Shown here: piece by piece, positions 1 through 64,000 of the stretch
How the letters are laid out: the number at the start of each line of letters is the position of its first letter
Position numbering within the stretch: position 1 is the stretch's first letter
Virus record (IMG/VR): IMGVR_UViG_3300037419_002114
Source of the DNA: an uncultured virus (IMG/VR IMGVR_UViG_3300037419_002114)
Lineage: Duplodnaviria > Heunggongvirae > Uroviricota > Caudoviricetes
Length of the DNA stretch: 64,000 nt
Reading direction: 5' to 3' (one strand)
Made by a program: the position numbers and the translations under genes
Notes under the pieces: model-generated
Database searches by the model: none
Told to the model about the DNA's origin: nothing
What the model saw: only the letters and a program-made list of their open reading frames with translations

Positions 1-55
1 TTTTTTTAGTATCAATATCACGCTTTTGGTCTTTATTGGAGTAACTACTCATCAT
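1..55 (-). CDS. Probable major capsid protein, N-terminus only (runs off window)
   Basis: ATG just downstream of the scaffold stop with AAGGA RBS; reads MMSSYSNKDQKRDIDTKK; position after scaffold is the usual capsid slot. Confidence 0.5.
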   Translation of the reverse strand, partial: MMSSYSNKDQKRDIDTKK

Positions 56-61
56 CGCTTT

Positions 62-796
62 TTATCCTTTTAACAGATTTTTTAGTTTGTTCGAAAGAGT
101 AATTACTTTATTAAAGTCCTTTTTGCGTTTTGCATCCTCAAGTTGGACTTCGATGGATTTTACTTCATCGTTAGGGTCCGGATTTGAGGATTGACCAATT
201 ATCTTCGGCTGAGCAGTTGCTTGTGCCACGAGATATGGTTTAGATTGCACCAACTTATCTACAATCGAATCGACGCCGATTGCTTTTCCGCTTTCATCGA
301 CTTCTACCATGGATAAGTCGTTTTGAGCAAGAACAATCGCATCATCCACAAATTGTACATTGCGTTGGTTTGCAATCTTAATAAACTCGTTAATGACAGA
401 TTGCTTTTTATTTTGGCTTTTGAGTTCAGCAAGTTGTTTTTCATACGTTGCTTTTTCTTCTGCCAATTTTTTCGCTTCCTCTTTCGCCAACTCGATTTCT
501 GAAAGTTGAGATTTACGAAGTTCATCTTGTTGCTTTTCAAAATCAGTAACCTTTTTCTTCATATCATCGTAATCCGAGTATTTCTTCTTCTCACGAGATA
601 AGCGGTCATTGATGATGGCATCAAGTTGGTCTTGCGTAAGTTCCAATTTCTTTTCAGGCTGGTTTGCCGCACCAGTAGGCGTAGGGTCGGTTGTGCTTGC
701 AGTAGGCGGTGTTGCTTGAGTGTTTGGTGTTGGTGTTCCACCTGCTGGTGGTTCATCAACGTTAAATAATGGACTCATTCGTCTTTCAAATTTCAT
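62..796 (-). CDS. Capsid scaffolding protein
   Basis: Pro/Thr-rich N-terminus, TQDQLDAIINDRLSRE motif, long coiled coil, KPYL motif; located after portal and minor head genes; AGGAGG RBS. Confidence 0.85.
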   Translation of the reverse strand: MKFERRMSPLFNVDEPPAGGTPTPNTQATPPTASTTDPTPTGAANQPEKKLELTQDQLDAIINDRLSREKKKYSDYDDMKKKVTDFEKQQDELRKSQLSEIELAKEEAKKLAEEKATYEKQLAELKSQNKKQSVINEFIKIANQRNVQFVDDAIVLAQNDLSMVEVDESGKAIGVDSIVDKLVQSKPYLVAQATAQPKIIGQSSNPDPNDEVKSIEVQLEDAKRKKDFNKVITLSNKLKNLLKG

Positions 797-935
797 CTTC
801 GCTATTCCTCCTAATCCGTGTTTTACATCTCGTCAGATACTTATGCACCGATTGTTTTATGTCAGAATCGTATCGACAGAAGGCATAGACACCTTCACTA
901 TCTAGTGCAGAAAGGGTTTTATTTATTTGCGTCTT

Positions 936-1874
936 TTATTTGTTTTTTAGTTTTTCTGCAAAAAGAAGTTTATCGATATAATGACTATCCCTTGAACCAG
1001 TCGAAAGAACAAAATCGATCGTTTCTTTTTGCTCTTTTTGGTACGCCAACTGTTCGGCTGTTAATGCATCTAATCCGCTAATTGGAAGTGCTCGGTGTCT
1101 GCAATTTGGATGGAACACAAGTTTTGCTGATTGAAGTTGATCGAACGTTGGATAATCGCCTGGTGTATCTTCGGACAGTTTAATAACCGTTCCTTGAAAA
1201 TACTTACATGCATCCGTTGTATTCGGTGCAGTGGAAATCATCGCAAGTCCTGTTCCATTATCAATTCCTGCGAGCGTTGTCGCTTGTTGATTCACTTTCA
1301 TCATCACGGTGCGAGCGAGCATAATCGAATAATCGTGCATGCTCCACACTCTGCCACGAGCATCGACAATCGCTTGGTCAATGTTTGAAAAACGAGTAAG
1401 CGGATTATCGGTAGTATTCGTAAGGGTATCGGCAATGCTTTGATGAATCGCTTGTCTTGCTCTACGAATGACCGAATCAGTCGTATCGAGCACTTGGTTA
1501 TACATCTCTTGAACGGAAGAACGCAAAATGGCCTGCGAGTTTTTCTTCAGTCGAACTTCTTCCCTTGCTTTAATAAGTTCTTCTAAAGAAGAAGGTCGGT
1601 CTGCTTTGCCCATTGAAACAAGCCCTGCTACTACACCATCTTTTGCAATGTTTGAAAGGTGCATGTTCATCCATGTTTTTGCCGAATCATTATATTTTTT
1701 AGCAAGTTGGTTTAATTGAACAAGATAAGGTTGGGATTCACGAAGCGTAGTGACATTCTTCTTTCGAAGCAACAATAAAAGAGCGAGGACTTCATTAACG
1801 AAGTCTTGTCGCTCTTTCGCAAAGTCCTGTGCTTCTTGTTCATAATCTAAAAGGTACGGATCGTTTTGGCTCAT
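936..1874 (-). CDS. Minor capsid / head morphogenesis protein
   Basis: DARGRVW, ACKYFQG and FHPNCRH motifs; directly after portal. Confidence 0.85.
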   Translation of the reverse strand: MSQNDPYLLDYEQEAQDFAKERQDFVNEVLALLLLLRKKNVTTLRESQPYLVQLNQLAKKYNDSAKTWMNMHLSNIAKDGVVAGLVSMGKADRPSSLEELIKAREEVRLKKNSQAILRSSVQEMYNQVLDTTDSVIRRARQAIHQSIADTLTNTTDNPLTRFSNIDQAIVDARGRVWSMHDYSIMLARTVMMKVNQQATTLAGIDNGTGLAMISTAPNTTDACKYFQGTVIKLSEDTPGDYPTFDQLQSAKLVFHPNCRHRALPISGLDALTAEQLAYQKEQKETIDFVLSTGSRDSHYIDKLLFAEKLKNK

Positions 1875-1887
1875 CGCTCATCGCTCC

Positions 1888-3801
1888 TTAAATGAATAGA
1901 TTCATCGGAGTCGTTTGCATATCCGTATCATTTGGATTTAGGTCCGGTGGCGTTTCGCTTGTTCCTTTCGATTGACCGCCAACACCTTCTTGCTTATGAC
2001 CTGCAACTTCCGGTGTTTCGTTATATAACTGTTCTCCTTCTTTTTCGGGAACAGTTTTACCGCTACCGCTCAGAGAACCTGTAAGTCCGTTAATATCAGT
2101 AGAGGTCGCTCCATCTCCGCTTCCGCCTGCATTGCCGCCATTCACTGGCATAGTTCCAAACATCCGCTTATCATCTTCGACAATGCGTTCGATCATTTCG
2201 GATGCATGGTCATCATCCACGCCATCAAGACGCTTAATAGCCGTGCGTTGGTCGATGAGTTTCGAATTGATACGAAGAGCCATAATTTCAACTTGCTCAC
2301 GGTCGTTTCGAGGAATCCCATCTGAGAATATAACTTTTGGATACACTGGCTCATACTGTTCAAACGTTGGAACGCCTTCATTGGAATAGTTCTCAAGCAT
2401 CTGCGAGTAGTACACCACATCCGACACCGTTTTCTGCAGGTTCATCGAAATACGACTGATTAAAGCAGAAACAGGGGCATATCGCATTTTAATGCCTGTT
2501 GAATCGGTATGGCTTGAGCCACCACCACTTTGCTGAGCATTCGTTAAACTTGTACCGAATAGCCATTGCGGAAGTTGTGATTCGGTGAAGATAAAGCCTA
2601 GAATCATTTCAAGTTGCTTAAAGGCAGCGTCCAGTTTACCATCCCATGTCACGTATTGAAGAGGTGGATCTTCCGGATTTTGAGAAATATACGCACCACC
2701 CAAGCGAACCGTTTCAGAGTTTCCATCTAAATGTGGTCCGGTCAAGATTGGGTCAGAGTGTTTGTGCAAAATCCAGTCAAGTTCAGTCAAACGGTCAGAA
2801 GCGGCAATAAGCATATCAGCAATCTTTTCGATAGCACCAATTCCCTGCCACGTATGTTCAACTGTTTTATATCCAAAGTGGAATACAAGCGGAACATCTA
2901 CGCCAGTGGCAACCACGTCACCATCTTTGCGACCAGTTGGAATTTGTTCCATGATTTCAAACACAGGAATGTTTACGCCATAAATATCATTGACCATCTT
3001 CGGACGAAGCAAGTATCGTTCGTAAATCACGTATCCAGGAACGTGTTTTTCCACGTAAAGAAGCGGAACTTGTACGCCACGACCGTATAGATACGAATCA
3101 TATTCCATCGAATATTCGGTTCGATCCGTTTCAAGCCATTCCACGTACGCAATATTTACGCCTTTAAATTCAGTCGTAGACCCACGTTTCATTTCCGGAA
3201 ACACATACGAAGGATTCACCGATTCAATCACAAGCTCCGGTTTTGCGTTTTTCGGAATTTGAATGTTCGCATCCGGATACAGACGCTGAAGTTTATAAAG
3301 TTCTGAGTAGTCTTGGCGATAGTTATAAAACGCTTTAACGAACGAATCCCCTTTAATCGCTGCGTTGACGACCATATTAAAGATAAGTTGATACAAGTTG
3401 TTATCTTCAACAATACGGTTAATGGCCATTTGTTGAGCAGACTTAGGGTCAAGACCACTTTCGAAAATAGGAAGTTGGCTCATCAAAAGTTCAGCAGGTT
3501 TGCTGGCAATAACATCCGCTAAGTTTACCGATAAATAAAGTGTATCTAATTGATCGTGATAAGGCGTATCTTTTAACAGTTCAGATGCACGCTTAAATAC
3601 ATCTTTCTTTCTCGCTTCGAAAATACGCATCAAATATTCATATCGTGCAATTCGTTCGATATGCTGATGCGGAGGAAACGTTTCGCCTGGACGAATTAAC
3701 GTTTGATTGACGATTGTATCTACGTCAGTCGGTTCACCAGTGAAGGTGTAGTTAAAATCATTTGGTAAATTCCAAGAATTAGGATTATAGTTCTGACTCA
3801 T
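1888..3801 (-). CDS. Portal protein (SPP1 gp6-like)
   Basis: 637 aa, YVTWDGKL and DQRTAIKRLDG segments, acidic disordered tail, position in packaging module. Confidence 0.85.
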   Translation of the reverse strand: MSQNYNPNSWNLPNDFNYTFTGEPTDVDTIVNQTLIRPGETFPPHQHIERIARYEYLMRIFEARKKDVFKRASELLKDTPYHDQLDTLYLSVNLADVIASKPAELLMSQLPIFESGLDPKSAQQMAINRIVEDNNLYQLIFNMVVNAAIKGDSFVKAFYNYRQDYSELYKLQRLYPDANIQIPKNAKPELVIESVNPSYVFPEMKRGSTTEFKGVNIAYVEWLETDRTEYSMEYDSYLYGRGVQVPLLYVEKHVPGYVIYERYLLRPKMVNDIYGVNIPVFEIMEQIPTGRKDGDVVATGVDVPLVFHFGYKTVEHTWQGIGAIEKIADMLIAASDRLTELDWILHKHSDPILTGPHLDGNSETVRLGGAYISQNPEDPPLQYVTWDGKLDAAFKQLEMILGFIFTESQLPQWLFGTSLTNAQQSGGGSSHTDSTGIKMRYAPVSALISRISMNLQKTVSDVVYYSQMLENYSNEGVPTFEQYEPVYPKVIFSDGIPRNDREQVEIMALRINSKLIDQRTAIKRLDGVDDDHASEMIERIVEDDKRMFGTMPVNGGNAGGSGDGATSTDINGLTGSLSGSGKTVPEKEGEQLYNETPEVAGHKQEGVGGQSKGTSETPPDLNPNDTDMQTTPMNLFI

Positions 3802-4228
3802 CTATTAGCACCTCATCAGATAAGAGGGATTCCAACTCCTCCATCTCTTTTTTGATATCATCATCCGATCGCACGGTTTCAACCGTTTCTACAACATGTG
3901 TCGTCTTAATTAAGTTACGAAGTTTTGCATAGGTTTCGATTGGCTTAACAGACTCTTGTGTGCGAACCAAATGAATCAACTTTGCATATACTTCTGTTTC
4001 AAAAGATGCCAAGAACTCTTGAGCAATTAAGTTTTGATACTGAATAAATGCCTTTTGTTTCTTCCAACGATGAACAGTTTGTCTTGTCACATGGCAACGG
4101 TCTGCAATTTCTTCAATCGTCATACCTGCCACATCCGGATCAAGTGATAATTTTGATTCAACAAGAAGCAGTGCTGCCAGTTGTTGATCTTCCGGAAGTT
4201 TTGCTTGTAACTCTTTTTTAGTAGCCAT
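3785..4228 (-). CDS. HTH protein, probable terminase small subunit
   Basis: TIEEIADRCHVTRQTVHRW helix-turn-helix; overlaps portal start. Confidence 0.65.
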   Translation of the reverse strand: MATKKELQAKLPEDQQLAALLLVESKLSLDPDVAGMTIEEIADRCHVTRQTVHRWKKQKAFIQYQNLIAQEFLASFETEVYAKLIHLVRTQESVKPIETYAKLRNLIKTTHVVETVETVRSDDDIKKEMEELESLLSDEVLIDESEL

Positions 4229-4319
4229 AAGTCATCCTCCTTTTTATCGATGTGAAAGGAAGAAACTCCTTTCCAAACAAAAAAACACCCTCTAAAAGAA
4301 GGTGTAACAAAACGTAAAT

Positions 4320-5420
4320 TTATTTGCGTGAAGCGTTCTCTAAGAAGGATGAACCAGGAATTTTTTTCAATTCAATCTCAAAAATAGGAGAAAACAAATC
4401 GATCAAAATATCTTGTACGCTATCTGTATCGTTATTACGAAAGAAAGATTCTTCAACTGAAATCAAGCGATAATTGTGCGAGCGATACAACGCTTCTTTT
4501 TCTTTACGCTTTTGATTATACGTGAGAGCAAGATCAGATTTTCCATCAATCGGAAAACCCCAAATTTCACATTGAACGATTTCTCCGTTTGAAAGATGAA
4601 AGGTAAAGTCACTTCGTTTTCGATGGTTTGGTTTTGAAAAAGGTTTTTGTTCACGCTTATACGAAATACCATTTGCAAGAAGAAAGTTTGCCACAAAACA
4701 TTCATATCGAGATGAGTTATAAAAGCCAGAAGCATCTTTATAGTTTTCTTTTTCAACATTCATCTTTCGTTTGATACCGTACACACCACCAAGACGTTTT
4801 AACGAAGTAGAACCGATTTTTAGTACCGTTAAAAACTCTTCTTTCGTTGGAAAGTAACCGAATATATCACGAAACCAATTCACTCGTTTTTCAACGTTAG
4901 AAAAATCATCAAAGTAGTTATTAGGTGCTCGACCCATCACTTCGTCATAATCATAGCCAAGTTTAATAATTGCTTCTGCTAAATCAAGCCTACGATTCTT
5001 AAAGGCATGTCCAGCATGAGTTTCTAAAAATAGTCCAACATGACCATGTTCTTCAATATATTCTTTTAATGCATTCAAACGATTTTCTTCGAACGACCAA
5101 TAAATATTATCGCCTTCTTGAAGCTCACCGTTCGAAAGACGATATTGAGCGAGTTCTTTTTGGCGAAGATGACCACATTCCTTGCAGGAATAGTCATAAA
5201 TAGGATGTTCGTTCATTGCTCTACGAACTTTATGATACATTCGACTTGAATCTTTGTTGCAATACTTGCACTTCACATCGATGTAAATATTTGAACTTGG
5301 CGGTAGATCCTCCACTTTGACTTCGATATATTTACCTTTATGGTAAGGATAACCAAGGAGCAGGAGATTTTCCTTAACCGTTTCGGTACATTTCATTGGA
5401 ACAGTTTTTGATACAATCAT
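4320..5420 (-). CDS. Free-standing putative homing endonuclease (Zn-ribbon N-terminus, PD-(D/E)XK-like C-terminus)
   Basis: CKYC..CKEC pairs; C-terminal SRYE..VANFL..RE..RSDF..CEIWG nuclease-like pattern. Confidence 0.6.
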   Translation of the reverse strand: MIVSKTVPMKCTETVKENLLLLGYPYHKGKYIEVKVEDLPPSSNIYIDVKCKYCNKDSSRMYHKVRRAMNEHPIYDYSCKECGHLRQKELAQYRLSNGELQEGDNIYWSFEENRLNALKEYIEEHGHVGLFLETHAGHAFKNRRLDLAEAIIKLGYDYDEVMGRAPNNYFDDFSNVEKRVNWFRDIFGYFPTKEEFLTVLKIGSTSLKRLGGVYGIKRKMNVEKENYKDASGFYNSSRYECFVANFLLANGISYKREQKPFSKPNHRKRSDFTFHLSNGEIVQCEIWGFPIDGKSDLALTYNQKRKEKEALYRSHNYRLISVEESFFRNNDTDSVQDILIDLFSPIFEIELKKIPGSSFLENASRK

Positions 5421-6445
5421 TCAATCACCTTCTTTCGAAGGGAATCGATCTCTGAGATTTTATCAAGGACTTGTTGGAAGCACTTTTGAACATCCTCTTT
5501 GATATCAGTTTCCCAAAAGCGAAATAGAATCGTACCATTTTTTTTCAAAAACTTATTTTTTTGCAAATCCTTTTTCTGAGTTTTCAACTGACTATCATTC
5601 AATACAGGAAAACGAGTAGGATTTCCATGCCAGTAATCACCATCACATTCAATAGCAATATCATATTCCTCTAAATAAAAATCGATAGAATATCGATCTA
5701 GGTAAATATATTGAGGAATGAATTTGATACTATTCGAAATAAGTTCGTTTTTAATAGCAAGTTCAATACTGGTTTCAAAATATTTAGCATTAGTCATCGA
5801 AACAACAAAGGCACAAGAAGAACTACAACAAGGAACTTTCAAACCTTGATTGAACTCTTCTACTTGGTAAGGATGATATTCGGTATCTACTTTACCACAA
5901 ACAGTACAAGGTAATTTAACCTTACCACCTTTCCATTGAGGGTGTTTATCACCGGAAATATCTCTAAAGAAACTAGGGATTCCGCCAGAAGAAATTAACT
6001 CGCTTTTTTGTTTTATCATGCATTCTTTCGAACAAAGAAATGTTTGGTTTCTATTTATTTTACCATTAACATAATATTTTTCTTTTTCGAAAGAGTCACC
6101 ACAATATCCACATACAAGTGTAACCATCTTCTTTTTACGTGCTTGACTGATATTCACCATAGCAGGTATTTCATGAAATGCTATCCATTTACGTATGGTT
6201 TTTTTATCAATGCCACCACACAGTTTTTGAATCTCTTTTAAAGAAAGTTTTTCAACAACTCTTTTTTGAAACAACCAATCTTTATCTTCATAGTAAGGTC
6301 GAGGTTTGAGTATATTTAGTTTTCGTAATCTACGCATTACCGTAGAATGATTAACATTAAGAAGTTTAGCAACTTCATTCATCGACAATCGTTCAACAAC
6401 AATTTTTTGATGCAACCATTGTTCATCAATAGGAATTTTGTTCAT
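5417..6445 (-). CDS. Free-standing Vsr/DUF559-like (EDxHD-type) endonuclease
   Basis: N-terminal HTH repeats, CxxC fingers, C-terminal TSIE..PQY..SIDF..IECDGDYWHG; own extended -10 TGTGTATAAT near 6473-6483. Confidence 0.75.
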   Translation of the reverse strand: MNKIPIDEQWLHQKIVVERLSMNEVAKLLNVNHSTVMRRLRKLNILKPRPYYEDKDWLFQKRVVEKLSLKEIQKLCGGIDKKTIRKWIAFHEIPAMVNISQARKKKMVTLVCGYCGDSFEKEKYYVNGKINRNQTFLCSKECMIKQKSELISSGGIPSFFRDISGDKHPQWKGGKVKLPCTVCGKVDTEYHPYQVEEFNQGLKVPCCSSSCAFVVSMTNAKYFETSIELAIKNELISNSIKFIPQYIYLDRYSIDFYLEEYDIAIECDGDYWHGNPTRFPVLNDSQLKTQKKDLQKNKFLKKNGTILFRFWETDIKEDVQKCFQQVLDKISEIDSLRKKVIE

Positions 6446-6515
6446 ATAGGAATCATCCCCCTTTCATACCATAATTATACACAAAACAGAAAAAAAGGGG
6501 GAAAATTGTGCAATC

Positions 6516-8841
6516 TTACATCCAACCTTTTTTCGGCTGAATGCTAGACCTTGATTGTTTCAAACCACTAATCGCCATTTCAACACTATCCGGACCATCG
6601 TCATGTGTCGATGCTTTCGCACCAGTACCGAGTCCGAACTGTTCGAATTGATTGATAAGCAAACGATGATTCGGATTGAAACTAAGTTCACCGTTTTCAA
6701 CCATAGGATGCAACATCTCGATACGAGTTTGCTTTCGAGAACGGTTTTGAATCTTTTTCACACGCAAAAACGAAGGATAACCGACTTTCATCAGTTCCTT
6801 CTTTAACGTATCTGTTGCAAACTCTTGCATCATGTTAGCTTCACTACTTACCACCATTGGATCCCATTTTAAAACGAGTTGGATGATATCTTTGATGAAC
6901 TCATCCGGGTGCACACGTTTTAAGTACGAATCAGCGATGAAAAACTTTTTCGTTTTTTTGTCTTGTGCAACGACAGCCACACTTGAATAATCGCCTCGCT
7001 CTTTTCCTGAAGCCCAATCTATTCCAAAAGATATATTGTATTGATCGTGAGGAAATTGCATAAATGGGTCATGATAATTAAAAAGATCGCTATTAAATAG
7101 CATATCTTCTTTATTATATGGAATATTCAAAAACTCGGTAGAGAACGCATGGCTACCGATACTCAACTTCTCAATCATAAGTTTATGATACGGAAATCGT
7201 GAAGGCCACAACACGACCCAATCATCCATATCGTGACGATGTGCTCGGTAAAAATCCATCGCTGCTTTCTCGTTTGGCGATTCCATTTTGCTCGTGGCGT
7301 TTTCGTACTCTTGCATTTCTTCGTCAGTTGGCACATATTCTTTATAGATACGACAGAACTCGTTCCACAAATCTTCACGCGTAGGCTCTTCGATAATAGC
7401 AGGAAACTTATTTCGAATAAAGTCTGCACGTTCTGTAATCACATAATTAAGCAAAGATTCCGGATGAGTCATGGTCCCCATGAAGATTGTTGCACATTTG
7501 GTAACATCTCTTGCCATTTCGTTAGCGTAGTGGCTCTTTATCCACCACCTACAACTTTTCCATCGTTGTAGATCAGACTATCTCTTCACCCTCTATAAAA
7601 GTAGGATGGAACGCACTCGTGGAGATTTCTTCGGTTCTCGAATACTCTCTCTAGTCGTTACACCTTTCTGCTATTCCTAACAGACTTGGCTCGGTATTGC
7701 CCAATCATGGAGGGTTTCACCGAATTCACGTTCTTCATTTATAGAATTACTTCTATAACGCCCAAAGTTTAGGATACATTTCCATGTTAAACCAATCTTT
7801 GTTTTTCTGACGAAGTTCTGCAGTATTATTACTATCTTTTGATTCTAAGTCCACTGTGTTCATGTTGGTTCGCTACGCCAACACCGTGCAAAGCACTGCT
7901 ATATATCGCTATATAGTTCAGACTATATCTTTATCCTAAAAGGATATCCTCCATTTCGAGTCGCTTGACCCTACGCCTTACGGCTAGTCGTTGAACGTTC
8001 AATAACAGGAAAACCTAACTCACTTATGATTTATTACGCTAACAAATGTTTCAGACGATGCAACCTGTTATCGCTTCGCTGCTGATTGTCTACGGGAGAG
8101 TTCCCAGCAATTAAAAGGATTTTACTTGAACAACTTAAACTTATCCAAGAGAATGAGATCCGGACGCTGAGAACCATTACGGATACCTCGAATCTGTTTA
8201 CCCAAAGATGAACAGGCCATCATTGCACCTGTTGTGGTGATAAACATATCCTGTGCGTCTTTTTCATTCTTATTGTTATCTTCATGCAGGAGGATGCCAA
8301 AATCCTCACGAAGTTTTTTATTAAACTTTAACTGACCTGCTACCCACTTTAAGAATTTCATCGAACCTGGCAATGTTTCCGAACAAATCAAAATCATGGT
8401 TCGTTTTCGGTAGACAAGTTCACGAGTCGGAAAACTATTTGATAGGAATGCCGATTTTGCATGACCACGACTTGCACTCCAACAAACGTTTGCCGTTTGA
8501 TTATAGTTTGATACATTATCGAGAATCTTCGATAGCTTAGCGTGAAACTCCGGTGCTTTCGTTACATCAACATCACGGTCCGGAACGAGATTATCAAGGT
8601 TTCCAGGGTTATCATGCTCGCTAAAATACGTATAGAAAAAGTATAAGTGATCGACTTCTGCTCGATGTACGCGAAGAAGTTTCGTCAATTCCGCTTTATC
8701 ATCTTCGAACATATCATAGTGATAATCCGTTGCTTTACCGGACTTAATCAAATCCATCAATTTCTTCAGCTTCTCACGTAGAAGTTTAATTCTCTCTTCT
8801 CTCTCATCTCGATCAAGCCACTTTCCGTTTACATACGCCAT
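6516..8841 (-). CDS. terL: Terminase large subunit, three exons (8841-8143, 7851-7771, 7514-6516; 592 aa spliced)
   Basis: Walker A-like SRGHAKS; splicing restores Walker B RPDLILLD|DLE and MYP|ARDVTKCATIFMGT; C-terminal nuclease GID..GDYS..HDDGPD. Confidence 0.92.
7515..7770 (-). ncRNA. Group I intron 2 in terL (256 nt, no ORF)
   Basis: Exon ends CCT, intron ends ...GAAATG; core GAATTCGGTGAAA, AATACCGAG, AACGACTAG, GAGATAGTCTG; removal keeps the frame. Confidence 0.92.
7852..8142 (-). ncRNA. Group I intron 1 in terL (291 nt, no ORF)
   Basis: Exon ends in U (GAT), intron ends in G; P1 CTTGGAT/GTTCAAG with U-G at splice site; P10 TTTAAGTT/GACTTAGA; core AATTGCTGGGAA, AATCAGCAG, AACGACTA, AAGATATAGTCT. 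Confidence 0.93.
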
Positions 8842-8873
8842 AAAACCACCTCCAAAAAAGATTTAGAATTTTC

Positions 8874-8901
8874 TTGCGTGTAAGACATAATGTGGTATAG
8901 T
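8874..8901 (+). promoter_or_regulatory. SigA-type promoter of the recombinase gene containing a recombinase half-site
   Basis: TTGCGT-16-TATAGT with extended TG; spacer GTAAGACATAATGT recurs exactly at 25207-25220. Confidence 0.65.
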
Positions 8902-8925
8902 TATTACAGAAGGGAGTGATGATAT

Positions 8926-9777
8926 ATGTCAGATAATAAAATCACAGTTACTACAGAAGAGTTAGAAAGAATGATACAAGAGCGTGTTGAAGCATTAGAA
9001 AAAGAAAAGAAAGCAAATGGTAAAAAAGATAAATATAAGAAAAATCCAAAGCGTGCTGGTATGCAAGAAGTTTCCCCATTTACTCAAGAGCAAATCAAAA
9101 AGATTTTAGACGATTATGAGAAAAAAATAAAAAAGGCTAAAAAAGAATCTGAACGTCAACAATTACATAGAAACCGTTTAATGTTTTTGATCGGATGCAA
9201 CGTTGCTCTTCGTATTCAAGATTTATTAAGTTTAAAAATTGGTGACGTTCGTTACGGTCGTATTAAAATCCGAGAAATGAAAAATAGCAAAAACAACAAC
9301 ATCAAAATTAACGAACAAATCATGGAAGTTATCGCACAAGTAGAAGGTGATGACTCGGACTTCCTTTTCACCTCACGTGAAACCATATCCTTAGCAAAAA
9401 TTCCACAAAAAGGTTCGAAGTATTACAAAGAAGAAGGAAATCCTACATATGAAGAAATGTGCTCGATGATTGGTCGTCCTCGTCCACTTTCTCGCCAGCA
9501 AGCCCATAAAATCGTTTCAAAGGCAGCAGAAGATATCGGTCTAGTCAAGCGTGCTCCAAAGCAAGCAGGCCAACGTCAAGGTGTTATCATCTACGGAAAC
9601 TACGGATGCCACTCGCTGCGTAAAAGTTATGGAATGGCATTATATGAAGCAGGCGTAGATGTTATCGTCATTAAAGAGTTATTCAATCACTCAGACCACA
9701 AAATTACATACCGTTATATCGGACTTGCCCAACGAGATATGGACAAAGTTCGTGAAGGTATTGCAGTAGGAATCTAA
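8926..9777 (+). CDS. Tyrosine recombinase (Xer/resolvase-like, catalytic domain only)
   Basis: ALRIQDLL (R), HSLRK (HxxR), FNHS (H), TYRYIG (Y); short, no evident arm-binding domain. Confidence 0.9.
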   Translation: MSDNKITVTTEELERMIQERVEALEKEKKANGKKDKYKKNPKRAGMQEVSPFTQEQIKKILDDYEKKIKKAKKESERQQLHRNRLMFLIGCNVALRIQDLLSLKIGDVRYGRIKIREMKNSKNNNIKINEQIMEVIAQVEGDDSDFLFTSRETISLAKIPQKGSKYYKEEGNPTYEEMCSMIGRPRPLSRQQAHKIVSKAAEDIGLVKRAPKQAGQRQGVIIYGNYGCHSLRKSYGMALYEAGVDVIVIKELFNHSDHKITYRYIGLAQRDMDKVREGIAVGI

Positions 9778-9785
9778 AAAGAGGA

Positions 9786-10223
9786 TTAAAACCCTCTTTT
9801 TATTTTTGTGATTCGATAGTCCTTCGCTTGAATCATCGTCATTAAATAAATCAATCCATCGTATGCTTTTTCAGAATCACCACACGTATACAAATCGATG
9901 CTGGCGTATCCGTTATGTTCTGGATACGTATGAATCGATAAGTGCGATTCAGATAAAAGTGCCAAAACGGTTGCTCCTTGCGGTTCGAACTCGTGAGATG
10001 ACGAATCCAATAGCGTCATTTCGGCACGATCAATGCACGTCTTAAATGACTGCAGTAAATACGTTGCATCAGAGAGAATATTAAGGTCGCACTCAATCGC
10101 TTCTACGATAAAGTGCGTACCTACTTCGAACTTCATTTGTCCAAACGAAAAATGAGTGTCTATTTTAAATTGTCCACCATCGTCAAATACAATCTTATTC
10201 ATCTTCTTCTTCATCATCCTCAA
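9786..10223 (-). CDS. speD: S-adenosylmethionine decarboxylase proenzyme
   Basis: HEFEPQGAT..LLSESHLSIHTYPE..SIDLYTCG signature with ES self-cleavage site; exact start uncertain. Confidence 0.9.
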   Translation of the reverse strand: MRMMKKKMNKIVFDDGGQFKIDTHFSFGQMKFEVGTHFIVEAIECDLNILSDATYLLQSFKTCIDRAEMTLLDSSSHEFEPQGATVLALLSESHLSIHTYPEHNGYASIDLYTCGDSEKAYDGLIYLMTMIQAKDYRITKIKRGF

Positions 10224-10461
10224 ACGTTAGATTTTCTAAAAACAATTCCTCCATAAGTTGCTCTTCCATATCGATGACAAATATCTTTTTCTCAAGTTCC
10301 TTAATTTCTTCTTCGATATCGTAGAGATAGTCAAGTCGTTCTTGCATTTCATTCATCGTTTTTTGCACTTGGACGTTTGCAATATCTTTGGTGTCATATA
10401 ATTGTGCAAGAATGTTCATATATTCTTGCTTTTTTTCCAATGGACTCTTCCACATAATCAT
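10195..10461 (-). CDS. Hypothetical acidic coiled-coil protein
   Basis: Overlaps both neighbours in operon style; GGAGG RBS. Confidence 0.6.
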   Translation of the reverse strand: MIMWKSPLEKKQEYMNILAQLYDTKDIANVQVQKTMNEMQERLDYLYDIEEEIKELEKKIFVIDMEEQLMEELFLENLTFEDDEEEDE

Positions 10462-12179
10462 TCACCCTCCACAAGATACGGTTTTAATTGAAGTGCAAGT
10501 GCTTTAATGACGTTTGTACTAACCGCATTGCCAGCCATTTTATAAATTTGTGCATCAGAAATACCGTTAGCACGCAAAATATCAGTCACTTGATCCGGAA
10601 AGCCTTGCAGACGCATGCATTCTTTCGGAGTAAGTCTACGAATGCGATATTCGGGAGATTCCACAACATGGGTTCTTCGACCTTTGCCATAATCACCAAT
10701 ACTTGTACCCTTTGCATAATTAGCATCTATACAATGAGAGATTCCTTCTCCATCTTCGCTGAATTGTTTATTTTGAACAACCTCAAGCAACTGTTGTTCC
10801 AAATTCTGCGTTGCGGTAACCGTTCCAACTAATTCATCATCTCTCACCGCTGGAACTTTCCCTTGGAATGGGTCGTTGCCGTTCCTTCTCGCTTCTTTTC
10901 CTTCTTCGGTGCGTGCACGAGTAAGCGGATAGACTACCATTGAATCCTTTTGCACACTTGTAATGGTATTAGACAAATTATCTTCACGTACTTCAAGTTG
11001 TTGTTCTTGCCCCATATAGGAACGAGTTCGCAAAGAGCAACCTGTTTCCTCAGCAATCATATCCCAGTTATGCTTATCAGAAAGGGATTCTTTGCCACCA
11101 GTACGCACAGTCCTTGTAATGTCATTCTTTGTTGGAATCCAATTTGGAAGAAGAACGCTTGGAATGTGTCCGCCGCCAGCAGAAGTACGAATAGTTGGTG
11201 CAATATCAAATACACGTGGTTCTTCCTCGCCAAATCCACCGTAAATATTATGAACAATTTTTGGTTCTTCCACGATATGCACTCGTCTTGAACGATTTTT
11301 ATCGAGGTCAGACGGACCAATGCCTTTATGATAACTCGCATCCACGTTCGGACTTAAACCGTTGCCTTCAAAACTCATAGACGAAAGGGAATCGTCATCT
11401 GTATCGATTTGGAGCTTGTCTTTATTTAGTCGAGCGATTAAATTATCGGTTTTTTCTTTTGATAAGTAGTATTTTTCATCAACAGATGGCTCTAGCACGT
11501 CACGCAGGCGTTTATTCACGCTCTTTTGTGCAGGCCAGTCGAAGTTAAAGGTTTTCAAAATTCCTTGCTGAATATATTTCTTCTTCGCTTTCGAGATAAC
11601 GTCTGTTTTGCCTTTTTCAACAGTCCAAGGCTCATGCTCTTTAAACTCCGGGTCGTATTTGCAAACAAAAAAGACCCTCTCGCGAGATTGCGGAAGATCA
11701 AAATACTTCGAATTAAGTAAGGAAAAATCCACTAAATACCCACACTCGTTAATTGCAAACAAAATCGTTTCAAGTGTATTTCCTTTATCATGGTTAATCA
11801 GACCTTTTACGTTTTCAAGCAGAAGCATCTTCGGTTTTTTGTGACTCGCAATCCGCATAATCTCAAAGAATAATGTGCCACGTGTTTCGGTCATGCCTAA
11901 ACGCTTACCGGCCTGTGAAAATGGTTGACATGGGAAACCTGCCACGAGTAAATCGTGATCTGGAATGTCATATTCATCTACCTGTGTAATGTCACCATGC
12001 GGAGTCATCCCATGAATCAATTCATACCCTTTAGAAGCATACTTATCAATTTCACTGGCGAATACCATTTGAAGTTCTTCGCCAAATGCCATTGAAAGAC
12101 CCATTTCGAACCCACCCAACCCAGAAAAAAGAGAAGCGACCTTAATTAGTCGCTTCTTGTCGTTCATATTCTCAATCAT
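10458..12179 (-). CDS. DNA cytosine-C5 methyltransferase with very long variable region (probably multispecific)
   Basis: LFSGLGG, GFPCQPFS, ENVKG, QSRERVF, RRLTPKECMRLQGF, YKMAGNAV motifs. Confidence 0.93.
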   Translation of the reverse strand: MIENMNDKKRLIKVASLFSGLGGFEMGLSMAFGEELQMVFASEIDKYASKGYELIHGMTPHGDITQVDEYDIPDHDLLVAGFPCQPFSQAGKRLGMTETRGTLFFEIMRIASHKKPKMLLLENVKGLINHDKGNTLETILFAINECGYLVDFSLLNSKYFDLPQSRERVFFVCKYDPEFKEHEPWTVEKGKTDVISKAKKKYIQQGILKTFNFDWPAQKSVNKRLRDVLEPSVDEKYYLSKEKTDNLIARLNKDKLQIDTDDDSLSSMSFEGNGLSPNVDASYHKGIGPSDLDKNRSRRVHIVEEPKIVHNIYGGFGEEEPRVFDIAPTIRTSAGGGHIPSVLLPNWIPTKNDITRTVRTGGKESLSDKHNWDMIAEETGCSLRTRSYMGQEQQLEVREDNLSNTITSVQKDSMVVYPLTRARTEEGKEARRNGNDPFQGKVPAVRDDELVGTVTATQNLEQQLLEVVQNKQFSEDGEGISHCIDANYAKGTSIGDYGKGRRTHVVESPEYRIRRLTPKECMRLQGFPDQVTDILRANGISDAQIYKMAGNAVSTNVIKALALQLKPYLVEGE

Positions 12180-12182
12180 ATA

Positions 12183-12749
12183 TCATCTCTCCTTAAACTC
12201 ATCTAAATTTGAAGTAACTAAATGTGCAACTTTAATATTATGCATCTTCATGTGTTCAGATTGTGTTGTTAAATACAGGTTTTCAAGTCTGTTTTCATTT
12301 TTCACACCATTGATATGGTGAACAACTTCATCATCAAAAAGATAACGACCAATATATTCTTCGACAACAAGAATATGTTCAAGAACATAGTCACCACTTT
12401 TAGTAGCACGCGGATGACCGACACGCTTTTTATAGATATAGCCATCGGTGCGATCAACACGTCCGCCCTTCCAATTATCATTCTTTTCACCAATTTGATT
12501 GCGTTTAACCGCCACTCTTGGTTTGTACCCTAACAATTTCATCCTTTTATAGATAACTTTTTGAGTAGTTCCTAACATTTCAGCAACCTCTTCTTGCGTG
12601 TGGCCTAATTCATACAAACGAATCATTTCATCGTGGGAAAATATATCTCGTTGTGATTCAGACTTGCATTCCTTTGAACAAAATCGAGGATTAGGATTAT
12701 AACTTGAAAATTCATTTCCACAAGTTAGGCAATTAATAGTTTTCTTCAT
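12183..12749 (-). CDS. HNH homing endonuclease
   Basis: CxxC finger, HTH, NWKGG, EHILV..VVHHINGVKNENRLENL; start MKKTIN has GGAGG RBS. Confidence 0.85.
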   Translation of the reverse strand: MKKTINCLTCGNEFSSYNPNPRFCSKECKSESQRDIFSHDEMIRLYELGHTQEEVAEMLGTTQKVIYKRMKLLGYKPRVAVKRNQIGEKNDNWKGGRVDRTDGYIYKKRVGHPRATKSGDYVLEHILVVEEYIGRYLFDDEVVHHINGVKNENRLENLYLTTQSEHMKMHNIKVAHLVTSNLDEFKER

Positions 12750-12819
12750 AAATAACCTCCAAAGAATTATTGATACTTCAACTATTTTACAATAATCCAA
12801 TGCCAGTTAATAGAGGTAA

Positions 12820-13794
12820 TCACTCAATTCCCAATCGTCTTTTTGCAATTTCTATATAAGTAGGATTTAATTCAATTCCAATAAACTCACGATGATACTT
12901 CAATGCCACTTCACCTGTTGTTCCACTGCCAAAGAAAGGATCCATCACTAAATCGCCTTCTTTACTTCCTGCCAATAAACAAGGGGTAACCAATGTGTCC
13001 GGAAACACCGCAAAATGGGCTTCTTTATACGGTTTTGTCGCAAATGTCCACACCGTTCGTTTATTCCGAAGTCCACTCGCCATAAAACGTGCTTCATCAC
13101 GATTTACGTCCTTATAGCGACCAACTCCAACTAAATCGTGCTTTGTCTTAAAACTTTCTAACGCCCTGCGAATCGATCGATTCTTATTCGTACCATTTTT
13201 ATAATCCTTATCGCCACCAGTTTGCGTATCAAACGATTTCTGTTGAATCCGCTTCATGCTCGATTCAGCAATCGGTTCTTTTATCGCTTCATGGTCGTAA
13301 TAGTACCCCTTCGCTTTCTTCGAAAACAAAAAGATATACTCGTGGCTGCGTGTCGGTCGATCACGTACGCTTTCCGGCATCGGATTCAATTTCGACCATA
13401 CGATATCCGAACGAAGTATCCAACCATCTTCTTGAAGTGCGAAAGCAACACGCCAGGGCATTCCGACTAATTGCTTATTCTTAAAAAAGTTATCGCCCAA
13501 ATTCAGCCAAAGCGTTCCATCGTCTTTTAGAACTCGTCTAACTTCACGGAAAATAAGTACCATTTTCCCAACATACTCATCGATCGTCTTTTCATTACCA
13601 AGTTGTCCATCCACACCATAGTCCCTCAATCCCCAGTAAGGCGGTGACGTGATAACTGTTTGAATGCAATTAGAAGGCATCTTTTGAAGCACTTCTAGTA
13701 CATCACCTTGATAAATTGAATTAGGTTTTAGGATAAAGGGGTTGTCTACATAAGAATCATCCTCAATCAATTCTTCTAAGTCTTTATCATCCAT
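12820..13794 (-). CDS. Beta-class amino DNA methyltransferase (probably N4-cytosine)
   Basis: TSPPY motif IV before DPFFGSGTT motif I; HFAVFP. Confidence 0.9.
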   Translation of the reverse strand: MDDKDLEELIEDDSYVDNPFILKPNSIYQGDVLEVLQKMPSNCIQTVITSPPYWGLRDYGVDGQLGNEKTIDEYVGKMVLIFREVRRVLKDDGTLWLNLGDNFFKNKQLVGMPWRVAFALQEDGWILRSDIVWSKLNPMPESVRDRPTRSHEYIFLFSKKAKGYYYDHEAIKEPIAESSMKRIQQKSFDTQTGGDKDYKNGTNKNRSIRRALESFKTKHDLVGVGRYKDVNRDEARFMASGLRNKRTVWTFATKPYKEAHFAVFPDTLVTPCLLAGSKEGDLVMDPFFGSGTTGEVALKYHREFIGIELNPTYIEIAKRRLGIE

Positions 13795-13821
13795 TCTCTC
13801 ATCTCCTATACTTAATTACAG

Positions 13822-14232
13822 TTACACTAGCGGATACAATGGGAGAAACATCTTCTTTGTTTTCCCTCTGAAGTTCACTTTCCTTGTAATTAAAAACTTC
13901 TCACTTTCTAGTACATCAGTCAGTCGCTTTATCCGGTTCTTATGAATTCCAGTGGCAAGACAAATCTGTTCGATCGAAGGAAATGCCCACATATACACAT
14001 CTCGTTCGACTTCTCCGTTTACATACGAAAGCAAAAATAAATAAATCATCAGCGAATCTCGTGCGGTATGTCCATCGTATTTATTCCGAAGCACAGGCAT
14101 GTAATCACGGAATACTTTCGTAGGCACAACAATATATCCACCATTAGAAAGAGCGGTTTCTTTTTCGGATAATGCTCGCTTAGAAAGGTTTGTCATATCA
14201 GTTCGTATTTTCGCTTCTCTATCGTTACTCAT
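13822..14232 (-). CDS. Winged-HTH DNA-binding protein
   Basis: IYLFLLSY..WAFPSIEQICLATGIHKNRIKRL pattern typical of phage HTH/Rep N-domains. Confidence 0.65.
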   Translation of the reverse strand: MSNDREAKIRTDMTNLSKRALSEKETALSNGGYIVVPTKVFRDYMPVLRNKYDGHTARDSLMIYLFLLSYVNGEVERDVYMWAFPSIEQICLATGIHKNRIKRLTDVLESEKFLITRKVNFRGKTKKMFLPLYPLV

Positions 14233-15611
14233 TCGTCATCATCAGACCCCTATATAAAAAAATTTTCCGAGAATTTTTCGGAATGTATTCGCTTTTTTAA
14301 CGGCAAAACGAATATGTACTGCACGTTTATTAGACGTGTATTAGACGTATACCAAACGGATAAAAAACGTAATGAACACGGATATGGAACGTAGGTGATC
14401 GAAGTGAGTGCCGAGTTCAAAAAATTGCCAGGTTTATTTGGTTGCCTATCGCACGAGTTTTTTGGGGGGGCTTTGGGGGGTATGATCTGGACTCTTTCCC
14501 TCTCGTGCTTGTCCATCGTTTGGCTTGTCTTTGCGTTGTTTTGTATTGGATTGGCTTGTCTGTCGATGCTTGACCTTTCCCAATGAGTACCATATAGAAG
14601 GGTTCATGCTGCGTTTGCCTTACTCTCCCAAGGCTTTGGCGTGTGTTGTTGTGTGTGTAATGTGTAATACAGAATATGTATTCTGTCTTACTGATGCCAT
14701 ACAGACACCATATAAGCACAATAAAAACGGCATACCCTATATAAATAATTCAATAAAGGGTGTTTTTTTCTATCTTTGTTTTTAAGATATACAAACACCT
14801 TGACCATGAAAAAATAAAGGCTAATAAAGGGCATATTTTAATAGTTGCGTGCTGGTAAAATATCCAAAATAAACAATTTGGACCGAAAAAACCGAAAAGG
14901 TACGGCATCAAATCGACACCCCCCCAAATTTAAGGCCACCCTCAGCACATCCGCATGAAGGTGATAAATAGGACGTTTTCCGTTTCGCTTTCCGTTGCGT
15001 TTCGTTTCCCCTTTGGCGTGTTTCTTTATCGGTGTATATCGTTTCATTTCGTCCGCTATCGTTTCCCTTGCGTCAGCTTTCGAAAATGTAAAAAAACGTA
15101 CTCCTCTTTTTTATTTGGCGTGTGTGCTTTTTCTTTCTATATATAGCGGTATTTTTTAGGGGTACTTTTTCCCTCTATTTTCCGTGTTACATATACCGCC
15201 TTTTATTCGCCCTTTTAGTTGTCCAATTTACCGCCTTTTAGTCCTGATCCTATGCCTTTGGCGGTGTCGTTGGCGTGATGGCGGACGGCTTGGCGGTGTG
15301 CTTTTGGCTAGGCTTTCGCTTGGGTTATCGTATGGGTATCGTCCTTTTAACGTATTTGTATCGCATAGGTTTCGTCTGTATTTTCGAATGGTTTTCTACA
15401 CGATCAAAAATGTATAGTCCTTTTATCTTGGATCCTGGGCTTGGTTTTTCCCTTGTCTTTTCTATTGTTTAAAGGCGTGACTATCTTTATTCTTTTTCTT
15501 TTGTTCTTATTCTCTTTATATATTTACTGTATCGTTTTTGAGAATTAGCCAATTACTAAAAATGAGAATTAGTAGAATCTCATAAATGAGAAAATGCAAA
15601 GATGGTATAAA

Positions 15612-15646
15612 AAAAGAAGGCGGTCCAATTAGTCCGCCTTTTCTTC
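15612..15646. terminator. Intrinsic terminator (bidirectional type)
   Basis: AAGGCGG..CCGCCTT stem flanked by A and T runs. Confidence 0.7.
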
Positions 15647-15778
15647 TTGTATAGATAGTTCTTTTTCAATCTCTTTAATTGTCCGTGCTATTTCATCGAA
15701 TACTTTAAAGCCGGCGTTTTTAAGGTTAGCCAAGATTTGAAGATATTCTAAAAGGAATTGTATGCGGTTTTCATTCAT
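15629..15778 (-). CDS. Small hypothetical protein (49 aa, not in ORF track)
   Basis: AAGGAG RBS; MNENRIQFLLEYLQ...EEKAD; stop lies inside a terminator hairpin. Confidence 0.65.
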   Translation of the reverse strand: MNENRIQFLLEYLQILANLKNAGFKVFDEIARTIKEIEKELSIQEEKAD

Positions 15779-15873
15779 GAGTTCTTTCTCCTTTCGTCAT
15801 CATCGAGGGTATTTATTCCCCTTGTCTTACAGAATAGAAAAGAGGGCGTTTATTTGCCCTCTTCCTTGTTTTT

Positions 15874-16380
15874 TTATAACTCTCTAACGGTAAAGCCATA
15901 TTTACTCTTCAAATCATATTCTCGGCAGTATCCCTCTTTAAAATCTTTAAATATGTGCGTAACACTTTCGATTTGCCCATTTTGTACTACGTAGTATTTA
16001 TAGGTGTAATGATATGACCTTACAAATTCCGATATGTAATATATAATTGTTTTATTTTCGGCAAGGTGTCTGATTTTTGCGTAATGTTCAAAATGGTTGA
16101 GTTTTCCTTCTGTTGCCCCTGTGACCAATAGAAGGCGAATTTGTTTGTAAAGTGTGTCAAGGTGTTTTTTGATGGTGTCGTATTGCGTCCAATCCTTTTC
16201 GAACCAATGACGATTTGGTGTAGCCATATCTATAATTTGTAAGGTTTCGTTTTCCTCTTTAAGTAGTAATGCAATTTGTTTACCAGTAACCGACTGTATA
16301 ACGACTTCGATATAGTCGAACTCACCACGAACCTCTAAAACCTCTTTAATATATTTTCTTACTTTTGTTTTTGTTTCCAT
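15874..16380 (-). CDS. Hypothetical early protein (cassette A)
   Basis: Preceded by repeated promoter/leader unit, followed by terminator GAGGGC..GCCCTC. Confidence 0.8.
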   Translation of the reverse strand: METKTKVRKYIKEVLEVRGEFDYIEVVIQSVTGKQIALLLKEENETLQIIDMATPNRHWFEKDWTQYDTIKKHLDTLYKQIRLLLVTGATEGKLNHFEHYAKIRHLAENKTIIYYISEFVRSYHYTYKYYVVQNGQIESVTHIFKDFKEGYCREYDLKSKYGFTVREL

Positions 16381-16541
16381 TATGTATCATCTCCTTTTTA
16401 TTTGTAATTTGTTTCTATCTATATTCAGTATAATTCAAAACAGTTAGAAAGCAAGATTTTGTTTGTTTTTCTTCCCGATCATACTCGGTTTTGTGTCTTT
16501 GGACCCTTCGAAATGCAACGAAAAAGGCGTATTTCTACGCC
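16381..16541 (-). repeat. Early cassette intergenic repeat A (terminator, SigA promoter, leader, RBS)
   Basis: Near-identical to 17103-17258, 17485-17560, 18368-18445: TTGmTT-TCTAACTGTTTTG..TATACT..TAGATAGAAACAAATT..AAGGAGATGATAC. Confidence 0.9.
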
Positions 16542-16834
16542 TTGGAATCGAACAACGTGTACAATCGAACCTCGTTGAACTGTGCTAGGATTTCGTGTGC
16601 AATCTCGGTTTTTTTCGCTTGATTCATCGTTGAATTCCGCCCATTGCATCGAATCCCTTTATATATCGTGAAACGATTCATATCGACAGAGAAATAAAAC
16701 CAATAGTATCTATTTTTATTTCCTTTTAGTTGAAATTTGCCCATAACTGAAAAGGACTCGTAAGGCGTATTTATGCAAAGGTGTTGCGTATCATCAATTT
16801 CTAGGTTCTCGATATGTAAATTAGTTGTTTTCAT
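16535..16834 (-). CDS. Hypothetical early protein
   Basis: GAGG RBS before MKTTNL; ends EVRLYTLFDSKA; stop inside terminator GGCGTAGAAATACGCC. Confidence 0.75.
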   Translation of the reverse strand: MKTTNLHIENLEIDDTQHLCINTPYESFSVMGKFQLKGNKNRYYWFYFSVDMNRFTIYKGIRCNGRNSTMNQAKKTEIAHEILAQFNEVRLYTLFDSKA

Positions 16835-17102
16835 TTTCCTCAGCCTCCTTTTTTGCAACATACTCAAGGAACTCGTCTAGTATGTATTGAAATTCCTTCA
16901 TACCCGTTAAACCTTCAAAATCGCTTTCGTCCTCATCTGTGTAAGGGTTATATTCCGTTTCAAGATACCCAAAGAACCAACCGCCTTCGTCCTCTTCACT
17001 AGGTTCGTCATAGTGAAAGTTTATTGTCAATTCCTCGCCATCGTGCATTACGTTTGCAATTCCAAATTCCGAACCATCATAGTAAATATTATATAAATTC
17101 AT
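16821..17102 (-). CDS. Hypothetical highly acidic early protein (cassette B)
   Basis: Follows repeat unit B; very Asp/Glu-rich. Confidence 0.8.
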   Translation of the reverse strand: MNLYNIYYDGSEFGIANVMHDGEELTINFHYDEPSEEDEGGWFFGYLETEYNPYTDEDESDFEGLTGMKEFQYILDEFLEYVAKKEAEENENN

Positions 17103-17258
17103 AGTATCATCTCCTTTTTATTTGTAATTTGTTTCTATCTACATTCAGTATATATCAAAACAGTTAGAAATCAAGAATTTGTTTTATTCTTCTTTTTAGT
17201 CCCGATCATAAGAAACACACAACCCAAAAACAACAAAAAAGGGCGTATTTCTACGCCC
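17103..17258 (-). repeat. Early cassette intergenic repeat B
   Basis: Same leader, promoter, CCCGATCATA box and GGGCGTAGAAATACGCCC terminator as repeat A. Confidence 0.9.
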
Positions 17259-17484
17259 ATTCTTTGCCGTTTTCTTCCTCGAACAGTTCCGCCAAACCTT
17301 CCGCCAATTCCTCGATTGATTCGATGAATTGGGCTTGGTATTCTTTCGAGTTTGGAAAGGAAATTTCCGCATCGTCCGAATCCATTCGGTACACCTCCGC
17401 CTTTCCATCTAGTAGAGTCACGCGGTAACCGTAATAAAATAGTATTTCCAAATCGCACATGCTTTGTATTAAGTTTATATTCAT
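17251..17484 (-). CDS. Hypothetical acidic early protein (cassette C)
   Basis: Follows repeat unit C; stop inside terminator. Confidence 0.8.
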   Translation of the reverse strand: MNINLIQSMCDLEILFYYGYRVTLLDGKAEVYRMDSDDAEISFPNSKEYQAQFIESIEELAEGLAELFEEENGKEWA

Positions 17485-17560
17485 AGTATCATCTCCTTTT
17501 TGTAATTTGTTTCTATCTGTCTATATCTTATATCAAAATAGTTAGAAATCAAGAATTTGT
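17485..17560 (-). repeat. Early cassette intergenic repeat C
   Basis: TTGATTTCTAACTATTTTG promoter variant and AGATAGAAACAAATTAC..AAGGAGATGATACTATG leader. Confidence 0.85.
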
Positions 17561-17689
17561 TTTTAAAGAAAAAAATAGCGGGATCGAAAATCGTTTTTTC
17601 GTTTCGTCCTCGTTTTTGATTGTCGTTACTGGTTTTTTTATGGTGTGCGTGCTGCGGTGAAGGTAACGAAAAAGGACGTTTCCGCCCTT

Positions 17690-18367
17690 TTAAATCTCGC
17701 CTAGTAGTCGTCCATCTTCCGTATAATATAAATCTATTTCTAATTCCGCCAAGTGTTCCGCCCATTGGTCCGAGGTGTAATAATCCAATTCAGCCGAAAT
17801 GAAAGAATCGATTTCTTCTATATCTTTCGTGTATGCCGCGTCCATCTGATAAAGATACTTACAGAGGATTTCATTTAATAGGTCGAAATCTTCCGAACCT
17901 AGAAAATTCTCAGTCGGACACGTTACCGCCAATAGGCGAATCGATGGAAGGCGACTAGGGTCGTACTTTTCAAGGAATCTATATAGGTTTTCATACGTCA
18001 GCTTTTCGGTGTGCCTATCTTCAAAGGTAAAACTAATTTCTCGTCCTGTATCCGGATTTCCAAACACATTGAAAATTGTTAATCCTAGGATTTCCTCAAC
18101 GTCCGAAAGGAATTCATCGAAGCCGTGCTTTTTATAAAAGTCGTCGTAAATTTCCAATTCATCAATTGAGGTCACACGTCCCAAATCGTCCCAATAAATA
18201 TCGACAAAGCCAAAGTGTATGTCGTCTAAGCAATTAAAGATGTCGTCTTTAATATGGTCAATCTCGCTTGAGTAATCTTTTATATATGCCTTTTTAAAGT
18301 TTTCTAGGGCTGTCTTTTTGGCATCGCCTTTTAATTCGTTATATGTATAAATATTTATTTGTTTCAT
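17690..18367 (-). CDS. Hypothetical acidic early protein (cassette D)
   Basis: MKQINIYTYNELKGDAKKTALE start, acidic, ends YYTEDGRLLGEI. Confidence 0.85.
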   Translation of the reverse strand: MKQINIYTYNELKGDAKKTALENFKKAYIKDYSSEIDHIKDDIFNCLDDIHFGFVDIYWDDLGRVTSIDELEIYDDFYKKHGFDEFLSDVEEILGLTIFNVFGNPDTGREISFTFEDRHTEKLTYENLYRFLEKYDPSRLPSIRLLAVTCPTENFLGSEDFDLLNEILCKYLYQMDAAYTKDIEEIDSFISAELDYYTSDQWAEHLAELEIDLYYTEDGRLLGEI

Positions 18368-18445
18368 AGTATCATCTCCTTTTTTAATTTGTTTCTATCT
18401 ACTAATATAGTACACCAAAACAGTTAGAAATCAAGTTTTTGTTTC
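18368..18445 (-). repeat. Early cassette intergenic repeat D
   Basis: TTGATTTCTAACTGTTTTG promoter and TAGATAGAAACAAATTAAAAAAGGAGATGATACTATG leader. Confidence 0.88.
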
Positions 18446-18857
18446 TTCTTTTCTTTGTCGAAACTCACGCCCTCAACTTTTATGATCGGGACACCTTGGG
18501 CAAAAATTAGGGCTTATTTTCCATTTTTTGGTGTATTTTTGGCTTATTTTTACCCACAAAATTGAAAAATGGGGCGTTTTTGTGAAGATTTGGACCATTT
18601 AAAAAGTAAGGTATAAATACCTTGACCGCTTTTTTTTAAGGGCAAAAAAGGGGCAAAAATAGGGGGTTCTTTTTTGTCGATGTATAGGGGTTTTATGACG
18701 AAAAAACTTTTTCTTTACTTTTTGGATCCTTCCGGTAATATAAAAAGAAAGTCCAAAAAATTGAGTCGAAAAAAGGCGAATTTCTAGGGATTTGTCTAAC
18801 CATGTCAAAAAATCGGTGTACCCGGTTTTATCTCAACATGCCCAAAATCGGACCAAA

Positions 18858-19042
18858 TGGTAAGTAACTTTAAAAGCGTAAGGAGGTGATGAAATGTAAG
18901 ACGCTTACCGTTTGGGTAGTTACTTACCAAAAAGATAGTCACTTACATTTTGTAAGTTACTAAAGGTTTGGTTAGTTACTGTCAATCTTATTAGTTACTT
19001 TTGGTTTGGTTAGTGATTTACTTTTTGTAAGTTACTTACTTT
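18858..19042. repeat. Array of about 10 degenerate GTAAGT/TAGTTACT repeats at ~18-20 bp spacing
   Basis: GTAAGTAACT, GTAAGACGCTTAC, GTAGTTACTTAC, TAGTCACTTAC, GTAAGTTACT, TTAGTTACT x2, GTAAGTTACTTACT. Confidence 0.8.
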
Positions 19043-19057
19043 CTACCCCGATCATAG

Positions 19058-19178
19058 TGATATTATCAAATTGACAACATCAAATTCTAGGGGTGTAAAT
19101 TTACACTTGATATTATTAAAATTACAATGTTATTCTTACAGTATCAAAATACAGGTTTGATATTATCAAAATAACATC
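19058..19178. repeat. Three TGATATTATYAAA boxes at exact 50-bp period
   Basis: Copies start at 19058, 19108, 19158; TGATA-T-TATCA is palindromic. Confidence 0.85.
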
Positions 19179-19530
19179 TTCATTTTACATTATTATTTTG
19201 ATAGGGTTGGGAATAAAATTGACCATTTCTGACCTTTTGGCAAAAATGAGATTTTAGGAAAAAATGCATTTTTTGAATTTGGGGGAAAAAGTAAATCTTG
19301 GTGCTGGGAGAAATCCGCCTATAATCTGCACGTTAGGAGGACCGCAAAAATCGCTTGAAAGTTGGTCGGCGAATTTTTCGAACTTCTTTTTCTTTTTTTG
19401 TTTTCGTTTCTTTTTATTTCGAATGGTTCGCTCTGGCAGCCCATTCTTTTTTTATTTCCGATCGTGATTCTCTATTGACTTCGTTGGATCTTCTCCGATA
19501 GAATAGTAGAAAACACGTTGGGAGAGCGTC

Positions 19531-19890
19531 ATGGACGACAACACGAAACCTTTACCGACTCATGGCGGTATCGTATTCGAATATAAAAAGTCATTTTTCG
19601 AAGCCATATCGAAACCAATCAACAACTATCCGAGAAGCACGCTCATTACATATCTGCACGATGACGAGCGTACATTATGCATTACTTGTGGCAAGATATT
19701 CGATTCGTACAACTTTATCATCTCGTTTAAAAAGAAAGATGGAACGTTCTACTATCAAACACGCACCTATACCGCAACCATCATTCCAGCGAAGTATAAA
19801 GCGTTAAGCAAAAAGATGATGCACGCGTATAACAAAGCATTCATCGATTTGGAAGTAAAAGAAATCCGCCTATTGCATCTATTGTTCTGA
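19531..19890 (+). CDS. Hypothetical protein with C-terminal RLLHLLF
   Basis: TTGACT..TAGAAT promoter, GGGAG RBS, terminator at 3' end. Confidence 0.8.
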   Translation: MDDNTKPLPTHGGIVFEYKKSFFEAISKPINNYPRSTLITYLHDDERTLCITCGKIFDSYNFIISFKKKDGTFYYQTRTYTATIIPAKYKALSKKMMHAYNKAFIDLEVKEIRLLHLLF

Positions 19891-19987
19891 TGCAGGGGCG
19901 GTTCTTTTTTTATGGCTGGCATTGCCTTCAGCTCCAAAAAATAAAATCAAAACTCAAAAATAAAATCGAACCCCTAAAAAAAATGGG

Positions 19988-20093
19988 AGGGGGTCTTTTT
20001 TCCTGGAAGGGGGTAAATTATATAGGCAGGGGGTAAAATATAGCAAGGGGGTAGCATTTTTTTCTAGGGGGTGATATACTGCAACTGAGGGGT
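19988..20093 (+). repeat. Six phased AGGGG(G)T boxes
   Basis: Starts at 19988, 20008, 20028, 20046, 20066, 20088. Confidence 0.85.
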
Positions 20094-20101
20094 GGTTATT
20101 T

Positions 20102-20434
20102 ATGACAATTCAGATCAATTTTAAAAGCCTAATATGGGAAATGACTCAGAGAAACATCTTTGATCACATCAGCGATGAACAAAAAAATAAACTAGAGATC
20201 CAACATTTCACACACATCAACCCAAATATGCGAACGGAGGAACTATTTCCGCCAAAAGAAAACAATCAGCGAAATCGAATCGGTATGGCTGTCTTTGCAA
20301 TGTTCGATTTTCTGCGGTTGAATACAAATGTTGACGCATCCATTACGTACCCAAAACGAAGCGAATACGTAACCTTTCCGACAGTTGCTGCGATATACGA
20401 TTATTTTTACGAATATATTCTCTTTAAAATCTAA
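20102..20434 (+). CDS. Hypothetical protein
   Basis: GAGGGG RBS and TATACT -10 upstream. Confidence 0.7.
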   Translation: MTIQINFKSLIWEMTQRNIFDHISDEQKNKLEIQHFTHINPNMRTEELFPPKENNQRNRIGMAVFAMFDFLRLNTNVDASITYPKRSEYVTFPTVAAIYDYFYEYILFKI

Positions 20435-20625
20435 ACCCTCTTGCATTTGCAGGAGATGATATGCTAAACTATAGAGGAGTTGAAACATAGGGTATAGAAA
20501 CACTCCTCGAAAAGTGCCTGCGGATATGCAGGTATTTTTTTATGTTTTTTTAACAAAATAGTTAATTTTCGTGTATAGTAAAGGGGTAAGAAAACAACAA
20601 AAAAACCTAAGGGGGATATATTCCT

Positions 20626-20874
20626 ATGTCAAAAGTTATTCCATTTCCAGTTCGCACGCGGTTAGATGATATTCAAGAAATGAGTGCTGAGTTTCAAAAG
20701 CCAATCTTCACCGATTACAGTGACGATATGTACGATGCGATGTTTGCCGTTCGCAAAGACTACCAAAAACCAGCATCTGATTTCGTAGAAGTTGAAGCAA
20801 GTCCAGCCGACCATCAAGCCAAATTCGATTTGCTAGAACAAATTGCAAAAGATGTTAAGGAAGGTAGAGCATAA
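20626..20874 (+). CDS. Hypothetical protein
   Basis: AAGGGGG RBS; coupled to the next ORF. Confidence 0.7.
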   Translation: MSKVIPFPVRTRLDDIQEMSAEFQKPIFTDYSDDMYDAMFAVRKDYQKPASDFVEVEASPADHQAKFDLLEQIAKDVKEGRA

Positions 20875-21173
20875 TGGAATACAGTGGATCTTTCCTCATT
20901 GAAAAAGAAAACGAAGTCGTAACGGTCAAATTAAACATCGATCAAGTTACGTTTCCGATAATGGCCATCGGCATTGTTAGAAATGGCAAATGCAACAACT
21001 GGGCAATTTCGCATGAAAGCAGTTACCTGTATCCGTGCACATGTGGGAAAGAACATCTTGAACATGACGACAGAGAACGTTGCACAACATGGAGAAAAAG
21101 TACAAGCCAGATCAAAGAATGGTTGGAATCCAACAGAGATATCCAAAACTTCCTAGAAACCAACTCAAAGTAG
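20874..21173 (+). CDS. Hypothetical protein, possible Zn-binding (CTCG..H..C)
   Basis: TAATG overlap with upstream ORF; terminator AAACCAACT..AGTTGGTTT at end. Confidence 0.7.
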   Translation: MEYSGSFLIEKENEVVTVKLNIDQVTFPIMAIGIVRNGKCNNWAISHESSYLYPCTCGKEHLEHDDRERCTTWRKSTSQIKEWLESNRDIQNFLETNSK

Positions 21174-21237
21174 TTGGTTTTTTTCATGAAAAAAGTTGCA
21201 TTCTAACTGTTTTGATATATGATGGAAGTATAAGGAG

Positions 21238-21567
21238 ATGATAAATATGCGTTATAAAGAATTTACATTATTGGATTGCTGCGTAGAAAGAGAAGGAGAT
21301 TATCAAGGAACAAAATACATGGAAGTAGAAGTGAAATTGGATTTTTATACAGACGAAATTATAGAAATTACATTGCATCAAGATAAAAACAAAGAATGGT
21401 ACGTACATATGATGGGAATAAAAATAGAAATATCAGAAGATGAAGAAATATATGCAGATAGAATTTGGAACTTTTACGAAAAGATATATGATCAAATTAA
21501 CAAACAAGAACTGGTTCGAAAAATAATGGAGCATCCAAAAGCAAGATTATTGTTTTTATTCATATAA
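21238..21567 (+). CDS. Hypothetical early protein, paralog 1 (ends HPKARLLFLFI)
   Basis: TTGCAT-TCTAACTGTT promoter, AAGGAGATGATA leader; likely start 21247. Confidence 0.85.
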   Translation: MINMRYKEFTLLDCCVEREGDYQGTKYMEVEVKLDFYTDEIIEITLHQDKNKEWYVHMMGIKIEISEDEEIYADRIWNFYEKIYDQINKQELVRKIMEHPKARLLFLFI

Positions 21568-21572
21568 AGGAG

Positions 21573-21890
21573 TTGATAAACATGCGGTATAAAGAGTTTA
21601 CCATAACAGAATGCAACGTCATCAACGAGCAAAGCATTCAAAAGAGAGGAAACATGCATCTTCATATTAAAATAGACATTTATGATAAAGAAATCGAAGT
21701 CTTTCTCATGCAAAGTGAAAAAAAGAAGTGGTATGTCAATTCCATCGGTCCGGTACAAAAAAAATACAAATACCAATACATCCCCCACTTTGAATTCAAT
21801 GATGAAATCGGTAAAAAACTTCGCAGAAAAGACATTTTACAAAAAATCATGGAGCACCCACACGCGAGATTACTGTTCTTATTTATCTAA
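21573..21890 (+). CDS. Hypothetical early protein, paralog 2 (ends HPHARLLFLFI)
   Basis: Shares MRYKEFT start and KIMEHP.ARLLFLFI end with the upstream gene; likely start 21582. Confidence 0.85.
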   Translation: MINMRYKEFTITECNVINEQSIQKRGNMHLHIKIDIYDKEIEVFLMQSEKKKWYVNSIGPVQKKYKYQYIPHFEFNDEIGKKLRRKDILQKIMEHPHARLLFLFI

Positions 21891-21963
21891 GGCAGTAATT
21901 TTTTTCTTGCAATTTAAAAATATGGTAGTATATAACAAACAGATAGTAAAGGAGATGATATCT

Positions 21964-22149
21964 ATGAAACAATTTATATACGAAAACAAACTAGAATTGA
22001 TCGGATTTGTATTAGGCGGTATGATTTTTGCTGCCTTCGTACTGTTTATGTCAAAAGAACAAATCCACCAGCACCACATTGTTATTGCCATTGCTTGCAG
22101 TATACCGTTCGCAATGATAAAAGCGTTTAAAGTAGATGATGCGAAATGA
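21964..22149 (+). CDS. Small two-TM membrane protein
   Basis: TTGCAA..TATAAC promoter, AAGGAGATGATA RBS, two hydrophobic segments. Confidence 0.7.
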   Translation: MKQFIYENKLELIGFVLGGMIFAAFVLFMSKEQIHQHHIVIAIACSIPFAMIKAFKVDDAK

Positions 22150-22478
22150 GAATCTTCGAATTACGCACTGATAACGTTGTACATATTTGCTTTACCGATA
22201 GCATTTTTAAGCCACAACGCCAAAAAATTCGCTTTGCAAGCGTTGAAGAAGCCGACTGCTTCGTAAATGTAATGGCAACTGTTCGAAAACTCATCGATGA
22301 AAAATATCGAGGGGATATCGAATGTGCCGTACTGAGTAATAAACGATTGGATCTTTATGTTAAACCGCATATCCAGCGAGAAGAAGTTATCAACTTGATC
22401 GCTAAGATTCAAAAGATAAAGAACATACGACGGTTTATCGAAAAGTATACGACCTTATCCGCTAGAAGCATTAAATAG
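22146..22478 (+). CDS. Hypothetical protein
   Basis: ATGA overlap with upstream ORF. Confidence 0.6.
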   Translation: MRIFELRTDNVVHICFTDSIFKPQRQKIRFASVEEADCFVNVMATVRKLIDEKYRGDIECAVLSNKRLDLYVKPHIQREEVINLIAKIQKIKNIRRFIEKYTTLSARSIK

Positions 22479-22652
22479 AAAAGAGGTGTTTAGGATGCGT
22501 AAAAAATGGCGTAGACGATATAACGCAAAGAAAAGATACCCAAAACCTTCATCATTTGGATTGTTCAAATGGTTTCGGAAATAAAAAGGACTGCATTCAA
22601 ACAGTCTTTTTTATTTTCTAACTGTTTGGTATACTAAAAATGAGGTGAGAAA

Positions 22653-22931
22653 ATGATTGTAAACATGGAAATCGAAAAAGTACGACAGTGGAGTGGCGGA
22701 TATGCAATGAAAATCTTTATCGAATTATTTACTGGAAGAGAGAACACATATAGAGAAACATTTGTGTTCACCGATGAAGATTTACAAATCACAGAAATGG
22801 GAAGCCAACATCACCTAAAAGAAATCATTCAGCAACTCATCACCATTGAAAGACTTGGAATCATAACAGGAGTATTCCAGATCTGGGATGAAGATGTATT
22901 TCATTTTGATGTAGAAAGAGGGTTCTTATGA
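22653..22931 (+). CDS. Hypothetical early protein
   Basis: TCTAACTGTT box and TGGTATACT -10; GAGGTG RBS. Confidence 0.75.
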   Translation: MIVNMEIEKVRQWSGGYAMKIFIELFTGRENTYRETFVFTDEDLQITEMGSQHHLKEIIQQLITIERLGIITGVFQIWDEDVFHFDVERGFL

Positions 22932-23257
22932 AATATGAAATTTTAAAGACAATGCAATCGGACGATGGAAGTTATACAATTCTTTTTGAAAAAATTAAAA
23001 CAGAGGAAACAGAAGAAATACTAGAAGTTTGGAAAGGGTCATTTCCTTCACCTTGGAGTAAGACAAGAGAGTTAGTTATCATGGATAGTGATTTAAAACA
23101 CCTAACGTATCAATCCACAAACGTGTTACCAGGATTTGATGAGTTTTTAAAAAAAGAACGCACTGCTATTATTGTGCAAGGATATGAACTAATGGCAATG
23201 AAAGATGTTCATAAGTTCATGGTGGAGAAAACAACAGAAAAATGGGTATTGGGATAA
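22928..23257 (+). CDS. Hypothetical protein
   Basis: ATGA overlap; bidirectional terminator AAGACCGC..GCGGTCTT follows. Confidence 0.75.
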   Translation: MKYEILKTMQSDDGSYTILFEKIKTEETEEILEVWKGSFPSPWSKTRELVIMDSDLKHLTYQSTNVLPGFDEFLKKERTAIIVQGYELMAMKDVHKFMVEKTTEKWVLG

Positions 23258-23277
23258 GACCGCTCAAAGGCGGTCTT

Positions 23278-23517
23278 TTATTTTGCGTACTTTATCGCTA
23301 GATACGTCTGAAAAAACGGAACATCCTCCCACGCAATGTTTCGCAGCAGGTAACATGTTTCGCAAAGAGTAACGATATTGTCGAGTGAATCGTACCCTGG
23401 AAATGGGTCGTTGCGAATCCGATCAAAATAAGCTTGATGAAAATCTACGTGTTTTGTGCATCGAATACACTGTCGGCCATCACGAATGTAAACGATTTTT
23501 TGAATGTCAACATTCAT
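23278..23517 (-). CDS. Small HNH-like protein (degenerate)
   Basis: VYIRDGRQCIRC...DNIVTLCETC; canonical His residues not evident. Confidence 0.65.
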   Translation of the reverse strand: MNVDIQKIVYIRDGRQCIRCTKHVDFHQAYFDRIRNDPFPGYDSLDNIVTLCETCYLLRNIAWEDVPFFQTYLAIKYAK

Positions 23518-23650
23518 CCGAACACCTTTTTTGCAAGGAGAATGGCTGCGTCCAATCCAACAATGAACAAAATAAAATAAAGCAACGACCATACCAACTG
23601 TTCCGGAAGCTCACGCGGTTTCTTTTTTGTTTTGTACACATAACACCTCT

Positions 23651-23935
23651 CTAAAGTGCTTGAAGTAAAAACAACAATCGATATTTAGGTTGTTCCTGCA
23701 GGTAATCCGTTACTTCTTTTAAAATGGATGCATGCATCTTAGAAGGAATATCTAAATACTCTTCTGTTCCAATCATCCAAAATGCCGATATCTTTTGTTG
23801 GTTTGCTTTTGGGCTGGTAGATTTATAATAAACTACTTGCATCCCATATCGTGCATCGCCAAAATCAAATTGAAAATCAATTAAATAGGAATTTGCCGAT
23901 TCTGTTTCGCAATCAATGCAAATATTTTCGATCAT
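23651..23935 (-). CDS. Hypothetical protein with C-terminal PKYRLLFLL
   Basis: GAGGTG RBS and TATACT -10. Confidence 0.75.
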   Translation of the reverse strand: MIENICIDCETESANSYLIDFQFDFGDARYGMQVVYYKSTSPKANQQKISAFWMIGTEEYLDIPSKMHASILKEVTDYLQEQPKYRLLFLLQAL

Positions 23936-24025
23936 TCCATCACCTCATTGGTTAGTATACCCAATTTAAAAAAAATGTTGCAAATTCTTCTAACTGTATT
24001 ACAATATGCTAAAGGAGTGATAAAC

Positions 24026-24352
24026 ATGAGTGAAAAAATTCTAATTACTCATATTCAGTTACAAGACATAAAGGAACAACAAGGATTCATTAGTTTCAAC
24101 CTTACCGCGTATATTCAAGGACAACTTCGATCGGTCAACGTGATGAAAATAAATGGATATAGCAAGATGATTGTACATAGTGTGAAGGTTGCAAATTTTT
24201 CAAAGGATTCGAAAGGAAATCATGTTGTTAAACTTGGTGCTGACTTCACTCAAAAATATAAGACAGAAGCCAAGAAGCAAATCGAACAAAAAATCTTCCA
24301 CTACTTAGAAGAGGAATGTAAGAAAACAAGATTGTTGCTGCTCTTTGCATAA
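24026..24352 (+). CDS. Hypothetical early protein with C-terminal RLLLLFA
   Basis: TCTAACTGTA box upstream, AAGGAGTGATA RBS, terminator after stop. Confidence 0.8.
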   Translation: MSEKILITHIQLQDIKEQQGFISFNLTAYIQGQLRSVNVMKINGYSKMIVHSVKVANFSKDSKGNHVVKLGADFTQKYKTEAKKQIEQKIFHYLEEECKKTRLLLLFA

Positions 24353-24402
24353 AAAAAAGAAACCGTATCTAAATCGATGCGGTTTTTCTCTGTTATACTA
24401 AT

Positions 24403-24497
24403 AAAAAGAACCTTCGGAGATAGAGCCGAAGGTTAGATAGAAATAAATATATGGAGTTGATACTTTTAATGTGGATCTAGCGAACTTGCATTCGCAT
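24403..24497 (-). ncRNA. Candidate ~95-nt trans-acting sRNA antisense to early-gene leaders
   Basis: TTGACA(24531-24526)-16-TATAAT(24509-24504); 5' hairpin GCGAA..TTCGC; terminator AACCTTCGG..CCGAAGGTT-CTTTTT; middle complementary to TAGATAGAAA..GGAGWTGATACT. Confidence 0.7.
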
Positions 24498-24527
24498 ATC
24501 TTTATTATATCGATATGGTTTTGCTTG

Positions 24528-24920
24528 TCAATATGTTTTTCTACGAAATCCTGCTTTTTGAATATCATCTTCTTTTTCAAGAAAATACATAAAAGCATCG
24601 ATTTTATTTTTCATGTCACGAGGGAGAATTTCACCCTTCGCATTTGTCATCTGATTGAACAACCACATCAACATGCCAGCAACAAATTGACTTCGATTAT
24701 TCGGAACATCATCCATCTTATAATTCGCTTCCATCGTGTCGAGCACTTGATCGAAATACGTCAGCAAATCTTCCGGTAGCTCCAATTCCACTCGTTTCTT
24801 TTTTACCTTTCGTGTTTTCGTATTCTTGAATCGACACACGTCCATCATATGAAGCGTGCTAACAAATGCTTCACGCTGGGCATTACTATATTTCTTTCCA
24901 TTTGATTTAGTATTTGCCAT
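24528..24920 (-). CDS. Putative ribbon-helix-helix DNA-binding protein
   Basis: KKRVELELPEDLLTYFDQVL..NRSQFVAGML strand-helix-helix pattern; AGGAGGTG RBS. Confidence 0.6.
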   Translation of the reverse strand: MANTKSNGKKYSNAQREAFVSTLHMMDVCRFKNTKTRKVKKKRVELELPEDLLTYFDQVLDTMEANYKMDDVPNNRSQFVAGMLMWLFNQMTNAKGEILPRDMKNKIDAFMYFLEKEDDIQKAGFRRKTY

Positions 24921-25206
24921 TTCTCTCACCTCCTACTTCAAATGGTACATCAAAACAGGAAAAAATCAACAAAAACGTACGTTATTTTCAATATCGTTAT
25001 TTTATCGTCAACATACGGACGTTAATTTTATAATCCGAATGTTGATTGCAACGTCATGGAGATACGAAAAATACGCACAAAAAGGGTCATTTTTGACACT
25101 TTTACGATCGCTGACGATACATTACCTTAACTTGCAATGTCGAAAACCTTGCGGATAATGTCGAAAAGCCGGAACTTAACTGTTTTGTGTACAAAATATG
25201 AATCTA

Positions 25207-25234
25207 GTAAGACATAATGTAGTTTTACGAACCC
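25207..25234. other. dif-like 11-6-11 tyrosine recombinase site
   Basis: GTAAGACATAA-TGTAGT-TTTACGAACCC; reverse complement GGGTTCGTAAA ACTACA TTATGTCTTAC resembles Xer dif arms. Confidence 0.65.
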
Positions 25235-25415
25235 TTTTTTGTACCGGAAATAGAATCAATTACAGTTAGAATCTACTTCTACGGATAGTCCGTTTTATGA
25301 ATATCCATCCTTTAAGTGGGATGCGGTAGCAGAACACTTAAAGGACTGGCTGCCAGAACATTTTCGTTGCAAAAACACAAATCGGAGGTACAATAAAACA
25401 GAAGGAGGTGGCCAC

Positions 25416-26288
25416 ATGCAGACGCTAAAATACTATGACATTCGAAATCAAGAGTTCAAGATGCTAGGAGAGAAGATACAAAAGGCTAGGCAGATACAGC
25501 GTATCTTTCTAAAAGGAAATAACATACGTCATCATTATGAATACGTAAGTTTTAAGCAAGATGTATTCGATCATGAATTTGATAACAATCGTGTTTGGAT
25601 TGCAACCTATATGCATTCTGAAAATGAAAAACAACAGGACTTTGCATTTATTGACGATGAGGAATTTGGAATCTTCTGCTTCATGGTAAGTTTCCGAAAC
25701 AATGTCGTGAAGTATTTAAAAGATGACCATTTCCAGTCGCTTTATCGAACGGCAAAAGGGGAATTATATGAAAAGGAAGAGGACAAGTATCTTGCCATCG
25801 TAAAAAAAGCACTTGAATGGGAAAAACCAAAGTGGAATGTAGACATCACTAAAAATACAACCTCGCATAAAGAACTAACAATGAAGTTCTCGACTGACAG
25901 ATACATCTATGAAGCACAAGAGTTCTTCAATAAAATAGAAACCACGTTTGATAAAACATCCTTGCGTTCTTATGTCGATATCACAATTCATACAGGAAAG
26001 TTTAACCGACACAAAAAAGAAGTTCTCTATTATATGGAATTTGAACGTAAAGTACATAAACGCATTCACTTTCTCATTAAACTATACAAATTAAGCACGA
26101 CCCAACGCAGAATCTACTTTTTGTTGCACGATCGATATTACGATTATCACATCGATCTGATTCGAGAGTATAACGATATTGTATTCAACCTCGGACAAAA
26201 GCATCGGATACTGGAAACGAATATCTACGCATGCAGATTATCAGAGTTTGGACAAGCAGGGTTCAATGCGTTCAAACCGCTTTATTAA
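25416..26288 (+). CDS. Hypothetical protein
   Basis: TTGCAA..TACAAT promoter, AAGGAGG RBS, terminator after stop. Confidence 0.8.
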   Translation: MQTLKYYDIRNQEFKMLGEKIQKARQIQRIFLKGNNIRHHYEYVSFKQDVFDHEFDNNRVWIATYMHSENEKQQDFAFIDDEEFGIFCFMVSFRNNVVKYLKDDHFQSLYRTAKGELYEKEEDKYLAIVKKALEWEKPKWNVDITKNTTSHKELTMKFSTDRYIYEAQEFFNKIETTFDKTSLRSYVDITIHTGKFNRHKKEVLYYMEFERKVHKRIHFLIKLYKLSTTQRRIYFLLHDRYYDYHIDLIREYNDIVFNLGQKHRILETNIYACRLSEFGQAGFNAFKPLY

Positions 26289-26400
26289 GGCACTTTTAAA
26301 AAAAGTGTCTTTTTCTATTTATTCCCTGATCATTTCCTATTGCTTTCTTTTTATAGAAAATGGTATAAATGTAACAGGAAAACTTTTAGGAGGGAAAACA

Positions 26401-26823
26401 ATGATATTCCACAAAGATGCGATTGACTTTGAAGTATCACTGACAGATTGCTACTTGCCTTACATCGGACCAAAGGCTTATGGATATTTTATGTTTATTA
26501 CACGTTTCAGTGAATGGAACAATAAAGGAATCAGAGTTTCAAATACAAAAAGAAGCGAAATACTGAAAAAGATAAGAATGAGCACAAAAACAGTCATTCA
26601 CATCGAAAAAATACTTGAAGCAACAAACCTAATCAAACTAAAAAGGGAATCGCAAGGAAGAGGAAACAGAACTATCGTCTATGAAATTTACAATCCTCTG
26701 CAAGAAGAACAATTCAAAAAGGTAGAATCTGAAATAAAGGAAGCATTGGTAGACTTTGCGGAAACATATCCTAAAGGGGCAACACTTCTAGGGAACGAAA
26801 TTAGAAAAAGAATGGGGCGATAA
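26401..26823 (+). CDS. Winged-HTH replication-associated protein (DnaD-N-like)
   Basis: YLPYIGPKAYGYF..ILKKIRMSTKTV..LEATNLI; AGGAGG RBS at MIFHK. Confidence 0.6.
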   Translation: MIFHKDAIDFEVSLTDCYLPYIGPKAYGYFMFITRFSEWNNKGIRVSNTKRSEILKKIRMSTKTVIHIEKILEATNLIKLKRESQGRGNRTIVYEIYNPLQEEQFKKVESEIKEALVDFAETYPKGATLLGNEIRKRMGR

Positions 26824-26824
26824 A

Positions 26825-27154
26825 ATGCCTATCATAAGAAGCGAAAAGCAAGGCGGTAATTTTGTCGTTTCGGATAAGGGATATGTTGAAGATGAACGTT
26901 TATCATGGCAAGCAAAGGGTATCATGATATACGCCTTATCAAAACCAAACAATTGGAATCTTTTCATAAAAGACTTAATAAATCAAGCGACAAATGGAGA
27001 ACACGCAGTAGGACAAGCATTAAAAGAGTTAGAAAAATTCGGTTATCTATACCGAAGAAGAAACCGAGGGGCAAGTGGAAAGTACAACAACTATGAAACC
27101 TTCGTCTACGAATCACCAAAACTGAATCCTTTTTTTTCAGAAGAAACCACCTAA
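26825..27154 (+). CDS. Phage replication initiator N-terminal HTH domain (apparently truncated)
   Basis: NFVV..DERLSWQAKGIMIYALSKPNNW..ALKELEKFGYL..VYESP. Confidence 0.75.
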   Translation: MPIIRSEKQGGNFVVSDKGYVEDERLSWQAKGIMIYALSKPNNWNLFIKDLINQATNGEHAVGQALKELEKFGYLYRRRNRGASGKYNNYETFVYESPKLNPFFSEETT

Positions 27155-27157
27155 ACG

Positions 27158-27275
27158 TGATTTTCCTGTTCTGGATAATCCTAATTAGGAAAATCCTAAA
27201 CTGGATAATCGCCTAGTAATAAATAATTACTTAAATAAAGAATTACTTAAATAAGTAATTAAAGAAATAAAAAAT
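27158..27275. repeat. Probable replication origin: 15-bp iterons plus AT-rich repeats
   Basis: TGATTTTCC / GGATAATCC / GGAAAATCC / GGATAATCG at 15-bp period, then AATTACTTAAATAA twice. Confidence 0.65.
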
Positions 27276-27503
27276 ATAGTGCATTTGATTCTTTTTCCAA
27301 TTCAAAAGCAATGGTTTTATGTTTTCAAATCTTTTAAGATAATGATAATGCTCGAAAACACGTTTTCTCGCATAAAGATAAAAACATAACGCTTCGCTAG
27401 AATAGGTCAAAATCAAAAGAAAAAAAGACGCTTCGCTAGTAAAGTTCAAAAGATTAAAACCTTCCCTTTTAACAGGAAAAAGAAAAGATAAGGAGAAAAC
27501 AAA

Positions 27504-27902
27504 ATGGCAAAGCAAAAACTACCACCAGCTTCAGATTGGAAAGAAAGAAAACTTGAAAATTGGAACACGACCACCTTCATCGCATACATGCAAGATATGA
27601 ACCAAGAAAAGTACAACTTGCCATATACACCATTCGCTGGAATAATGGCAGAAAAAAGAATGTTGAAACTAGCTCAGGAGGAAATGGGTAACCAAGTATT
27701 GAAAGAACTTATTGACCTAGCATTTAAAGAGAAGAAGCAGAGTGAAAGAAATCTTTGCTTAAATTACGGATTCATTCATACGTATATGAAACCTTCTCTT
27801 TATCCACGCATCATTAAAAAAATACAAGAAGAGGAAGAAACAAGAAAGCGTGAAGAAAACAAAGTCATCAAAAGCAAAGAAGAGTTAAAAAAGTTCTTTT
27901 AG
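27504..27902 (+). CDS. Hypothetical replication-module protein
   Basis: AAGGAG RBS; upstream of the helicase loader; WNTTTFIAYM motif. Confidence 0.7.
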   Translation: MAKQKLPPASDWKERKLENWNTTTFIAYMQDMNQEKYNLPYTPFAGIMAEKRMLKLAQEEMGNQVLKELIDLAFKEKKQSERNLCLNYGFIHTYMKPSLYPRIIKKIQEEEETRKREENKVIKSKEELKKFF

Positions 27903-27912
27903 GAGAGAGAAT

Positions 27913-28230
27913 ATGACAGAGAAAGAAAGACAGGTACTGCAAGATGTTCGCAATTACACGCAGGATATTATTCTTGTTCCAAAGCCCATTATTTCCCCTC
28001 TCCATCGTGACAACTTAGAAATCATCTTCAAGGTGCAGAAAGAATATCCAGGATTCGTTGTTTTGATCGGAGAACTAAAAGCAGACGATACGTTCAATCC
28101 GCACATGTCGATGGTGAGTTGGATACCGAATTGGGATTTCTACGGCAACAGTATCAACTATCTTCTTTACGATAAGATGTACAACCGTTTTCGATTGGAT
28201 CTTTTATTTTTACCGATAAAACGTACTTAG
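27913..28230 (+). CDS. Hypothetical protein with C-terminal RFRLDLLF
   Basis: AGGAG RBS, in operon. Confidence 0.7.
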   Translation: MTEKERQVLQDVRNYTQDIILVPKPIISPLHRDNLEIIFKVQKEYPGFVVLIGELKADDTFNPHMSMVSWIPNWDFYGNSINYLLYDKMYNRFRLDLLFLPIKRT

Positions 28231-28236
28231 GAGTGA

Positions 28237-29025
28237 ATGATGACGATGAGTGAACACCAAAAAAAATGTATCTTAAATCCGTTCTGCAAAGTCGCAGGCA
28301 CAGACGTATGCAACGATTTCTGCGGTCAGTATATTGCCATTCACGGTCGTTCCGGAGAAGGAATACGTGCTGGCAAACCTGCAGGCATACCGAAAGAATA
28401 CGCACTTGAAATGCTTCAAAATTCGAAGGTCCGCGAACAACAACCGGATGCATACGACATGATTGATTCATACGAACAAAGTTTCGTAAAAATCTTCAAC
28501 GATACAACAGACGTAGAAGAGCGAATGAAAAACGTATATCTTTGGTCAGAAAACAAAGGAACAGGAAAAACGTATACGGCAGTTTGTATTCTCAATTCGT
28601 TCTTATCTCGCTACTACATAGGATGCTTAAAGCGAGGAATACAACCTGTACAAAAACCGATATACTTCCTCGACTTCAACAAATTGCACGCTGACTATTC
28701 GCAAATGACTCGTCAAGGCGTTCCTCGTGACATTGCCGAAGAGTCCGGTGAACGATACTATGCAGCGTTAGAGAATGCAAAAACAGCGTTATTTACCTGC
28801 TTCGATGAAATGGGTGTTAGAACGGTATCAGAGAACATGCTTCCGGATATCTTAGGACTTTTAAACCATCGAATCTACGAAATGAAACCAAGTATTTACA
28901 CATCAAACTTACGAATTACACAACTTCCGACCATTTTCAAAGAAGAGAGGGTGTTTGATCGAGTGAGAGATTTAACGATTGAAATTGAATTTACAGGGGA
29001 GTCACACAGGGGGCATAGAGAATGA
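28237..29025 (+). CDS. DnaC/IstB-like helicase loader ATPase
   Basis: N-terminal Cys cluster, GTGKT, FDEMG, IYTSN, RVFDRV. Confidence 0.85.
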   Translation: MMTMSEHQKKCILNPFCKVAGTDVCNDFCGQYIAIHGRSGEGIRAGKPAGIPKEYALEMLQNSKVREQQPDAYDMIDSYEQSFVKIFNDTTDVEERMKNVYLWSENKGTGKTYTAVCILNSFLSRYYIGCLKRGIQPVQKPIYFLDFNKLHADYSQMTRQGVPRDIAEESGERYYAALENAKTALFTCFDEMGVRTVSENMLPDILGLLNHRIYEMKPSIYTSNLRITQLPTIFKEERVFDRVRDLTIEIEFTGESHRGHRE

Positions 29026-29807
29026 TGTATCCATTATTTGAAATCGGAGATTGTGTTGTTGTTGTAAACCATCAGACCAAACGAGTCAGCAGTGAGTTTC
29101 ATACCATAAGCGGAGTGTTCGAATTTTCAGAGGGGAAGTATCACTACTTTTTAGATAATGAGTGGACAACCATCTTTCAAGAGGATGCACTTACCTATTA
29201 CAATCCGGACTTCTCAACATACGAAGAATATGACCACTTCTTTCAAACGAATGAAGAGGAAGAAGAATCACACAACAGATTCATGGAAAACGTCAAGCGT
29301 GAGTACCCAGACGTATTCAAAGAGGACGAAGAACTTTCTGATGAAGAATATCTTCGCATTCCTGCCATTGAGTGTCGGTACAACATCGGAGATATGGTAG
29401 AATACAAAAATGAAGAATACGAAGTCGTTGGGTACAAAGTAGAAGTGAGCTACTACTCAAAAACAGACCAATGGTCAAAGGCAATGTATGACCTTGTGCA
29501 TAAAAGTGGTAAGCGTGAGCGTGCAGAGGAAAAAGAGTTAAAACTCATCAAACCAAAAGAAGAAACCCAATCAAGCCTGCTTCCGATGTTGCGTGCAGAA
29601 TTGAATCAAATCAAAAAGGAAAAGAAAAAACAGTCACTTGACGAACTTCTTGATTTCTATAACACCTTAAAATACTTAGCAGACCTTACAGGGGATACCA
29701 AATACCTACGTGATGCAAATGTATTGATGGAGCAAATCAAAACAGGCGATCGAAACATTGACCTTGAACTATTCATGCGATTCATGAACAGAACGATAGA
29801 AGATTAG
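29022..29807 (+). CDS. Hypothetical protein with two SH3/KOW-like repeats
   Basis: FEIGDCV and YNIGDMV modules; C-terminal LDELLDFYN helix. Confidence 0.7.
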   Translation: MMYPLFEIGDCVVVVNHQTKRVSSEFHTISGVFEFSEGKYHYFLDNEWTTIFQEDALTYYNPDFSTYEEYDHFFQTNEEEEESHNRFMENVKREYPDVFKEDEELSDEEYLRIPAIECRYNIGDMVEYKNEEYEVVGYKVEVSYYSKTDQWSKAMYDLVHKSGKRERAEEKELKLIKPKEETQSSLLPMLRAELNQIKKEKKKQSLDELLDFYNTLKYLADLTGDTKYLRDANVLMEQIKTGDRNIDLELFMRFMNRTIED

Positions 29808-29819
29808 GGAGGAAGATTC

Positions 29820-31163
29820 ATGCAATTTGGTGAAATGCTCATTTCAAAAATAATGGAAGATAAGAATAAAGACATACTCACAAAGTATGACCTCAAGCGT
29901 CATCACTTTATGCACCAAAACGAAAGGGAAGCGTTTGATTTTATAACGGAGTACCTTGATATTTATCGCCAGTTGCCTGATCCTAGAACCCTTCTTTCGA
30001 AGGTAAAAAATCTCACCCTTCATCAAAATGTTGAGGACAGTTATGACTTTTTGGCAGAGCAGGTAAAAGGAACGTCCTCAAAGGTACAAATTTCTGAGAT
30101 GATTAAAACGCAGGCTGCCCAAAAAATGAAAGAACTAAGCGGCCAAGAGTTCATCGATTGGATGCTACAAGAAGCACAAGAAATTAAAAAGGATACACAA
30201 GTTGCCGTATCCCTTGGAAATAATTTTGCCGATTTAAAAACCGTAATGAAAGACGAATACCTTGCTCGTAAAAATGGTGATTCCACCAAAACGTACAAAA
30301 CGCCATTCACATCTTTAAACGATGTTGTCGAAGGGTTTCAATCTTCGGATCTTATCACGATACTTGGCGAGAGTGGTCGTGGTAAAACGTTTATTACGTT
30401 AGCGTTTATCGATTCTCTTCTTCGTCAAGGAGCGAACATTCTCGTTAAATCCTACGAGGTTCGTTCATACCTTTGGTTGTCACGTTTAATGTCTATCCTT
30501 ACCGCAAAAGAAGGAAAACTGCGTGATGAATACCGCCAAAAAGTAGGACTAGCCAACAAGCGAATCTTAGCAGGTAAACTAACCGATTCCGACCAAGCGT
30601 ACTTCTTCGAAATGCTCGATAAATTAAATGAATATTATCCAGGAAATTTGCACCTTCAAGCGAAAGCAGACCCCGGTATCACACGAACGCTTGCTGACCT
30701 TGATCGAGAACTAACGCAACATCCGGAAATTGACGTTGTGGTTATCGACCCATTCTATGGACTCGAAGATTGTTATAGCGGTAAAAATAACAATCGAACG
30801 GCAGGCGGTAGTGCAGAAGCAGCCGCACGTCAACTTGAATACCTTGCAGGAAAACATGATGTGGTCATGATGACTGTAGTGCAAGCCACAGTTGAGAAGC
30901 AAAAACAAGACGAAAATAACAAGCGTGAGTTGAAGCTCCCAAAACGTGACCAAGTAAAAACAACAAAAGCCATTTTAGAAGCATCCACACTTCTTTTTTC
31001 ATGGGATAGTGTTGACGGAATCGCCAAAATTGGCATTGAAAAAGGTCGTAATGGCGGTGAAGGGTTTGAACTTGAACTCGTAGCCCTCTTAGATTATGGC
31101 GTAATAAAAGAGCCATCCAATATGGAAGCATTGGATGACCAATTTGATACAGAAGGCATGTAA
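29820..31163 (+). CDS. DnaB-like replicative helicase
   Basis: GESGRGKT, SYE, VVVIDPFY, VQA, IEKGRNG. Confidence 0.9.
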   Translation: MQFGEMLISKIMEDKNKDILTKYDLKRHHFMHQNEREAFDFITEYLDIYRQLPDPRTLLSKVKNLTLHQNVEDSYDFLAEQVKGTSSKVQISEMIKTQAAQKMKELSGQEFIDWMLQEAQEIKKDTQVAVSLGNNFADLKTVMKDEYLARKNGDSTKTYKTPFTSLNDVVEGFQSSDLITILGESGRGKTFITLAFIDSLLRQGANILVKSYEVRSYLWLSRLMSILTAKEGKLRDEYRQKVGLANKRILAGKLTDSDQAYFFEMLDKLNEYYPGNLHLQAKADPGITRTLADLDRELTQHPEIDVVVIDPFYGLEDCYSGKNNNRTAGGSAEAAARQLEYLAGKHDVVMMTVVQATVEKQKQDENNKRELKLPKRDQVKTTKAILEASTLLFSWDSVDGIAKIGIEKGRNGGEGFELELVALLDYGVIKEPSNMEALDDQFDTEGM

Positions 31164-31167
31164 AAAA

Positions 31168-31202
31168 GTCGCTGGTGTAAACTACCAGCGATTATTTTTT
31201 TT
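31168..31202 (+). terminator. Intrinsic terminator after helicase
   Basis: TCGCTGGT..ACCAGCGA followed by a T run. Confidence 0.8.
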
Positions 31203-31208
31203 GTCATT

Positions 31209-31238
31209 TGTGAAAAAAAGAACTCTAGCCCGTAGATA
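31209..31238 (+). promoter_or_regulatory. Candidate phage-sigma promoter TGTGAAAAAAA-N10-CCGTAGATA
   Basis: Identical bipartite motif at 41608-41637; both follow terminators. Confidence 0.65.
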
Positions 31239-31334
31239 TAAGGGAGAAAAGAAAAAGTTGTATGACAAACCTCCTTCATTTACTGAAATGAAAATGCTAT
31301 AATGGGAACATAAGTACGCAATGGGGGAAAAAAT

Positions 31335-31943
31335 TTGCAAAAGTCAAGAGAACAAACGTTGAACTTTTTAGCCGAGCAGTACATATCAAAACCGAATGCA
31401 GATACGTTGGACGCGTTAATTCGTGCATTCGATCAAGAGTACAGACCAAAATACGAGTGGATTGCCACCCAGCAAGTGCGTAATTATGACGTTCAAGAAG
31501 TGCAAAGCGAATACGAGGACACGTTACTGAAAGTGATTGAAGCGTATGTACCAGGAAACAATTTTACGAAACTGTTAGACGTTTCATTAAAACGTAAGCG
31601 AATCGATATGGCAGAAAAACAAAAGACTCGCAAAAAACATACACAATCCTTTCATGTGTTTGAAGATGGGTCCAGCACAGAAAAGAACCTTAGCATGGAC
31701 AAGCATAAAGAAGAAAAAAAGAAAGAAAAAAAAGAAGCAAGAGTGGAACTCATCAACTTCTTTATGGAACACACCCAAGATGCTGAAACAAAAAAGATAC
31801 TTCAAGAAGCATCTAAATTTAAAAATATGAACCAGTTAGCACTTCATCTAAATATGCATCCTCAGACACTCAAACGAAAGTTAGAAAGTCTGAAAAAGAT
31901 ATACGATGAAAGAAGGTTCGGGAACTACAAAGAGTTTTTGTAA
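31335..31943 (+). CDS. Phage sigma-factor-like protein
   Basis: Region 2-like EDTLLKVIEAY..NFTKLL and C-terminal HTH MNQLALHLNMHPQTLKRKL. Confidence 0.7.
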   Translation: MQKSREQTLNFLAEQYISKPNADTLDALIRAFDQEYRPKYEWIATQQVRNYDVQEVQSEYEDTLLKVIEAYVPGNNFTKLLDVSLKRKRIDMAEKQKTRKKHTQSFHVFEDGSSTEKNLSMDKHKEEKKKEKKEARVELINFFMEHTQDAETKKILQEASKFKNMNQLALHLNMHPQTLKRKLESLKKIYDERRFGNYKEFL

Positions 31944-31966
31944 GCACTAACTGATTCACTACGTGT

Positions 31967-31995
31967 ATTATCTCATGTTTCTCGTACTTTGTCAA
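31967..31995 (-). promoter_or_regulatory. SigA promoter pointing antisense into the sigma-like gene
   Basis: TTGACA-17-GATAAT with extended TG on the - strand. Confidence 0.65.
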
Positions 31996-32043
31996 ACATA
32001 GGGGGCGGTATAGCGTAGCACTACACATAATGGGGGAAGCAAA

Positions 32044-32418
32044 ATGAAAATTATTAAAGGTGAAATTTACTTGGTGGATCTTGGTGATAACTCAAGAGGG
32101 TCAGAACAAAAAGGAATCCGCCCATGTGTTATCCTACAAAATAACATTGGAAATCGATTCTCAACGACAACCATCTGTGGATTACTCACAACAAAAGAGA
32201 AGAAAAACAAAAAGAAAAAACACTTTCCAATGCATGTTCCAATTCAGAAATTAGCCATTGAAAAAAATGGTTTACAAAGCGATTCACTCCTTTTATGCGA
32301 ACAAGTATTTACGATTTCAAAAGATCGATTGATAAAACGTTTAGGGGTCATCACACCGACCTCACCACTGATGAAACAAATTGATGAAGCACTCAAAATT
32401 AGTTTTGGGATTCAATAA
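32044..32418 (+). CDS. PemK/MazF family endoribonuclease
   Basis: GEIYLVDL..GSEQKGIRPCVILQNNIGNRFS..DSLLLCEQVFTISKDRL. Confidence 0.92.
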   Translation: MKIIKGEIYLVDLGDNSRGSEQKGIRPCVILQNNIGNRFSTTTICGLLTTKEKKNKKKKHFPMHVPIQKLAIEKNGLQSDSLLLCEQVFTISKDRLIKRLGVITPTSPLMKQIDEALKISFGIQ

Positions 32419-32433
32419 AAGGAGGACATAAAG

Positions 32434-33195
32434 ATGTCATTTATCAAAGCACATGGAGAGCAAGCAGTACAACAAGCCATCACAGAAAAACCGAAGTATG
32501 AAAAACTCTTGAAAACATTCAAATCCGGATCAACTTACAAAGTGCGAATCGCTTCTTCAAACGATTCCGCTCAGTATGATGCCCATGGTGTTTTCGCTCG
32601 CAACGGCTCTGGCATTCTCACCACCCCTTGTATCCACGGCAAAGAATGTCCGTACTGCAAGGCGGTAAACGAAATGTATAAAGAGTTCAACGTCACACAA
32701 GACGAAGAAACAAAACAAGTTGCAGGCCAGTTGAAAGCGAAAGAACGTTATTTAATGGGATTTGTAAATCTTGAAGATGGACAACCATTTATTCTTGATT
32801 TTACGAAAAAACAAGCCGCTCAACTTGTCGGTATCATCAAAAAGAACGAAAAGAAACTCTCAAAGTATGCGTTTGAAATCTCGAAGTCCGGTACGAGCCA
32901 GTCAACGATTGTATCGCTCGATATCGTAGTCGATATGGACGAGGACTTAACGGATAATGAACGCAAGCATTTCGAAGCAACGAAAGAGTTTAAATTCGTT
33001 CCGGAAATGTTCGAAGTTCTGCAGACGAAAACAATCGAAGAAAGTATCGATGATTTACGTAAGTTTGGCTTTGATGTTTCCAAAATTACAAGCACCCCAC
33101 CTCCGCAGCAACCACCTCAAGAACAAGCAAAAGAAGAGCCGTCCGATGATGGCGAAATTAACATTCAAGATATCTTCGAGCAGTTCAATCAATAA
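32434..33195 (+). CDS. Single-stranded DNA-binding protein (gp32-like)
   Basis: H..C..CPYC Zn ligands, acidic C-terminal tail ending DIFEQFNQ. Confidence 0.75.
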   Translation: MSFIKAHGEQAVQQAITEKPKYEKLLKTFKSGSTYKVRIASSNDSAQYDAHGVFARNGSGILTTPCIHGKECPYCKAVNEMYKEFNVTQDEETKQVAGQLKAKERYLMGFVNLEDGQPFILDFTKKQAAQLVGIIKKNEKKLSKYAFEISKSGTSQSTIVSLDIVVDMDEDLTDNERKHFEATKEFKFVPEMFEVLQTKTIEESIDDLRKFGFDVSKITSTPPPQQPPQEQAKEEPSDDGEINIQDIFEQFNQ

Positions 33196-33263
33196 TCCTC
33201 GTTTGGTGCTCTTGCATCCCCTGTAAGAGCACCTACATAACATAAAAAATTAGGAGTGGTAAA

Positions 33264-33611
33264 ATGGCATTATCAAGTTCAGCGATCGGACGCATTTCCG
33301 AACTACAGGCAGTTATCAAAGCAATCCAAAATGAATATGCAACGGCAGAGCCGATGTTTCCAGAACCGTATGACCTGTTGATTTCAAAAGACAAACGACA
33401 TTGGTTAAAGGCACAAACTAAGACGCTTTATTATCGTGCAGACCGAAATAGTTATGTTGTATATGCAAGCAAAGGAAACAAAGAAAAATACAACGAAGAA
33501 GAAGTCGATGTATTTTTAGCGGTACTGGATAATGTGGTGTACATGATTCCAAACCAAGGGAAAAAAGAAATGTGGTCAAAAAATCCGGACACTAAATGGG
33601 AGAGATTGTAA
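33264..33611 (+). CDS. PD-(D/E)XK endonuclease (homing type)
   Basis: GRISE..PYDLLI..KAQTKT..YNEEEVDVF. Confidence 0.75.
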   Translation: MALSSSAIGRISELQAVIKAIQNEYATAEPMFPEPYDLLISKDKRHWLKAQTKTLYYRADRNSYVVYASKGNKEKYNEEEVDVFLAVLDNVVYMIPNQGKKEMWSKNPDTKWERL

Positions 33612-33797
33612 TGAAAATCATGAAAGTGATTGTGGACACAAAAGAAGAAGCCCTGCATATGCAAGGCGTTTTGGAAGAAAGAAACCTAGAATACATCATT
33701 TCCAAATCTTATATTGCAACAAAACCACAGTGGATTTTTGAAGTAGCAAACGAAGAAATCTTCGAAATTAAAATGATTGAAAAACAGGAGGATGAAA

Positions 33798-35084
33798 ATG
33801 GCAACGTTTCAGAAAAAGCCGAGTAATGTAGAAGCCATCAAACTTGAATTTCCGATGGCAATGACAACTGATAAAGGGGTATTTAAGGCTGCCGTTGGTG
33901 ACTACCTTATCTACGACAATGCTTCAAAAGAACAATTCTTTATGACAAACGAAGTATTTAACCTTAACTTCGAACCGATTCCTGCAACACCACCTGCTGA
34001 AGTTCAACTTCTAAAGAACACGCCAGCAGTTGATAGCATTTTCTTCTCATGGACAGACCCTACTGATGTGGATTTTTCACACGTGAATATCTATGAAAGT
34101 GGAACATTGCTTCTTGCGGTAGAAAAAGGCGTACAAGCATTTATACTAAGCGGTTTAATTGCGAACACTCCGTACACCTTAAAGTTCACTACGGTTGATA
34201 CGATGGGCAATGAATCAAGTGGCGTAACCGCTACGGCAACAACGCTTGCAAATCCGATTGATACGACCGCTCCTGCAGAAGTAACAACATTAATTGCAAC
34301 GCCAACCGAAACATCCGTAACCTTAAATTGGGTGGATCCTACAGACCTTGATTTTGATCACATTGCCGTGTTTAAAAACGATATTCTCGTAGCAACAGTT
34401 CTAAAAGGCATTGGTCAGTATGCCGATGTAAACCTTCCACAAAGCACAACCAATACTTACACCTTAAAAACAGTCGATACGAGCAATAACGTTTCAATCG
34501 GAAATTCGGTTACGGCAACAACATCTGCAAGCGGAACACCAGTTCCATCTGACACCACTCCGCCTGCTGAAGTAACATCCATTTCGTATCTTCGATTTGA
34601 TAATCAAGTTACCTTCTCGTTTACAAATCCGACAGATACCGATTTTAAAACAGTTAATGTATACCGTGATGGAACGTATGTTGGTTCAACCGTTACAGGT
34701 TCATTCACAGATGCAACCTTAAACTATGATACGAATTACACGTTCAAGTTCACAACGGTTGATTTAAGCGGTAATGAATCAGTTGGCGTTACAGACGCTT
34801 TCACAACAGGACATGCACCGGATACAATCGCTCCTGCGGAAGTAACGAATGTAGTCGTAAACACTTCGACACAAAGCGTTCAACTTTCCTGGAACAACCC
34901 AGCAGATAGCGACTTCGATCACGTGAATATCTATCGAAATGGCGTTCTGTTAGGTTCATCGCATGTACTTGCATTCTCCGAAACAGGACTTACCCATGCG
35001 ACTACGTACACGTATAAATTAACAACAGTCGATACGTCCGGAAATGAATCCGCAGGATTTACAGTCAATGCCACAACAGCGTAA
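33798..35084 (+). CDS. Fibronectin type III repeat protein with a small N-terminal phage domain
   Basis: Four repeats PAEV..W.DP.D.DF.HV.IY..YT.K.TTVD.SGNES; N-terminus KKPSNVEAI..GDYLI. Confidence 0.85.
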   Translation: MATFQKKPSNVEAIKLEFPMAMTTDKGVFKAAVGDYLIYDNASKEQFFMTNEVFNLNFEPIPATPPAEVQLLKNTPAVDSIFFSWTDPTDVDFSHVNIYESGTLLLAVEKGVQAFILSGLIANTPYTLKFTTVDTMGNESSGVTATATTLANPIDTTAPAEVTTLIATPTETSVTLNWVDPTDLDFDHIAVFKNDILVATVLKGIGQYADVNLPQSTTNTYTLKTVDTSNNVSIGNSVTATTSASGTPVPSDTTPPAEVTSISYLRFDNQVTFSFTNPTDTDFKTVNVYRDGTYVGSTVTGSFTDATLNYDTNYTFKFTTVDLSGNESVGVTDAFTTGHAPDTIAPAEVTNVVVNTSTQSVQLSWNNPADSDFDHVNIYRNGVLLGSSHVLAFSETGLTHATTYTYKLTTVDTSGNESAGFTVNATTA

Positions 35085-35272
35085 GAGGTAGACAATGAAG
35101 AATGAAGATTTGTTTGAACAAGAATATACAGGAACGTGTCATTACTGCAAGGAAGCGGAAACCGTTAAATTATCTGACCCACATGCGTTTAAAAAGTGGG
35201 TCAGAATTAACGACTTCGATATCTGCTTAAAATGTTATGAAGAAATGACGAAACAGAAATAGGAGAGAATCC

Positions 35273-35623
35273 ATGAGCCTTTCGATTAACATGAGTGCTT
35301 TCACGAAAATGAAGCAACAACAAGAAAAATATGGAGTTGGACTTTTGTGCATCGCCACTAATGTAAAAGAGTTTCGCTATCTAACCGAGTATGATTCGTT
35401 TATGTGTGCGGTTGGGAAAATAGGAGATGTTTGCTTTACGTTGGTTTCATTTAAAGATTTCACACCACTACACATTGAAGTAGCAGACTTAACGTATTTG
35501 CCGAAGATTCGTGCAGGACTTCGCAACATGCAACTTGCTTATATCACAGGCGATGAACTACTTGATTCGATTCAACGAGTAGATGCAACCATATCAGAAG
35601 TCGCAGACGCATTCAATGGATAG
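35273..35623 (+). CDS. Hypothetical protein
   Basis: AGGAG RBS, in operon. Confidence 0.7.
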   Translation: MSLSINMSAFTKMKQQQEKYGVGLLCIATNVKEFRYLTEYDSFMCAVGKIGDVCFTLVSFKDFTPLHIEVADLTYLPKIRAGLRNMQLAYITGDELLDSIQRVDATISEVADAFNG

Positions 35624-35643
35624 GAAAAACTAGGAGGAACAAA

Positions 35644-35886
35644 ATGACCTTTCAAGAGCAAATGGAAGTCCTCGTTATTAAAGAGGAATATACCAAGATT
35701 GGTGAGAAAACGACTGTGTGTCTGCTCACCCTAAAAAATGGTTATGAGATTGCAGGATACAGTGCATGCGTTGACCCAAAGATGTTTGATTATGAGATTG
35801 GAAAGCACTGGGCAAAAGAAAATGCAAAGCAGAAGTTGGAAGAGATTGTTGGGTATTTGATGCAGGAAGCGTTATTCCATGGTTAA
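35644..35886 (+). CDS. N4 gp49/Sf6 gp66 family protein
   Basis: TTVCLLTLKNGY.I.G.SACVDP..FD.EIG..A..NA..KL..GYL signature. Confidence 0.8.
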   Translation: MTFQEQMEVLVIKEEYTKIGEKTTVCLLTLKNGYEIAGYSACVDPKMFDYEIGKHWAKENAKQKLEEIVGYLMQEALFHG

Positions 35887-36160
35887 GTTTTATCTATGGT
35901 GCGTGTGGGATTTGCTGAAGAATGCAGTGGTTTCGATGCTTTCGTACCTATGCTTCGTCATCTTCCCTATTTATATGTACTTTTCGCTACTATGGGATTC
36001 AATTTCTGCTTTTAAAGAAGGACATTACCTTGCAGGATTTGGTTGGTTCTTCTTAGGATTTTTGGTATCTGTTATCTGTGAATTTGGGTTCTTTCTGTTT
36101 ATGGCAATAAATGATATAGGAGTTAAAAATGGACAACAAGATAAACAACAAAATCGTTAA
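35879..36160 (+). CDS. Hypothetical membrane protein
   Basis: Two hydrophobic segments; overlaps neighbours. Confidence 0.6.
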   Translation: MVKFYLWCVWDLLKNAVVSMLSYLCFVIFPIYMYFSLLWDSISAFKEGHYLAGFGWFFLGFLVSVICEFGFFLFMAINDIGVKNGQQDKQQNR

Positions 36161-36557
36161 AGAACACGATGATGTACGCACGCTTCACGAAGTAACACAT
36201 TATGAAGATCACCCAGCACGAGAAGAATCGAAAGCATTTCGTCATATTCGCGACTATTTTCACGAAACAAAGGCGAAATGCTTTATCGATAACAAATACT
36301 GCAGTGGAGGACTTCAAATTCATCACGCTATGGTCGAGTACAGTGCAGGAACGGAAGTGGATTGGTCGAAGCTGACGTTTAAAGACGTGGACGTAATGGA
36401 AAATATGATGCCGTTATGTCGTCATCACCACACTGAAAAATACACCGGAATCCACACCATTTCGTATCCAACATGGATTCTACAGAAATACATGAATGAA
36501 GAAGCACTTGACGATTTCGAGCGAAAAGTGAAGGAGTTAATCGAGAGTGAAAAGTGA
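36129..36557 (+). CDS. HNH-like protein
   Basis: C..C..LQIHH..NMMPLCRHHH..GIH. Confidence 0.6.
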   Translation: MDNKINNKIVKEHDDVRTLHEVTHYEDHPAREESKAFRHIRDYFHETKAKCFIDNKYCSGGLQIHHAMVEYSAGTEVDWSKLTFKDVDVMENMMPLCRHHHTEKYTGIHTISYPTWILQKYMNEEALDDFERKVKELIESEK

Positions 36558-37006
36558 TTGTTGTGATACGCCATGGCAAGTTCGCCACGAAGGATATGAT
36601 GCGTACATGTGCATCGTTTGTGATACGTGGCTTGAGAGTCAATGCGGTGATTCGGAATGCAATTACTGTAGCAATCGTCCAGAGAAACCAAGCATGACAA
36701 ATTCGTTTAAAGAATACGTCAAAGAAGCGATAGAGGAAATTGAAAAGCGTTCGGAGGATGAGGAATGGCAATTCTAGTTGTTTTATATATCTTGTTTGCT
36801 GCCTACGGATGGTTTTATATCAGCGGAACTATTGTTGATAAATTGGTGGATTGGCAATTAAAAGCAAAAACAAAACACTCGGAACGTTCAAGAGAAGCCA
36901 TCAGTATGATTATTCTTTTATTAAGCGGATTCGGATTACTTGTTATTCTGTTATTCATCGGACTTGGTTTAGGAGCGATACTTTCACTATGATAGGAGAA
37001 GAAAAG

Positions 37007-37234
37007 ATGACGAAAAAAGAGAAAATGAAAGCCGAGTTTGACTGGCAACTTCAAAACACCGATCACCTCAGCAAAATGGTCGTTGCAATTCAACTTCCAA
37101 GTGGTGCAAAGGAAATCATCATCAACACCGAACACATTATCGAGAAAATGGATTACTACATGAACGCTTATGATGATGAGTTGCAATTAAAAGCAAATTT
37201 CAAAGTTCGCATTCTAAATTATATGTTCGTCTAA
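37007..37234 (+). CDS. Hypothetical protein
   Basis: AGGAG RBS before MTKKEK. Confidence 0.65.
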   Translation: MTKKEKMKAEFDWQLQNTDHLSKMVVAIQLPSGAKEIIINTEHIIEKMDYYMNAYDDELQLKANFKVRILNYMFV

Positions 37235-37493
37235 TGTTTATCGTCTTTCTTACGGAAACCGAACATGAAGCGATTGCCCTGCGAGATGAACTACCACAAA
37301 CACGTTATGAGGACGAGTTATTTATCCTAGTGTTCTCGAAGTATACTCACCTCGTAGGAATTCGACACGGTAGCGAAAGACCGCATATCATCGTGAAGAT
37401 GTACAAGATTGAAAATCAAAAAGATAAAAACTGGCACAGATATTGCGTGCTTCCAATGGGAACACAAGATAGCGTGATAATAGAGGTGGAAGA

Positions 37494-38489
37494 ATGAGTT
37501 TTGCAGAAGAATTTTTAGAGATGATAAATAGGTTTCAAAGCATTGGCAGAGAAATCTATGACGATACTTTACAGGTACAATTCCTACAACAACAAATCGA
37601 CATTATCCAAACCCCGATCATTAAATATCCACCACGTAATGTTCCGTACTTCTCGCCTTCTTCTGCAAACTCCTGCAAACGAGAGTTGTACGTAAAGGCC
37701 ATCGGACAAAAACGTGACCAACAAGAAAGACTTCCGTTTCAAACACGATGGCAACTGATGGGTACGGCATTCGGTTCGGTGATGCAGTATCAACTTCTTT
37801 TGATCGAAAAGTGGTATCCGCAACTCTTTGGGATAGAATCCCCTTTCTATTTCGAGCGAAATGAAAAGAATCAACCGAAGTTTGAGGATTTTGCAAAACG
37901 ACTGACGACACACCATCACAGAAAACACGATATCCTCTTATTTGGTGCTCCGGATGGAATCTTAATTCATCGAGCAACTGGAACACGAGTGCTGCTTGAA
38001 TGTAAAACAAAACAAACCACGTATGGTGCAACAGGCAACTTCAAGATGAAAGAGCCAAGCCAAGACCACGCAAGACAAACCATCTGCTATTCACTTCAAC
38101 ACACCGCAAATGGAGAAGCACCACTCAATGATGTAATTGTTCTCTATGGAAATCTCAGCAAGAAATCATGGAATATGAGCCGAGAAGAAATGGAAAAACA
38201 TCCGGACCTGCGTGCATTTGACGTTCACATTACCGCAAGCGATCGATTGAATGTGTTAGATACGTTCGCTGACGTGCTAGATGCCGTAGCAACGAAAACA
38301 CCGCCTGCCTTAGAGTTGGACAAATTTTTATTCAACAATTTCAAGACAGAATGTGCTTTATCATTAAGTAATGAGGAATGGAAAGAAATCATTCAACAAG
38401 TGAAGGCAGTTCAAAAATCAGACCTTCCGAATAGCATCAAGCAATCCTACTTAAACGCTTTTGAAACCATTGGAGAGGTGAGAGCATGA
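37494..38489 (+). CDS. PD-(D/E)XK exonuclease (Cas4/RecB-like)
   Basis: FSPSS..C.REL, GT.F, GAPDG, LLECKT, Q..CY. Confidence 0.8.
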   Translation: MSFAEEFLEMINRFQSIGREIYDDTLQVQFLQQQIDIIQTPIIKYPPRNVPYFSPSSANSCKRELYVKAIGQKRDQQERLPFQTRWQLMGTAFGSVMQYQLLLIEKWYPQLFGIESPFYFERNEKNQPKFEDFAKRLTTHHHRKHDILLFGAPDGILIHRATGTRVLLECKTKQTTYGATGNFKMKEPSQDHARQTICYSLQHTANGEAPLNDVIVLYGNLSKKSWNMSREEMEKHPDLRAFDVHITASDRLNVLDTFADVLDAVATKTPPALELDKFLFNNFKTECALSLSNEEWKEIIQQVKAVQKSDLPNSIKQSYLNAFETIGEVRA

Positions 38490-38821
38490 AAAACGAAATG
38501 AAAGTTGGCGGAATGAAATATGCAGTGGAGATTGTACCATTTGTCGAAATCAATGGCGATCGAAACTTTGCTGGAAGTTGTTCTTATCAAGATACAACCA
38601 TCAGCATTATGGAAGGGCTAAGTCGTGAACGATTCGAAGAAGTGCTGCTCCATGAAAGTTTTCATGCGATTCTGCACGAAGCAGGCTACGATGAACAAGA
38701 CGAGGAAACGGTTGTTCGCGTAGGAAAGATTTTGCATACTTTCGTGAAAGAAAACTTCCCAAACGACTTTGAACGAAAGGTCAACGATATCATTGAAAAC
38801 GCCATTGAACAAGGAGAATAG
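38486..38821 (+). CDS. HExxH metallopeptidase-like protein
   Basis: EVLLHESFHAIL. Confidence 0.75.
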   Translation: MKNEMKVGGMKYAVEIVPFVEINGDRNFAGSCSYQDTTISIMEGLSRERFEEVLLHESFHAILHEAGYDEQDEETVVRVGKILHTFVKENFPNDFERKVNDIIENAIEQGE

Positions 38822-39314
38822 ACGCTACTTAGGACTTGACCTCAGCATGACAAGTCCGGGGTTTGCGATGATTGAGGTACGTGATAGAAAAGCGTACCTT
38901 ATCGCCCACACCTCGACACAAACCGTGAAAAAGGAAAAGGATCGCACCTATTCCGATGGAGAACGAATTAAAGCAATTATCGATACACTAGATAATTTCA
39001 TGAAAGAAAATGGTCCAGTAGATGGCTATATTAAAGAGCAGTCCTTTGCTCGATTCAAAACAGAAACTGCCAAAATTTATTCAACAGTTGGGGCAGTTTT
39101 ATTTTTTTTACACGATAAAGAAGTAATTGATATCTCAAATAAAACCATCAAGAAACTACTCACTGGCAATGGAAATGGAACGAAGAAGCAAGTAGAAATA
39201 GAAGTGAAAGCAATGCTGAACCTTGATGAAGAATACCTATTTAAAAATGACGATGAATCCGATGCGTGTGCAGTGGTTCTAGCCTATTTAAAACAGAAAA
39301 AACTTATTGATTAA
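38769..39314 (+). CDS. RuvC-like Holliday junction resolvase
   Basis: YLGLDLS..PGFA, IKE, IKK..TGNG..K, DDESDA; start uncertain. Confidence 0.85.
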   Translation: MNERSTISLKTPLNKENRRYLGLDLSMTSPGFAMIEVRDRKAYLIAHTSTQTVKKEKDRTYSDGERIKAIIDTLDNFMKENGPVDGYIKEQSFARFKTETAKIYSTVGAVLFFLHDKEVIDISNKTIKKLLTGNGNGTKKQVEIEVKAMLNLDEEYLFKNDDESDACAVVLAYLKQKKLID

Positions 39315-39327
39315 AGGAGCAAACGTC

Positions 39328-41562
39328 ATGTCAATCGAAGTCATAAAGCGAGATGGAAGAAAAGAAGAACTAAACATTGAGAAAATCCGAAAAGTAGTGC
39401 TATTTGCAACAGAAGGGTTAAACGCAGACCCAATGGAACTTGAAATGGATGCCAAACTATCGATTTCAGATGGCGTAAAAACAAAAGACATTCAACGCAT
39501 TCTCACGCAAGTAGCCGTTGAAAAAACAACCGTGCAAGCAACCGATTGGCAGTTCGTAGGAAGCCGATTGTTTTTATATGATTTGATGAAAGAAGCAAAA
39601 AAGAACAGAAAACTAACCAAACCATTCGGATATGAAAAGTTCTATGAATTGGTCGTAACGCTTACCGAAAAAGGACTCTACGGAAAGTTTCTGCTAGAGA
39701 ATTACTCCAAAGAAGAAATCGAAGAACTTGAACGTCAAATCAATCCGGAAAATGACCTTCTGTTTACTTATCCAGGTTTAAAACTACTTGCTGACCGTTA
39801 CCTCGTCACTGACTTCGATGGCTCGGTAATGGAACTTCCACAAGAGCGATTCATGATTATTGCGATGCATTTGGCGATGAATGAAACGGAAAAAATGAAA
39901 TGGGCGAAAAAGTTTTATTGGGCGTTATCAAACCATTATCTGATGACCGCTACACCGACTCTAGCCAATGCAGGAACGCCTAGAAGCCAGTTGTCGAGTT
40001 GTTTTATTGATACCGTGGATGATTCGTTATGGGGCATTTACCACTCGTTAGAGAACGCAGCAACGAACTCTAAATGGGGTGGAGGAATCGGAACATATTG
40101 GGGGCACGTCCGCTCACGTGGGTCAAGCATTCAAGGTTTCGAAGGAGTTTCTGGCGGAGTCATTCCATTTCTGAAAAGTTTTAACCAAACGGCAGTTTCT
40201 GTCGATCAACTTGGCACACGTTCCGGAGCAATTTCCGTCTACCTTGATGCATGGCATTTAGATATTTTGGAGTTTTTAGATGGGAAGTTAAACAATGGCG
40301 ATGAACGTCTTAAATTCCATGACCTATTTCCTGCCATTTGTATGCCAAACATCTTCTATAAGCGTGTTGAATCTCGTGGAAAGTGGACGTTATTTGACCC
40401 TCACGAAGTAAAAACGAAAATGGGATTCGTCCTAGAAGATACATTCGGAGATGAGTTCGAAGAGAAATATCTTCAATGCGAACAAAGTCCGAATCTTAAA
40501 CTTCGTAAAGAAATCGAAGCAATCGAAATCATGAAGCGTGTAATGAAGTCGGCATTCGAAACAGGCGGACCGTTTATCTTCAATCGTGATACAGTAAACT
40601 ACTATCAACCGAACCCACACGTAGGAAACGTGTATTCATCGAACCTCTGTACAGAAATCGCACAGGTTATGTCACCTTCGCAACTTTCCGAAGAAACACT
40701 TGCTGATGGACGAATCGTTCGTGTTGTCGAACCAGGAAATCATGTTATTTGTAACCTCAATTCGCTTAATTTATCTCGCTTGACAGTGAAAATGCTTCAA
40801 GAGATTATTCCAATTCAAATTCGTATGCTTGATAATGTTATCGACCATAACTTCTATCCAGTAAAAGAAACGGAGTACACCAACAAACGCTTCCGTGCGA
40901 TCGGTGCTGGGGTTATGGGTTATCATGACCACCTTGTACAAAACGGAATCCGTTGGGAATCTGAAGAACATTTGGAATACGCTGATGAACTGTACAATGA
41001 AATTGCCTACCACACCATCAAAGCATCCATGGAACTTGCCAAAGAAAAAGGTGCATACCCACTATTTGAAGGCAGTGAATGGCACACAGGTTCTTATTTT
41101 AAGAAGCGTGACTACACATCTGAAACTTGGAAAGAACTTGCAAAAGATGTTGCAAAATACGGAATCCGCAATTCAAACCTAATGGCAGTTGCCCCAACAG
41201 GGTCAATTTCCGTTATCAGTGGCGGAGCATCAGCTACAACTGACCCTATTTTTAAGAAGTATTATGTAGAAGAGAAAAAAGGAATGACTGTTCCTGTTGT
41301 TCCTGCTCATTTAGATGAGAAAACCTTCTTCTTATACAAAGAAGCCCACACAATCGATCAACTATGGAGCATTAAAGCGAACGCTGTACGTGCTAGGCAC
41401 ATTGATCAGGCACAAAGTTTCAACCTTTATATCAAGCCGGATATTTCTGCAAAAGAGTTTTTAAATCTGTATTTGGAAGCATGGAAACAAGGAGTGAGAA
41501 CCATCTACTATACTCGCACACAAATCGAACTGTACGAAGATGATTGTGTTTCATGCACGTAA
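39328..41562 (+). CDS. nrdA: Class I ribonucleotide reductase alpha subunit with ATP cone
   Basis: VIKRDG, ATPTLAN, LSSCF, SNLCTEI, APTGS, TIYY, C-terminal CVSCT. Confidence 0.95.
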   Translation: MSIEVIKRDGRKEELNIEKIRKVVLFATEGLNADPMELEMDAKLSISDGVKTKDIQRILTQVAVEKTTVQATDWQFVGSRLFLYDLMKEAKKNRKLTKPFGYEKFYELVVTLTEKGLYGKFLLENYSKEEIEELERQINPENDLLFTYPGLKLLADRYLVTDFDGSVMELPQERFMIIAMHLAMNETEKMKWAKKFYWALSNHYLMTATPTLANAGTPRSQLSSCFIDTVDDSLWGIYHSLENAATNSKWGGGIGTYWGHVRSRGSSIQGFEGVSGGVIPFLKSFNQTAVSVDQLGTRSGAISVYLDAWHLDILEFLDGKLNNGDERLKFHDLFPAICMPNIFYKRVESRGKWTLFDPHEVKTKMGFVLEDTFGDEFEEKYLQCEQSPNLKLRKEIEAIEIMKRVMKSAFETGGPFIFNRDTVNYYQPNPHVGNVYSSNLCTEIAQVMSPSQLSEETLADGRIVRVVEPGNHVICNLNSLNLSRLTVKMLQEIIPIQIRMLDNVIDHNFYPVKETEYTNKRFRAIGAGVMGYHDHLVQNGIRWESEEHLEYADELYNEIAYHTIKASMELAKEKGAYPLFEGSEWHTGSYFKKRDYTSETWKELAKDVAKYGIRNSNLMAVAPTGSISVISGGASATTDPIFKKYYVEEKKGMTVPVVPAHLDEKTFFLYKEAHTIDQLWSIKANAVRARHIDQAQSFNLYIKPDISAKEFLNLYLEAWKQGVRTIYYTRTQIELYEDDCVSCT

Positions 41563-41567
41563 TAACT

Positions 41568-41600
41568 AGGGAGAGCGTTATGCTCTCCCTTATTTTTTTT
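41568..41600 (+). terminator. Intrinsic terminator between RNR subunits
   Basis: AGGGAGAGC..GCTCTCCCT followed by a T run. Confidence 0.85.
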
Positions 41601-41607
41601 CTAAAAA

Positions 41608-41637
41608 TGTGAAAAAAACGGTTTTAATCCGTAGATA
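41608..41637 (+). promoter_or_regulatory. Second copy of the candidate phage-sigma promoter
   Basis: TGTGAAAAAAA-N10-CCGTAGATA upstream of nrdB. Confidence 0.65.
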
Positions 41638-41660
41638 CATAGTAGAAAAGGAGGACGTTC

Positions 41661-42692
41661 ATGAGCGAAATTATCAGAAAACGTATTTACAATGACGAAG
41701 GGAATCGAAACAACCCTCGTATTATCAATGGAAATCCGACAAACATTCGTGAATGGGCAAGAGCGTCTTATAAATGGACGAACAGTTTGTGGAAAGTGAT
41801 GCTCAATAACTTTTGGCAAAGTTCCGAAGTCAACCTCGTAGATGATGCGAAACAGTTCGAACTTCTATCGGATACAGAACGCAGAGCATTCGATAAAATT
41901 ATCTCGTTTCTAACTTTCCTAGATTCCATTCAAGGCGAGAACTTACCGAACGTTGGGCAATATATCACCGCTCCGGAAGTGACTGCTCTACTTAACGTTC
42001 ATGCGTTCCAAGAAGAAGTACACGCTGAATCGTATTCAACAATTTTGGAAGCGGTTTGCTCGCCGGAAGCACGAGAGAAGATTTACGAAGAGCCATTTAA
42101 CGACCCTCACCTTAAAGCAAGAAACAAATTTATTGCGGATCTTTATCAAGAGTTTTTGGATGCACCCAATGACACGAATCTCGTAAAAACAGTCATGGCA
42201 AACATCCTATTAGAAGGAATTTACTTCTACAGTGGATTTAGTTTCTTCTACACACTGGCTCGACAAGGAAAGATGAGCGGAACGGCCAGTATGATTTCCT
42301 TTATTCAAAAAGATGAAAACACACATCTTGCACTCTTCACCCACATCTTCAAGGAAATTCGAAATGAAAATCCTCACCTCTTCACACCAAAAGTAATTGA
42401 AGAACTTCGCACCATGGCAAAAACAGCGGTAGAACATGAAATTGCATGGGGGCAGTACGTCACCAACAATCAGATTCTAGGTCTTACCAATGAGTTGATT
42501 GAAAAGTATATCAAATATCTTGGAAATCAACGACTCATCGCCTTGAATTTAGAACCTCTCTACCCAGAGATTACAGAAAATCCGATGAAATGGGTAGACA
42601 GTTTTGCAAACGTAAACGATCAGAAAACAGACTTCTTTGAAGCACGAGTGAAAAGTTATCAGAAAGCAAATTTGGACTTTGGTGATTTGTGA
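41661..42692 (+). CDS. nrdB: Ribonucleotide reductase beta subunit
   Basis: FLDSIQ, EEVHAESY, LEGIYFYSGF, DENTH, DFFE. Confidence 0.95.
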   Translation: MSEIIRKRIYNDEGNRNNPRIINGNPTNIREWARASYKWTNSLWKVMLNNFWQSSEVNLVDDAKQFELLSDTERRAFDKIISFLTFLDSIQGENLPNVGQYITAPEVTALLNVHAFQEEVHAESYSTILEAVCSPEAREKIYEEPFNDPHLKARNKFIADLYQEFLDAPNDTNLVKTVMANILLEGIYFYSGFSFFYTLARQGKMSGTASMISFIQKDENTHLALFTHIFKEIRNENPHLFTPKVIEELRTMAKTAVEHEIAWGQYVTNNQILGLTNELIEKYIKYLGNQRLIALNLEPLYPEITENPMKWVDSFANVNDQKTDFFEARVKSYQKANLDFGDL

Positions 42693-43115
42693 TGAAAATA
42701 TGGTTTAAAAAGATGCGGTATCGTATCAAAGGAATTATCCACAACGTAAAAATGAGAATCAAGAATCGAAAGGTATGTAAACGTGAAGGACATTTATCAA
42801 TTCGAGGATTCATCAAACAAGATATCGACAATCATTATTGCGTTCGTTGTGGCAAGAAGTTTAAAGGGGATTCGCACCTACCCAAAAAGGTGCGTAAAAA
42901 AAAAAGAAATTGACGAGATATCAAGGAGAAATTATGAAAAGAAATTTAAACGTACCATACAAACAATACGTGTATCGCAGTCTGATGGATCAATACCAAG
43001 CAAGCGGGAAAGCAAAGGGAAAGTTCGCACGAAGAGTTCTGAGAAACCAAATCAAGCAAGCACTATACACGAGAAACCGCAACAAAAACAATGATGTAGA
43101 CTAAGGAGAAATATT

Positions 43116-43775
43116 ATGCCATTGCCGAAGCACAATCTGTTGTTCGGATTCGAACCAAAACTGACAGATGAACAACGTACTTATGTAAATAGCATCTTCG
43201 ACAATCAATTAACCATCGTAAACGCTAAAAGCGGAACTGGTAAGACGACACTGGCGGTTGCATGTGCCAAAATCATCGGAAAAGATTTGGTCTACATCTT
43301 CTCGCCAGTACAGGAGAAAACACTTGGCTTTCGTCCCGGTTCAACGAAGGAAAAGGAACATGACTACCTCATTCCTTTAATTGATGCGTTGCATGAAATC
43401 AACGAAGATCCAAACAAAGCCATTTACAATGAAGAAACCATGAACAGTGAAGCCTTAAAAAGACGAGAATTTTGGGTATTTCCTATGAGTCATACTTTCG
43501 CACGAGGAATGAACCTCAAAAACAAAACCGTTATCATCGATGAAACGCAGAACTTCACGCGTGGCGAACTTAAAAAAGTGCTCACTCGTATTCATGATTC
43601 CTGTACGGTAATAATGATTGGTCACGATGGACAATGCGATTTGCCGGACCCGAAGAAAAGCGGATTTGTTCCGTATATGGAGCATTTTCGAAATGAGCCG
43701 TATGCAAACGTCTGTGAGTTATCGAAAAACTTCCGTGGGCATCTCGCTCAGCATGCAGACGAACTTTCATGGTAG
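43116..43775 (+). CDS. phoH: PhoH family ATPase
   Basis: SGTGKT, GFRPG, RGMNL, IIDETQN, LTRI, GHDGQCD. Confidence 0.92.
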   Translation: MPLPKHNLLFGFEPKLTDEQRTYVNSIFDNQLTIVNAKSGTGKTTLAVACAKIIGKDLVYIFSPVQEKTLGFRPGSTKEKEHDYLIPLIDALHEINEDPNKAIYNEETMNSEALKRREFWVFPMSHTFARGMNLKNKTVIIDETQNFTRGELKKVLTRIHDSCTVIMIGHDGQCDLPDPKKSGFVPYMEHFRNEPYANVCELSKNFRGHLAQHADELSW

Positions 43776-43959
43776 GTGAAGCAGATGGATTGGTTTACGG
43801 AATACGTGATGCAAGAATCAAAACTAGAGTCGGTATCAACTCGTATGCTGAACGCTGAATTTGAAAACAAAAAACTTCGTTTGGAAAATTACCAAATTGC
43901 AGAAGAAAATGGTCGCCTTAAAGCAGAATTGAAGTCGTTAAAAGAAAAATACGGAATGG

Positions 43960-44424
43960 ATGATGAAGATGTTCGGAAGGAGAAAACGAGTGAGAATCAA
44001 AACGAAGAAACTCTATAAAGACTCTGTTATTCCTCAATACGAAAAACAATTCTCGGCAGGATTTGACCTTCATGCCTACCTTGAAAATGGTGTAACGGCA
44101 ATCTCGCCAGGTGAAACCAAAATCATCGGTACTGGCGTAGCATTTCAGATTCCACAAGGTTTCGAAATACAAGTTCGTCCTCGTAGTGGTTTGGCTGCTC
44201 GCCATTCCCTAACGGTCGTCAACAGTCCAGGAACGATTGATTGCGGATTTTTAGATGAGGTAAAAGTGATATTAATCAATCACGGAAAAGAAACCATCAT
44301 CATCAAGCATGGCGATCGGATTGGGCAGGGAGTCCTATCAAAATTTGACGAAGCAGAATTTGTAGAGGTGGAGAACCTAACTGGATTTAACAGGGGTGGT
44401 GGCTTTGGGTCAAGTGGCATATAA
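43960..44424 (+). CDS. dut: Trimeric dUTPase
   Basis: AGFDL, RPRSGLA, NSPGTID, GDRIGQ, RGGGFGSSG. Confidence 0.95.
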   Translation: MMKMFGRRKRVRIKTKKLYKDSVIPQYEKQFSAGFDLHAYLENGVTAISPGETKIIGTGVAFQIPQGFEIQVRPRSGLAARHSLTVVNSPGTIDCGFLDEVKVILINHGKETIIIKHGDRIGQGVLSKFDEAEFVEVENLTGFNRGGGFGSSGI

Positions 44425-44899
44425 AGAAATAGAATTAACCAATGGCGGAATTGCAATTGTAGATGATGAAGATTACGAGGAACTTTTAAAATACAAGTGG
44501 CATAAGAAGATAGATGGATATGCCGCAAGAACAGTATACGAAAAAGGAAAGTTTCAAACTATCAGAATGCATCGTGAAATAATGGATGCACCAAAAGGTT
44601 TTGATGTTGACCATGTTAATGGAAATAGATTAGATAACAGAAAAACCAATTTAAGAAAAGCAACAAGAAGTCAAAATGTAATGAACAAAGGAAAATTATC
44701 CAATAACAAATCCGGATATAAAGGTGTTTATTGGGATTCGCAAACAAAAAAATGGAGAGCATGCATTAGAGTGAATGGAAAACTCATCAATCTTGGTAGG
44801 TTTCAAGATAAGGATGAAGCGGCGTTGGAATATAATAAGGCGGCAATTTTCTATCACAAAGAGTTTGCATTCTTAAACGAGGTGAAAAATGAACGTTAA
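44396..44899 (+). CDS. HNH-AP2 homing endonuclease
   Basis: MHREIM..VDHVNGNRLDNRKTNLR, then SGYKGVYW..KWRA..LGRF AP2 domain. Confidence 0.9.
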   Translation: MVALGQVAYKEIELTNGGIAIVDDEDYEELLKYKWHKKIDGYAARTVYEKGKFQTIRMHREIMDAPKGFDVDHVNGNRLDNRKTNLRKATRSQNVMNKGKLSNNKSGYKGVYWDSQTKKWRACIRVNGKLINLGRFQDKDEAALEYNKAAIFYHKEFAFLNEVKNER

Positions 44900-45671
44900 A
44901 CTACTCGCTCACACAAAGTTATCAGATGAGTTTTACCACACACTTGACCACGATATTGCGGTTATGTATTTAAATGATAAACCAACTGATGGACAAGCCG
45001 TGTCGCTCACTGCCATTCGTAATTGCTATTCGCCCTTGCTCCCAACAGAAATCTTAAACGTTGAGGGCGAGAAGTATTTCGGAAAAACGGCAAGTGATGG
45101 ACTAGGTGGTAGCGATGCCGATCGATTGTTTCGACACATCTTTAAGTCGAAACATACTAGCACTTTAGAACATTTGACTTTCTCAATGGCAATTGAAGGA
45201 GTATCACGTTCCCTGCTTGCACAACTGACTCGTCATAGACATTTCAGCTTCAGTGTAGAATCCCAACGCTACGTGAAATTTGGTAGCGATGATAAATCGC
45301 AAGGATTCGATTACGTGATTCCGAAAAGTATCGAAGAATCGAAAAATGAAATCCTATTCGGATTTGACCGAGAAGATTGGGGTAATTGGAAAGCGAAAGG
45401 TATTTTCGAAGAAACAATGCGGATTCTGCAAGAAGCATATGACGGTCTACGTGAAGCAGGTATTCCTGCCGAAGACGCACGAGCCATATTACCGAATGCT
45501 GCAACGTGCAACATCGTCATGACAGGTAATCTACGTTCTATCTTAGATTTTTATTCGAAACGAAAGCCTGGTAGGGGCGGTCAACTAGAGATAACTCAAC
45601 TAGCAGAGGAAATGAAGAATGCAGTGGTAAAAGTAGAACCATGGACAGAACAATTCTTTAATGAAGTATAA
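44889..45671 (+). CDS. thyX: Flavin-dependent thymidylate synthase
   Basis: HTSTLEH, QLTRHRHFSFSVESQRY, EDARAILP. Confidence 0.93.
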   Translation: MNVKLLAHTKLSDEFYHTLDHDIAVMYLNDKPTDGQAVSLTAIRNCYSPLLPTEILNVEGEKYFGKTASDGLGGSDADRLFRHIFKSKHTSTLEHLTFSMAIEGVSRSLLAQLTRHRHFSFSVESQRYVKFGSDDKSQGFDYVIPKSIEESKNEILFGFDREDWGNWKAKGIFEETMRILQEAYDGLREAGIPAEDARAILPNAATCNIVMTGNLRSILDFYSKRKPGRGGQLEITQLAEEMKNAVVKVEPWTEQFFNEV

Positions 45672-45908
45672 AGGGGAAACGAATGAAAACATTTCTATCA
45701 TCCATTGTGTGGCTTATCGGACTTGCACTCGGACTTTTCTTAGGTCCGTATGTATTTGAACTGTTGTATAACTGGGGAATCGGCACATTGTTTGAAAATG
45801 CTCCACACATGAATTTCTTTCACGCATTTATGATTTTTTGGATGGTTAAAGTTCTATTTACGGATGTAAACGTAAAAACAAAAGACGAAGAATAAAAACT
45901 GAAAGGGA

Positions 45909-46478
45909 GTGATGGTGATCACTACACGAGTAAGGATAGGGGTCATAGTAACGATTGCGTTATCGTTGCTAACCCTATCACCAATCGCGAAGCCTGCGGA
46001 GGACAAACCGAGTATACAAACGCAAATCCCCCCAATCACTGTGAAACTTCCCCAAGTCAAACCACAAGCAACACTTCCTCAAGCAACAAAAACCCCTGCA
46101 CCACCAGCACCGAAGCCTACACCACCACCTATTCCTCAGCCAAAAGTAGAATCTCCTAAGCAAGATGATTCACAATACGTAGTCTACAACGTCACGGCAT
46201 ACACCAATGGCGTTGAAGATACACAAAAGCATAAAGGTCAAGAAGGTTATGGTATTACGGCTTCCGGAAAGAAAACGGTAGAAGGGGTAACCATTGCAGC
46301 ACCAAAGTCGATTCCGTTCGGCACAAAGATTTACATCAAAGAACTTGACCATACCTACATTGTTCAAGATCGAGGTGGGGCAATAAAATCCGGACATTTG
46401 GATATTTTCTTCGAGAATGTTTCGGATATGGAGAATTTCGGACGACAGTATCTACACATTAAAATTATAAAGGAGTAA
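45909..46478 (+). CDS. 3D-domain cell-wall protein with signal/TM and Pro-rich linker
   Basis: VTAYT, GITASG, IPFGTKIYI, QDRGGAIK..LDIF. Confidence 0.85.
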   Translation: MMVITTRVRIGVIVTIALSLLTLSPIAKPAEDKPSIQTQIPPITVKLPQVKPQATLPQATKTPAPPAPKPTPPPIPQPKVESPKQDDSQYVVYNVTAYTNGVEDTQKHKGQEGYGITASGKKTVEGVTIAAPKSIPFGTKIYIKELDHTYIVQDRGGAIKSGHLDIFFENVSDMENFGRQYLHIKIIKE

Positions 46479-46480
46479 TT

Positions 46481-46858
46481 ATGGGAGTTTGTCACGTTGA
46501 CACACGAAAGAATGAACGTAAATTAGACGATACGTATTCGCTATCTTCAGTAGATGGCATCAAAAAACTGCTCGAAGACATCCCTTACTTAGGAGAAAGA
46601 CGATATTTCGAAGGAGATTTCGATGCTTGCAACATCCTCGTTGACCTCGCACATGCCATAGAAATAGCGATTGTCTGCGATCGACTAACTGAAAAACAAC
46701 GCCAAGCCATGAAATTGATTTATATCGAAGGCTATACCTGTGAAGAAGCAGGCGAAAAAATGGGCATATCGGATACAACCGTTTATCAACACGCTGAAAA
46801 AGCATGTGAAAAGTTAGCCTTAATGTTTGCTGACTGGAAATACAATGAGGTCATTTAG
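46481..46858 (+). CDS. Sigma70 region 4-like HTH regulator
   Basis: LTEKQRQAMKLIYIEGYTCEEAGEKMGIS. Confidence 0.8.
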   Translation: MGVCHVDTRKNERKLDDTYSLSSVDGIKKLLEDIPYLGERRYFEGDFDACNILVDLAHAIEIAIVCDRLTEKQRQAMKLIYIEGYTCEEAGEKMGISDTTVYQHAEKACEKLALMFADWKYNEVI

Positions 46859-47270
46859 GAGGATTCATTTGTTTAGCATCGATGAAAATTACAAAACACA
46901 ATTTGAACATCAAGTAGATTCCCTTATAAAGGAAAAGATAGAGAATCGAGAAATCCGTATGGCACGTGTCAGTGTCCTGATCAATACGTATGTAGACGAA
47001 ATTGGAGAACGTCCGGAAGCCTTTCAGATTGAACGACTAACAAACGAGATTCTTCGAGAAGAATTGACCGATAAAAATCCGCATAAAATGAAGCACGAAG
47101 AAAGTCCGATTGCATCGCATTCACAACTTTCTCGCAGACGAAGAAAAGAATCGAGTTTTGACCTCGTAGAAGATAAGGTTGCAGGCGATCGAAAACGCAA
47201 AGGAATGCCACACCGTAGAATGCGTTCGAATTTTGAACAGGTAAATATGGATCTTGGACGAGAGGGGTAA
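46827..47270 (+). CDS. Hypothetical protein
   Basis: In operon, followed by terminator; start uncertain. Confidence 0.65.
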   Translation: MLTGNTMRSFRRIHLFSIDENYKTQFEHQVDSLIKEKIENREIRMARVSVLINTYVDEIGERPEAFQIERLTNEILREELTDKNPHKMKHEESPIASHSQLSRRRRKESSFDLVEDKVAGDRKRKGMPHRRMRSNFEQVNMDLGREG

Positions 47271-47294
47271 AACCCTCTTTTTTTATTTTTTTTA

Positions 47295-47348
47295 TTGCAC
47301 TCTAACTGTTTTGTGATATAGTAGAAGAAAGAAAGGAGTGATACTATG
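47295..47348 (+). promoter_or_regulatory. Remote copy of the early promoter/leader
   Basis: TTGCAC-TCTAACTGTTTTG..TATAGT..AAGGAGTGATACTATG, driving small ORFs from 47346. Confidence 0.75.
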
Positions 47349-47755
47349 GATATCACCATTAAAATATATGAAAAAGGCGGTTGGTCAATTAGAGGGTCAA
47401 AGAGTGAATATATTCGTTCAGATGAAGAAGTGGAAGAATTAAAAGAACTAATTGAAAAATTATCGGAAATTCTGAATCGAGTGGATCCTCATGAAAACAA
47501 TTAAATATAGAAACAAAGAGTACACCATATTTCACGAAAATGTAATTGAAACAAAAATGTATACGATGATTTCCATTTACGCAATCATTATCGATGGAGA
47601 TTTTTATGAACTATTGAATATTGACCATACATATAACAAACAAACACATCACTGCAGAATGGATTACACCACATCATGGATTTCTGATTTTATCATGCAA
47701 AAAATTAGATATTTTAAAAAAACAGTGTATAATGAATCCTAAAGGGGGCAATAAT

Positions 47756-48076
47756 ATGAATACAACCAAAAAAAGAGGTCGCAAAGGGAAAAAGTTTTGG
47801 ACACTCAAAAAAATAACGGGACACTACTACTTATACACTTGGGAGTATGACAAAGATGCCACGGAAGAAAAGAAAAGACGTATGCTATGGGAATATGAGA
47901 ACGGAAATCCAATGAACTATAAAAAAGAAGATTTATGGACAAAAGCAAGTTGCTATCGTTGGGTAAGTCATGGAAGATGGAATCCAGAAAAATTCTCCGA
48001 CTCCATCCTCGCATTTCTAAACGGCAATGAAGAATTACTAGCAGAGATCCAAGCGGAGTATGAAAGCAAAATCTAA
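47756..48076 (+). CDS. Hypothetical protein
   Basis: TGTATAAT -10 and AAGGGGG RBS before MNTTKK. Confidence 0.65.
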   Translation: MNTTKKRGRKGKKFWTLKKITGHYYLYTWEYDKDATEEKKRRMLWEYENGNPMNYKKEDLWTKASCYRWVSHGRWNPEKFSDSILAFLNGNEELLAEIQAEYESKI

Positions 48077-48546
48077 AGACGATTGATTTCCACAAGTAAT
48101 GCACTTTCAAATAAATCTTCTGGACTTACATCTTCACTTCCAACTAAAGTAACGCCTGCATACGTGTAGGCGTTATTTACTAACGTAGAGCATATCTTTT
48201 TGTTTTTCTCGTGATAATGAATGTCTACGTGGAAGTATTTTAAAAACAACTCGCCAATTTCACGTAAATCGTATTGCTGGCCAAACTGTTGAAGGCAATA
48301 GGTAACGATTTTCTCTCGTTGCTCATCGCTAAGACTCGGACATGTCTTTACGATTTTTTTACTTTTCGAACTACCGAGTTTAGCATATCCAACCGTTCGT
48401 CCTAGATTCGCTTCGATCACGGTATCCTCTTCCACGTAAATCGCAACGTGAATAATTTCTTCTTTACTGTGAGAAAAGAGGGCGATCAATTTTTCTAGAG
48501 TGTTCTTCGGAACGGCTTGATAAAAAACAATATCTCCTTTTTTCAT
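48073..48546 (-). CDS. Permuted papain-like (YiiX/NlpC-P60) protein
   Basis: KKGDIVF, HVAIY, EA, G.QYD, ICSTLV..AY, VSPEDL. Confidence 0.85.
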   Translation of the reverse strand: MKKGDIVFYQAVPKNTLEKLIALFSHSKEEIIHVAIYVEEDTVIEANLGRTVGYAKLGSSKSKKIVKTCPSLSDEQREKIVTYCLQQFGQQYDLREIGELFLKYFHVDIHYHEKNKKICSTLVNNAYTYAGVTLVGSEDVSPEDLFESALLVEINRL

Positions 48547-48602
48547 AAAAGACCCCCATATATAAAAAAATAAAACCCCACCAATAAAGGTGAGGTTTTT
48601 TA

Positions 48603-50552
48603 TTACATTTGAACGATACGCACTTGTTGCGAAACCGTGCCGTTGTTTACCACGGTTATGTTATTGTCGTCATAATTCACTTGGATTTTATCACTATCAA
48701 CAATAATCTTTTTACCTTCAATCCACACGGCATCCCAAAACTCAATGGTTTTAATCATAGGAGCAGTAGCATCCGTTGTAACCGAACGAATACGCCAATA
48801 ACGGTGTTTTCCGACGTTTGGTGAATAGAAACCGTAGTCAGTAGTAGATGCGACTTTATCGTTTGTGATCGCCTGCGTGTAGTTCGTGCCATCGTCGCTG
48901 TATTCAACGGCTAACGTCTGTGGCTGGGTCGTTGCTGCCGTTCCGTTAAAGAGAACACGCACATATCCGATTGCTTGTTCATACCCTGCCCCAAAGTCAT
49001 ACCCAATGTTCCAATCGCCTGCACCTGAACCGGCTTGGTAATACGTACTATCATTCGAGTCGAACGCTTTCGTTTGGTTATAACTCGCATTTAAGAATCG
49101 TGACGCAAACGCTTTGGTCGTATCGGTTGCTTGGTTGATGTTTCGTTGCGTAGAAACACCTGTCACTAAATACGGTGTAATCAATTTGTCTTTTCCACTT
49201 GCGATGTTTACTGCGTTCCCTGCGGCTACGGTTACGAGTGTCGAGGTACGTACAGGACTTCCGACAACAGAGCCATTATAAGCGAATGCCCCACCCACTT
49301 CTGAAATTTTGTCCAAATACGTTTTATTGGAATGGACATGAATATTACCTATATCCGCAGTCGATACGCTTGAGTTATTCGTCAACTTCGATAACGTAGT
49401 AGAAGCGTTTGAAAGAGCGTCTTGTTTTGCACTAACGAGCGTATTTGTTTTGCTCGCAGATAGTACCGTAGTGGTGCTGGATAAATTGGTGTCATCAATC
49501 GTTGCACCACCTGTACCACCACCTACAACAGACCCATTATAGGTCATCTTTCCTGTTCCATCTTCACCAATCTTCGCAACCTGCGTTGCATTAGAAAGGG
49601 TCGTTTGCTTTCCTGCGAGCAAATCAGAGGTGTGTTTAGCCGAGAATACGGTTGTAGTCGAAGTCGCATCTGCATCATTCACGGTAGCCCCACTCGTTCC
49701 ACCAACCGATGCTCCATTATACGTCAGTTTTCCGCTTCCATCCTCGCCAATTTTAGCAAGTTGTGTAGCGTTCGAAAGTGTTCCTTGTTTGTTATCAAGA
49801 GCAATTTGAAGTCCGCTTACATCACCAATGACATGTTGATGACCAGTATCGGATTTCCCTGCCAATAAATCAGACGTGTGCTTTGCGGAGAAAACAGTTG
49901 TAGTAGAAGTCGCATCCGCATCGTTCACGGTAGCACCGCTTGTTCCGCCACCAACGGCCGAACCATTATACGTCAGTTTTCCGCTTCCATCTTCGCCAAT
50001 TTTTGCTACTTGTGAAGCATTCGCTAAAGCGTCTTGTTTGTTACTTAAAGCGTTTGAAAGTCCAGTAACATCAGAGATGGCATGCGTATGACTCACGTTT
50101 GCTTTGCCTAAAAGCGTATCATTAAGCGAGATGATATCGCCTGCATTATGCGTATGCGTTTTTGGTGCATACGTAGCATCTGCACTTGTTTTCGTAGGGT
50201 AACGATTATCAAGGTCAGTGTACGTAATGCCTGTATCTTGCCACGAAACTACGCCACCAACGATATTTGCTGCCATGAACTTATTCACATCTTCAACATA
50301 ACGAAGTTCGTCTTGCATTACGCCAGTTGTCGGAAGAGCAGAAGCCGTTCCTACATGAATAATACCACCACCGCTAGATTGAGTAGAACCAGTTCCACCA
50401 GGAACAAATGCATCATAGGTTTGAGAAGTAGTGTTCCAAAGCATAATTTTGTTCGTTGCCGTATCAACATAAATTTTGCCTGCCGTACCTATTGCTTGAG
50501 AATCATAGTTTTGTACATTTGAAGTTGCTGAACGTCCAAATCCAAAAGGCAT
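48603..50552 (-). CDS. Tail fibre-like protein with internal repeats and C-terminal discoidin (F5/8C)-like domain
   Basis: HTHAISDVTGL motifs, repeated AKIGEDGSGKLTYNG units, KAFD..VEYSDDG..HRYWRI. Confidence 0.75.
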   Translation of the reverse strand: MPFGFGRSATSNVQNYDSQAIGTAGKIYVDTATNKIMLWNTTSQTYDAFVPGGTGSTQSSGGGIIHVGTASALPTTGVMQDELRYVEDVNKFMAANIVGGVVSWQDTGITYTDLDNRYPTKTSADATYAPKTHTHNAGDIISLNDTLLGKANVSHTHAISDVTGLSNALSNKQDALANASQVAKIGEDGSGKLTYNGSAVGGGTSGATVNDADATSTTTVFSAKHTSDLLAGKSDTGHQHVIGDVSGLQIALDNKQGTLSNATQLAKIGEDGSGKLTYNGASVGGTSGATVNDADATSTTTVFSAKHTSDLLAGKQTTLSNATQVAKIGEDGTGKMTYNGSVVGGGTGGATIDDTNLSSTTTVLSASKTNTLVSAKQDALSNASTTLSKLTNNSSVSTADIGNIHVHSNKTYLDKISEVGGAFAYNGSVVGSPVRTSTLVTVAAGNAVNIASGKDKLITPYLVTGVSTQRNINQATDTTKAFASRFLNASYNQTKAFDSNDSTYYQAGSGAGDWNIGYDFGAGYEQAIGYVRVLFNGTAATTQPQTLAVEYSDDGTNYTQAITNDKVASTTDYGFYSPNVGKHRYWRIRSVTTDATAPMIKTIEFWDAVWIEGKKIIVDSDKIQVNYDDNNITVVNNGTVSQQVRIVQM

Positions 50553-50571
50553 GTTCTTGCCCTCCTTTTAA

Positions 50572-50871
50572 TTAAGATAGAAATACAATAGTTGTAGGCG
50601 TAGGAGAAGCAGTTGTTACTTTCACAGTTACCGATTCAAGGTCAACAAACGGCTCTAAACTTGCCCCTTCACCCATCGGAATGAAATCTCCGCCATTAAA
50701 ACTCACTTCAATTACGGCACTGCATTTAATAATGTTCACTGAAAATGCTCCAAATGGAACAGTTACAACATGGTCACCAGTAGCTGAAGAATCCAAGTCA
50801 ACACGAGAAACCTTCGAAATACCGGATAGAATGACACGATTATTTTGATCGACTTTTTGAACGTATGCCAT
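50572..50871 (-). CDS. Small beta-rich structural/hypothetical protein
   Basis: AAGGAGG RBS, upstream of fibre gene. Confidence 0.7.
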   Translation of the reverse strand: MAYVQKVDQNNRVILSGISKVSRVDLDSSATGDHVVTVPFGAFSVNIIKCSAVIEVSFNGGDFIPMGEGASLEPFVDLESVTVKVTTASPTPTTIVFLS

Positions 50872-50920
50872 TTTTATTCCTCCTTAGAAAAAGTAAGAGA
50901 GGCCAAATTGACCCCTCTAT

Positions 50921-52093
50921 TTATTGAAGTGGTTGACCACTTAAAAAACGAAGCACATTGGCTGCGTCATGAAGTTTGCTTTGAGCGTCTGCATCTGTTG
51001 AAAGACCATATGCTTTTTGAAGAACCAAAAGTCCTGCGTTTGCCGTATCCACATCAAGGACAGGCGGTTTATTCAATCGAAGTGTTTGTCCAACGAACAA
51101 AGCATCGCTAGTGAGTCCATTAAATGCTTTAATATCCGAAATCGCAAGTTTCGTTTTCATTGAAACTGAATAAAGTGTGTCGCCTGCAACGACTGTATAG
51201 ATATCCGTTGGTGCTGGCGTTGGGTAGTTATCCCAAATCCACGTTCCATCGGAAATTTGACGAACAGACGAATGATCCCACTTCTTTGCTTCAGTAATGG
51301 CATCCGTTTGTGTGACGAACTCTTGAAGCAATTTTTCGAATTGATATACGCGGTACTGCATCGGTTTTGGAAGCACTTTAATATATTTACCGCTCACATA
51401 TCCGCCTTCCGGACCATACGTTGTTTTATACCAATCTACGCCATCAACCGTATCTTTTTCGATTAGATGAATCTGATCGTTGAGTTTTAGTTGATAACGA
51501 ACCGGAAACGTTGTTCCAAGTCCTGCACGAATGTTTAACGTAGAAGCAGGGTCAATACCAACGACTTGTCCGATATCATCCATTACAACACCTTTAACGC
51601 CATTTAAAAGAATAGCAAGTTCATGACGAAATTGATCCATCGACTTTCCGTGTGCTTGAAAGTATTCGTCTGGATCTGTATGTGTACCGTGGTCTTGCGG
51701 ATACATAATCGTTACTTCGTGGTGAGAATATACTTTTTCAACTGGAATTTTCCAACGAGTGCAGATATCACTTGCAAGCCATAAAGCACGATTCCACACT
51801 TCCGTAAACTTAGTCATTTCGGTAAACTCGCAACATTCCACACCTATCCCGGAGTGGTTAGCAGTATAAAGAGCGTGCCAGGCAATTTCTGTTTCCGGCA
51901 CAGTTCGAATGATGGAGGTGTCGTCAACAAAGTAATGAGCACTCGCATTACGATTTCCGGTATTAAACCAGTTAAATTCATTTTGTGCAGTTGCCCCATT
52001 ATCTGCCGTTGAGTGAATGACAAGGATTGTTGGGTTTAATGGTTGGTTGCTTCGATTATATGAAATTAATTTTTCAGTAATTTGATATGCCAT
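50921..52093 (-). CDS. Endolysin: N-acetylmuramoyl-L-alanine amidase + SH3 + LysM
   Basis: VIHST, ASAHYFVD, AWHA, IGVE, HTDP; LNIRAG SH3b; YTVVAGDTL LysM. Confidence 0.92.
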   Translation of the reverse strand: MAYQITEKLISYNRSNQPLNPTILVIHSTADNGATAQNEFNWFNTGNRNASAHYFVDDTSIIRTVPETEIAWHALYTANHSGIGVECCEFTEMTKFTEVWNRALWLASDICTRWKIPVEKVYSHHEVTIMYPQDHGTHTDPDEYFQAHGKSMDQFRHELAILLNGVKGVVMDDIGQVVGIDPASTLNIRAGLGTTFPVRYQLKLNDQIHLIEKDTVDGVDWYKTTYGPEGGYVSGKYIKVLPKPMQYRVYQFEKLLQEFVTQTDAITEAKKWDHSSVRQISDGTWIWDNYPTPAPTDIYTVVAGDTLYSVSMKTKLAISDIKAFNGLTSDALFVGQTLRLNKPPVLDVDTANAGLLVLQKAYGLSTDADAQSKLHDAANVLRFLSGQPLQ

Positions 52094-52103
52094 TTTACTT
52101 CAC

Positions 52104-52451
52104 CTATTTCCTTTCTTCGAGTTCTTCACGCAGTAAATCAAGTTGTTCACGCAAGATTTTGTTTTCCGCCATCAATTTGGCGTTTTCTTGTTTAACCATA
52201 TTTAATTCGTCCATTAAGTTTTTAATGTCAGCGATCAAATCTTCACGGTCTTTTTCTAAAAACTCAAGGCGATTGGTCATGATGCCCATCTGCATGAAAA
52301 CAGAGTTTAATACTTGTTGATTCGCATCTAACTTATGTTTTTTTCTTGAAATAAAATAGTTTACACCTGCAGTGATAATGACTCCGAAAAATGTAAACAT
52401 AGCGGCTTGCATATCCGTAAGGCTACTCCAATCCACTCGTATCTCCCCCAT
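52104..52451 (-). CDS. Lysis-module TM + coiled-coil protein
   Basis: One TM then coiled coil, between holin and endolysin. Confidence 0.65.
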   Translation of the reverse strand: MGEIRVDWSSLTDMQAAMFTFFGVIITAGVNYFISRKKHKLDANQQVLNSVFMQMGIMTNRLEFLEKDREDLIADIKNLMDELNMVKQENAKLMAENKILREQLDLLREELEERK

Positions 52452-52740
52452 CTGTCAATCCATTCACAAATCTTCCAACGCTTTCTGTCTGTATCGGTTG
52501 TATGATTGAAGGTTCGCTAGATTGCACATTTTCTATTGGTTTTGGTGTTTCTGTTGGCGTTGCATTGTAACTTTTCATAATACCAGTACCCATCAATACA
52601 AAGGAGAGCAAGTCTACAAGTTGCGTATATAAATCAGTCGGCACGTGAATGCCAAAATGAATTAGGACTTGATAGAGAAAACTAACAACTGCAAGAATAA
52701 AGTACGGATTCTTTAGTCGATTCAGCAGTGCATCTTTCAT
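52423..52740 (-). CDS. Holin
   Basis: RLKNPYFILAV..two TMs; AGGAGGTG RBS at MKDALL. Confidence 0.75.
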   Translation of the reverse strand: MKDALLNRLKNPYFILAVVSFLYQVLIHFGIHVPTDLYTQLVDLLSFVLMGTGIMKSYNATPTETPKPIENVQSSEPSIIQPIQTESVGRFVNGLTDGGDTSGLE

Positions 52741-52788
52741 GTTCTCACCTCCTTGTAAAAAAAGAGGTGTCCTAAGACACCCCATTCG

Positions 52789-54069
52789 TTATTTAACTTG
52801 ATACCCTTCAAAACTCGTCCAGTGCGTATAAACGCCACGAATCGTAGCGGCATATTGGACGTTTACATAGGCTTCAATTACATCGCCTACTGCAATTTTC
52901 GTACGAGCCGTTCCACCAAGCATTCGAACGCCATCGTTTGTTCCAGTAGGAGTTGCACCAACAACTTGAATCGGAACACCGTTCTTTTTAATCACAGTAG
53001 TAAAGAAGTTAGTACCACCTGTATACGTGTTATTGATATACGTATAAAGGGTGAATTCATACGTTCCTGCTTTTGTTGCTGTCCACTTAAAGTTCGTTTT
53101 ATCGAACTCATTTAAGTCGTCAAAATCAGTTGTATTAAACGCAACTTTTACGTCTGTGTTAATCGTAGGTGTTTGGTCTGCCGACATATACACTTTAAAG
53201 TTCGTCTTTGTCGATTCAAGAGCCGCTAAGCGTGAACCAACGTTTGCTAGAACTGTTTCAGACGTTTTAGGAGTCGTTGCATTCGGAAACAAATTACCAC
53301 TATCGGCAACCGAGATATACTGTGCTCCAGCGTTTCCTGTCGTAAGAACCGTTTTATAGGTGCTTACGCCATCCCATAACTGCAAAGAACCACTAGATGC
53401 CAAAAGCATTACTTTCGTGCCTTCTACGGTAAATTCCATATTTCCAGGAGTCGTAGAGTTTGCGTTCCAAACGATTTTCGAAAGAGCACCACGTCCTGCG
53501 TCAAAATAGAGAATCGGAACACCGTGTGGTCCGATATAGGCGTTTCCACTAGCGTCTTGTTTTAACTTATTTACAAAGAGTTCGTTTAACGCACCTTCGA
53601 CCGTGGTAGAAGCAAAGTTACTGGAAGCGTTTTGAAGCGTAATTTGATCGGAACGAATACGTCCTACTTCTACCCAAACGCTCGATAGGTACACTTTCAA
53701 GACCTTGTAGTTTGCATTCGAAGTATCAAGCCACATATCATTTGCACTAGGACTACTTGGAGCAGACGCTGATTGTGTAATCACTTTTTGCTTTCCACTT
53801 TGAAGAGCAGTAATAGCCGATGCATTTGTGGAGATATTTCCTGTGTTCGTTGCAATATCACTTGTATTCGTACTCACACTTGTTTGCAAAGAACTAATCG
53901 CAGAAGCATTTGTATCGGCTTCTGATTTAGCGAGATTTGCTTTATCTGAAATCGACTTTAAATTACTATCAATCGTTGCAAACGCACTATTAAAATCATC
54001 CATCAGCACATAATCATTACTAAGCCATTGAGGAAGGCTATAGTTTGTTGTATGGTTAGTTGATGCCAT
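52789..54069 (-). CDS. Tail fibre / receptor-binding protein with C-terminal C1q-like domain
   Basis: MASTNHTTNYSLPQW..DFN anchor, coiled coil, VAFN..F..GTYEF..GDVIE. Confidence 0.8.
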   Translation of the reverse strand: MASTNHTTNYSLPQWLSNDYVLMDDFNSAFATIDSNLKSISDKANLAKSEADTNASAISSLQTSVSTNTSDIATNTGNISTNASAITALQSGKQKVITQSASAPSSPSANDMWLDTSNANYKVLKVYLSSVWVEVGRIRSDQITLQNASSNFASTTVEGALNELFVNKLKQDASGNAYIGPHGVPILYFDAGRGALSKIVWNANSTTPGNMEFTVEGTKVMLLASSGSLQLWDGVSTYKTVLTTGNAGAQYISVADSGNLFPNATTPKTSETVLANVGSRLAALESTKTNFKVYMSADQTPTINTDVKVAFNTTDFDDLNEFDKTNFKWTATKAGTYEFTLYTYINNTYTGGTNFFTTVIKKNGVPIQVVGATPTGTNDGVRMLGGTARTKIAVGDVIEAYVNVQYAATIRGVYTHWTSFEGYQVK

Positions 54070-54080
54070 TCTTCATCCTC

Positions 54081-54647
54081 CTATTTCCAGACTCGCAGTT
54101 GATCCCATGTTAGACCAGAACCGCCATTTTGACTTTTTAAATCGTTCCACGTATGGGTTGAAAGTTCGCCCCATATTAAATACGTATAAATGAATGTAAG
54201 AGCAAGATGAGCAGGAACAACACGCTCAAGGGAATCTCTTACTAATGTTAGGTTTGAAGGAATTCCACGAGTTCCTACAAAGTGAATCTCGATTTCATAG
54301 TTTGAAAAGTTTTCAACTACATCAATTTCACCATTCACAAAACTTGCCGCAATATTTTGAAGCATAGAAGCATTCACAGTTCCAATTCCTCGCAATTTAG
54401 CAAGGAGGGCAGATCTTCGCTCATCAACTGTAAGGGAAGTATCTGTTGGAACGTCTAATATGGATTCCCAATAAGAAAGACCCCAAGTTGCAGTCGAAAC
54501 AAATAATTGATTCATTAGGTCTTGTACAGAGGTCGAATACGCATCCATCTCTTCGGCTTGACGAGTTAAAATATTCGTTACAGTGTTTGATTCTTGGTAG
54601 TAATCCGGCATGTTTTGAAGCATTGAATCCAAGAGAGGTCTACTCAT
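54081..54647 (-). CDS. Baseplate wedge protein (YmfQ/XkdU-like)
   Basis: TATWGL.YWE, ERR..L.AKLRG.GT, PAHL. Confidence 0.85.
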   Translation of the reverse strand: MSRPLLDSMLQNMPDYYQESNTVTNILTRQAEEMDAYSTSVQDLMNQLFVSTATWGLSYWESILDVPTDTSLTVDERRSALLAKLRGIGTVNASMLQNIAASFVNGEIDVVENFSNYEIEIHFVGTRGIPSNLTLVRDSLERVVPAHLALTFIYTYLIWGELSTHTWNDLKSQNGGSGLTWDQLRVWK

Positions 54648-55711
54648 TAGATGGTCACACTCCCTAGAATGGGAACAGTATCACCTGCTAAGATGATATT
54701 TCCACTACCACCATTCATATTAAATCCAGTTAAATCCACAACGCCAGGAATATTTAAAATCGTAAAAGCAACATGACTGATACGCACTGTTGTATCTTTA
54801 AACGCAAGTGTTTTAAAATAATCCGCAATCGCAGAATTTACTTGCGTCATCACGCTTGGTTTATCGACACCTGTATCTAAAACCAGCGTTCCAGTAAAGT
54901 TGATCGTGAGTGATTTTGCCGCTTCTACCGTAACACTCGCTCCTACAGGCCGAACTGAATCAACATACGTCTGTACACTCGTAACAAGTGAACTCGTTGC
55001 AGGTGAACCGTTTCCATCAATAACTGCGATACGAACCGTTCCATTGCCGTAAGCAAGCGGAAACACTTTGCAATCACCAACGCCTGCTACCGAACGAACC
55101 CACTGCACGTATTCATTCGCATTCCCACTTGTCGCTGGAAGCTGAACCTTTTGATAATAGCGGCTCAAAAGTGCCGTATCGCTTTCAGCATCGACACCGC
55201 CAGCAAAAGCCGAAGCGTTTGTTACACGAAGTACACCGGATAAATTACCTGTAACCACGGTAATTGTGCCTACTGCCACGTTTCCAAGGATTCCGCCAAC
55301 ATTGCATTCAGCAGGGGCATCCACGCTACCTTGACCGTTTGAACCAGTTGTAATCGTAGCATCAGCAGTCGTTGTAAACGAGAGGGCACTTGCATCTGAT
55401 GTGTTGCAAACCGTTCCTTTTGGAATCACTTGACCAATGTTTCCACTAAAGGTAAGCGTTCCATTCGACACAACAGAAGGAAGCCGATAAATACCAACCT
55501 CTGCTGCTCGTAAATCCAAAAATACTCCTGTTGCTGTATTTGCAAACCCCATTTTAAAGAGGTATTCAAGGGCTTGATAAAGATTATAGATTTCATAAGT
55601 AGAAGGATTTAAAAGATCCCAAACTACCGAACCTTCACGTGTATCTAAACTTGCATCCACTTTTGAAAGCATTCGAGTTAAAATCACTTGTGGCGTTTGA
55701 TCTTCATACAT
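54647..55711 (-). CDS. Baseplate J-like protein (XkdT-like)
   Basis: DTREGS, ATG.FLD, GG.DAESD, SGN..Y..W, GNGTV, RPVGA. Confidence 0.92.
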   Translation of the reverse strand: MYEDQTPQVILTRMLSKVDASLDTREGSVVWDLLNPSTYEIYNLYQALEYLFKMGFANTATGVFLDLRAAEVGIYRLPSVVSNGTLTFSGNIGQVIPKGTVCNTSDASALSFTTTADATITTGSNGQGSVDAPAECNVGGILGNVAVGTITVVTGNLSGVLRVTNASAFAGGVDAESDTALLSRYYQKVQLPATSGNANEYVQWVRSVAGVGDCKVFPLAYGNGTVRIAVIDGNGSPATSSLVTSVQTYVDSVRPVGASVTVEAAKSLTINFTGTLVLDTGVDKPSVMTQVNSAIADYFKTLAFKDTTVRISHVAFTILNIPGVVDLTGFNMNGGSGNIILAGDTVPILGSVTI

Positions 55712-56154
55712 TACATGTTCACCTCCTGCGTAAACGTAAATCCATCACGAGTCGTTACATCAAAGGAGATGTACATGCTCGTATCAACGGTTGAAAATGA
55801 AAAGTTTGTTAGGTCAGCGATTCGGTCATCTACCGAAAGAGCATCTTGAATAAGTCGCTGGATTTCTTGCTGAAGAAAAATGGGGGGAAGTTGTTCGGAT
55901 AAAACCGATTCAATTTCACTTCCATAATCGGTCGAATACATTAAATACCGATACCTTGGCGTTAGGATTGCTTTGAAAATCGACTGCTTTAACGCATCAA
56001 TGCCGTCAACAAACACGTTTTCAATCTCGCCAGTTTCAAAGTTAATTCGATAGGTTTTACTTGGCGTTAGCGGTTTTGTATTATCTACTAATTGAGGTTC
56101 TTGAACAGGTGTGCTAGAAGCAGTTTGCGTCATTTGAAGAGGTGAAAGTGCCAT
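55711..56154 (-). CDS. Baseplate protein (XkdS-like)
   Basis: ALKQ.I.KA.LTPRYRY..YS.DYGSE, DAL..DDRI. Confidence 0.88.
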   Translation of the reverse strand: MALSPLQMTQTASSTPVQEPQLVDNTKPLTPSKTYRINFETGEIENVFVDGIDALKQSIFKAILTPRYRYLMYSTDYGSEIESVLSEQLPPIFLQQEIQRLIQDALSVDDRIADLTNFSFSTVDTSMYISFDVTTRDGFTFTQEVNM

Positions 56155-56429
56155 TAAAACGCCACCACCTTGTCTAAAATTAAGTAGGTTTGTCCTTTAT
56201 TCATTTGAACAACCATCACTCGATCCCCTACTTGCATGGTTTGAGAATACGAGTTTAAAAATAAAAGATGGTCTTTCTCTAATGTAAGCCCCACATCTTC
56301 AAGTTTGATTTGTGGGGGAGATGTTTGGACAATCGTAGCAAACTCAAAAATAAAGGAGTCATTGTAGCCGAACTGTTTAATCAGTTGGACTAACTGACTC
56401 CCACCGGAACCCTGCAGAGGTTCTTTCAT
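56154..56429 (-). CDS. Baseplate spike-associated protein (XkdR-like)
   Basis: VGDRV..GQTYLILDKV; synteny. Confidence 0.8.
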   Translation of the reverse strand: MKEPLQGSGGSQLVQLIKQFGYNDSFIFEFATIVQTSPPQIKLEDVGLTLEKDHLLFLNSYSQTMQVGDRVMVVQMNKGQTYLILDKVVAF

Positions 56430-56447
56430 CTACAACAACTCCTTAGA

Positions 56448-57572
56448 TTATTGGGTATTGAGGGAATATCCATAGTTAATACGATTGATAAGTTGGTCAA
56501 GTGGCGTAGGGGCTTTTGATTTACCGCTTCCCTTTGCTTTGTGAATTGCCCATTCTCTCTCTTCCGGTAAGATGATAAATGGCAAATCATCCGTAGGAGA
56601 AATATCAAGCGTCATTTTATATGAGCCGTTTCCATCAATCGTGTGCATATCGGTAATGATATAGTAAGGTCCGTATAGACCAGTAATCGGTTCGTTTACA
56701 TACACGCTCTTGCCTGCTAAACATTCTTTCACGCCTAAACTATCGACCGATATGACGATATTAGGTCGTTTCATTTTCTCTAAAACAATGTTAGCGTGAT
56801 GTTGAGCACGGTCATTTGGAATGCTTGTTCCGATTGATTCAATATGTTGCATTAAACCGAAGGCTGCAATGCTTTCTTCGTCTTTCGCAATCACATACGA
56901 ATACTTTCCAGTAGGAGAATCTTCGTTTCCTTGCGTTACTTTAATTTGGTTTCGCACTTCTTCGATATCGTAACTTGCGTTCACATGTTCGATATTGTAG
57001 TTTGACTCTAACACATACGGAACAATTTGCTGAGAACGTTTTAATATGTTGACTTTTCCATCAATCGTTGGCATCCAAAAACTATCACCTGTTTCAAGAC
57101 GAGTTTCCGTAAACAACTCTTGAGCCATATCCCAAATTGATTTTTCACGAATAATGTGCTTTGAAAAAACATACCCAGTATCATCAATTTGGCCTGTTGG
57201 AATGCCATATTCTCTACATAACTGTTCAATAAATTGGCTTGCCGTTTGCCCATTAACCACACGCGAATCTTCGTTGTTGGTTAGATACTTTCCTTCATCA
57301 AAAGCATCCATTTTCCCTGTTCCGTTTGTATCCATCTCTACTCGAAACACAACGCCACGAAACACTTCTTCGCCATCTAAAAAAAGAGAAAGCCTTTTCC
57401 CTGCTTGAAAGTTGAAAAGGCGTGTGTTCCATGTGTTCGGATCAATATTGGCATAGGTTACAGAAATTTTTCGAGCGGCTTGTTTTAAATCCCCACTCCA
57501 TTGAACGTTTTGAAGAAGTTGATCTAAATGATATTCAACTCCATCTTGGTAATAAACAACATCCACATTCAT
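56448..57572 (-). CDS. Baseplate hub protein (XkdQ-like)
   Basis: WSGD..AARK, VFRG.VF, YL.NN, SI..FGLMQ; synteny. Confidence 0.88.
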   Translation of the reverse strand: MNVDVVYYQDGVEYHLDQLLQNVQWSGDLKQAARKISVTYANIDPNTWNTRLFNFQAGKRLSLFLDGEEVFRGVVFRVEMDTNGTGKMDAFDEGKYLTNNEDSRVVNGQTASQFIEQLCREYGIPTGQIDDTGYVFSKHIIREKSIWDMAQELFTETRLETGDSFWMPTIDGKVNILKRSQQIVPYVLESNYNIEHVNASYDIEEVRNQIKVTQGNEDSPTGKYSYVIAKDEESIAAFGLMQHIESIGTSIPNDRAQHHANIVLEKMKRPNIVISVDSLGVKECLAGKSVYVNEPITGLYGPYYIITDMHTIDGNGSYKMTLDISPTDDLPFIILPEEREWAIHKAKGSGKSKAPTPLDQLINRINYGYSLNTQ

Positions 57573-57582
57573 TCTAGCTCAC

Positions 57583-58482
57583 CTACCTCGTCAACTTTGG
57601 CATAAACAAAAGTCCAGCGGAAATGATAGCCGTTGCGTGAACTGGATTTGTTTTGAGTCCGCTTAATGCTTGCATGCTTGCATAGTTATCAATCGCTTCT
57701 TGCACTTGTGCCGAAGTAGGAGTAGGAGGGGAAGTAATCACAGGTGCTGAAGGGGTCGGTGCAACATGTTCATACATCGTAGGCGGAACAGGTTCTGTTA
57801 CCGTAATGGTGTGGGTCACTGTACCGTTTCCAATGCCAGGAATCGTCAACACTTGTCCGCTATAAATCACGTTCGGATTTTTAATCTTATCGGTGTTGGC
57901 GTTATAAATCGTAGGCCATTTTGTGGCATCGCCATAAAATCGCTTAGAAATTGCCCATAACGTATCGCCATTTTTTACCGTATACGTTCCGGCAACTTGT
58001 TCGGTCACTGTACGAGTCACCGTTTTTGTGCCTGCTGGTGAGTACGTTCTCCAACGAAGAGGACGATACTGCTTAAAGGAAATATCGAAATACACATCAC
58101 CTGGTTCTCCACCATTTTCATGATACGTAAACGAACGAACCGTAACAGGGAATGTGATATCGGTATTGGTGACCGTTAGATATAAAACCGTGGAAGCATG
58201 CATCCAGTTGATGATTTTATTTGTTGCATCATACGGTGCTAAAAAGTTTGGTGTATGGCAATAACTTGGATTGTAATCTCGTGGGAAGAAGGAACTGAAG
58301 GACACCGAATATTGCTTCGGTGTTCCTGCAATCGTCACTTCACCATAGTTGACTACATTTATATCTTGAAACTGCGTGTCTTTGGTTACAGAAAAAGAAG
58401 AGGGATTGACAGGAAATAAAATCCTGTCATCCCCATTCGATAACCAAAATTGCATTTTTGGTTGAACTGGATACTGTATCAT
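57583..58482 (-). CDS. LysM-containing tail tube initiator (XkdP-like)
   Basis: FPVNP, SSFFP, GDVYF.I.FKQY, YTVKNGDTLWAISKRFYG. Confidence 0.9.
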   Translation of the reverse strand: MIQYPVQPKMQFWLSNGDDRILFPVNPSSFSVTKDTQFQDINVVNYGEVTIAGTPKQYSVSFSSFFPRDYNPSYCHTPNFLAPYDATNKIINWMHASTVLYLTVTNTDITFPVTVRSFTYHENGGEPGDVYFDISFKQYRPLRWRTYSPAGTKTVTRTVTEQVAGTYTVKNGDTLWAISKRFYGDATKWPTIYNANTDKIKNPNVIYSGQVLTIPGIGNGTVTHTITVTEPVPPTMYEHVAPTPSAPVITSPPTPTSAQVQEAIDNYASMQALSGLKTNPVHATAIISAGLLFMPKLTR

Positions 58483-61400
58483 TATCCCATCAATCCTCCA
58501 GACACTTGAATTTCTCTTGCGAGTGCTCGTGCAATCTTATCGATATCCTCTTCGTTGCGAACGTTGAAGGTATTACCTGTTACGATAACGCCACCGCCTT
58601 CACCACTTGAAGCATTATTTCGATAGTTGCTTGCTGCCCCACGTGGTAGAATCATCTCATCTTTGTGGATGTAATGAAGTCCATCCGTAGGAACTCGCCA
58701 CAATCCGCCTGCATTATGCGAAGGTGTTACGCCGCCTAATACATTGCCGACAACGTTTGTAACCGTACCGATAAATTGACCAATCGCACCGAAGATGCCA
58801 CCGCCACCACCGGAAATAGCAGGAATTGGAGCAGAGTTAATCGCTTGTGCTGCTGCGTTTTGTGTCGCTTGAATCACCTTTTGGTCACGTTGAGCAACCG
58901 CAGAACCAATTTGACTTCCAAGAACGTTTGCACCACTCGTTGCAGAAGTCGTAGACGACTGAACACTTGTCGTGATGTTATTAACATACTGCTGAAGCGT
59001 ATTCTGAAGCGTAAACCCATCCTTTTGAACAGGAAGTCCGTTATTCATCAACTGTGCAATTGCCGCGTCTTGACGAGCCTTCGCTTCCGGAGCCATTGCA
59101 AGCGGATGCTGAGGAGTTGGGTCGTATGCTCCGACTTTGTTTTTAATATACGTTTCCAACTGTTGCTGAACAATCAAATCGTCATTGAACGATGTGAACG
59201 GATTATGACCGTATTGAGCACGAGTAAACATCTTCGTAAACCACGATTGGTTCATGATGTTAGAAGGAGTATCGGCATTAGGGTCAGCCGCCTTCATCAC
59301 TTGTCCGCTACCTGTACCATATTTTTTAATATAGTTATCAGCAGTCATGGAGTTTTTAGCCATCGTGCGTTGAAGCATTGCATCTTTATCTTTTTGGGTA
59401 CTTGTTGCAAGATTATTCATCGCAATGCCAGCCGCCTTTTGACCATCCCAAGCCGTAATTCCACCTAAGAGAAGATCAACGATCGGATTTCCAAGACCTA
59501 AAAACGTACCTACTTTTCCAAGTTTACCAAAGAAAGAACCAGTACGAAGTGCTTTTGCTTCGATATTTGCATCTTCAAGTGCTTTAGCTTTAGCCGCATC
59601 TTGAAGTATTTTTTGTTGACGTGCTTCTTCCAAACTTACAACCTTACTAGAAGGTTTTGTTTCGGTTACCGTAGACGATTTCGGAATACCATTTTCTTTC
59701 GGTGTAGTTGTCTTGGTTGTTGAACCAAGTTTTGTTTCTTCCGCACCTACCGCCTTTGGAATGACTTCCTCAACTGCACCAGCACCTTTTAGTTTTTGAA
59801 CAAGAGCACCACCTCCGTTTACGAGTCCAGAGATAAGCACAAAGTCTAAAAGAGTGTTTCCTAAATGCGACATATAACTTCCTGCATCGGTAGAATCTTT
59901 CGGAGTAGCTGTGCCGTTAATCGCAAGTGTACCAAGCGTTCCTGCGATACCGCCTAGAAGGGCATTCGTAGTAGCGGTATTGGTTGCTACGGTGCTAACC
60001 GAATTAGAAACGGTAGCTGCCGCTTCAGTCGATGCAGCCTTGAAGCAATCGCAACATCCACACTCTGCAACTTGTCCGAGTGTTGGCCCGCCACCTTTCG
60101 GACTTCCGCCTGTTGGTGTTGTTCCACCACCGGGTCCAGAAGGAGGTGTCCATGTTGGAGGTTGTATGTTCATTTTCTTCGTTCCAAGAACTCGACTCCA
60201 TACATCCCAAGCATTTGTTAAAGCCGTAAGACCTGCGGTAACGAAACCTGCACCGAATAGAATCTCAACGACTCGACCAGTTCCGCCACTATCCCAAATG
60301 CCCTTCAGTGCTCCGATGATCGCATCGCCAATATCACCAAGCCACTCCTTGCCGTGTGCCTGCAATTCTTGACCAACCGCTTTAAAACCATCTTTCATAA
60401 GTCCTTTTAAGAAGTTGCCAAGAGCAGAAAGAATCGGTGCTCCAAACGTATCAAAAATGAACTTAAAACCATCAGCAAGGCTTTGACCCCACTCTTTTAG
60501 TTTCTCTTGGTTTCCTTTATCAGAAGCCCACTTTTTAATCGAATCTCCGATTACAGTTAAAGCCCCTTTAAACTTCCCACCAAGTGTAGTTGCGTTCTTA
60601 ACAAGAGGGCTATTCGCAATGGTACTACCAAAATCACCGAACCATTTGCCAATCGCATTCCCAGCCTTTTGAATTTTTTCTTGGTTATCCAAAAGGAAGT
60701 TATTGATGACTTTAAACATATTGCTCAAAGGTGTTAAAAGCGGAGTGAAAAGGTTCACGCCAGTAATTTGCATTGCCGTTCCGAATTGCGATACATCAAA
60801 ACCAGTGGTCGATTGCATGTTCGAAAACATTTGGTCGAGTGTTTGCTTTTGAATGTTCGTTTCGAAATCTTTGATCGCTTGACCATTATTTTCACCTTGA
60901 TCAAACAATTGAGCAAACATACGAATCCCACGTGTACCACCGATGGTGTTAAACGCTTTATCCATCTCATCCGGTGCTAAATGGTTCTGTTCGAATGTTT
61001 TACGAACAATGGTCGAAATGGTCTGCAAGTTTTTGAGTTCACCGTTTTGGTCATAGAAAATCGAACGACCATTCTTATCCAACCAATCTTGTTTATTACC
61101 CTGGTCATCCGTGTAATGAAGAGATTTAAAGATGGCTTGTGCAGGTTTTGTCGAAGGCTGAAGCCTTTCCAGACCTACCTTTATGAGCGTTCCGGCATCT
61201 TGGCCTTTATATATACCCTTCTGACTCATGAGTCCAATCCATGCCGCGTTATCAAGGAAACTCATCCCTTGCTGAGCGGTAATGTTACCGGATTGCATCA
61301 TACCTAATGCGATATCTTGTGGGTCGGTTACGGCTTGGTTCGAAACACCTGCGATAATGTTCGCAACCAATTCTGCACCGTTCATATTCTGTCCGCCCCA

Positions 61401-62663
61401 GTTCATACCGTTTTGCAGTTGTTTATCATGGTTGAACGTGGTAAGCATCGTAGCAATCAACTGACCGGATTTAACCGTATCAAAACCAGTTGCTTTCGAA
61501 AGTTCCATTGAGTTCATCAAAACGCCTTGCTTATAGTCGGAAGCAGAAGGAGCAAGTCCGTTTTTCGTACCTGTCATCTGATTAACAGAAATACCTGCTT
61601 TACCTAACTCTTGAACCGCTGCGAGTGTTTCATCAAGGCTAGAGCCTGTTTGAAGGGCAACGTTTCGAGTCAGCAAATCCAAAACTCCGCCACCATTAGC
61701 ATATTTTTGATCGCCTGCATCCAAAACCGTTCGAACGCCAGCGAGTCCTTTTTGATAATCAATGGCAGTCTTTAGTCCAGCAACTGTAAGTCCTGCCGTT
61801 GCAAACTCACCCATCCCTAAAATATTAGAAGGGGAAAGATATCCGCCTGCGGTTAATAGGTTTGTACTCGCTCCCACAATGGCATTTTTCGTGGTGTTAA
61901 ATACACTTTTCACGCCACCTGTTCCGAGTTTTCCATAACTTTTTAAAAGAGTTGAACGTGCATCGTCAATCTCTTTATTTTGGCGGTTAATCTCCGAGTT
62001 CTGCCGAGAAACTGCAGACTTCTGTTGAATAAAATCACGATACGCATGAGAATATTCGCTATTATACGCCTGCAAGTCGTATCTACGTTGAGCCAAATCA
62101 TCTCGAAATTGCATCGAGTTTGTTCGTGCATCGTAATAAGAAGCACGAGAATTGTTCAAGCCTACTCGTGAATTATTCAGTTGCTTATCGAGTTTCGCTT
62201 GTTGTTTCACGCCTGGAATAGACGCTTGAATCCGAGAAGCATTCGCAAGTTTTTCGGTTGCTTTCGCATCCTCAAGTTTTGCAGAAGTAACGGTTTTATA
62301 CGCTTTCGCTTCTTCGTTTAAAAGTTTCGTACCGTTTTTAACGGTGTTCGTTAAAACCCGATCTTCCGTTTTTAATGCATCAGAGAGGGAGTTAATAAGA
62401 CCAGTGGTTTCTTTTAGTGACTTAATCATATTATTCATATAACCAAGTGACCCAGCACCGCCATATCCACCGCCGCCTAGAGCCGTACCGCCGGACTTCA
62501 TGACGTTCTTTTGTGCTTCTTCCATCAGCATTAACGCTTCGGTCGTCTTGTAAATCTGATCTTCAAACGCAATCAGTTTTGCAAGGGCTTTATCCATTTT
62601 AGAAGAAAAGTCATCTTGAAGTTTGAGTGTTGCGGTTAAATCAAATCCACCCATTCCAGCCAC
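58482..62663 (-). CDS. Tape measure protein
   Basis: 1393 aa, FDLTATLKLQDDFS start, ELGKAG and G..AGT core motifs, position after tail chaperones. Confidence 0.92.
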   Translation of the reverse strand: MAGMGGFDLTATLKLQDDFSSKMDKALAKLIAFEDQIYKTTEALMLMEEAQKNVMKSGGTALGGGGYGGAGSLGYMNNMIKSLKETTGLINSLSDALKTEDRVLTNTVKNGTKLLNEEAKAYKTVTSAKLEDAKATEKLANASRIQASIPGVKQQAKLDKQLNNSRVGLNNSRASYYDARTNSMQFRDDLAQRRYDLQAYNSEYSHAYRDFIQQKSAVSRQNSEINRQNKEIDDARSTLLKSYGKLGTGGVKSVFNTTKNAIVGASTNLLTAGGYLSPSNILGMGEFATAGLTVAGLKTAIDYQKGLAGVRTVLDAGDQKYANGGGVLDLLTRNVALQTGSSLDETLAAVQELGKAGISVNQMTGTKNGLAPSASDYKQGVLMNSMELSKATGFDTVKSGQLIATMLTTFNHDKQLQNGMNWGGQNMNGAELVANIIAGVSNQAVTDPQDIALGMMQSGNITAQQGMSFLDNAAWIGLMSQKGIYKGQDAGTLIKVGLERLQPSTKPAQAIFKSLHYTDDQGNKQDWLDKNGRSIFYDQNGELKNLQTISTIVRKTFEQNHLAPDEMDKAFNTIGGTRGIRMFAQLFDQGENNGQAIKDFETNIQKQTLDQMFSNMQSTTGFDVSQFGTAMQITGVNLFTPLLTPLSNMFKVINNFLLDNQEKIQKAGNAIGKWFGDFGSTIANSPLVKNATTLGGKFKGALTVIGDSIKKWASDKGNQEKLKEWGQSLADGFKFIFDTFGAPILSALGNFLKGLMKDGFKAVGQELQAHGKEWLGDIGDAIIGALKGIWDSGGTGRVVEILFGAGFVTAGLTALTNAWDVWSRVLGTKKMNIQPPTWTPPSGPGGGTTPTGGSPKGGGPTLGQVAECGCCDCFKAASTEAAATVSNSVSTVATNTATTNALLGGIAGTLGTLAINGTATPKDSTDAGSYMSHLGNTLLDFVLISGLVNGGGALVQKLKGAGAVEEVIPKAVGAEETKLGSTTKTTTPKENGIPKSSTVTETKPSSKVVSLEEARQQKILQDAAKAKALEDANIEAKALRTGSFFGKLGKVGTFLGLGNPIVDLLLGGITAWDGQKAAGIAMNNLATSTQKDKDAMLQRTMAKNSMTADNYIKKYGTGSGQVMKAADPNADTPSNIMNQSWFTKMFTRAQYGHNPFTSFNDDLIVQQQLETYIKNKVGAYDPTPQHPLAMAPEAKARQDAAIAQLMNNGLPVQKDGFTLQNTLQQYVNNITTSVQSSTTSATSGANVLGSQIGSAVAQRDQKVIQATQNAAAQAINSAPIPAISGGGGGIFGAIGQFIGTVTNVVGNVLGGVTPSHNAGGLWRVPTDGLHYIHKDEMILPRGAASNYRNNASSGEGGGVIVTGNTFNVRNEEDIDKIARALAREIQVSGGLMG

Positions 62664-62680
62664 GTTTATCCCCCCTCTGA

Positions 62681-62899
62681 TTATTGTTTATTGCGTAACT
62701 GTTGCTTGCGTATCTCTTTTTGCCGTTTTTCAAATTCATCTTGTTCATCCTCCAACTGGGTGATCATCGATGCATAGATGAATCGCTTTTGTCCATAGGG
62801 GAGGTTATAGATTTCATGGGGCAGAATGTGATGACGCTGAAAAATAATATGGAGCAGGCGTGCCTCTGGATCTGAGTCATCGCCTGCCCCCTTAATTAG
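62681..62899 (-). CDS. Tail assembly chaperone extension (-1 frame)
   Basis: Open frame LIKGAGDD..HILPHEIYNLP..KRFIYASM overlapping the chaperone stop, with no clear start/RBS of its own. Confidence 0.75.
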   Translation of the reverse strand, partial: LIKGAGDDSDPEARLLHIIFQRHHILPHEIYNLPYGQKRFIYASMITQLEDEQDEFEKRQKEIRKQQLRNKQ

Positions 62900-63285
62900 T
62901 CCTTTATTTCGTCCTCACTGTCCGCATAGCCACTTAGTGCCATAATCTCTCCGGACAAACGAGAAATCTCACCTGGTAAGAATAGTTCCTGTACTGCATC
63001 AATGGCAGAACCATATTGTGCTACAATTTGCATATCATTGAGGTTAGGGTCAATGACACCATTTGCGATAATCAACATCCCAAATTGCACTTCATCAAGT
63101 TGGCTTTCATTTTTCTTGCCTGGCACTGGGAATGTTGCTTGCTCACGAAGGCGTTGCAAAAGTTTGTAGTCAATCGACTGCAATTTAAAATCTGCATCAA
63201 ACCGTTTCATGTAGAATGTTTTGGTAGGTTTCGTTCCTCCAACTGCAAGCAGTTTGCTCAAAAGATCGTCATTTTTCTTAGTCAT
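62896..63285 (-). CDS. Tail assembly chaperone (XkdN-like)
   Basis: LREQAT, DPNLND, FLPGE..LSGY; between tube and tape measure. Confidence 0.88.
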   Translation of the reverse strand: MTKKNDDLLSKLLAVGGTKPTKTFYMKRFDADFKLQSIDYKLLQRLREQATFPVPGKKNESQLDEVQFGMLIIANGVIDPNLNDMQIVAQYGSAIDAVQELFLPGEISRLSGEIMALSGYADSEDEIKD

Positions 63286-63339
63286 CGTAATTTTCCTCCA
63301 AAGTTTTTCATAAGTTTTTGTTTTTTAGCATAATATAAA

Positions 63340-63370
63340 AAAAGCAGGGGGCAATAAGCCCCCTTTTAAA
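63340..63370 (-). terminator. Intrinsic terminator after tail tube gene
   Basis: GGGGGC..GCCCC stem with a T run on the - strand. Confidence 0.7.
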
Positions 63371-63386
63371 TAAACGGTTATTCTTT

Positions 63387-64000
63387 TTATACAGGGCGAA
63401 TCGTAGAAAGAAACTCGAAACTGTCGAAAGTGAACGGAAGTTCTTCTTTGACAATATCGCCAACAGTGAACTTCAACACGTCAATCTTGTCGAAAGACAC
63501 GCCCTTCACACGAATGCGAAGCGATTGTCCGTTAGGCGAATCCGGGTCAGCAGCCGAGAAAATCAACTCGGTAACCCAAGGCTTTTTGGTATCGTCCATA
63601 ACTTGGGCGATGTTTTCAAGGAACTCAGTCGTAACTTTATCTTTTCTACCCTGTCTTTCGACATATTTGCATAGGGAATAGACTATACCACACACTCATT
63701 GAGTGTCCTCTTGGTAGTCGTTGGGGGCACGCCATTACGCTTATCCCTGCTGATTGTCCAATCCTAAGAATTTTTACACTTTGGTATCTTAGGCTCTAAG
63801 GAGTTTCCAGCATATTCGAGGTTTGCTATAAGCATCACTGCTTAAAGGGGCTATACGTTAACCCAGTTAAATGACCAGTTCCTTTAAAACCAACAATCTT
63901 ATTACCGATAGAACGTGTACCTGCACGTTTAATTTCGGTCTTTTGAAGGTCAACAGAGATTTCTCCACTGTCAGCATTCATCAACCATTGTCCACCATAG
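63387..64000 (-). CDS. Tail tube protein (XkdM-like), partial, two exons (>64000-63861, 63640-63387)
   Basis: Spliced reading GFKGTGHLTG-Y-KVTTEF...DPDSP..VSFD..EELPFTF. Confidence 0.88.
63641..63860 (-). ncRNA. Group I intron in tail tube gene (220 nt, no ORF)
   Basis: Exon GGGT pairs with GCCC (U-G at splice site); ends ...GAAAAG; P10 TAACGTAT/ATAAAGTTA; core ATGCTGGAAA, AATCAGCAG, AACGACTA, GGTATAGTCT. Confidence 0.92.

Follow-up and report, generated by a model that had tools for sequence, protein, structure and literature searches.

The locus at positions 6,516 to 8,841 of the 64,000-nucleotide stretch of uncultured-virus DNA analysed here (the window; IMG/VR record IMGVR_UViG_3300037419_002114) raises the question of whether the phage possesses an intact gene for its packaging ATPase, and of what interrupts it. 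In the mechanical list of open reading frames, the large terminase gene (terL) was represented by a 239-aa ORF (8122..8841) with the terminus ...RPDLILLDKFKLFK before its stop codon and by a 333-aa ORF (6516..7517) with the N-terminus MARDVTKCATIFMGT; a 36-aa ORF (7753..7863) was found to hide a third coding piece, the peptide DLESKDSNNTAELRQKNKDWFNMEMYP. The main practical value of the analysis lies in correct annotation. Gene callers would report two 'terminase fragments' at this locus and miss a 27-codon exon containing half of a Walker B-like motif; therefore, the phage would seem to be without an intact packaging ATPase. The initial annotation of this DNA had described an exon missed by the ORF track and two false genes, and this description was borne out by all three ORFs. 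In our reading, held with high confidence, the locus is the single terL gene of a KLEB27-1-like Bacillus/Neobacillus-type soil phage of ~64 kb, containing two independent ORF-less group I introns and spliced to a 592-aa TerL.

The terL gene is encoded on the minus strand, and its split into three pieces by two small group I introns is well supported. Exon 1 (8841..8143; 699 nt, 233 codons) encodes the N-terminal portion of the ATPase as far as the first Asp of the Walker B-like LILLD-D, ending in ...RPDLILLD with T8143 as its last base. Intron 1 (8142..7852; 291 nt) is preceded by U8143 and ends with G7852. It is followed by exon 2, a micro-exon (7851..7771; 81 nt, 27 codons) that encodes DLESKDSNNTAELRQKNKDWFNMEMYP and has T7771 as its last base, and by intron 2 (7770..7515; 256 nt), preceded by U7771 and ending with G7515. 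Exon 3 (7514..6516; 999 nt, 332 codons plus the stop) contains the MGT motif and the RNaseH-like nuclease domain. All segments lie on the minus strand and both introns are ORF-less. When the exons were joined (699+81+999 nt, all in phase 0), 547 nt were removed and a reading frame of 592 aa with no internal stop was obtained, whereby the tandem introns flanking an 81-nt exon, the outer borders 7515 and 8142, the loss of 547 nt and the 592-aa frame of the initial annotation were all reproduced. Reading through from exon 1 into intron 1 leads to a stop after 6 codons (KFKLFK), and reading through from exon 2 into intron 2 leads to a stop after 5 codons (KLWAL).

Both parts of a large terminase were found in the joined product: the ATPase at the N-terminus, with its Walker B-like motif, and the RNaseH-like nuclease at the C-terminus. 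Exon 1 matched the PHROG family phrog_38 (terminase large subunit) at profile positions 213-409 (E 4.9e-27) and exon 3 matched it at positions 443-713 (E 3e-48), the gap in coverage between them having the size of the micro-exon in profile coordinates; exon 3 also matched Pfam Terminase_6C (E 6.1e-10). A tblastn comparison of the intronless TerL of Bacillus phage vB_BauS_KLEB27-1 with the window gave exactly three HSPs with contiguous query ranges, all on the minus strand: residues 1-233 at 8841-8143 (66% identity), residues 234-260 at 7851-7771 (70% identity, E 2e-6), where the micro-exon was found on its own, and residues 261-588 at 7514-6519. No second copy of terL was found in the window with this query. 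The spliced TerL was 36-62% identical to uninterrupted relatives over the full length. In the alignment with eight intronless TerLs, from phages of Bacillus, Sporosarcina, Paenibacillus and Clostridium, it was gap-free at both junctions in every case, and the micro-exon peptide was present in all eight as well as in the closest intronless relative, locus L012 (...LLLLDDLESIEANNTAELRKKNKNWFNAEMYPARDVT...). The conserved protein is thereby directly restored by joining the exons. The initial annotation had proposed such an alignment and had named homologues lacking the peptide as evidence against the micro-exon; all eight kept it.

The same alignment placed the first junction within the hhhhDD(L)E motif, which reads LVLLDDLE or ILDDLE in all eight intronless homologues versus LILLD-DLE, interrupted by intron 1 between the two Asp codons, in the window. 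Intron 1 does split the Walker B acidic pair, as had been suggested. For the exact borders, all frame-preserving stop-free pairs near each intron in which the 5' site follows a U and the 3' site follows a G were ranked against two references, and the predicted pairs came first of 70 for intron 1 and first of 171 for intron 2. Four independent lines agree on the borders: the HSP ends fall exactly on them, the protein alignment is gap-free there, the predicted pairs rank first, and alleles in soil DNA, described below, are without exactly intron 2. The rule of a U before the intron and a G at its end, claimed earlier for both junctions, applies to U8143/G7852 and U7771/G7515 ahead of all frame-keeping alternatives.

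Both inserts were identified as group I introns by the covariance model Rfam RF00028, a check that the initial annotation had recommended. The model (gathering score 50) matched the minus strand at 7899-8219 with 79.8 bits (E = 1.2e-18) and at 7549-7781 with 73.6 bits (E = 8.8e-17), the E values referring to both strands of the complete 64-kb window and model positions 1-253 being matched in full. RF00028 had these two matches only, and no other Rfam family reached its gathering score in the 64-kb window. Posterior probabilities were high where the core motifs of both introns aligned to the model; the segments GACUA and UAGUC fit its consensus in both, the P7 pseudoknot itself being unscored by the tools. 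The core helices also covary with those of introns in other phages, and the identity of both inserts is thus directly supported. An endonuclease ORF was not found within either intron; the longest stop-free stretches, in any frame and on either strand, were 38 and 55 codons, which leaves no room for an ORF and agrees with the description of both introns as ORF-less. The two introns had 172 matched positions between their 291 and 256 nt and are therefore not copies of each other, and their best database relatives differ. In the Rfam alignment, both contained an insert of 29-34 nt between the 5' strand of P7 and the 3' strand of P3, and these inserts fold into conserved helices. According to the definition of Michel and Westhof, subgroup IA is reportedly distinguished by extra P7.1/P7.2 helices at this location. 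By this definition and by resemblance, both introns may be of an IA-like (IA2-like) type; related introns of Bacillus cereus phages are described as IA1/IA2 (PMC2504315).

In intron 1, direct pairing analysis gave a P1 of 9 bp with the wobble U8143-G8131. The Rfam alignment wrongly places this P1 in exon 1 (match start 8219), and the P1 given here therefore rests on our own pairing analysis. The guide (8139..8125) pairs with the ligated exons over 15 contiguous nucleotides at -15.0 kcal/mol, of which 7 nt are at the end of exon 1 and 8 nt at the start of exon 2 (an 8-bp P10). The minimum-free-energy fold of intron 1 alone was unremarkable (z = -1.46; 8 of 100 shuffled sequences folded as well). 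Double compensatory changes were found at 13 of 41 predicted pairs in a set of three sequences, namely intron 1 itself, the intron in the ribonucleotide-reductase gene of phiNIT1 and an intron of Vibrio phage D181. One relative of intron 1 sits in the ribonucleotide-reductase intron region of phiNIT1, and the introns of that gene are described as self-splicing in vitro (PMC11878797). Intron 1 carries an extra arm of ~72 nt in P6 (8072..8001), which is replaced by 8-9 nt in soil contigs of runs X5 and X8; the phiNIT1 and D181 homologues are likewise without the long arm.

Intron 2 was found to have a P1 of 5 bp, with only 3 bp formed by the exon and the wobble U7771-G7763, and a poor P10 of ~3 bp with interior loops (-4.5 kcal/mol). 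Its exon-binding energy was -4.5 kcal/mol, versus -14.2 kcal/mol for its homologue in the terL of locus L025 and -15.0 kcal/mol for intron 1. The self-sufficiency of intron 2 in splicing is accordingly less certain than that of intron 1, to judge from the predicted pairings, and its weak exon binding may mean that a cofactor is needed or that splicing is inefficient. The minimum-free-energy fold (z = -3.1) gave P2, P3, P4-P6, a P7.1/7.2-like insert, P8, P9 and P9.1. Double compensatory changes were found at 18 of 48 predicted pairs in a set of three sequences: intron 2 itself, the intron in the L025 terL and the tape-measure intron of Bacillus phage Tavor_SA (Wbeta-like), to which the intron 2 core is 78% identical.

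These features suggest the following course of events. Each ribozyme would fold after transcription, and its internal guide would form P1 with the last bases of the upstream exon, the U-G wobble lying at the cleavage site. A guanosine would attack the 5' splice site and the freed exon would then attack after the terminal G, by which the exons would be ligated. Removal of 291 + 256 nt would give an mRNA for the 592-aa TerL, with LILLD-DLE intact and the linker to the MGT motif in place. The unspliced RNA would yield truncated products only, because translation would end after 6 codons of intron 1 or 5 codons of intron 2. Splicing itself, its efficiency and the mode of intron movement are what we infer here from sequence; likewise, given the single terL copy in the window, packaging would depend on two splicing events.

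The introns would further be selfish, sporadic elements situated where the ATPase is most conserved. Close relatives would have gained and lost them independently of one another, probably via recombination or homing, and any homing endonuclease would act in trans. Presence/absence polymorphism is directly visible in DNA. A soil contig of run X9 (1604 nt) joins position 7514 to 7772 with one substituted letter between them (flanks of 50 and 612 nt), and a contig of run X5 makes the same join with one flank of 30 nt; these alleles are therefore without exactly 7515..7770. In both, the Pro codon is CCA versus CCU in the window. The intron-2-less X9 contig keeps intron 1, and an allele without intron 1 alone was not found among the close relatives. 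Among 80 IMG/VR loci with relatives of exon 1, terL was uninterrupted in 77, cut off by the contig end in one and interrupted in two (L025, and L011, which is on the same contig as L009). The L009/L011 contig contains both introns and is 96% identical to the window over terL. Several soil and rhizosphere runs, belonging to different studies, also yielded contigs with the same or a nearly identical intron-bearing allele, and a record of run X2 covers the arrangement over its full extent, with 10 differences. Ten runs with this DNA were listed, none of them recorded as RNA.

The block 8160..7399 is 100% identical between the window and L009, and some exon blocks differ by 9-16%. We rejected this block as a co-conversion signature that would prove homing, because exon blocks 7030-7376 and 8182-8340 are identical as well, which indicates general mosaicism. 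Structure-compatible variation was seen among the relatives, in which the P6 arm becomes a short loop and paired indels surround the P5 hairpin.

The second interrupted IMG/VR locus, L025, contains one group I intron in terL (258 nt, 66.6 bits), located after Pro227 and 18 nt upstream of the intron-1 site. In this region, L025 is identical to a prophage of Neobacillus niacini (L216). This intron is 73% identical to intron 2 of the window, and the guide segment UUGGGCG is common to both; the L025 guide pairs with its own exons over 12 contiguous bp (-14.2 kcal/mol). In X8 and X9 records, ~280 extra nucleotides replace 7440-7464 of exon 3, just past the MGT motif, and include an intron-2-like P6-P7 core segment at an intron-like distance from the start of the insert. 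To judge from the alignment tables only, this insert probably represents a third intron. Close relatives thus show at least three intron configurations, as would be expected of elements that can move or be lost independently. The locus provides a clean case, from an uncultured soil phage, of tandem ORF-less terL introns with natural alleles and a related intron elsewhere in the terL of a Neobacillus prophage, useful for the study of how ORF-less introns spread and are retargeted.

Immediately downstream of terL, a gene on the minus strand (5417..6445) encodes a free-standing endonuclease of 342 aa with HTH repeats and a DUF559/Vsr-like domain (Pfam HTH_17 and DUF559; phrog_559 'HNH endonuclease', E 2.1e-18). 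This gene and a 366-aa ORF of no clear family are the two genes between terL and terS in the window, terS being at 3785-4228. In most related loci with a terS match, terS directly follows terL, and in 77 of the 80 related loci a tblastn comparison (E 1e-5) did not detect the endonuclease gene. The L009 versions of the two intervening genes encode 485 and 511 aa. A family of this kind, phrog_559 with the Vsr-fold signature, is listed inside terL introns of Bastillevirinae (PMC11878797, Table 2), and for this reason a trans-acting role of the endonuclease is conceivable. Collaborative homing, in which ORF-less introns move with the help of free-standing endonucleases, is described by Hausner et al., 2014 (PMC3984707). 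The window resembles the systems in that account in that ORF-less introns in a conserved phage gene adjoin a free-standing endonuclease gene (5417..6445). However, collaborative homing requires cleavage by the endonuclease at the intron insertion site, whereas here the relation is one of adjacency, and homologues are also found beside intronless terL genes, in loci L047 and L071. A strict link between endonuclease and introns was rejected on account of these two loci. The product of 5417..6445 may be a trans-acting homing endonuclease, with a putative association with the introns.

Close spacing of ORF-less introns has been met before in another late gene of a phage. Landthaler and Shub are said to have demonstrated experimentally, in 1999, three group I introns and exon skipping in orf142 of Staphylococcus phage Twort. 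As in the window, ORF-less group I introns lie close together there, and short internal exons permit skipping. The orf142 gene is described as the tail tube gene (PMC11878797); it is thus a different gene, and its introns were demonstrated experimentally, whereas the terL introns of the window are known from sequence. Group I introns are also found in the terL of Twort-like staphylococcal phages (PMC5618024).

Multi-intron phage terL genes are already familiar from the Bastillevirinae, for which two or three introns per terL gene, experimental splicing and exon skipping are described, with small internal exons and splicing both in vitro and in vivo for the TerL gene of SIOphi (PMC11878797). 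As in SIOphi and phiAGATE, the group I introns of the window lie in the large terminase gene of a Bacillus-type phage (PMC11878797). The systems differ in the genome (~64 kb and KLEB27-1-like here, versus the ~150-kb herellevirus genomes described for SIOphi and phiAGATE), in the TerL family (phrog_38 here, versus phrog_675 in Table 2 of PMC11878797) and in the position of the phrog_559-type endonuclease, which is free-standing downstream of terL here, both introns being ORF-less, and is given as intron-encoded in the Bastillevirinae. What is particular to the window is an uncultured KLEB27-1-like soil phage in which two ORF-less introns bracket a 27-codon exon that starts inside the Walker B-like motif, with natural presence/absence alleles. 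The known picture, in which the introns of phages cluster in conserved motifs of genes for DNA metabolism and packaging, is unchanged.

Group I introns in the terL genes of B. cereus-group prophages and of phage K1E are likewise described (PMC2504315). Tourasse and Kolsto, 2008 named term-IVS1 and term-IVS2 in terL and TMP-IVS1, TMP-IVS2 and TMP-IVS3 in the tape-measure gene, where closely related introns occupy different sites with an adapted P1 (PMC2504315). Like the window, the B. cereus-group prophages described there carry several introns in one late gene; the terL genes of that survey are presented with a single intron each, whereas terL of the window has two, and the host phages and sites differ. 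The described term-IVS1 encodes a homing endonuclease, unlike the introns of the window (PMC2504315). The K1E terL intron was rejected as an occupant of the same site; the TerL concerned is T7-like, the intron lies near its codon 405, and the intron contains a gene for a homing endonuclease.

Alternative readings of the arrangement were also considered. Splicing could serve as a switch or as a source of alternative products, either through skipping of exon 2 or through an intron 2 that depends on a factor and ties packaging to the state of the cell; we regard this as unlikely. Joining the 5' site of intron 1 to the 3' site of intron 2 would keep the frame (565 aa, no stop), the P1 and P10 of intron 2 are weak, the exon-skipped product reportedly dominates in vitro for the terL of SIOphi, as had been reported earlier for orf142 of Twort, and for some introns of Bastillevirinae splicing is described in vivo only (PMC11878797). 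The skipped TerL would, however, be without the second Asp and the Glu of LILLD-DLE and is probably ATPase-dead. Correct ligation is favoured by the guide of intron 1, which fits the start of exon 2 over 8 bp (P10), and relatives manage without intron 2 (the soil alleles) or without both introns (77 of 80 loci), so that no essential regulatory role is needed.

A bolder view, equally improbable in our estimate, is that in this phage lineage the ~55 codons from Walker B to just past the MGT motif act as a landing strip for introns, in which an ORF-less intron lineage with a minimal GGG guide (UUGGGCG) hopped within the gene by reverse splicing or with the help of the neighbouring phrog_559-type endonuclease acting in trans, and in which the exon-2-skipped, ATPase-dead TerL is a regulated product. 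At least four sites would be counted in this strip: after Pro227 (L025/L216), after Asp233 and Pro260 in the window, and at about codons 277-285 in the soil contigs. At two of them the lineage with the GGG guide would follow a Pro-CCU codon.

Decay of one or both introns, which would make terL a pseudogene in a defective or non-propagating element, appears far less probable still. The weak P1 and P10 of intron 2 would suit such decay, but all three exons are open and conserved, the core motifs, the U before each intron and the terminal G are present, and the intron-bearing allele recurs in an independent IMG/VR contig and in several soil and rhizosphere runs with structure-compatible variation. 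Although terL genes in general host inteins too, an explanation by inteins, translational bypass or an assembly artefact can be set aside almost completely, because the inserts run into in-frame stops after 6 and 5 codons and have no long ORF, which excludes inteins, the covariance-model scores are far above threshold, and the arrangement is repeated in independent contigs (L009, and the X2 record with its 10 differences). The reading of two independent ORF-less group I introns in a single terL, spliced to a 592-aa TerL, is the one that we prefer.

Wider searches placed this terL and its introns among the available records. Among 50,697 phage records, none matched the DNA of 6400-9000 at near identity, and the phage is therefore absent from that collection; a search of metagenome contigs with exon 3 gave one distant relative only (L010, 26% identity). 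The core motif AATTCGGTGAA...AATACCGAGCCAAG was tried as a lineage marker and rejected; it matched at least 120 IMG/VR stretches, some of which were by eye apparently introns of tRNA genes, and the motif is therefore generic to many group I introns. A narrower guide-plus-core pattern matched six stretches in genome contigs, of which five had no TerL match, four of them apparently by chance, and one was the terL intron of Neobacillus niacini (L216); in IMG/VR it matched the L009 and L025 contigs only.

A group I intron was also found in the prophage-borne terL of L025, an IMG/VR locus whose terL belongs to the same family as that of the window. This terL contained a single intron of 258 nt (nucleotides 4682-4939 of L025, plus strand; 66.6 bits), which showed 73% identity to intron 2 of the window (7770..7515), and the guide UUGGGCG was common to both. 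The insertion site of the L025 intron followed Pro227 and lay 33 codons upstream of the intron 2 site, and its P1 and P10 fitted its own exons far better than those of window intron 2 fitted theirs. An arrangement identical to that of L025 was present in L216, a contig of Neobacillus niacini.

Soil contigs of relatives from the runs X8 and X9 contained about 280 additional nucleotides in exon 3, at the position of window 7440-7464, and a segment of this insert resembled the P6-P7 core of intron 2. Judged from alignment tables, this insert probably represents a third group I intron, located just past the MGT motif, which would give the X8 and X9 phages an additional micro-exon, about 50-75 nt long. 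Intron 1 (8142..7852) contained a 72-nt hairpin arm in P6 (8001-8072). This arm was replaced by 8-9 nt in contigs of the soil/rhizosphere runs X5 and X8 and was absent from the intron 1 homologues of phiNIT1 and Vibrio phage D181; it is a dispensable peripheral insertion.

The divergence of terL was compared between window 6516-8675 and nucleotides 1-2160 of L009, a near-identical relative. No differences were found in 8160..7399 and in 7030..7376, whereas 6756..7029 and 8341..8626 contained 44 and 26 differences, respectively. Such strongly patchy divergence indicates recent recombination tracts inside terL.

In most relatives having a terS match, terS directly followed terL. Two additional genes were inserted in the terL-terS interval of the window, both on the minus strand: a 342-aa endonuclease gene (5417-6445; HTH and DUF559/Vsr-like, phrog_559) and a 366-aa ORF (4320-5420) with a weak zinc-ribbon hint. 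Their L009 counterparts differed in size (485 and 511 aa), and the two genes look like free-standing homing-endonuclease cassettes.

A tyrosine recombinase/integrase-family gene (8926-9777, plus strand; Pfam Phage_integrase, E 3.3e-22) was transcribed divergently from terL. Phages PK2, 268TH002, and Lietuvens have integrase-like genes at the equivalent position, that of Lietuvens adjoining the genome end. The minus strand also contained an S-adenosylmethionine decarboxylase-like gene (9786-10223; phrog_3125), which adjoined a gene for a 573-aa C5 cytosine DNA methylase (10458-12179). The Pfam match of the methylase fell into two separate parts. This split points to a long and variable region in the middle of the protein and possibly to a multispecific enzyme.

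Follow-up and report, generated by a model that had tools for sequence, protein, structure and literature searches.

Seven early genes in an uncultured phage of ~69 kb encode small proteins that end in the same short peptide. We found them in the window, the whole 64,000-nucleotide stretch of this phage analysed here. The pattern RL[LYD].L[FL] falls within the last 20 aa of exactly seven of the 301 window ORFs of at least 50 aa, and all seven lie at 16.5-28.2 kb. The tail consensus is basic-x-x-R-L-x-x-L-[F/L], located within the final 7 to 12 residues, and the proteins are all 94-119 aa long. The reading we favour, with somewhat less than even confidence, is that they form a lineage-private family in which a fast-changing body is joined to an unchanging peptide that contacts one partner.

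The seven C-termini and two internal variants quoted in an earlier sequence-only reading of this DNA were all recovered from the sequence as described. The minus-strand gene at 16535..16837 encodes 100 aa from an ATG with an AGGAGG ribosome-binding site (its ORF starts from a TTG at 16867). Its product could be placed in no Pfam, PHROGs or NCBIfam family and ends in ...EVRLYTLFDSKA, with RLYTLF at 16550-16567 and four residues after the motif. On the plus strand, the gene at 19531..19890 (119 aa; tail ...KEIRLLHLLF) has RLLHLL at 19867-19884 followed by F, and a search of 5.8 billion proteins found only the protein itself. Two paralogs follow, also on the plus strand, at 21238..21567 (109 aa, or 106 from an ATG behind AAGGAG) and 21573..21890 (105 aa, or 102 from an ATG). 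They end in ...MEHPKARLLFLFI and ...MEHPHARLLFLFI, where RLLFLF, at 21544-21561 and 21867-21884 respectively, is followed by I; a search for relatives of the 21238 protein found none besides this paralog. The minus-strand gene at 23651..23935 (94 aa) ends in ...QPKYRLLFLLQAL, with RLLFLL at 23663-23680 followed by QAL, and the best hhalign match between its product and the 21238 protein spans the last 19 columns only. At 24026..24352 (plus strand), 108 aa are encoded from an ATG behind AAAGGAG, within an ORF that starts from a TTG at 23948; the tail is ...KKTRLLLLFA, with RLLLLF at 24329-24346 followed by A. The last tagged gene, at 27913..28230 (plus strand, 105 aa), lies between a phrog_6154 gene and a DnaC-like loader and ends in ...RFRLDLLFLPIKRT, with RLDLLF at 28192-28209 and six residues after the motif. 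All seven genes have Shine-Dalgarno sites and belong to the early genes, and a repeated promoter cassette lies ahead of, or close to, each one. None of the seven proteins matched Pfam, PHROGs or NCBIfam at or above family threshold; sub-threshold matches were to WYL_2 (E 0.0035), GerPC (0.042) and phrog_23540 (0.0061).

Two further early genes, both on the minus strand, may belong to this set. The 15874..16380 product (168 aa) contains KQIRLLLVTG, with RLLLVT at 16120-16137 and 81 residues after it. By hhalign, this stretch matches QIRLELVSG in the product of 6601-7008 of L006, the closest relative phage (E 1.6e-3, 21 columns). The 17690..18367 product (225 aa) contains PSIRLLAVTC, with RLLAVT at 17921-17938 and 76 residues after it. 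Its single relative, P0006, is 57-60% identical and retains RLLAVTCP, though within a protein whose whole length is well conserved. A third early gene, at 20102..20434 (plus strand, 110 aa), ends in ...YEYILFKI, which, judged by position and by eye, may be a tail that has decayed and lost its Arg. It precedes the gene at 20626, just as a tagged L006 gene (1965-2309) precedes the L006 homolog of the 20626 gene.

The tail motif is confined to this phage lineage, and the window phage and L006 are the only two lineages that carry it. L006, whose helicase is 54% identical to that of the window phage, has two to three tails of the motif type. R[LM]..L[FLIVM] occurs in the last 16 aa of 3 of its 30 genes, compared with 4 of 1472 genes in fifty-odd more distant loci. 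The tail-bearing L006 proteins gave no blastp matches to the window proteins at E 0.05, and the comparison supports the view that L006 has retained the motif on proteins that appear otherwise unrecognisable as relatives of those in the window. Across the ten tails (seven window and three L006), R and the L at +4 are present in all ten and L(+1) is nearly invariant. In the seven window tails, the motif is followed by a variable 0 to 6 residues.

The codons for R and L vary among the seven motif copies, so the motif is not a DNA repeat. The two paralogs, 40% identical (E 1.5e-25) and correctly singled out by the sequence-only reading as the one such pair, kept 14 residues over their last 15 codons, seven of them via synonymous changes. 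Over the middle 80 aligned codons they kept 20 residues, and at the N-terminus 9 of 10. Both the codon variation and the paralog-pair tail support a shared element that is a peptide kept by selection at the protein level. This pair apart, sequence methods including hhalign detected no likeness among the tagged proteins outside the tail. The earlier description of many unrelated small proteins is nevertheless not confirmed, as the proteins are alike in size and predicted architecture.

Two of the tagged proteins were modelled. The AlphaFold2 model of the 21238 protein (pLDDT 82) has four strands (residues 11-61) and then three helices (69-106), with pLDDT of 84-93 for residues 11-60 and 71-100, 76 for 61-70 and 60 for 101-109. 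An ESM Atlas model of this protein was confident as well (pTM 0.77). A single-sequence AlphaFold2 model of the 24026 protein (pLDDT 60.6) has five strands (7-70) and a long helix (80-100), and its residues 103-108 are below pLDDT 50. Both predicted structures thus share a beta-meander, a C-terminal helix and a low-confidence tail, and in both the motif starts 0-3 residues past the last helix. The tail was among the lowest-confidence regions of both models, as were the N-terminal residues and, in the weaker model, the loop at 46-50. The models suggest that the tagged proteins probably represent one divergent fold with the motif outside its confident core. The unrelated modules proposed earlier are not supported by seven proteins of 94-119 aa, two of which have one modelled architecture. 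The sequence-only reading had itself named one divergent fold with the motif buried in the core as the outcome that would count against it; the two models make the first half of that outcome probable but put the motif outside the confident core.

A purely structural role is the most serious alternative, which we regard as unlikely yet well worth weighing. The motif would be the slowest-evolving piece of one fast-diverging paralog family, with no common outside partner, and the last helix turn or strand would pack on the protein's own sheet or build a homo- or hetero-oligomer. The uniform length of the seven proteins fits this, as does the predicted meander and C-terminal helix with the motif directly behind it. 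In both phages, longer proteins carry internal look-alikes (RL.L[VI][ST]G) where a comparable helix ends, and the conserved N-terminus of the paralog pair is compatible with both ends packing together. The motif is also strongly hydrophobic. We counted two of these points against the contact reading: the shared size and architecture fit a purely structural tail equally well, and docking peptides exposed to solvent are not usually as hydrophobic as tails such as LLFLFI. However, buried positions seldom stay identical while the remaining core drifts undetectably, and here R and L(+4) do so in all ten tails. Nor would a structural element be expected to fall in the least confident part of both models or to be trailed by 0 to 6 residues of variable identity.

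Membrane targeting is clearly less likely. MinD and FtsA reach the membrane through their C-terminal helices, and basic residues with a short hydrophobic or amphipathic helix could similarly take early proteins to the cell membrane. The composition is compatible with this: K, R or H stands two residues ahead of the invariant R in 7/10 tails, three to seven hydrophobic residues follow the R in 10/10, and no protein hub would be required. Known targeting helices, however, conserve character and not exact residues, whereas R, L(+1) and L(+4) hardly vary here, and several tails offer merely 5-6 residues of hydrophobic surface.

Slightly less likely again is a tail that serves solely as a degron for the timed removal of early proteins by a host protease. 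In bacteria, a non-polar C-terminus classically destabilises a protein, and the tagged proteins are early-region products. The early protein Gp53 of phage SPO1 is itself degraded by ClpCP, according to PMC6873191. Against this, the conserved part is not at the very end but lies internal to it by 0 to 6 variable residues, which speaks against a recognition mechanism requiring the terminal carboxylate.

Chance or composition, meaning that Leu- and Phe-rich tails of an AT-rich genome were seen as a motif post hoc, appears improbable. When RL..L[FL] was fixed beforehand and counted against shuffles, it occurred six times in a greedy set of 96 gene products (19,207 aa), each time starting among the final 16 residues (binomial 3e-8). 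Shuffling whole proteins gave a mean of 0.066 occurrences and a maximum of 2 (2000 shuffles); shuffling within each tail gave a mean of 0.18 and a maximum of 4, and none of 20,000 such shuffles reached six. Motif-free tests were more favourable to chance. Among exact four-position patterns the top count was 4, reached in 44/300 shuffles. Allowing one degenerate position, RL..L[FL] ranked top with 6 tails in the window alone, reached in 23/400, and had 7 of 126 tails when L006 was included, reached in 6/500; these correspond to family-wise p values of ~0.06 and 0.012. A BLOSUM clique test failed to tell real tails from shuffled ones (clique size 3 equalled in 22/60 shuffles), and so did a home-made EM (likelihood equalled in 22/45 at width 6 and 7/45 at width 8). 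The enrichment over shuffled background anticipated by the earlier reading therefore holds when the motif is given, while motif-free discovery provides only borderline support. The recurrence of the motif in L006 and strong purifying selection on the paralog-pair tail also argue against chance.

Least probable of all is a variant clamp-binding motif that would bring the proteins to host DnaN, which is a special case of the contact-peptide reading. The terminal placement and the L-x-LF flavour resemble QL[SD]LF. Like the tails, clamp motifs are short hydrophobic linear motifs ending in L-F at a protein end; through them different proteins share a ring-shaped hub, and phages exploit them, as in phage Mu, whose MuC and Mor proteins have terminal clamp-binding motifs (PMC12867686). 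The likeness noted in the sequence-only reading is nevertheless poor. R replaces the hallmark Q in 10/10 tails (7/7 window, 3/3 L006), and with R0, L1, L4 and F/L5 conserved, R-L-x-x-L-F has an extra residue between the hydrophobic pairs compared with Q-L-x-L-F. The first-position Arg and this spacing rule out a fit to the clamp consensus as given there (QL[SD]LF / QLxLx[LF]). In addition, the tagged proteins are orphans, none with a DNA-related domain recognisable in Pfam, PHROGs or NCBIfam. In favour of host DnaN, a PHROGs scan of 56 ORFs (E 1e-5 or better) showed no phage polymerase or clamp, so the phage probably uses the host replisome.

Known systems provide partial parallels for the contact-peptide reading. 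In phage T4, the polymerase, gp33 and gp55 carry client tails for the gp45 clamp. There too, one phage has a similar terminal peptide on several proteins, which in T4 is read by a single partner. Unlike the orphans in the window, the T4 carriers are known enzymes or factors and their hub is phage-encoded; no candidate for a phage-encoded hub was found in the window phage.

SspB is not known from Bacillota. SspB-type scaffold adaptors combine a body with a short terminal peptide, as the tagged proteins do; the body of SspB binds substrate, and its C-terminal ClpX-binding peptide docks on the N-domain of this AAA+ unfoldase, as described in PMC7226468. In contrast, the two models place the window motif directly behind the last helix, 0-3 residues after it, without a long flexible linker, and on this ground an SspB-type architecture was rejected. 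The ZBD consensus in that source, L-K-x-small hydrophobic, is not matched by the window tails either.

The closest parallel for a host partner is Gp53, an early 'adaptor-like' SPO1 protein that binds the N-domain of Bacillus subtilis ClpC. According to PMC6873191, only L83, V87, R94, L95 and K101 are conserved among five homologs, and V87A, L95A and R94E reduce ClpC binding. Gp53 reads R-L-Q-I-L-V at R94-L95, matching R-L-x-x-L-hydrophobic; the likeness covers three to four positions, and L98 (+4) varies among relatives (K in SP8). Gp53 is of small to mid size and takes part in early host takeover by a Bacillus-type phage; as in the tagged proteins, conservation is almost confined to one short stretch, which is helical in Gp53. 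That stretch, with its R-L pair required for ClpC binding, ends a first part of ~100 residues (same source). It is internal in Gp53, with 122 residues after it, whereas the window motif is C-terminal, and the proteins lack sequence homology: hhalign of 14 proteins against a four-member Gp53 profile gave a best probability of 3.3%, with no match at residues 83-101. Among 29 SPO1 host-takeover proteins, gp53 alone has R-L-x-x-L-hydrophobic, so SPO1 has no multi-protein tag like the one on several window proteins; gp49 matches a looser pattern (R-M-N-T-L-M) near its N-terminus.

According to the contact-peptide reading, this lineage would possess a private multigene family of early ~100-residue proteins. 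Each body would be built of four or five antiparallel strands with a C-terminal helix after them and would have diverged past sequence recognition, while the final 7 to 12 residues would hold one constant peptide, basic-x-x-R-L-x-x-L-[F/L]. The spacing of R0, L1, L4 and F5 is compatible with a single face of a short helix. From these features we infer that the tail could be helical and serve all members as a docking motif for the same partner, for which a host machine is the likeliest candidate, and that adaptor logic may apply: the variable bodies would be brought to one hub or would themselves be handed to it. The N-terminal domain of host ClpC is a candidate partner through the short Gp53 resemblance, and accounts for a minor share of the confidence we place in this reading. 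The most specific form of it, which we consider a long shot, is a set of interchangeable adaptors whose beta-sheet bodies grip different host or defence proteins while the R-L-x-x-L-F tail plugs into one host machine, such as the ClpC N-domain. If this were true, the phage would redirect host proteolysis, or a different hub, towards many targets simultaneously.

Seven small early proteins of the window, starting at 16535, 19531, 21238, 21573, 23651, 24026 and 27913, end in an RLxxLF-type peptide. All seven C-termini quoted in the sequence-only reading, together with its two internal variants (RLLLVT in the 15874 protein and RLLAVT in the 17690 protein), were found in the window as given. Exactly seven of the 301 ORFs of at least 50 aa had RL[LYD].L[FL] in their last 20 residues. 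All of these lie in the early region (14.3-28.2 kb), which is crowded with small genes that match no family. Each of the seven genes has a Shine-Dalgarno site at the correct distance, placing the likely protein sizes at 94-119 aa. Because the Arg and Leu codons vary from copy to copy and nothing common continues past the stop codons, the likeness is one of peptide and not of DNA, which rules out a DNA repeat, terminator or promoter lying over the gene ends.

We annotated 56 larger ORFs with PHROGs, which identified a tailed phage. At either end, the minus strand carries genes for head, portal, terminase, baseplate, tape-measure and lysis functions. A block on the plus strand encodes a RepO-like initiator, a phrog_6154 protein, a DnaC-like loader, a DnaB helicase, a MazF-like protein, ribonucleotide reductase, dUTPase, thymidylate synthase and a sigma factor. 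No match to a DNA polymerase or a sliding clamp was found among the 56 ORFs. The protein database assigns the tagged proteins to a 68,995-base contig, so the window makes up the bulk of the genome. Helicases of Paenibacillus and Bacillus phages share 43-45% identity with that of the window, from which we infer a host in Bacillota. Two group I intron matches (Rfam RF00028; 7549-7781(-), 73.6 bits, and 7899-8219(-), 79.8 bits) fall between the pieces of the terminase large-subunit gene at 6516-7517 and 8122-8841, showing that this gene is interrupted by introns. HNH endonuclease genes (5417-6445) lie nearby, as does an integrase-like gene at 8926-9777(+).

The early region also contains a repeated promoter-like cassette, consisting of TTGAT/TTGCA, a TTCTAACTGT core and then TTTGATATA. 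The core occurs in exactly seven copies, all in the early region and in the same orientation as the genes: 16440-16449(-), 17160-17169(-), 18420-18429(-), 25262-25271(-), 21201-21210(+), 22616-22625(+) and 23988-23997(+). A one-mismatch copy lies at 17538-17547(-), and allowing one mismatch gave 18 matches vs 5.8 expected. The minus-strand copies continue into a nearly identical leader, tagatagaaacaaattacaaa...aaggagatgatac-ATG. The cassette is probably a phage early promoter with an operator or a shared 5' leader. It includes the AGGAG..TGATAAAYATG start region of three tagged genes, which we rejected as a sign of paralogy since untagged early genes use it too. A perfect sigma-70 consensus (TTGACA, 16 nt, TATAAT; 12/12) at 24531-24504(-), just past the stop of the 24528-24929 gene, is followed about 70 nt downstream by a terminator-like hairpin at 24434-24409(-). 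Promoter and hairpin could produce a short RNA between divergent genes. This element had no Rfam match, and Rfam and tRNA scans of the early region found nothing.

Scans with the helicase, the loader and other proteins as queries yielded 50-odd loci. IMG/VR contributed one near-identical contig, locus L006 and distant loci, while the metagenome scan contributed four distant loci. Two genome scans gave no further relatives, and megablast of the region against phages returned no matches. L006 was the sole moderately close relative (helicase 54% and loader 47% identical), with conserved gene order near the replication genes. It carries two C-terminal tails in the 10 kb upstream of its helicase, ...HHRLRLLKLFSKETVK and ...KSYRMELLFKN, and a third, ...KKKRLETLI, on the protein just after the helicase. 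Two L006 paralogs have the internal sequences QIRLELVSG and KRLELISG. None of these L006 proteins had a blastp match to window proteins at E 0.05. R[LM]..L[FLIVM] occurred in the last 16 residues of 6/96 window products (plus the second paralog) and 3/30 L006 products, compared with 4/1472 at the other loci; under the stricter motif form of the sequence-only reading, L006 had one.

Across the ten tails of the window and L006, position 0 is invariably R, +1 is L in nine and M in one, +4 is always L, and +5 is F in seven, L in two and I in one. Positions +2 and +3 are variable, sometimes charged, and 0 to 6 residues follow the motif. Searching 5.8 billion proteins with the tagged proteins t21238 and t19531 recovered only the queries themselves. 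An exhaustive HMMER search of 1.84 billion proteins with a profile of the 21238/21573 paralog pair found the two window proteins only, and no match to t21238 was found by tblastn in 50,697 phage records. We take the motif to be private to this small lineage.

Other similarities were noted. The untagged 92-aa early protein at 22653-22931(+) has IERLGIITG after a helix-like stretch, resembling the internal variants IRLLLVTG and IRLLAVTC and the L006 sequence IRLELVSG. The head scaffolding protein (62-796(-)) begins MKFERRMSPLF; this N-terminal fit to a relaxed R-M-x-x-L-F is probably chance, since it contains Pro. Among L006 and three other loci (L051, L053 and L054), the two main blastp matches of the proteins at 24528-24929(-) (30% identity, E 7e-11) and 25416-26288(+) (24-32%) were with L006 alone, as were weaker matches of the 20626-20874 and 29022-29807 proteins. 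The N-terminus of the 24528-24929 protein had no family match but resembles that of a ribbon-helix-helix regulator in its pattern. The MazF-like protein at 32044-32418(+) matched phrog_1936 (3.6e-25). L006 has two MazF-like genes (L006:1466-1888 and L006:13798-14256), one of them with tail-bearing neighbours on both sides (L006:1065-1370 and 1965-2309).

The paralogs 21238 and 21573 are 40% identical overall. Of their last 15 codons, 14 keep the residue, seven of these through synonymous differences, whereas 20 residues are kept in the middle 80 aligned codons. Nine residues are kept in the first 10 codons. The retention of the tail despite synonymous change shows that it is kept by purifying selection and not by recent gene conversion.

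The sequence-only reading had the tail on unrelated protein modules. In agreement with this, blastp and single-sequence hhalign of 28 proteins (378 pairs) recovered only two paralog pairs. The next best hhalign pairs aligned the tail only (21238 and 23651, 19 columns) or the internal variant only (15874 and L006:6601, 21 columns). However, all seven tagged proteins are of about equal size, and the two that were modelled share a predicted architecture of a beta-meander, a C-terminal helix and the motif. The AlphaFold model of 21238 (two-row alignment; pLDDT 82, pTM 0.75) has strands at 11-22, 25-34, 37-48 and 54-61 followed by helices at 69-84, 89-98 and 100-106, and the ESM Atlas model of this protein was also confident (pTM 0.77). 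The weak single-sequence model of 24026 (pLDDT 60.6) has strands at 7-18, 21-30, 33-43, 54-60 and 66-70 and then a helix at 80-100. Chou-Fasman predictions for the other five were discarded, since on the better AlphaFold model the method was right for only 41% of structured residues. On our reading, the seven proteins probably belong to a single family that has diverged, rather than being unrelated modules.

Fold searches gave generic sheet-plus-helix matches. Foldseek found none at E 0.001 or better in PDB and BFVD, VIA-align reached Z scores of at most 4.8 (SpoVG) and 4.6 for the two models, which had no top matches in common, and the ESM Atlas search gave leads without a clear fold match. 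The tail was the lowest-confidence part of both models, apart from N-terminal residues and loop 46-50 of the weaker one (mean pLDDT 60 for 101-109 in 21238; under 50 for 103-108 in 24026). We read this as placing the motif at the edge of the predicted fold, outside its confident core. One divergent fold is probable, but in neither model does the motif fall in its confident core.

With conserved residues at i, i+1, i+4 and i+5, the motif may present one face of a short helix, which would fit a contact peptide. It is quite possible, though tentative, that these proteins form a lineage-private family in which a variable body carries a constant contact peptide for one putative partner. A weak lead to such a partner comes from Gp53, an early protein of phage SPO1. 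PMC6873191 describes Gp53 as binding the ClpC N-domain in competition with MecA and as itself degraded. Only L83, V87, R94, L95 and K101 are given there as conserved in five homologs, and V87A, L95A and R94E as reducing ClpC binding. At its ClpC-binding stretch Gp53 reads R-L-Q-I-L-V, which has the form of the tail, although L98 is K in phage SP8. A Gp53 profile aligned with none of 14 proteins here. The SPO1 host-takeover module has no multi-protein tag: R-L-x-x-L-hydrophobic occurred in gp53 only among 29 proteins, and a looser scan pattern also matched gp49.

Less likely than a contact peptide is a purely structural or oligomerization role, which the shared size and architecture would fit and the low confidence of the tail in both models speaks against; a homodimer prediction for t21238 returned no answer (score 0.00) and counts neither way. 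A membrane-targeting peptide appears improbable. Docking or a degron, as had been proposed, is compatible with the sequence and models, yet a tail acting solely as a degron is slightly more improbable still.

That the tails resemble one another by chance is very unlikely. We counted RL..L[FL] in a rough set of 96 non-overlapping gene products (19,207 aa): all six occurrences start in the last 16 residues, which hold 5.6% of start positions (binomial 3e-8). Over 2000 whole-protein shuffles such tails averaged 0.066 and never exceeded two; when 20-residue tails were shuffled internally, keeping their composition, they averaged 0.18 and never exceeded four, with none of 20,000 shuffles reaching six. 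Taken as given, the motif is clearly more than chance. Since it was defined post hoc, we added motif-free tests, which gave weaker results. The top exact four-position pattern covered four tails and was equalled in 44/300 shuffles. With one two-residue position allowed, RL..L[FL] was top of all patterns with six tails, a count reached in 23/400 shuffles. A BLOSUM62 clique test found a trio only (21238, 23651 and 23948, the last being the 24026 protein from an upstream TTG), matched in 22/60 shuffles, and a home-made EM returned an RLLFL-type consensus whose likelihood was matched in 22/45 (width 6) and 7/45 (width 8) shuffles. Neither separated the tails from background, and the single-genome signal is borderline. 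Enumerating the window and L006 jointly gave 7/126 tails, reached in 6/500 shuffles. We consider the motif very probably real. A sliding clamp as the hub is highly improbable: the suggested likeness to the beta-clamp consensus, given as QL[SD]LF in PMC12867686, is a poor fit, with Arg replacing Gln in every tail and a spacing one residue longer.

Full-text searches turned up no account of the motif, nor of orphan early phage proteins that share a tail. Clamps and AAA+ adaptors provide well-known cases of short terminal peptides that connect many proteins to one hub; to our knowledge, such peptides have hardly been reported from the many orphan early genes of phages. Whether docking or structural, the outcome is modest until a partner is found. 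If the tail is a docking peptide, it would give a handle on seven function-unknown proteins together, whose common partner a tail pull-down could name, and would exemplify a multigene family in phages whose members combine a variable body with a constant plug. If it is instead the conserved part of the core in a fold that has diverged, it would show how paralog families hide among orphans.

Follow-up and report, generated by a model that had tools for sequence, protein, structure and literature searches.

A candidate minus-strand antisense RNA facing the shared leader of four early cassettes in an uncultured soil phage

Introduction

Can a single small RNA turn down several separate early transcription units of a phage by recognising a leader that they have in common? 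The question is raised by a short locus, downstream of a 130-aa gene, in the genome of an uncultured soil phage whose hosts are Bacillus-like bacteria. To our knowledge, the known phage antisense regulators (c4, CI, sar and OOP) each act on one neighbouring target. Furthermore, among the literature matches listed, no title or abstract opening describes a phage RNA directed against a leader common to several early transcription units. The original prediction, made from the letters of the DNA, placed at this locus a stand-alone RNA that silences a whole early regulon and serves as an immunity or lysogeny switch. We analysed the locus within the whole stretch of 64,000 nt, hereafter called the window.

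Results

Genome context

The window approximates a nearly complete phage genome, and the features discussed here are collected in Table 1. Its rightward arm encodes DnaD-, DnaC- and DnaB-like replication proteins, nucleotide metabolism, a MazF-like protein and a small sigma factor. HNH/homing endonuclease genes were seen near the split terminase gene. The integrase-like gene stands alone on the plus strand within the packaging module, an observation that bears on a temperate lifestyle. As had been claimed, no CI-type repressor was recognised among the approximately 90 ORFs of at least 55 aa that were scanned. The nearest cultured phages have Brevibacillus, Bacillus and Sporosarcina hosts and 40-44% portal identity; KLEB27-1, the one of these that was inspected, has a different, siphovirus-like layout.

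Table 1. Positions of the RNA unit, the cassettes and other features in the window
Feature	Position	Strand	Details
Sigma-A promoter of the RNA unit	24531-24504	-	TTGACA 24531-24526, 16-nt spacer, TATAAT 24509-24504
Predicted RNA, ~96 nt	24401-24497	-	both ends predicted
5'-proximal hairpin	24495-24480	-	GCGAA / TTCGC stem
Open core, 45 nt	24479-24435	-	antisense to cassette leader
Core part complementary to leader 5' block	24435-24450	-	
Core part complementary to Shine-Dalgarno block	24453-24464	-	
Intrinsic terminator	stem-loop 24434-24409, U-tract to 24400	-	9 pairs, 5 G-C; tail CTTTTTATT
Second terminator, bidirectional	24387-24358	both	ends plus-strand gene 24026-24352, backs up minus-strand unit
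Leader copy, promoter-less	24435-24463	+	13/16 and 10/11 letters of the two invariant blocks
130-aa early gene, no recognised family	24920-24528	-	strong Shine-Dalgarno; cassette-type promoter ~24942-24969
Cassette A promoter and leader	16384-16457	-	gene 15874-16380
Cassette B promoter and leader	17104-17177	-	genes 16821-17102, 16535-16834
Cassette C promoter and leader	17486-17555	-	gene 17251-17484
Cassette D promoter and leader	18369-18437	-	gene 17690-18367
-35/spacer block of cassettes			invariant 17/21
-10/discriminator of cassettes			invariant 3/13; 46% pairwise identity
Leader 5' block of cassettes			AGATAGAAACAAATTA; invariant 16/16 in four cassettes
A-rich linker of cassettes			length varies, 5-10 nt
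Shine-Dalgarno block of cassettes			GGAGATGATAC; invariant 11/11 in four cassettes
TCTAACTGTTTTGAT sites	16434-16448, 17154-17168, 17532-17546, 18414-18428, 21202-21216, 22617-22631, 23990-24004, 24949-24963, 47301-47315		
Packaging and head genes	62-8841	-	
Tail, baseplate and lysis genes	48-64 kb	-	
Large terminase gene, interrupted by a pair of group I introns	7549-8219, 6516-8841	-	Rfam 79.8 and 73.6 bits
Integrase-like tyrosine recombinase, 283 aa	8926-9774	+	PHROG 216, E 2e-40
Hydrophobic C-terminal tail	21247-21567		...RLLFLFI
Hydrophobic C-terminal tail	21582-21890		...RLLFLFI
Hydrophobic C-terminal tail	23651-23935	-	...RLLFLLQAL
Hydrophobic C-terminal tail	24026-24352	+	...RLLLLFA
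Hydrophobic C-terminal tail	19531-19890		...RLLHLLF

Four leftward early cassettes share a leader

Four leftward units, which begin at 16380, 17102, 17484 and 18367 and are finished by repeated terminators, have an 81-nt module in common. The module runs from a -35 hexamer (TTGATT) through the conserved spacer TCTAACTGTTTTGAT and a variable -10/discriminator to the leader. When the usual 7-nt spacing from the -10 was applied, the predicted start of the leader fell on its own first conserved letter. An all-versus-all comparison of 27 early-region proteins returned 21247/21582 as the sole homologous pair, the cassette proteins being mutually unrelated. Since no two cassette proteins match, the shared leader is a portable regulatory module and not a by-product of gene duplication.

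The spacer motif was also seen in its own right between the -35 and the -10 of at least nine early promoters, in both arms. Allowing up to 3 mismatches, TCTAACTGTTTTGAT matched 12 times versus 4.4 expected, and it may serve as an operator or as a contact element for polymerase.

Signals and fold of the minus-strand RNA unit

The consensus promoter that the original prediction had read on the minus strand was confirmed. It is the sole 12/12 site among 44 promoter-like sites between 14000 and 30000, and the sole 12/12 of the 21 sites scoring at least 10/12 on both strands of the 64-kb window, where 0.10 sites of that score are expected from base composition. It also outscores the cassette promoters. 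The strong terminator that had been claimed was likewise found, 70-95 nt downstream of the promoter, together with a back-up terminator. We placed the putative RNA start at about 24497, 7 nt past the -10, and the putative end in the U-tract. The predicted RNA has a minimum free energy of -21.3 kcal/mol (z -4.4), a stability equalled by 0 of 200 shuffles, and its predicted fold consists of two hairpins flanking a weakly structured core.

The coding content of the ~96-nt RNA amounts to one 6-codon ORF at the extreme 5' end, which has no Shine-Dalgarno, in agreement with the claim that no credible ORF lies there. A 66-aa ORF at 24598..24398 was considered as a gene and rejected: it has no Shine-Dalgarno, starts inside the 130-aa gene in another frame, and traverses the promoter and both hairpins. 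A search for tRNA and tmRNA genes returned none. Judged by its sequence signals, the unit thus has a promoter of its own and an intrinsic terminator around a short predicted non-coding transcript, as is expected of a base-pairing regulatory small RNA.

The description of the unit as stand-alone did not hold. The TGA stop codon of the 130-aa gene (24530-24528) overlaps the -35 hexamer of the RNA unit, and therefore the unit doubles as the 3' UTR of that gene. Its terminator is required by the 130-aa gene in any case, which counts against the anti-leader reading. The 130-aa protein had no Pfam, PHROG or PDB match and fell in unnamed clusters only in the Atlas; its AlphaFold model was unusable (pLDDT 45.2), and a ribbon-helix-helix-like stretch was seen by eye only. 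The start region of the 130-aa gene itself ranked 71 of 104 as a target of the RNA in the co-folding described below, which indicates no self-targeting.

A promoter-less leader copy lies on the opposite strand

On the plus strand of the same locus, both invariant blocks of the cassette leader recur, separated by a linker of 2 nt that is shorter than in the cassettes. The pattern AGATAGAAANAAA-N(3-16)-GGAGNTGATAC occurred 5 times in the window, namely in the four cassette leaders and in this copy, versus 0.00 times in shuffles. Because the plus-strand copy carries both blocks, the core of the minus-strand RNA is the antisense of the leader from about +1 to just before the start codon. Close to the core lie the terminator at one end and the 5' hairpin and promoter at the other.

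The conserved -35/spacer block was not detectable up to 82 nt upstream of the copy, where alignment scores of 19, 14, 13 and 15 were equalled by 17, 258, 367 and 131 of 500 shuffles, respectively. A promoter remnant suspected there by eye was thus not significant against shuffles, and no plus-strand promoter of at least 9/12 was found in 24340-24430. After the copy, the sequence holds just ATG TGG ATC TAG and no part of a cassette gene; then comes coding sequence on the opposite strand. The letter at 24457 agrees with that of the single gene 21582 and not with that of the four cassettes; drift of a dead copy would give the same result.

Predicted pairing with the cassette mRNAs

The full 98-nt RNA was co-folded with 104 translation-initiation regions (-50 to +15), and the free energy of dimer formation was calculated. 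Ranks 1 to 4 of the 104 regions were taken by cassettes A, C, D and B, with -23.0, -19.7, -19.6 and -19.4 kcal/mol, respectively. The best non-cassette region gave -14.8 kcal/mol, and the mean over the 104 regions was -7.2 (sd 4.1). For cassette D, the co-fold reproduced the colinear blocks of 10, 4, 4 and 7 bp on which the original prediction had relied. The duplex has imperfections: the Shine-Dalgarno block holds an A/A mismatch and the 5' block a C/A mismatch, and 7-12 nt of linker stay unpaired. When the core was dinucleotide-shuffled 100 times, the observed energy was reached by 0 shuffles for cassette A, 1 for B, 0 for C and 0 for D, and the shuffled A/U-rich cores bound the cassette leaders at -10 to -13 kcal/mol.

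A genome-wide two-step search was also performed, in which the best 200 of 12,742 segments of 65 nt, chosen by duplex energy, were co-folded. The cassettes ranked 1, 3, 4 and 6, and the non-cassette sites in the top six were 35291-35355 and 21281-21345, both on the plus strand. Enrichment of the cassettes among the top targets, a check named beforehand, was therefore observed in both searches. Raw duplex energy of the core, calculated without structure, was not cassette-specific: among 25,580 segments, nine other A/U-rich sites scored better (-24.2 to -26.8 versus -22.0 to -23.6 kcal/mol for the cassettes). An accessible region of the predicted RNA is thus complementary to the initiation regions of its putative targets beyond chance, raw energy alone being not discriminating.

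The original prediction had further named a match before gene 21582 and related ribosome-binding sites before other genes, and extended the regulon to them. The sequences are present: GGAGTTGATA precedes 21582 and GGAGATGATA precedes 21247 and 21964, in a search that gave 9 matches versus 0.28 expected, and the sites before 24026 and 47346 read GGAGTGATA. In the co-fold, gene 21582 ranked 6, 47346 ranked 8, 21964 ranked 10, 21247 ranked 15 and 24026 ranked 45. Their energies of -14 to -7 kcal/mol, versus -19 to -23 for the cassettes, and the fact that they have only the extended Shine-Dalgarno in common, restrict the predicted target set to the four leftward cassettes rather than the whole early regulon. 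We take the GGAG-N-TGATA block to be largely a generic extended Shine-Dalgarno, presumably complementary to the 3' tail of Bacillus-type 16S rRNA.

Relatives and natural variants

The locus and the 130-aa protein were compared with 50,697 phage records by megablast, blastn and tblastn, and no match was returned. In IMG/VR, searched with four proteins and the leader pattern, one near-identical contig was found; it lacks the cassettes because it spans only about 20040-39068 of the window. A search of 5.8 billion proteins gave one homologue of the 130-aa protein (P0003, 91% identity). The leader pattern also had single matches in metagenome and genome contigs (4 + 4), which were judged to be chance; the metagenome matches lay in unrelated contexts, and the genome loci (L010-L013) had no blastn similarity to the window.

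The DNA of the window was present in 10 soil or rhizosphere DNA runs, among which no RNA run was listed. In run X2, a 3,170-nt contig over the unit had 16 substitutions, 0 of them within 24400-24531, where about 0.7 were expected. A contig of run X4 (24416-24715) had 15 substitutions. Run X4 also showed the loss of 1 nt from the T-run at 24464, where the predicted 7-bp block next to the Shine-Dalgarno complement ends; the exact place of this deletion is ambiguous because it lies within a T-run. Run X10 had no contig across 24439-24497. Over 24416-24776, the variant contigs of X4 and X10 diverge by about 5-10%. Moreover, run X2 contained a variant without 17186-17564 (cassette C), whose junction lies inside the 81-nt promoter/leader repeats. 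Recombination between these modules therefore occurs in nature and adds or removes cassettes.

Comparison with known RNA classes

At the gathering threshold, Rfam returned two group I introns only from the whole window. The C4 antisense RNA is an Rfam family, and at E<=10 the 16 weak matches within 24300-24650 included none of the c4 type, so that the unit is not assigned to it. RsaOG (RF01775) matched at 26.6 bits (E 0.034), below its 50-bit gathering threshold, with a match extending into the promoter, and was rejected. A cis-antisense RNA of the sar or OOP type was rejected as well: the targets lie at 16.4-18.4 kb, and the opposite strand has no promoter and a 3-codon ORF. For a type I toxin-antitoxin pair, no small hydrophobic toxin ORF overlapping or convergent with the unit was found. 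The convergent plus-strand gene encodes 108 aa, and terminators separate it from the RNA unit.

Discussion

The reading that we place foremost, tentatively and somewhat short of an even chance, is an anti-leader antisense RNA that would turn down the four cassettes. Host sigma-A polymerase would make an abundant, stable minus-strand RNA of about 96 nt, and the early mRNA of the 130-aa gene would carry the same RNA as its 3' UTR. Two hairpins would flank and protect an open 45-nt core, the inverted copy of the cassette leader. Pairing of the core with the cassette mRNAs would start at the predicted first nucleotide (10 + 4 bp), go on over the Shine-Dalgarno (4 bp) and take in the 7 nt that follow, as far as the start codon. 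Such pairing could block ribosome binding and would probably expose the cassette mRNAs to decay, so that one RNA would jointly lower four non-homologous early genes. Its role may be a timed or delayed shut-off of early genes, or a carrier-state lock on potentially toxic ones. To judge from the sequence, temporal early shut-off would fit as well as the immunity or lysogeny role originally proposed. Points against this reading are the mismatches in the duplex, the raw duplex energies, the two non-cassette sites in the top six, the binding by shuffled A/U-rich cores and the largely generic character of the Shine-Dalgarno block. The broader picture, a Bacillales phage that marks four unrelated early genes with one leader 'barcode' and may have turned an inverted copy of it, placed between the strongest promoter of the phage and a terminator, into a trans-acting silencer RNA, is held with slightly less confidence.

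Since the leader/promoter repeats recombine, the leader fragment could be a recombination scar in the 3' UTR of the 130-aa gene, and any short RNA made there would not regulate the cassettes. The X2 variant joined inside the repeats is in keeping with this relic explanation, as are the 3/16 and 1/11 mismatches of the copy with its shortened linker, the need of the upstream gene for a terminator and the raw duplex energies that are not unique to the cassettes. However, a relic leaves unexplained why the only perfect sigma-A promoter of the phage drives about 96 nt of non-coding sequence, why the surviving letters coincide exactly with the two invariant blocks and sit between a 5' hairpin and a terminator, and why the 90%-conserved -35/spacer block has left no trace. 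We consider it unlikely, though a serious competitor.

The RNA might also be real and have other targets, either host mRNAs or Shine-Dalgarno-led mRNAs in general, or the promoter might control convergent read-through, the leader match being secondary. The CUCC-containing anti-Shine-Dalgarno stretch would pair with any extended Shine-Dalgarno, the second-tier genes 21582, 47346, 21964 and 21247 stand at ranks 6-15, and the convergent layout with two terminators would suit control of read-through from gene 24026-24352. Nevertheless, the complement of the 5' block (10 + 4 bp) is cassette-specific, with a gap of about 5 kcal/mol over all other start regions, and this explanation appears improbable to us. 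Finally, the function could reside in the plus strand, whose leader-like RNA or 3-codon mini-ORF would then serve as a decoy for a leader-binding factor. Its RNA would fold alike because both hairpins are palindromic, a TG-extended -10-like TATACT was seen by eye at 24391-24399, and a weak terminator-like site lies at 24480-24495. This proposal is very hard to credit, given the far stronger signals on the minus strand, the lack of any promoter of at least 9/12 noted above, a GGAG-to-ATG spacing of 12 nt versus 8 in the cassettes and a hairpin at 24409-24434 that has no U-tract on that strand.

Several known regulators resemble the putative anti-leader RNA in part. The c4 RNA is processed from the operon of its single target (icd/ant). 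As described in PMC12197685, c4 of the P1/P7 immI region is a non-overlapping antisense RNA whose complementary stretches copy target sequences, and it blocks translation around the ribosome-binding site (PMC12197685, citing Citron and Schuster 1990). Like c4, the candidate would be a phage RNA, non-overlapping, built from copies of target sequence and aimed at the ribosome-binding site; unlike c4, the RNA unit has its own consensus promoter, and its four putative target units are separate and lie on the same strand at a distance of 6-8 kb. The sar RNA overlaps the gene that it targets, with full complementarity. In contrast, the opposite strand at the present locus holds only a promoter-less leader copy, and the predicted pairing is partial and multi-target. 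In phage P22, this antisense RNA is reported to be about 68 nt long and to prevent the translation of an early regulator from being initiated (PMC12197685).

The CI RNA of satellite phage P4 is described as a small RNA that brakes early genes of its own phage via the repeated complementary sequences seqA and seqC (PMC4825925). It is processed from the leader of the controlled operon and acts by premature transcription termination, whereas the putative targets here are distinct cassettes. A translational block is suggested for the candidate because its pairing covers the mRNA 5' end and the Shine-Dalgarno. The RegB endoribonuclease of T4 is described as inactivating many early mRNAs post-transcriptionally via the GGAG shared by their ribosome-binding sites (PMC3014915). 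RegB is a functional analogue and not a relative: it is a protein nuclease, whereas in the present case recognition would fall to an RNA, and the 5' end of the mRNA is part of the shared tag. The layout of the unit resembles that of the MicL/DapZ type, with no sequence relation. The 3'-UTR sRNAs of this type start from a promoter at the end of the preceding coding sequence and share the terminator of the mRNA; they are host-encoded, Hfq-dependent and Gram-negative.

If the anti-leader reading is true, the locus would be an RNA-level regulon switch that acts in trans on a leader common to separate early transcription units, and would show a way in which phages standardise and co-control host-takeover genes. 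The leader/anti-leader pair would be portable and could be used for Gram-positive synthetic biology. Should the architecture recur in unrelated phages, it might represent a general early-gene shut-off where a protein repressor is unrecognisable.

Other features of the early region

Some further features were noted in the window. The second-best sigma-A promoter (11/12 with TG), at 31967-31995 on the minus strand, falls between a 202-aa gene (31335-31943) and the MazF-like gene (32044-32415); it is directed antisense into the 202-aa gene and may give a cis-antisense RNA. Just past gene 20102-20434, at 20452-20540 on the plus strand, the only ORF after a GGAGATGATA Shine-Dalgarno has 9 codons, and a hairpin and a terminator come next; the segment may encode a tiny peptide or form a structured 3' UTR. 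The approximately 800 nt of non-coding DNA between the divergent early arms (18440-19260) are dense in repeats of the GTAAGTTACT / GGTTAGTTAC type and hold three 25-nt repeats at 50-nt spacing (19058, 19108 and 19158), each with a -35-like TTGACA; this region may serve as an origin or as an array of promoters or operators. Moreover, five early proteins end in a similar hydrophobic C-terminal tail (Table 1, which gives the position of each gene), and only the proteins of 21247-21567 and 21582-21890 are homologous. Such a tail could serve as a common C-terminal tag, for example a degron, a membrane anchor or a peptide that binds a clamp or another partner.
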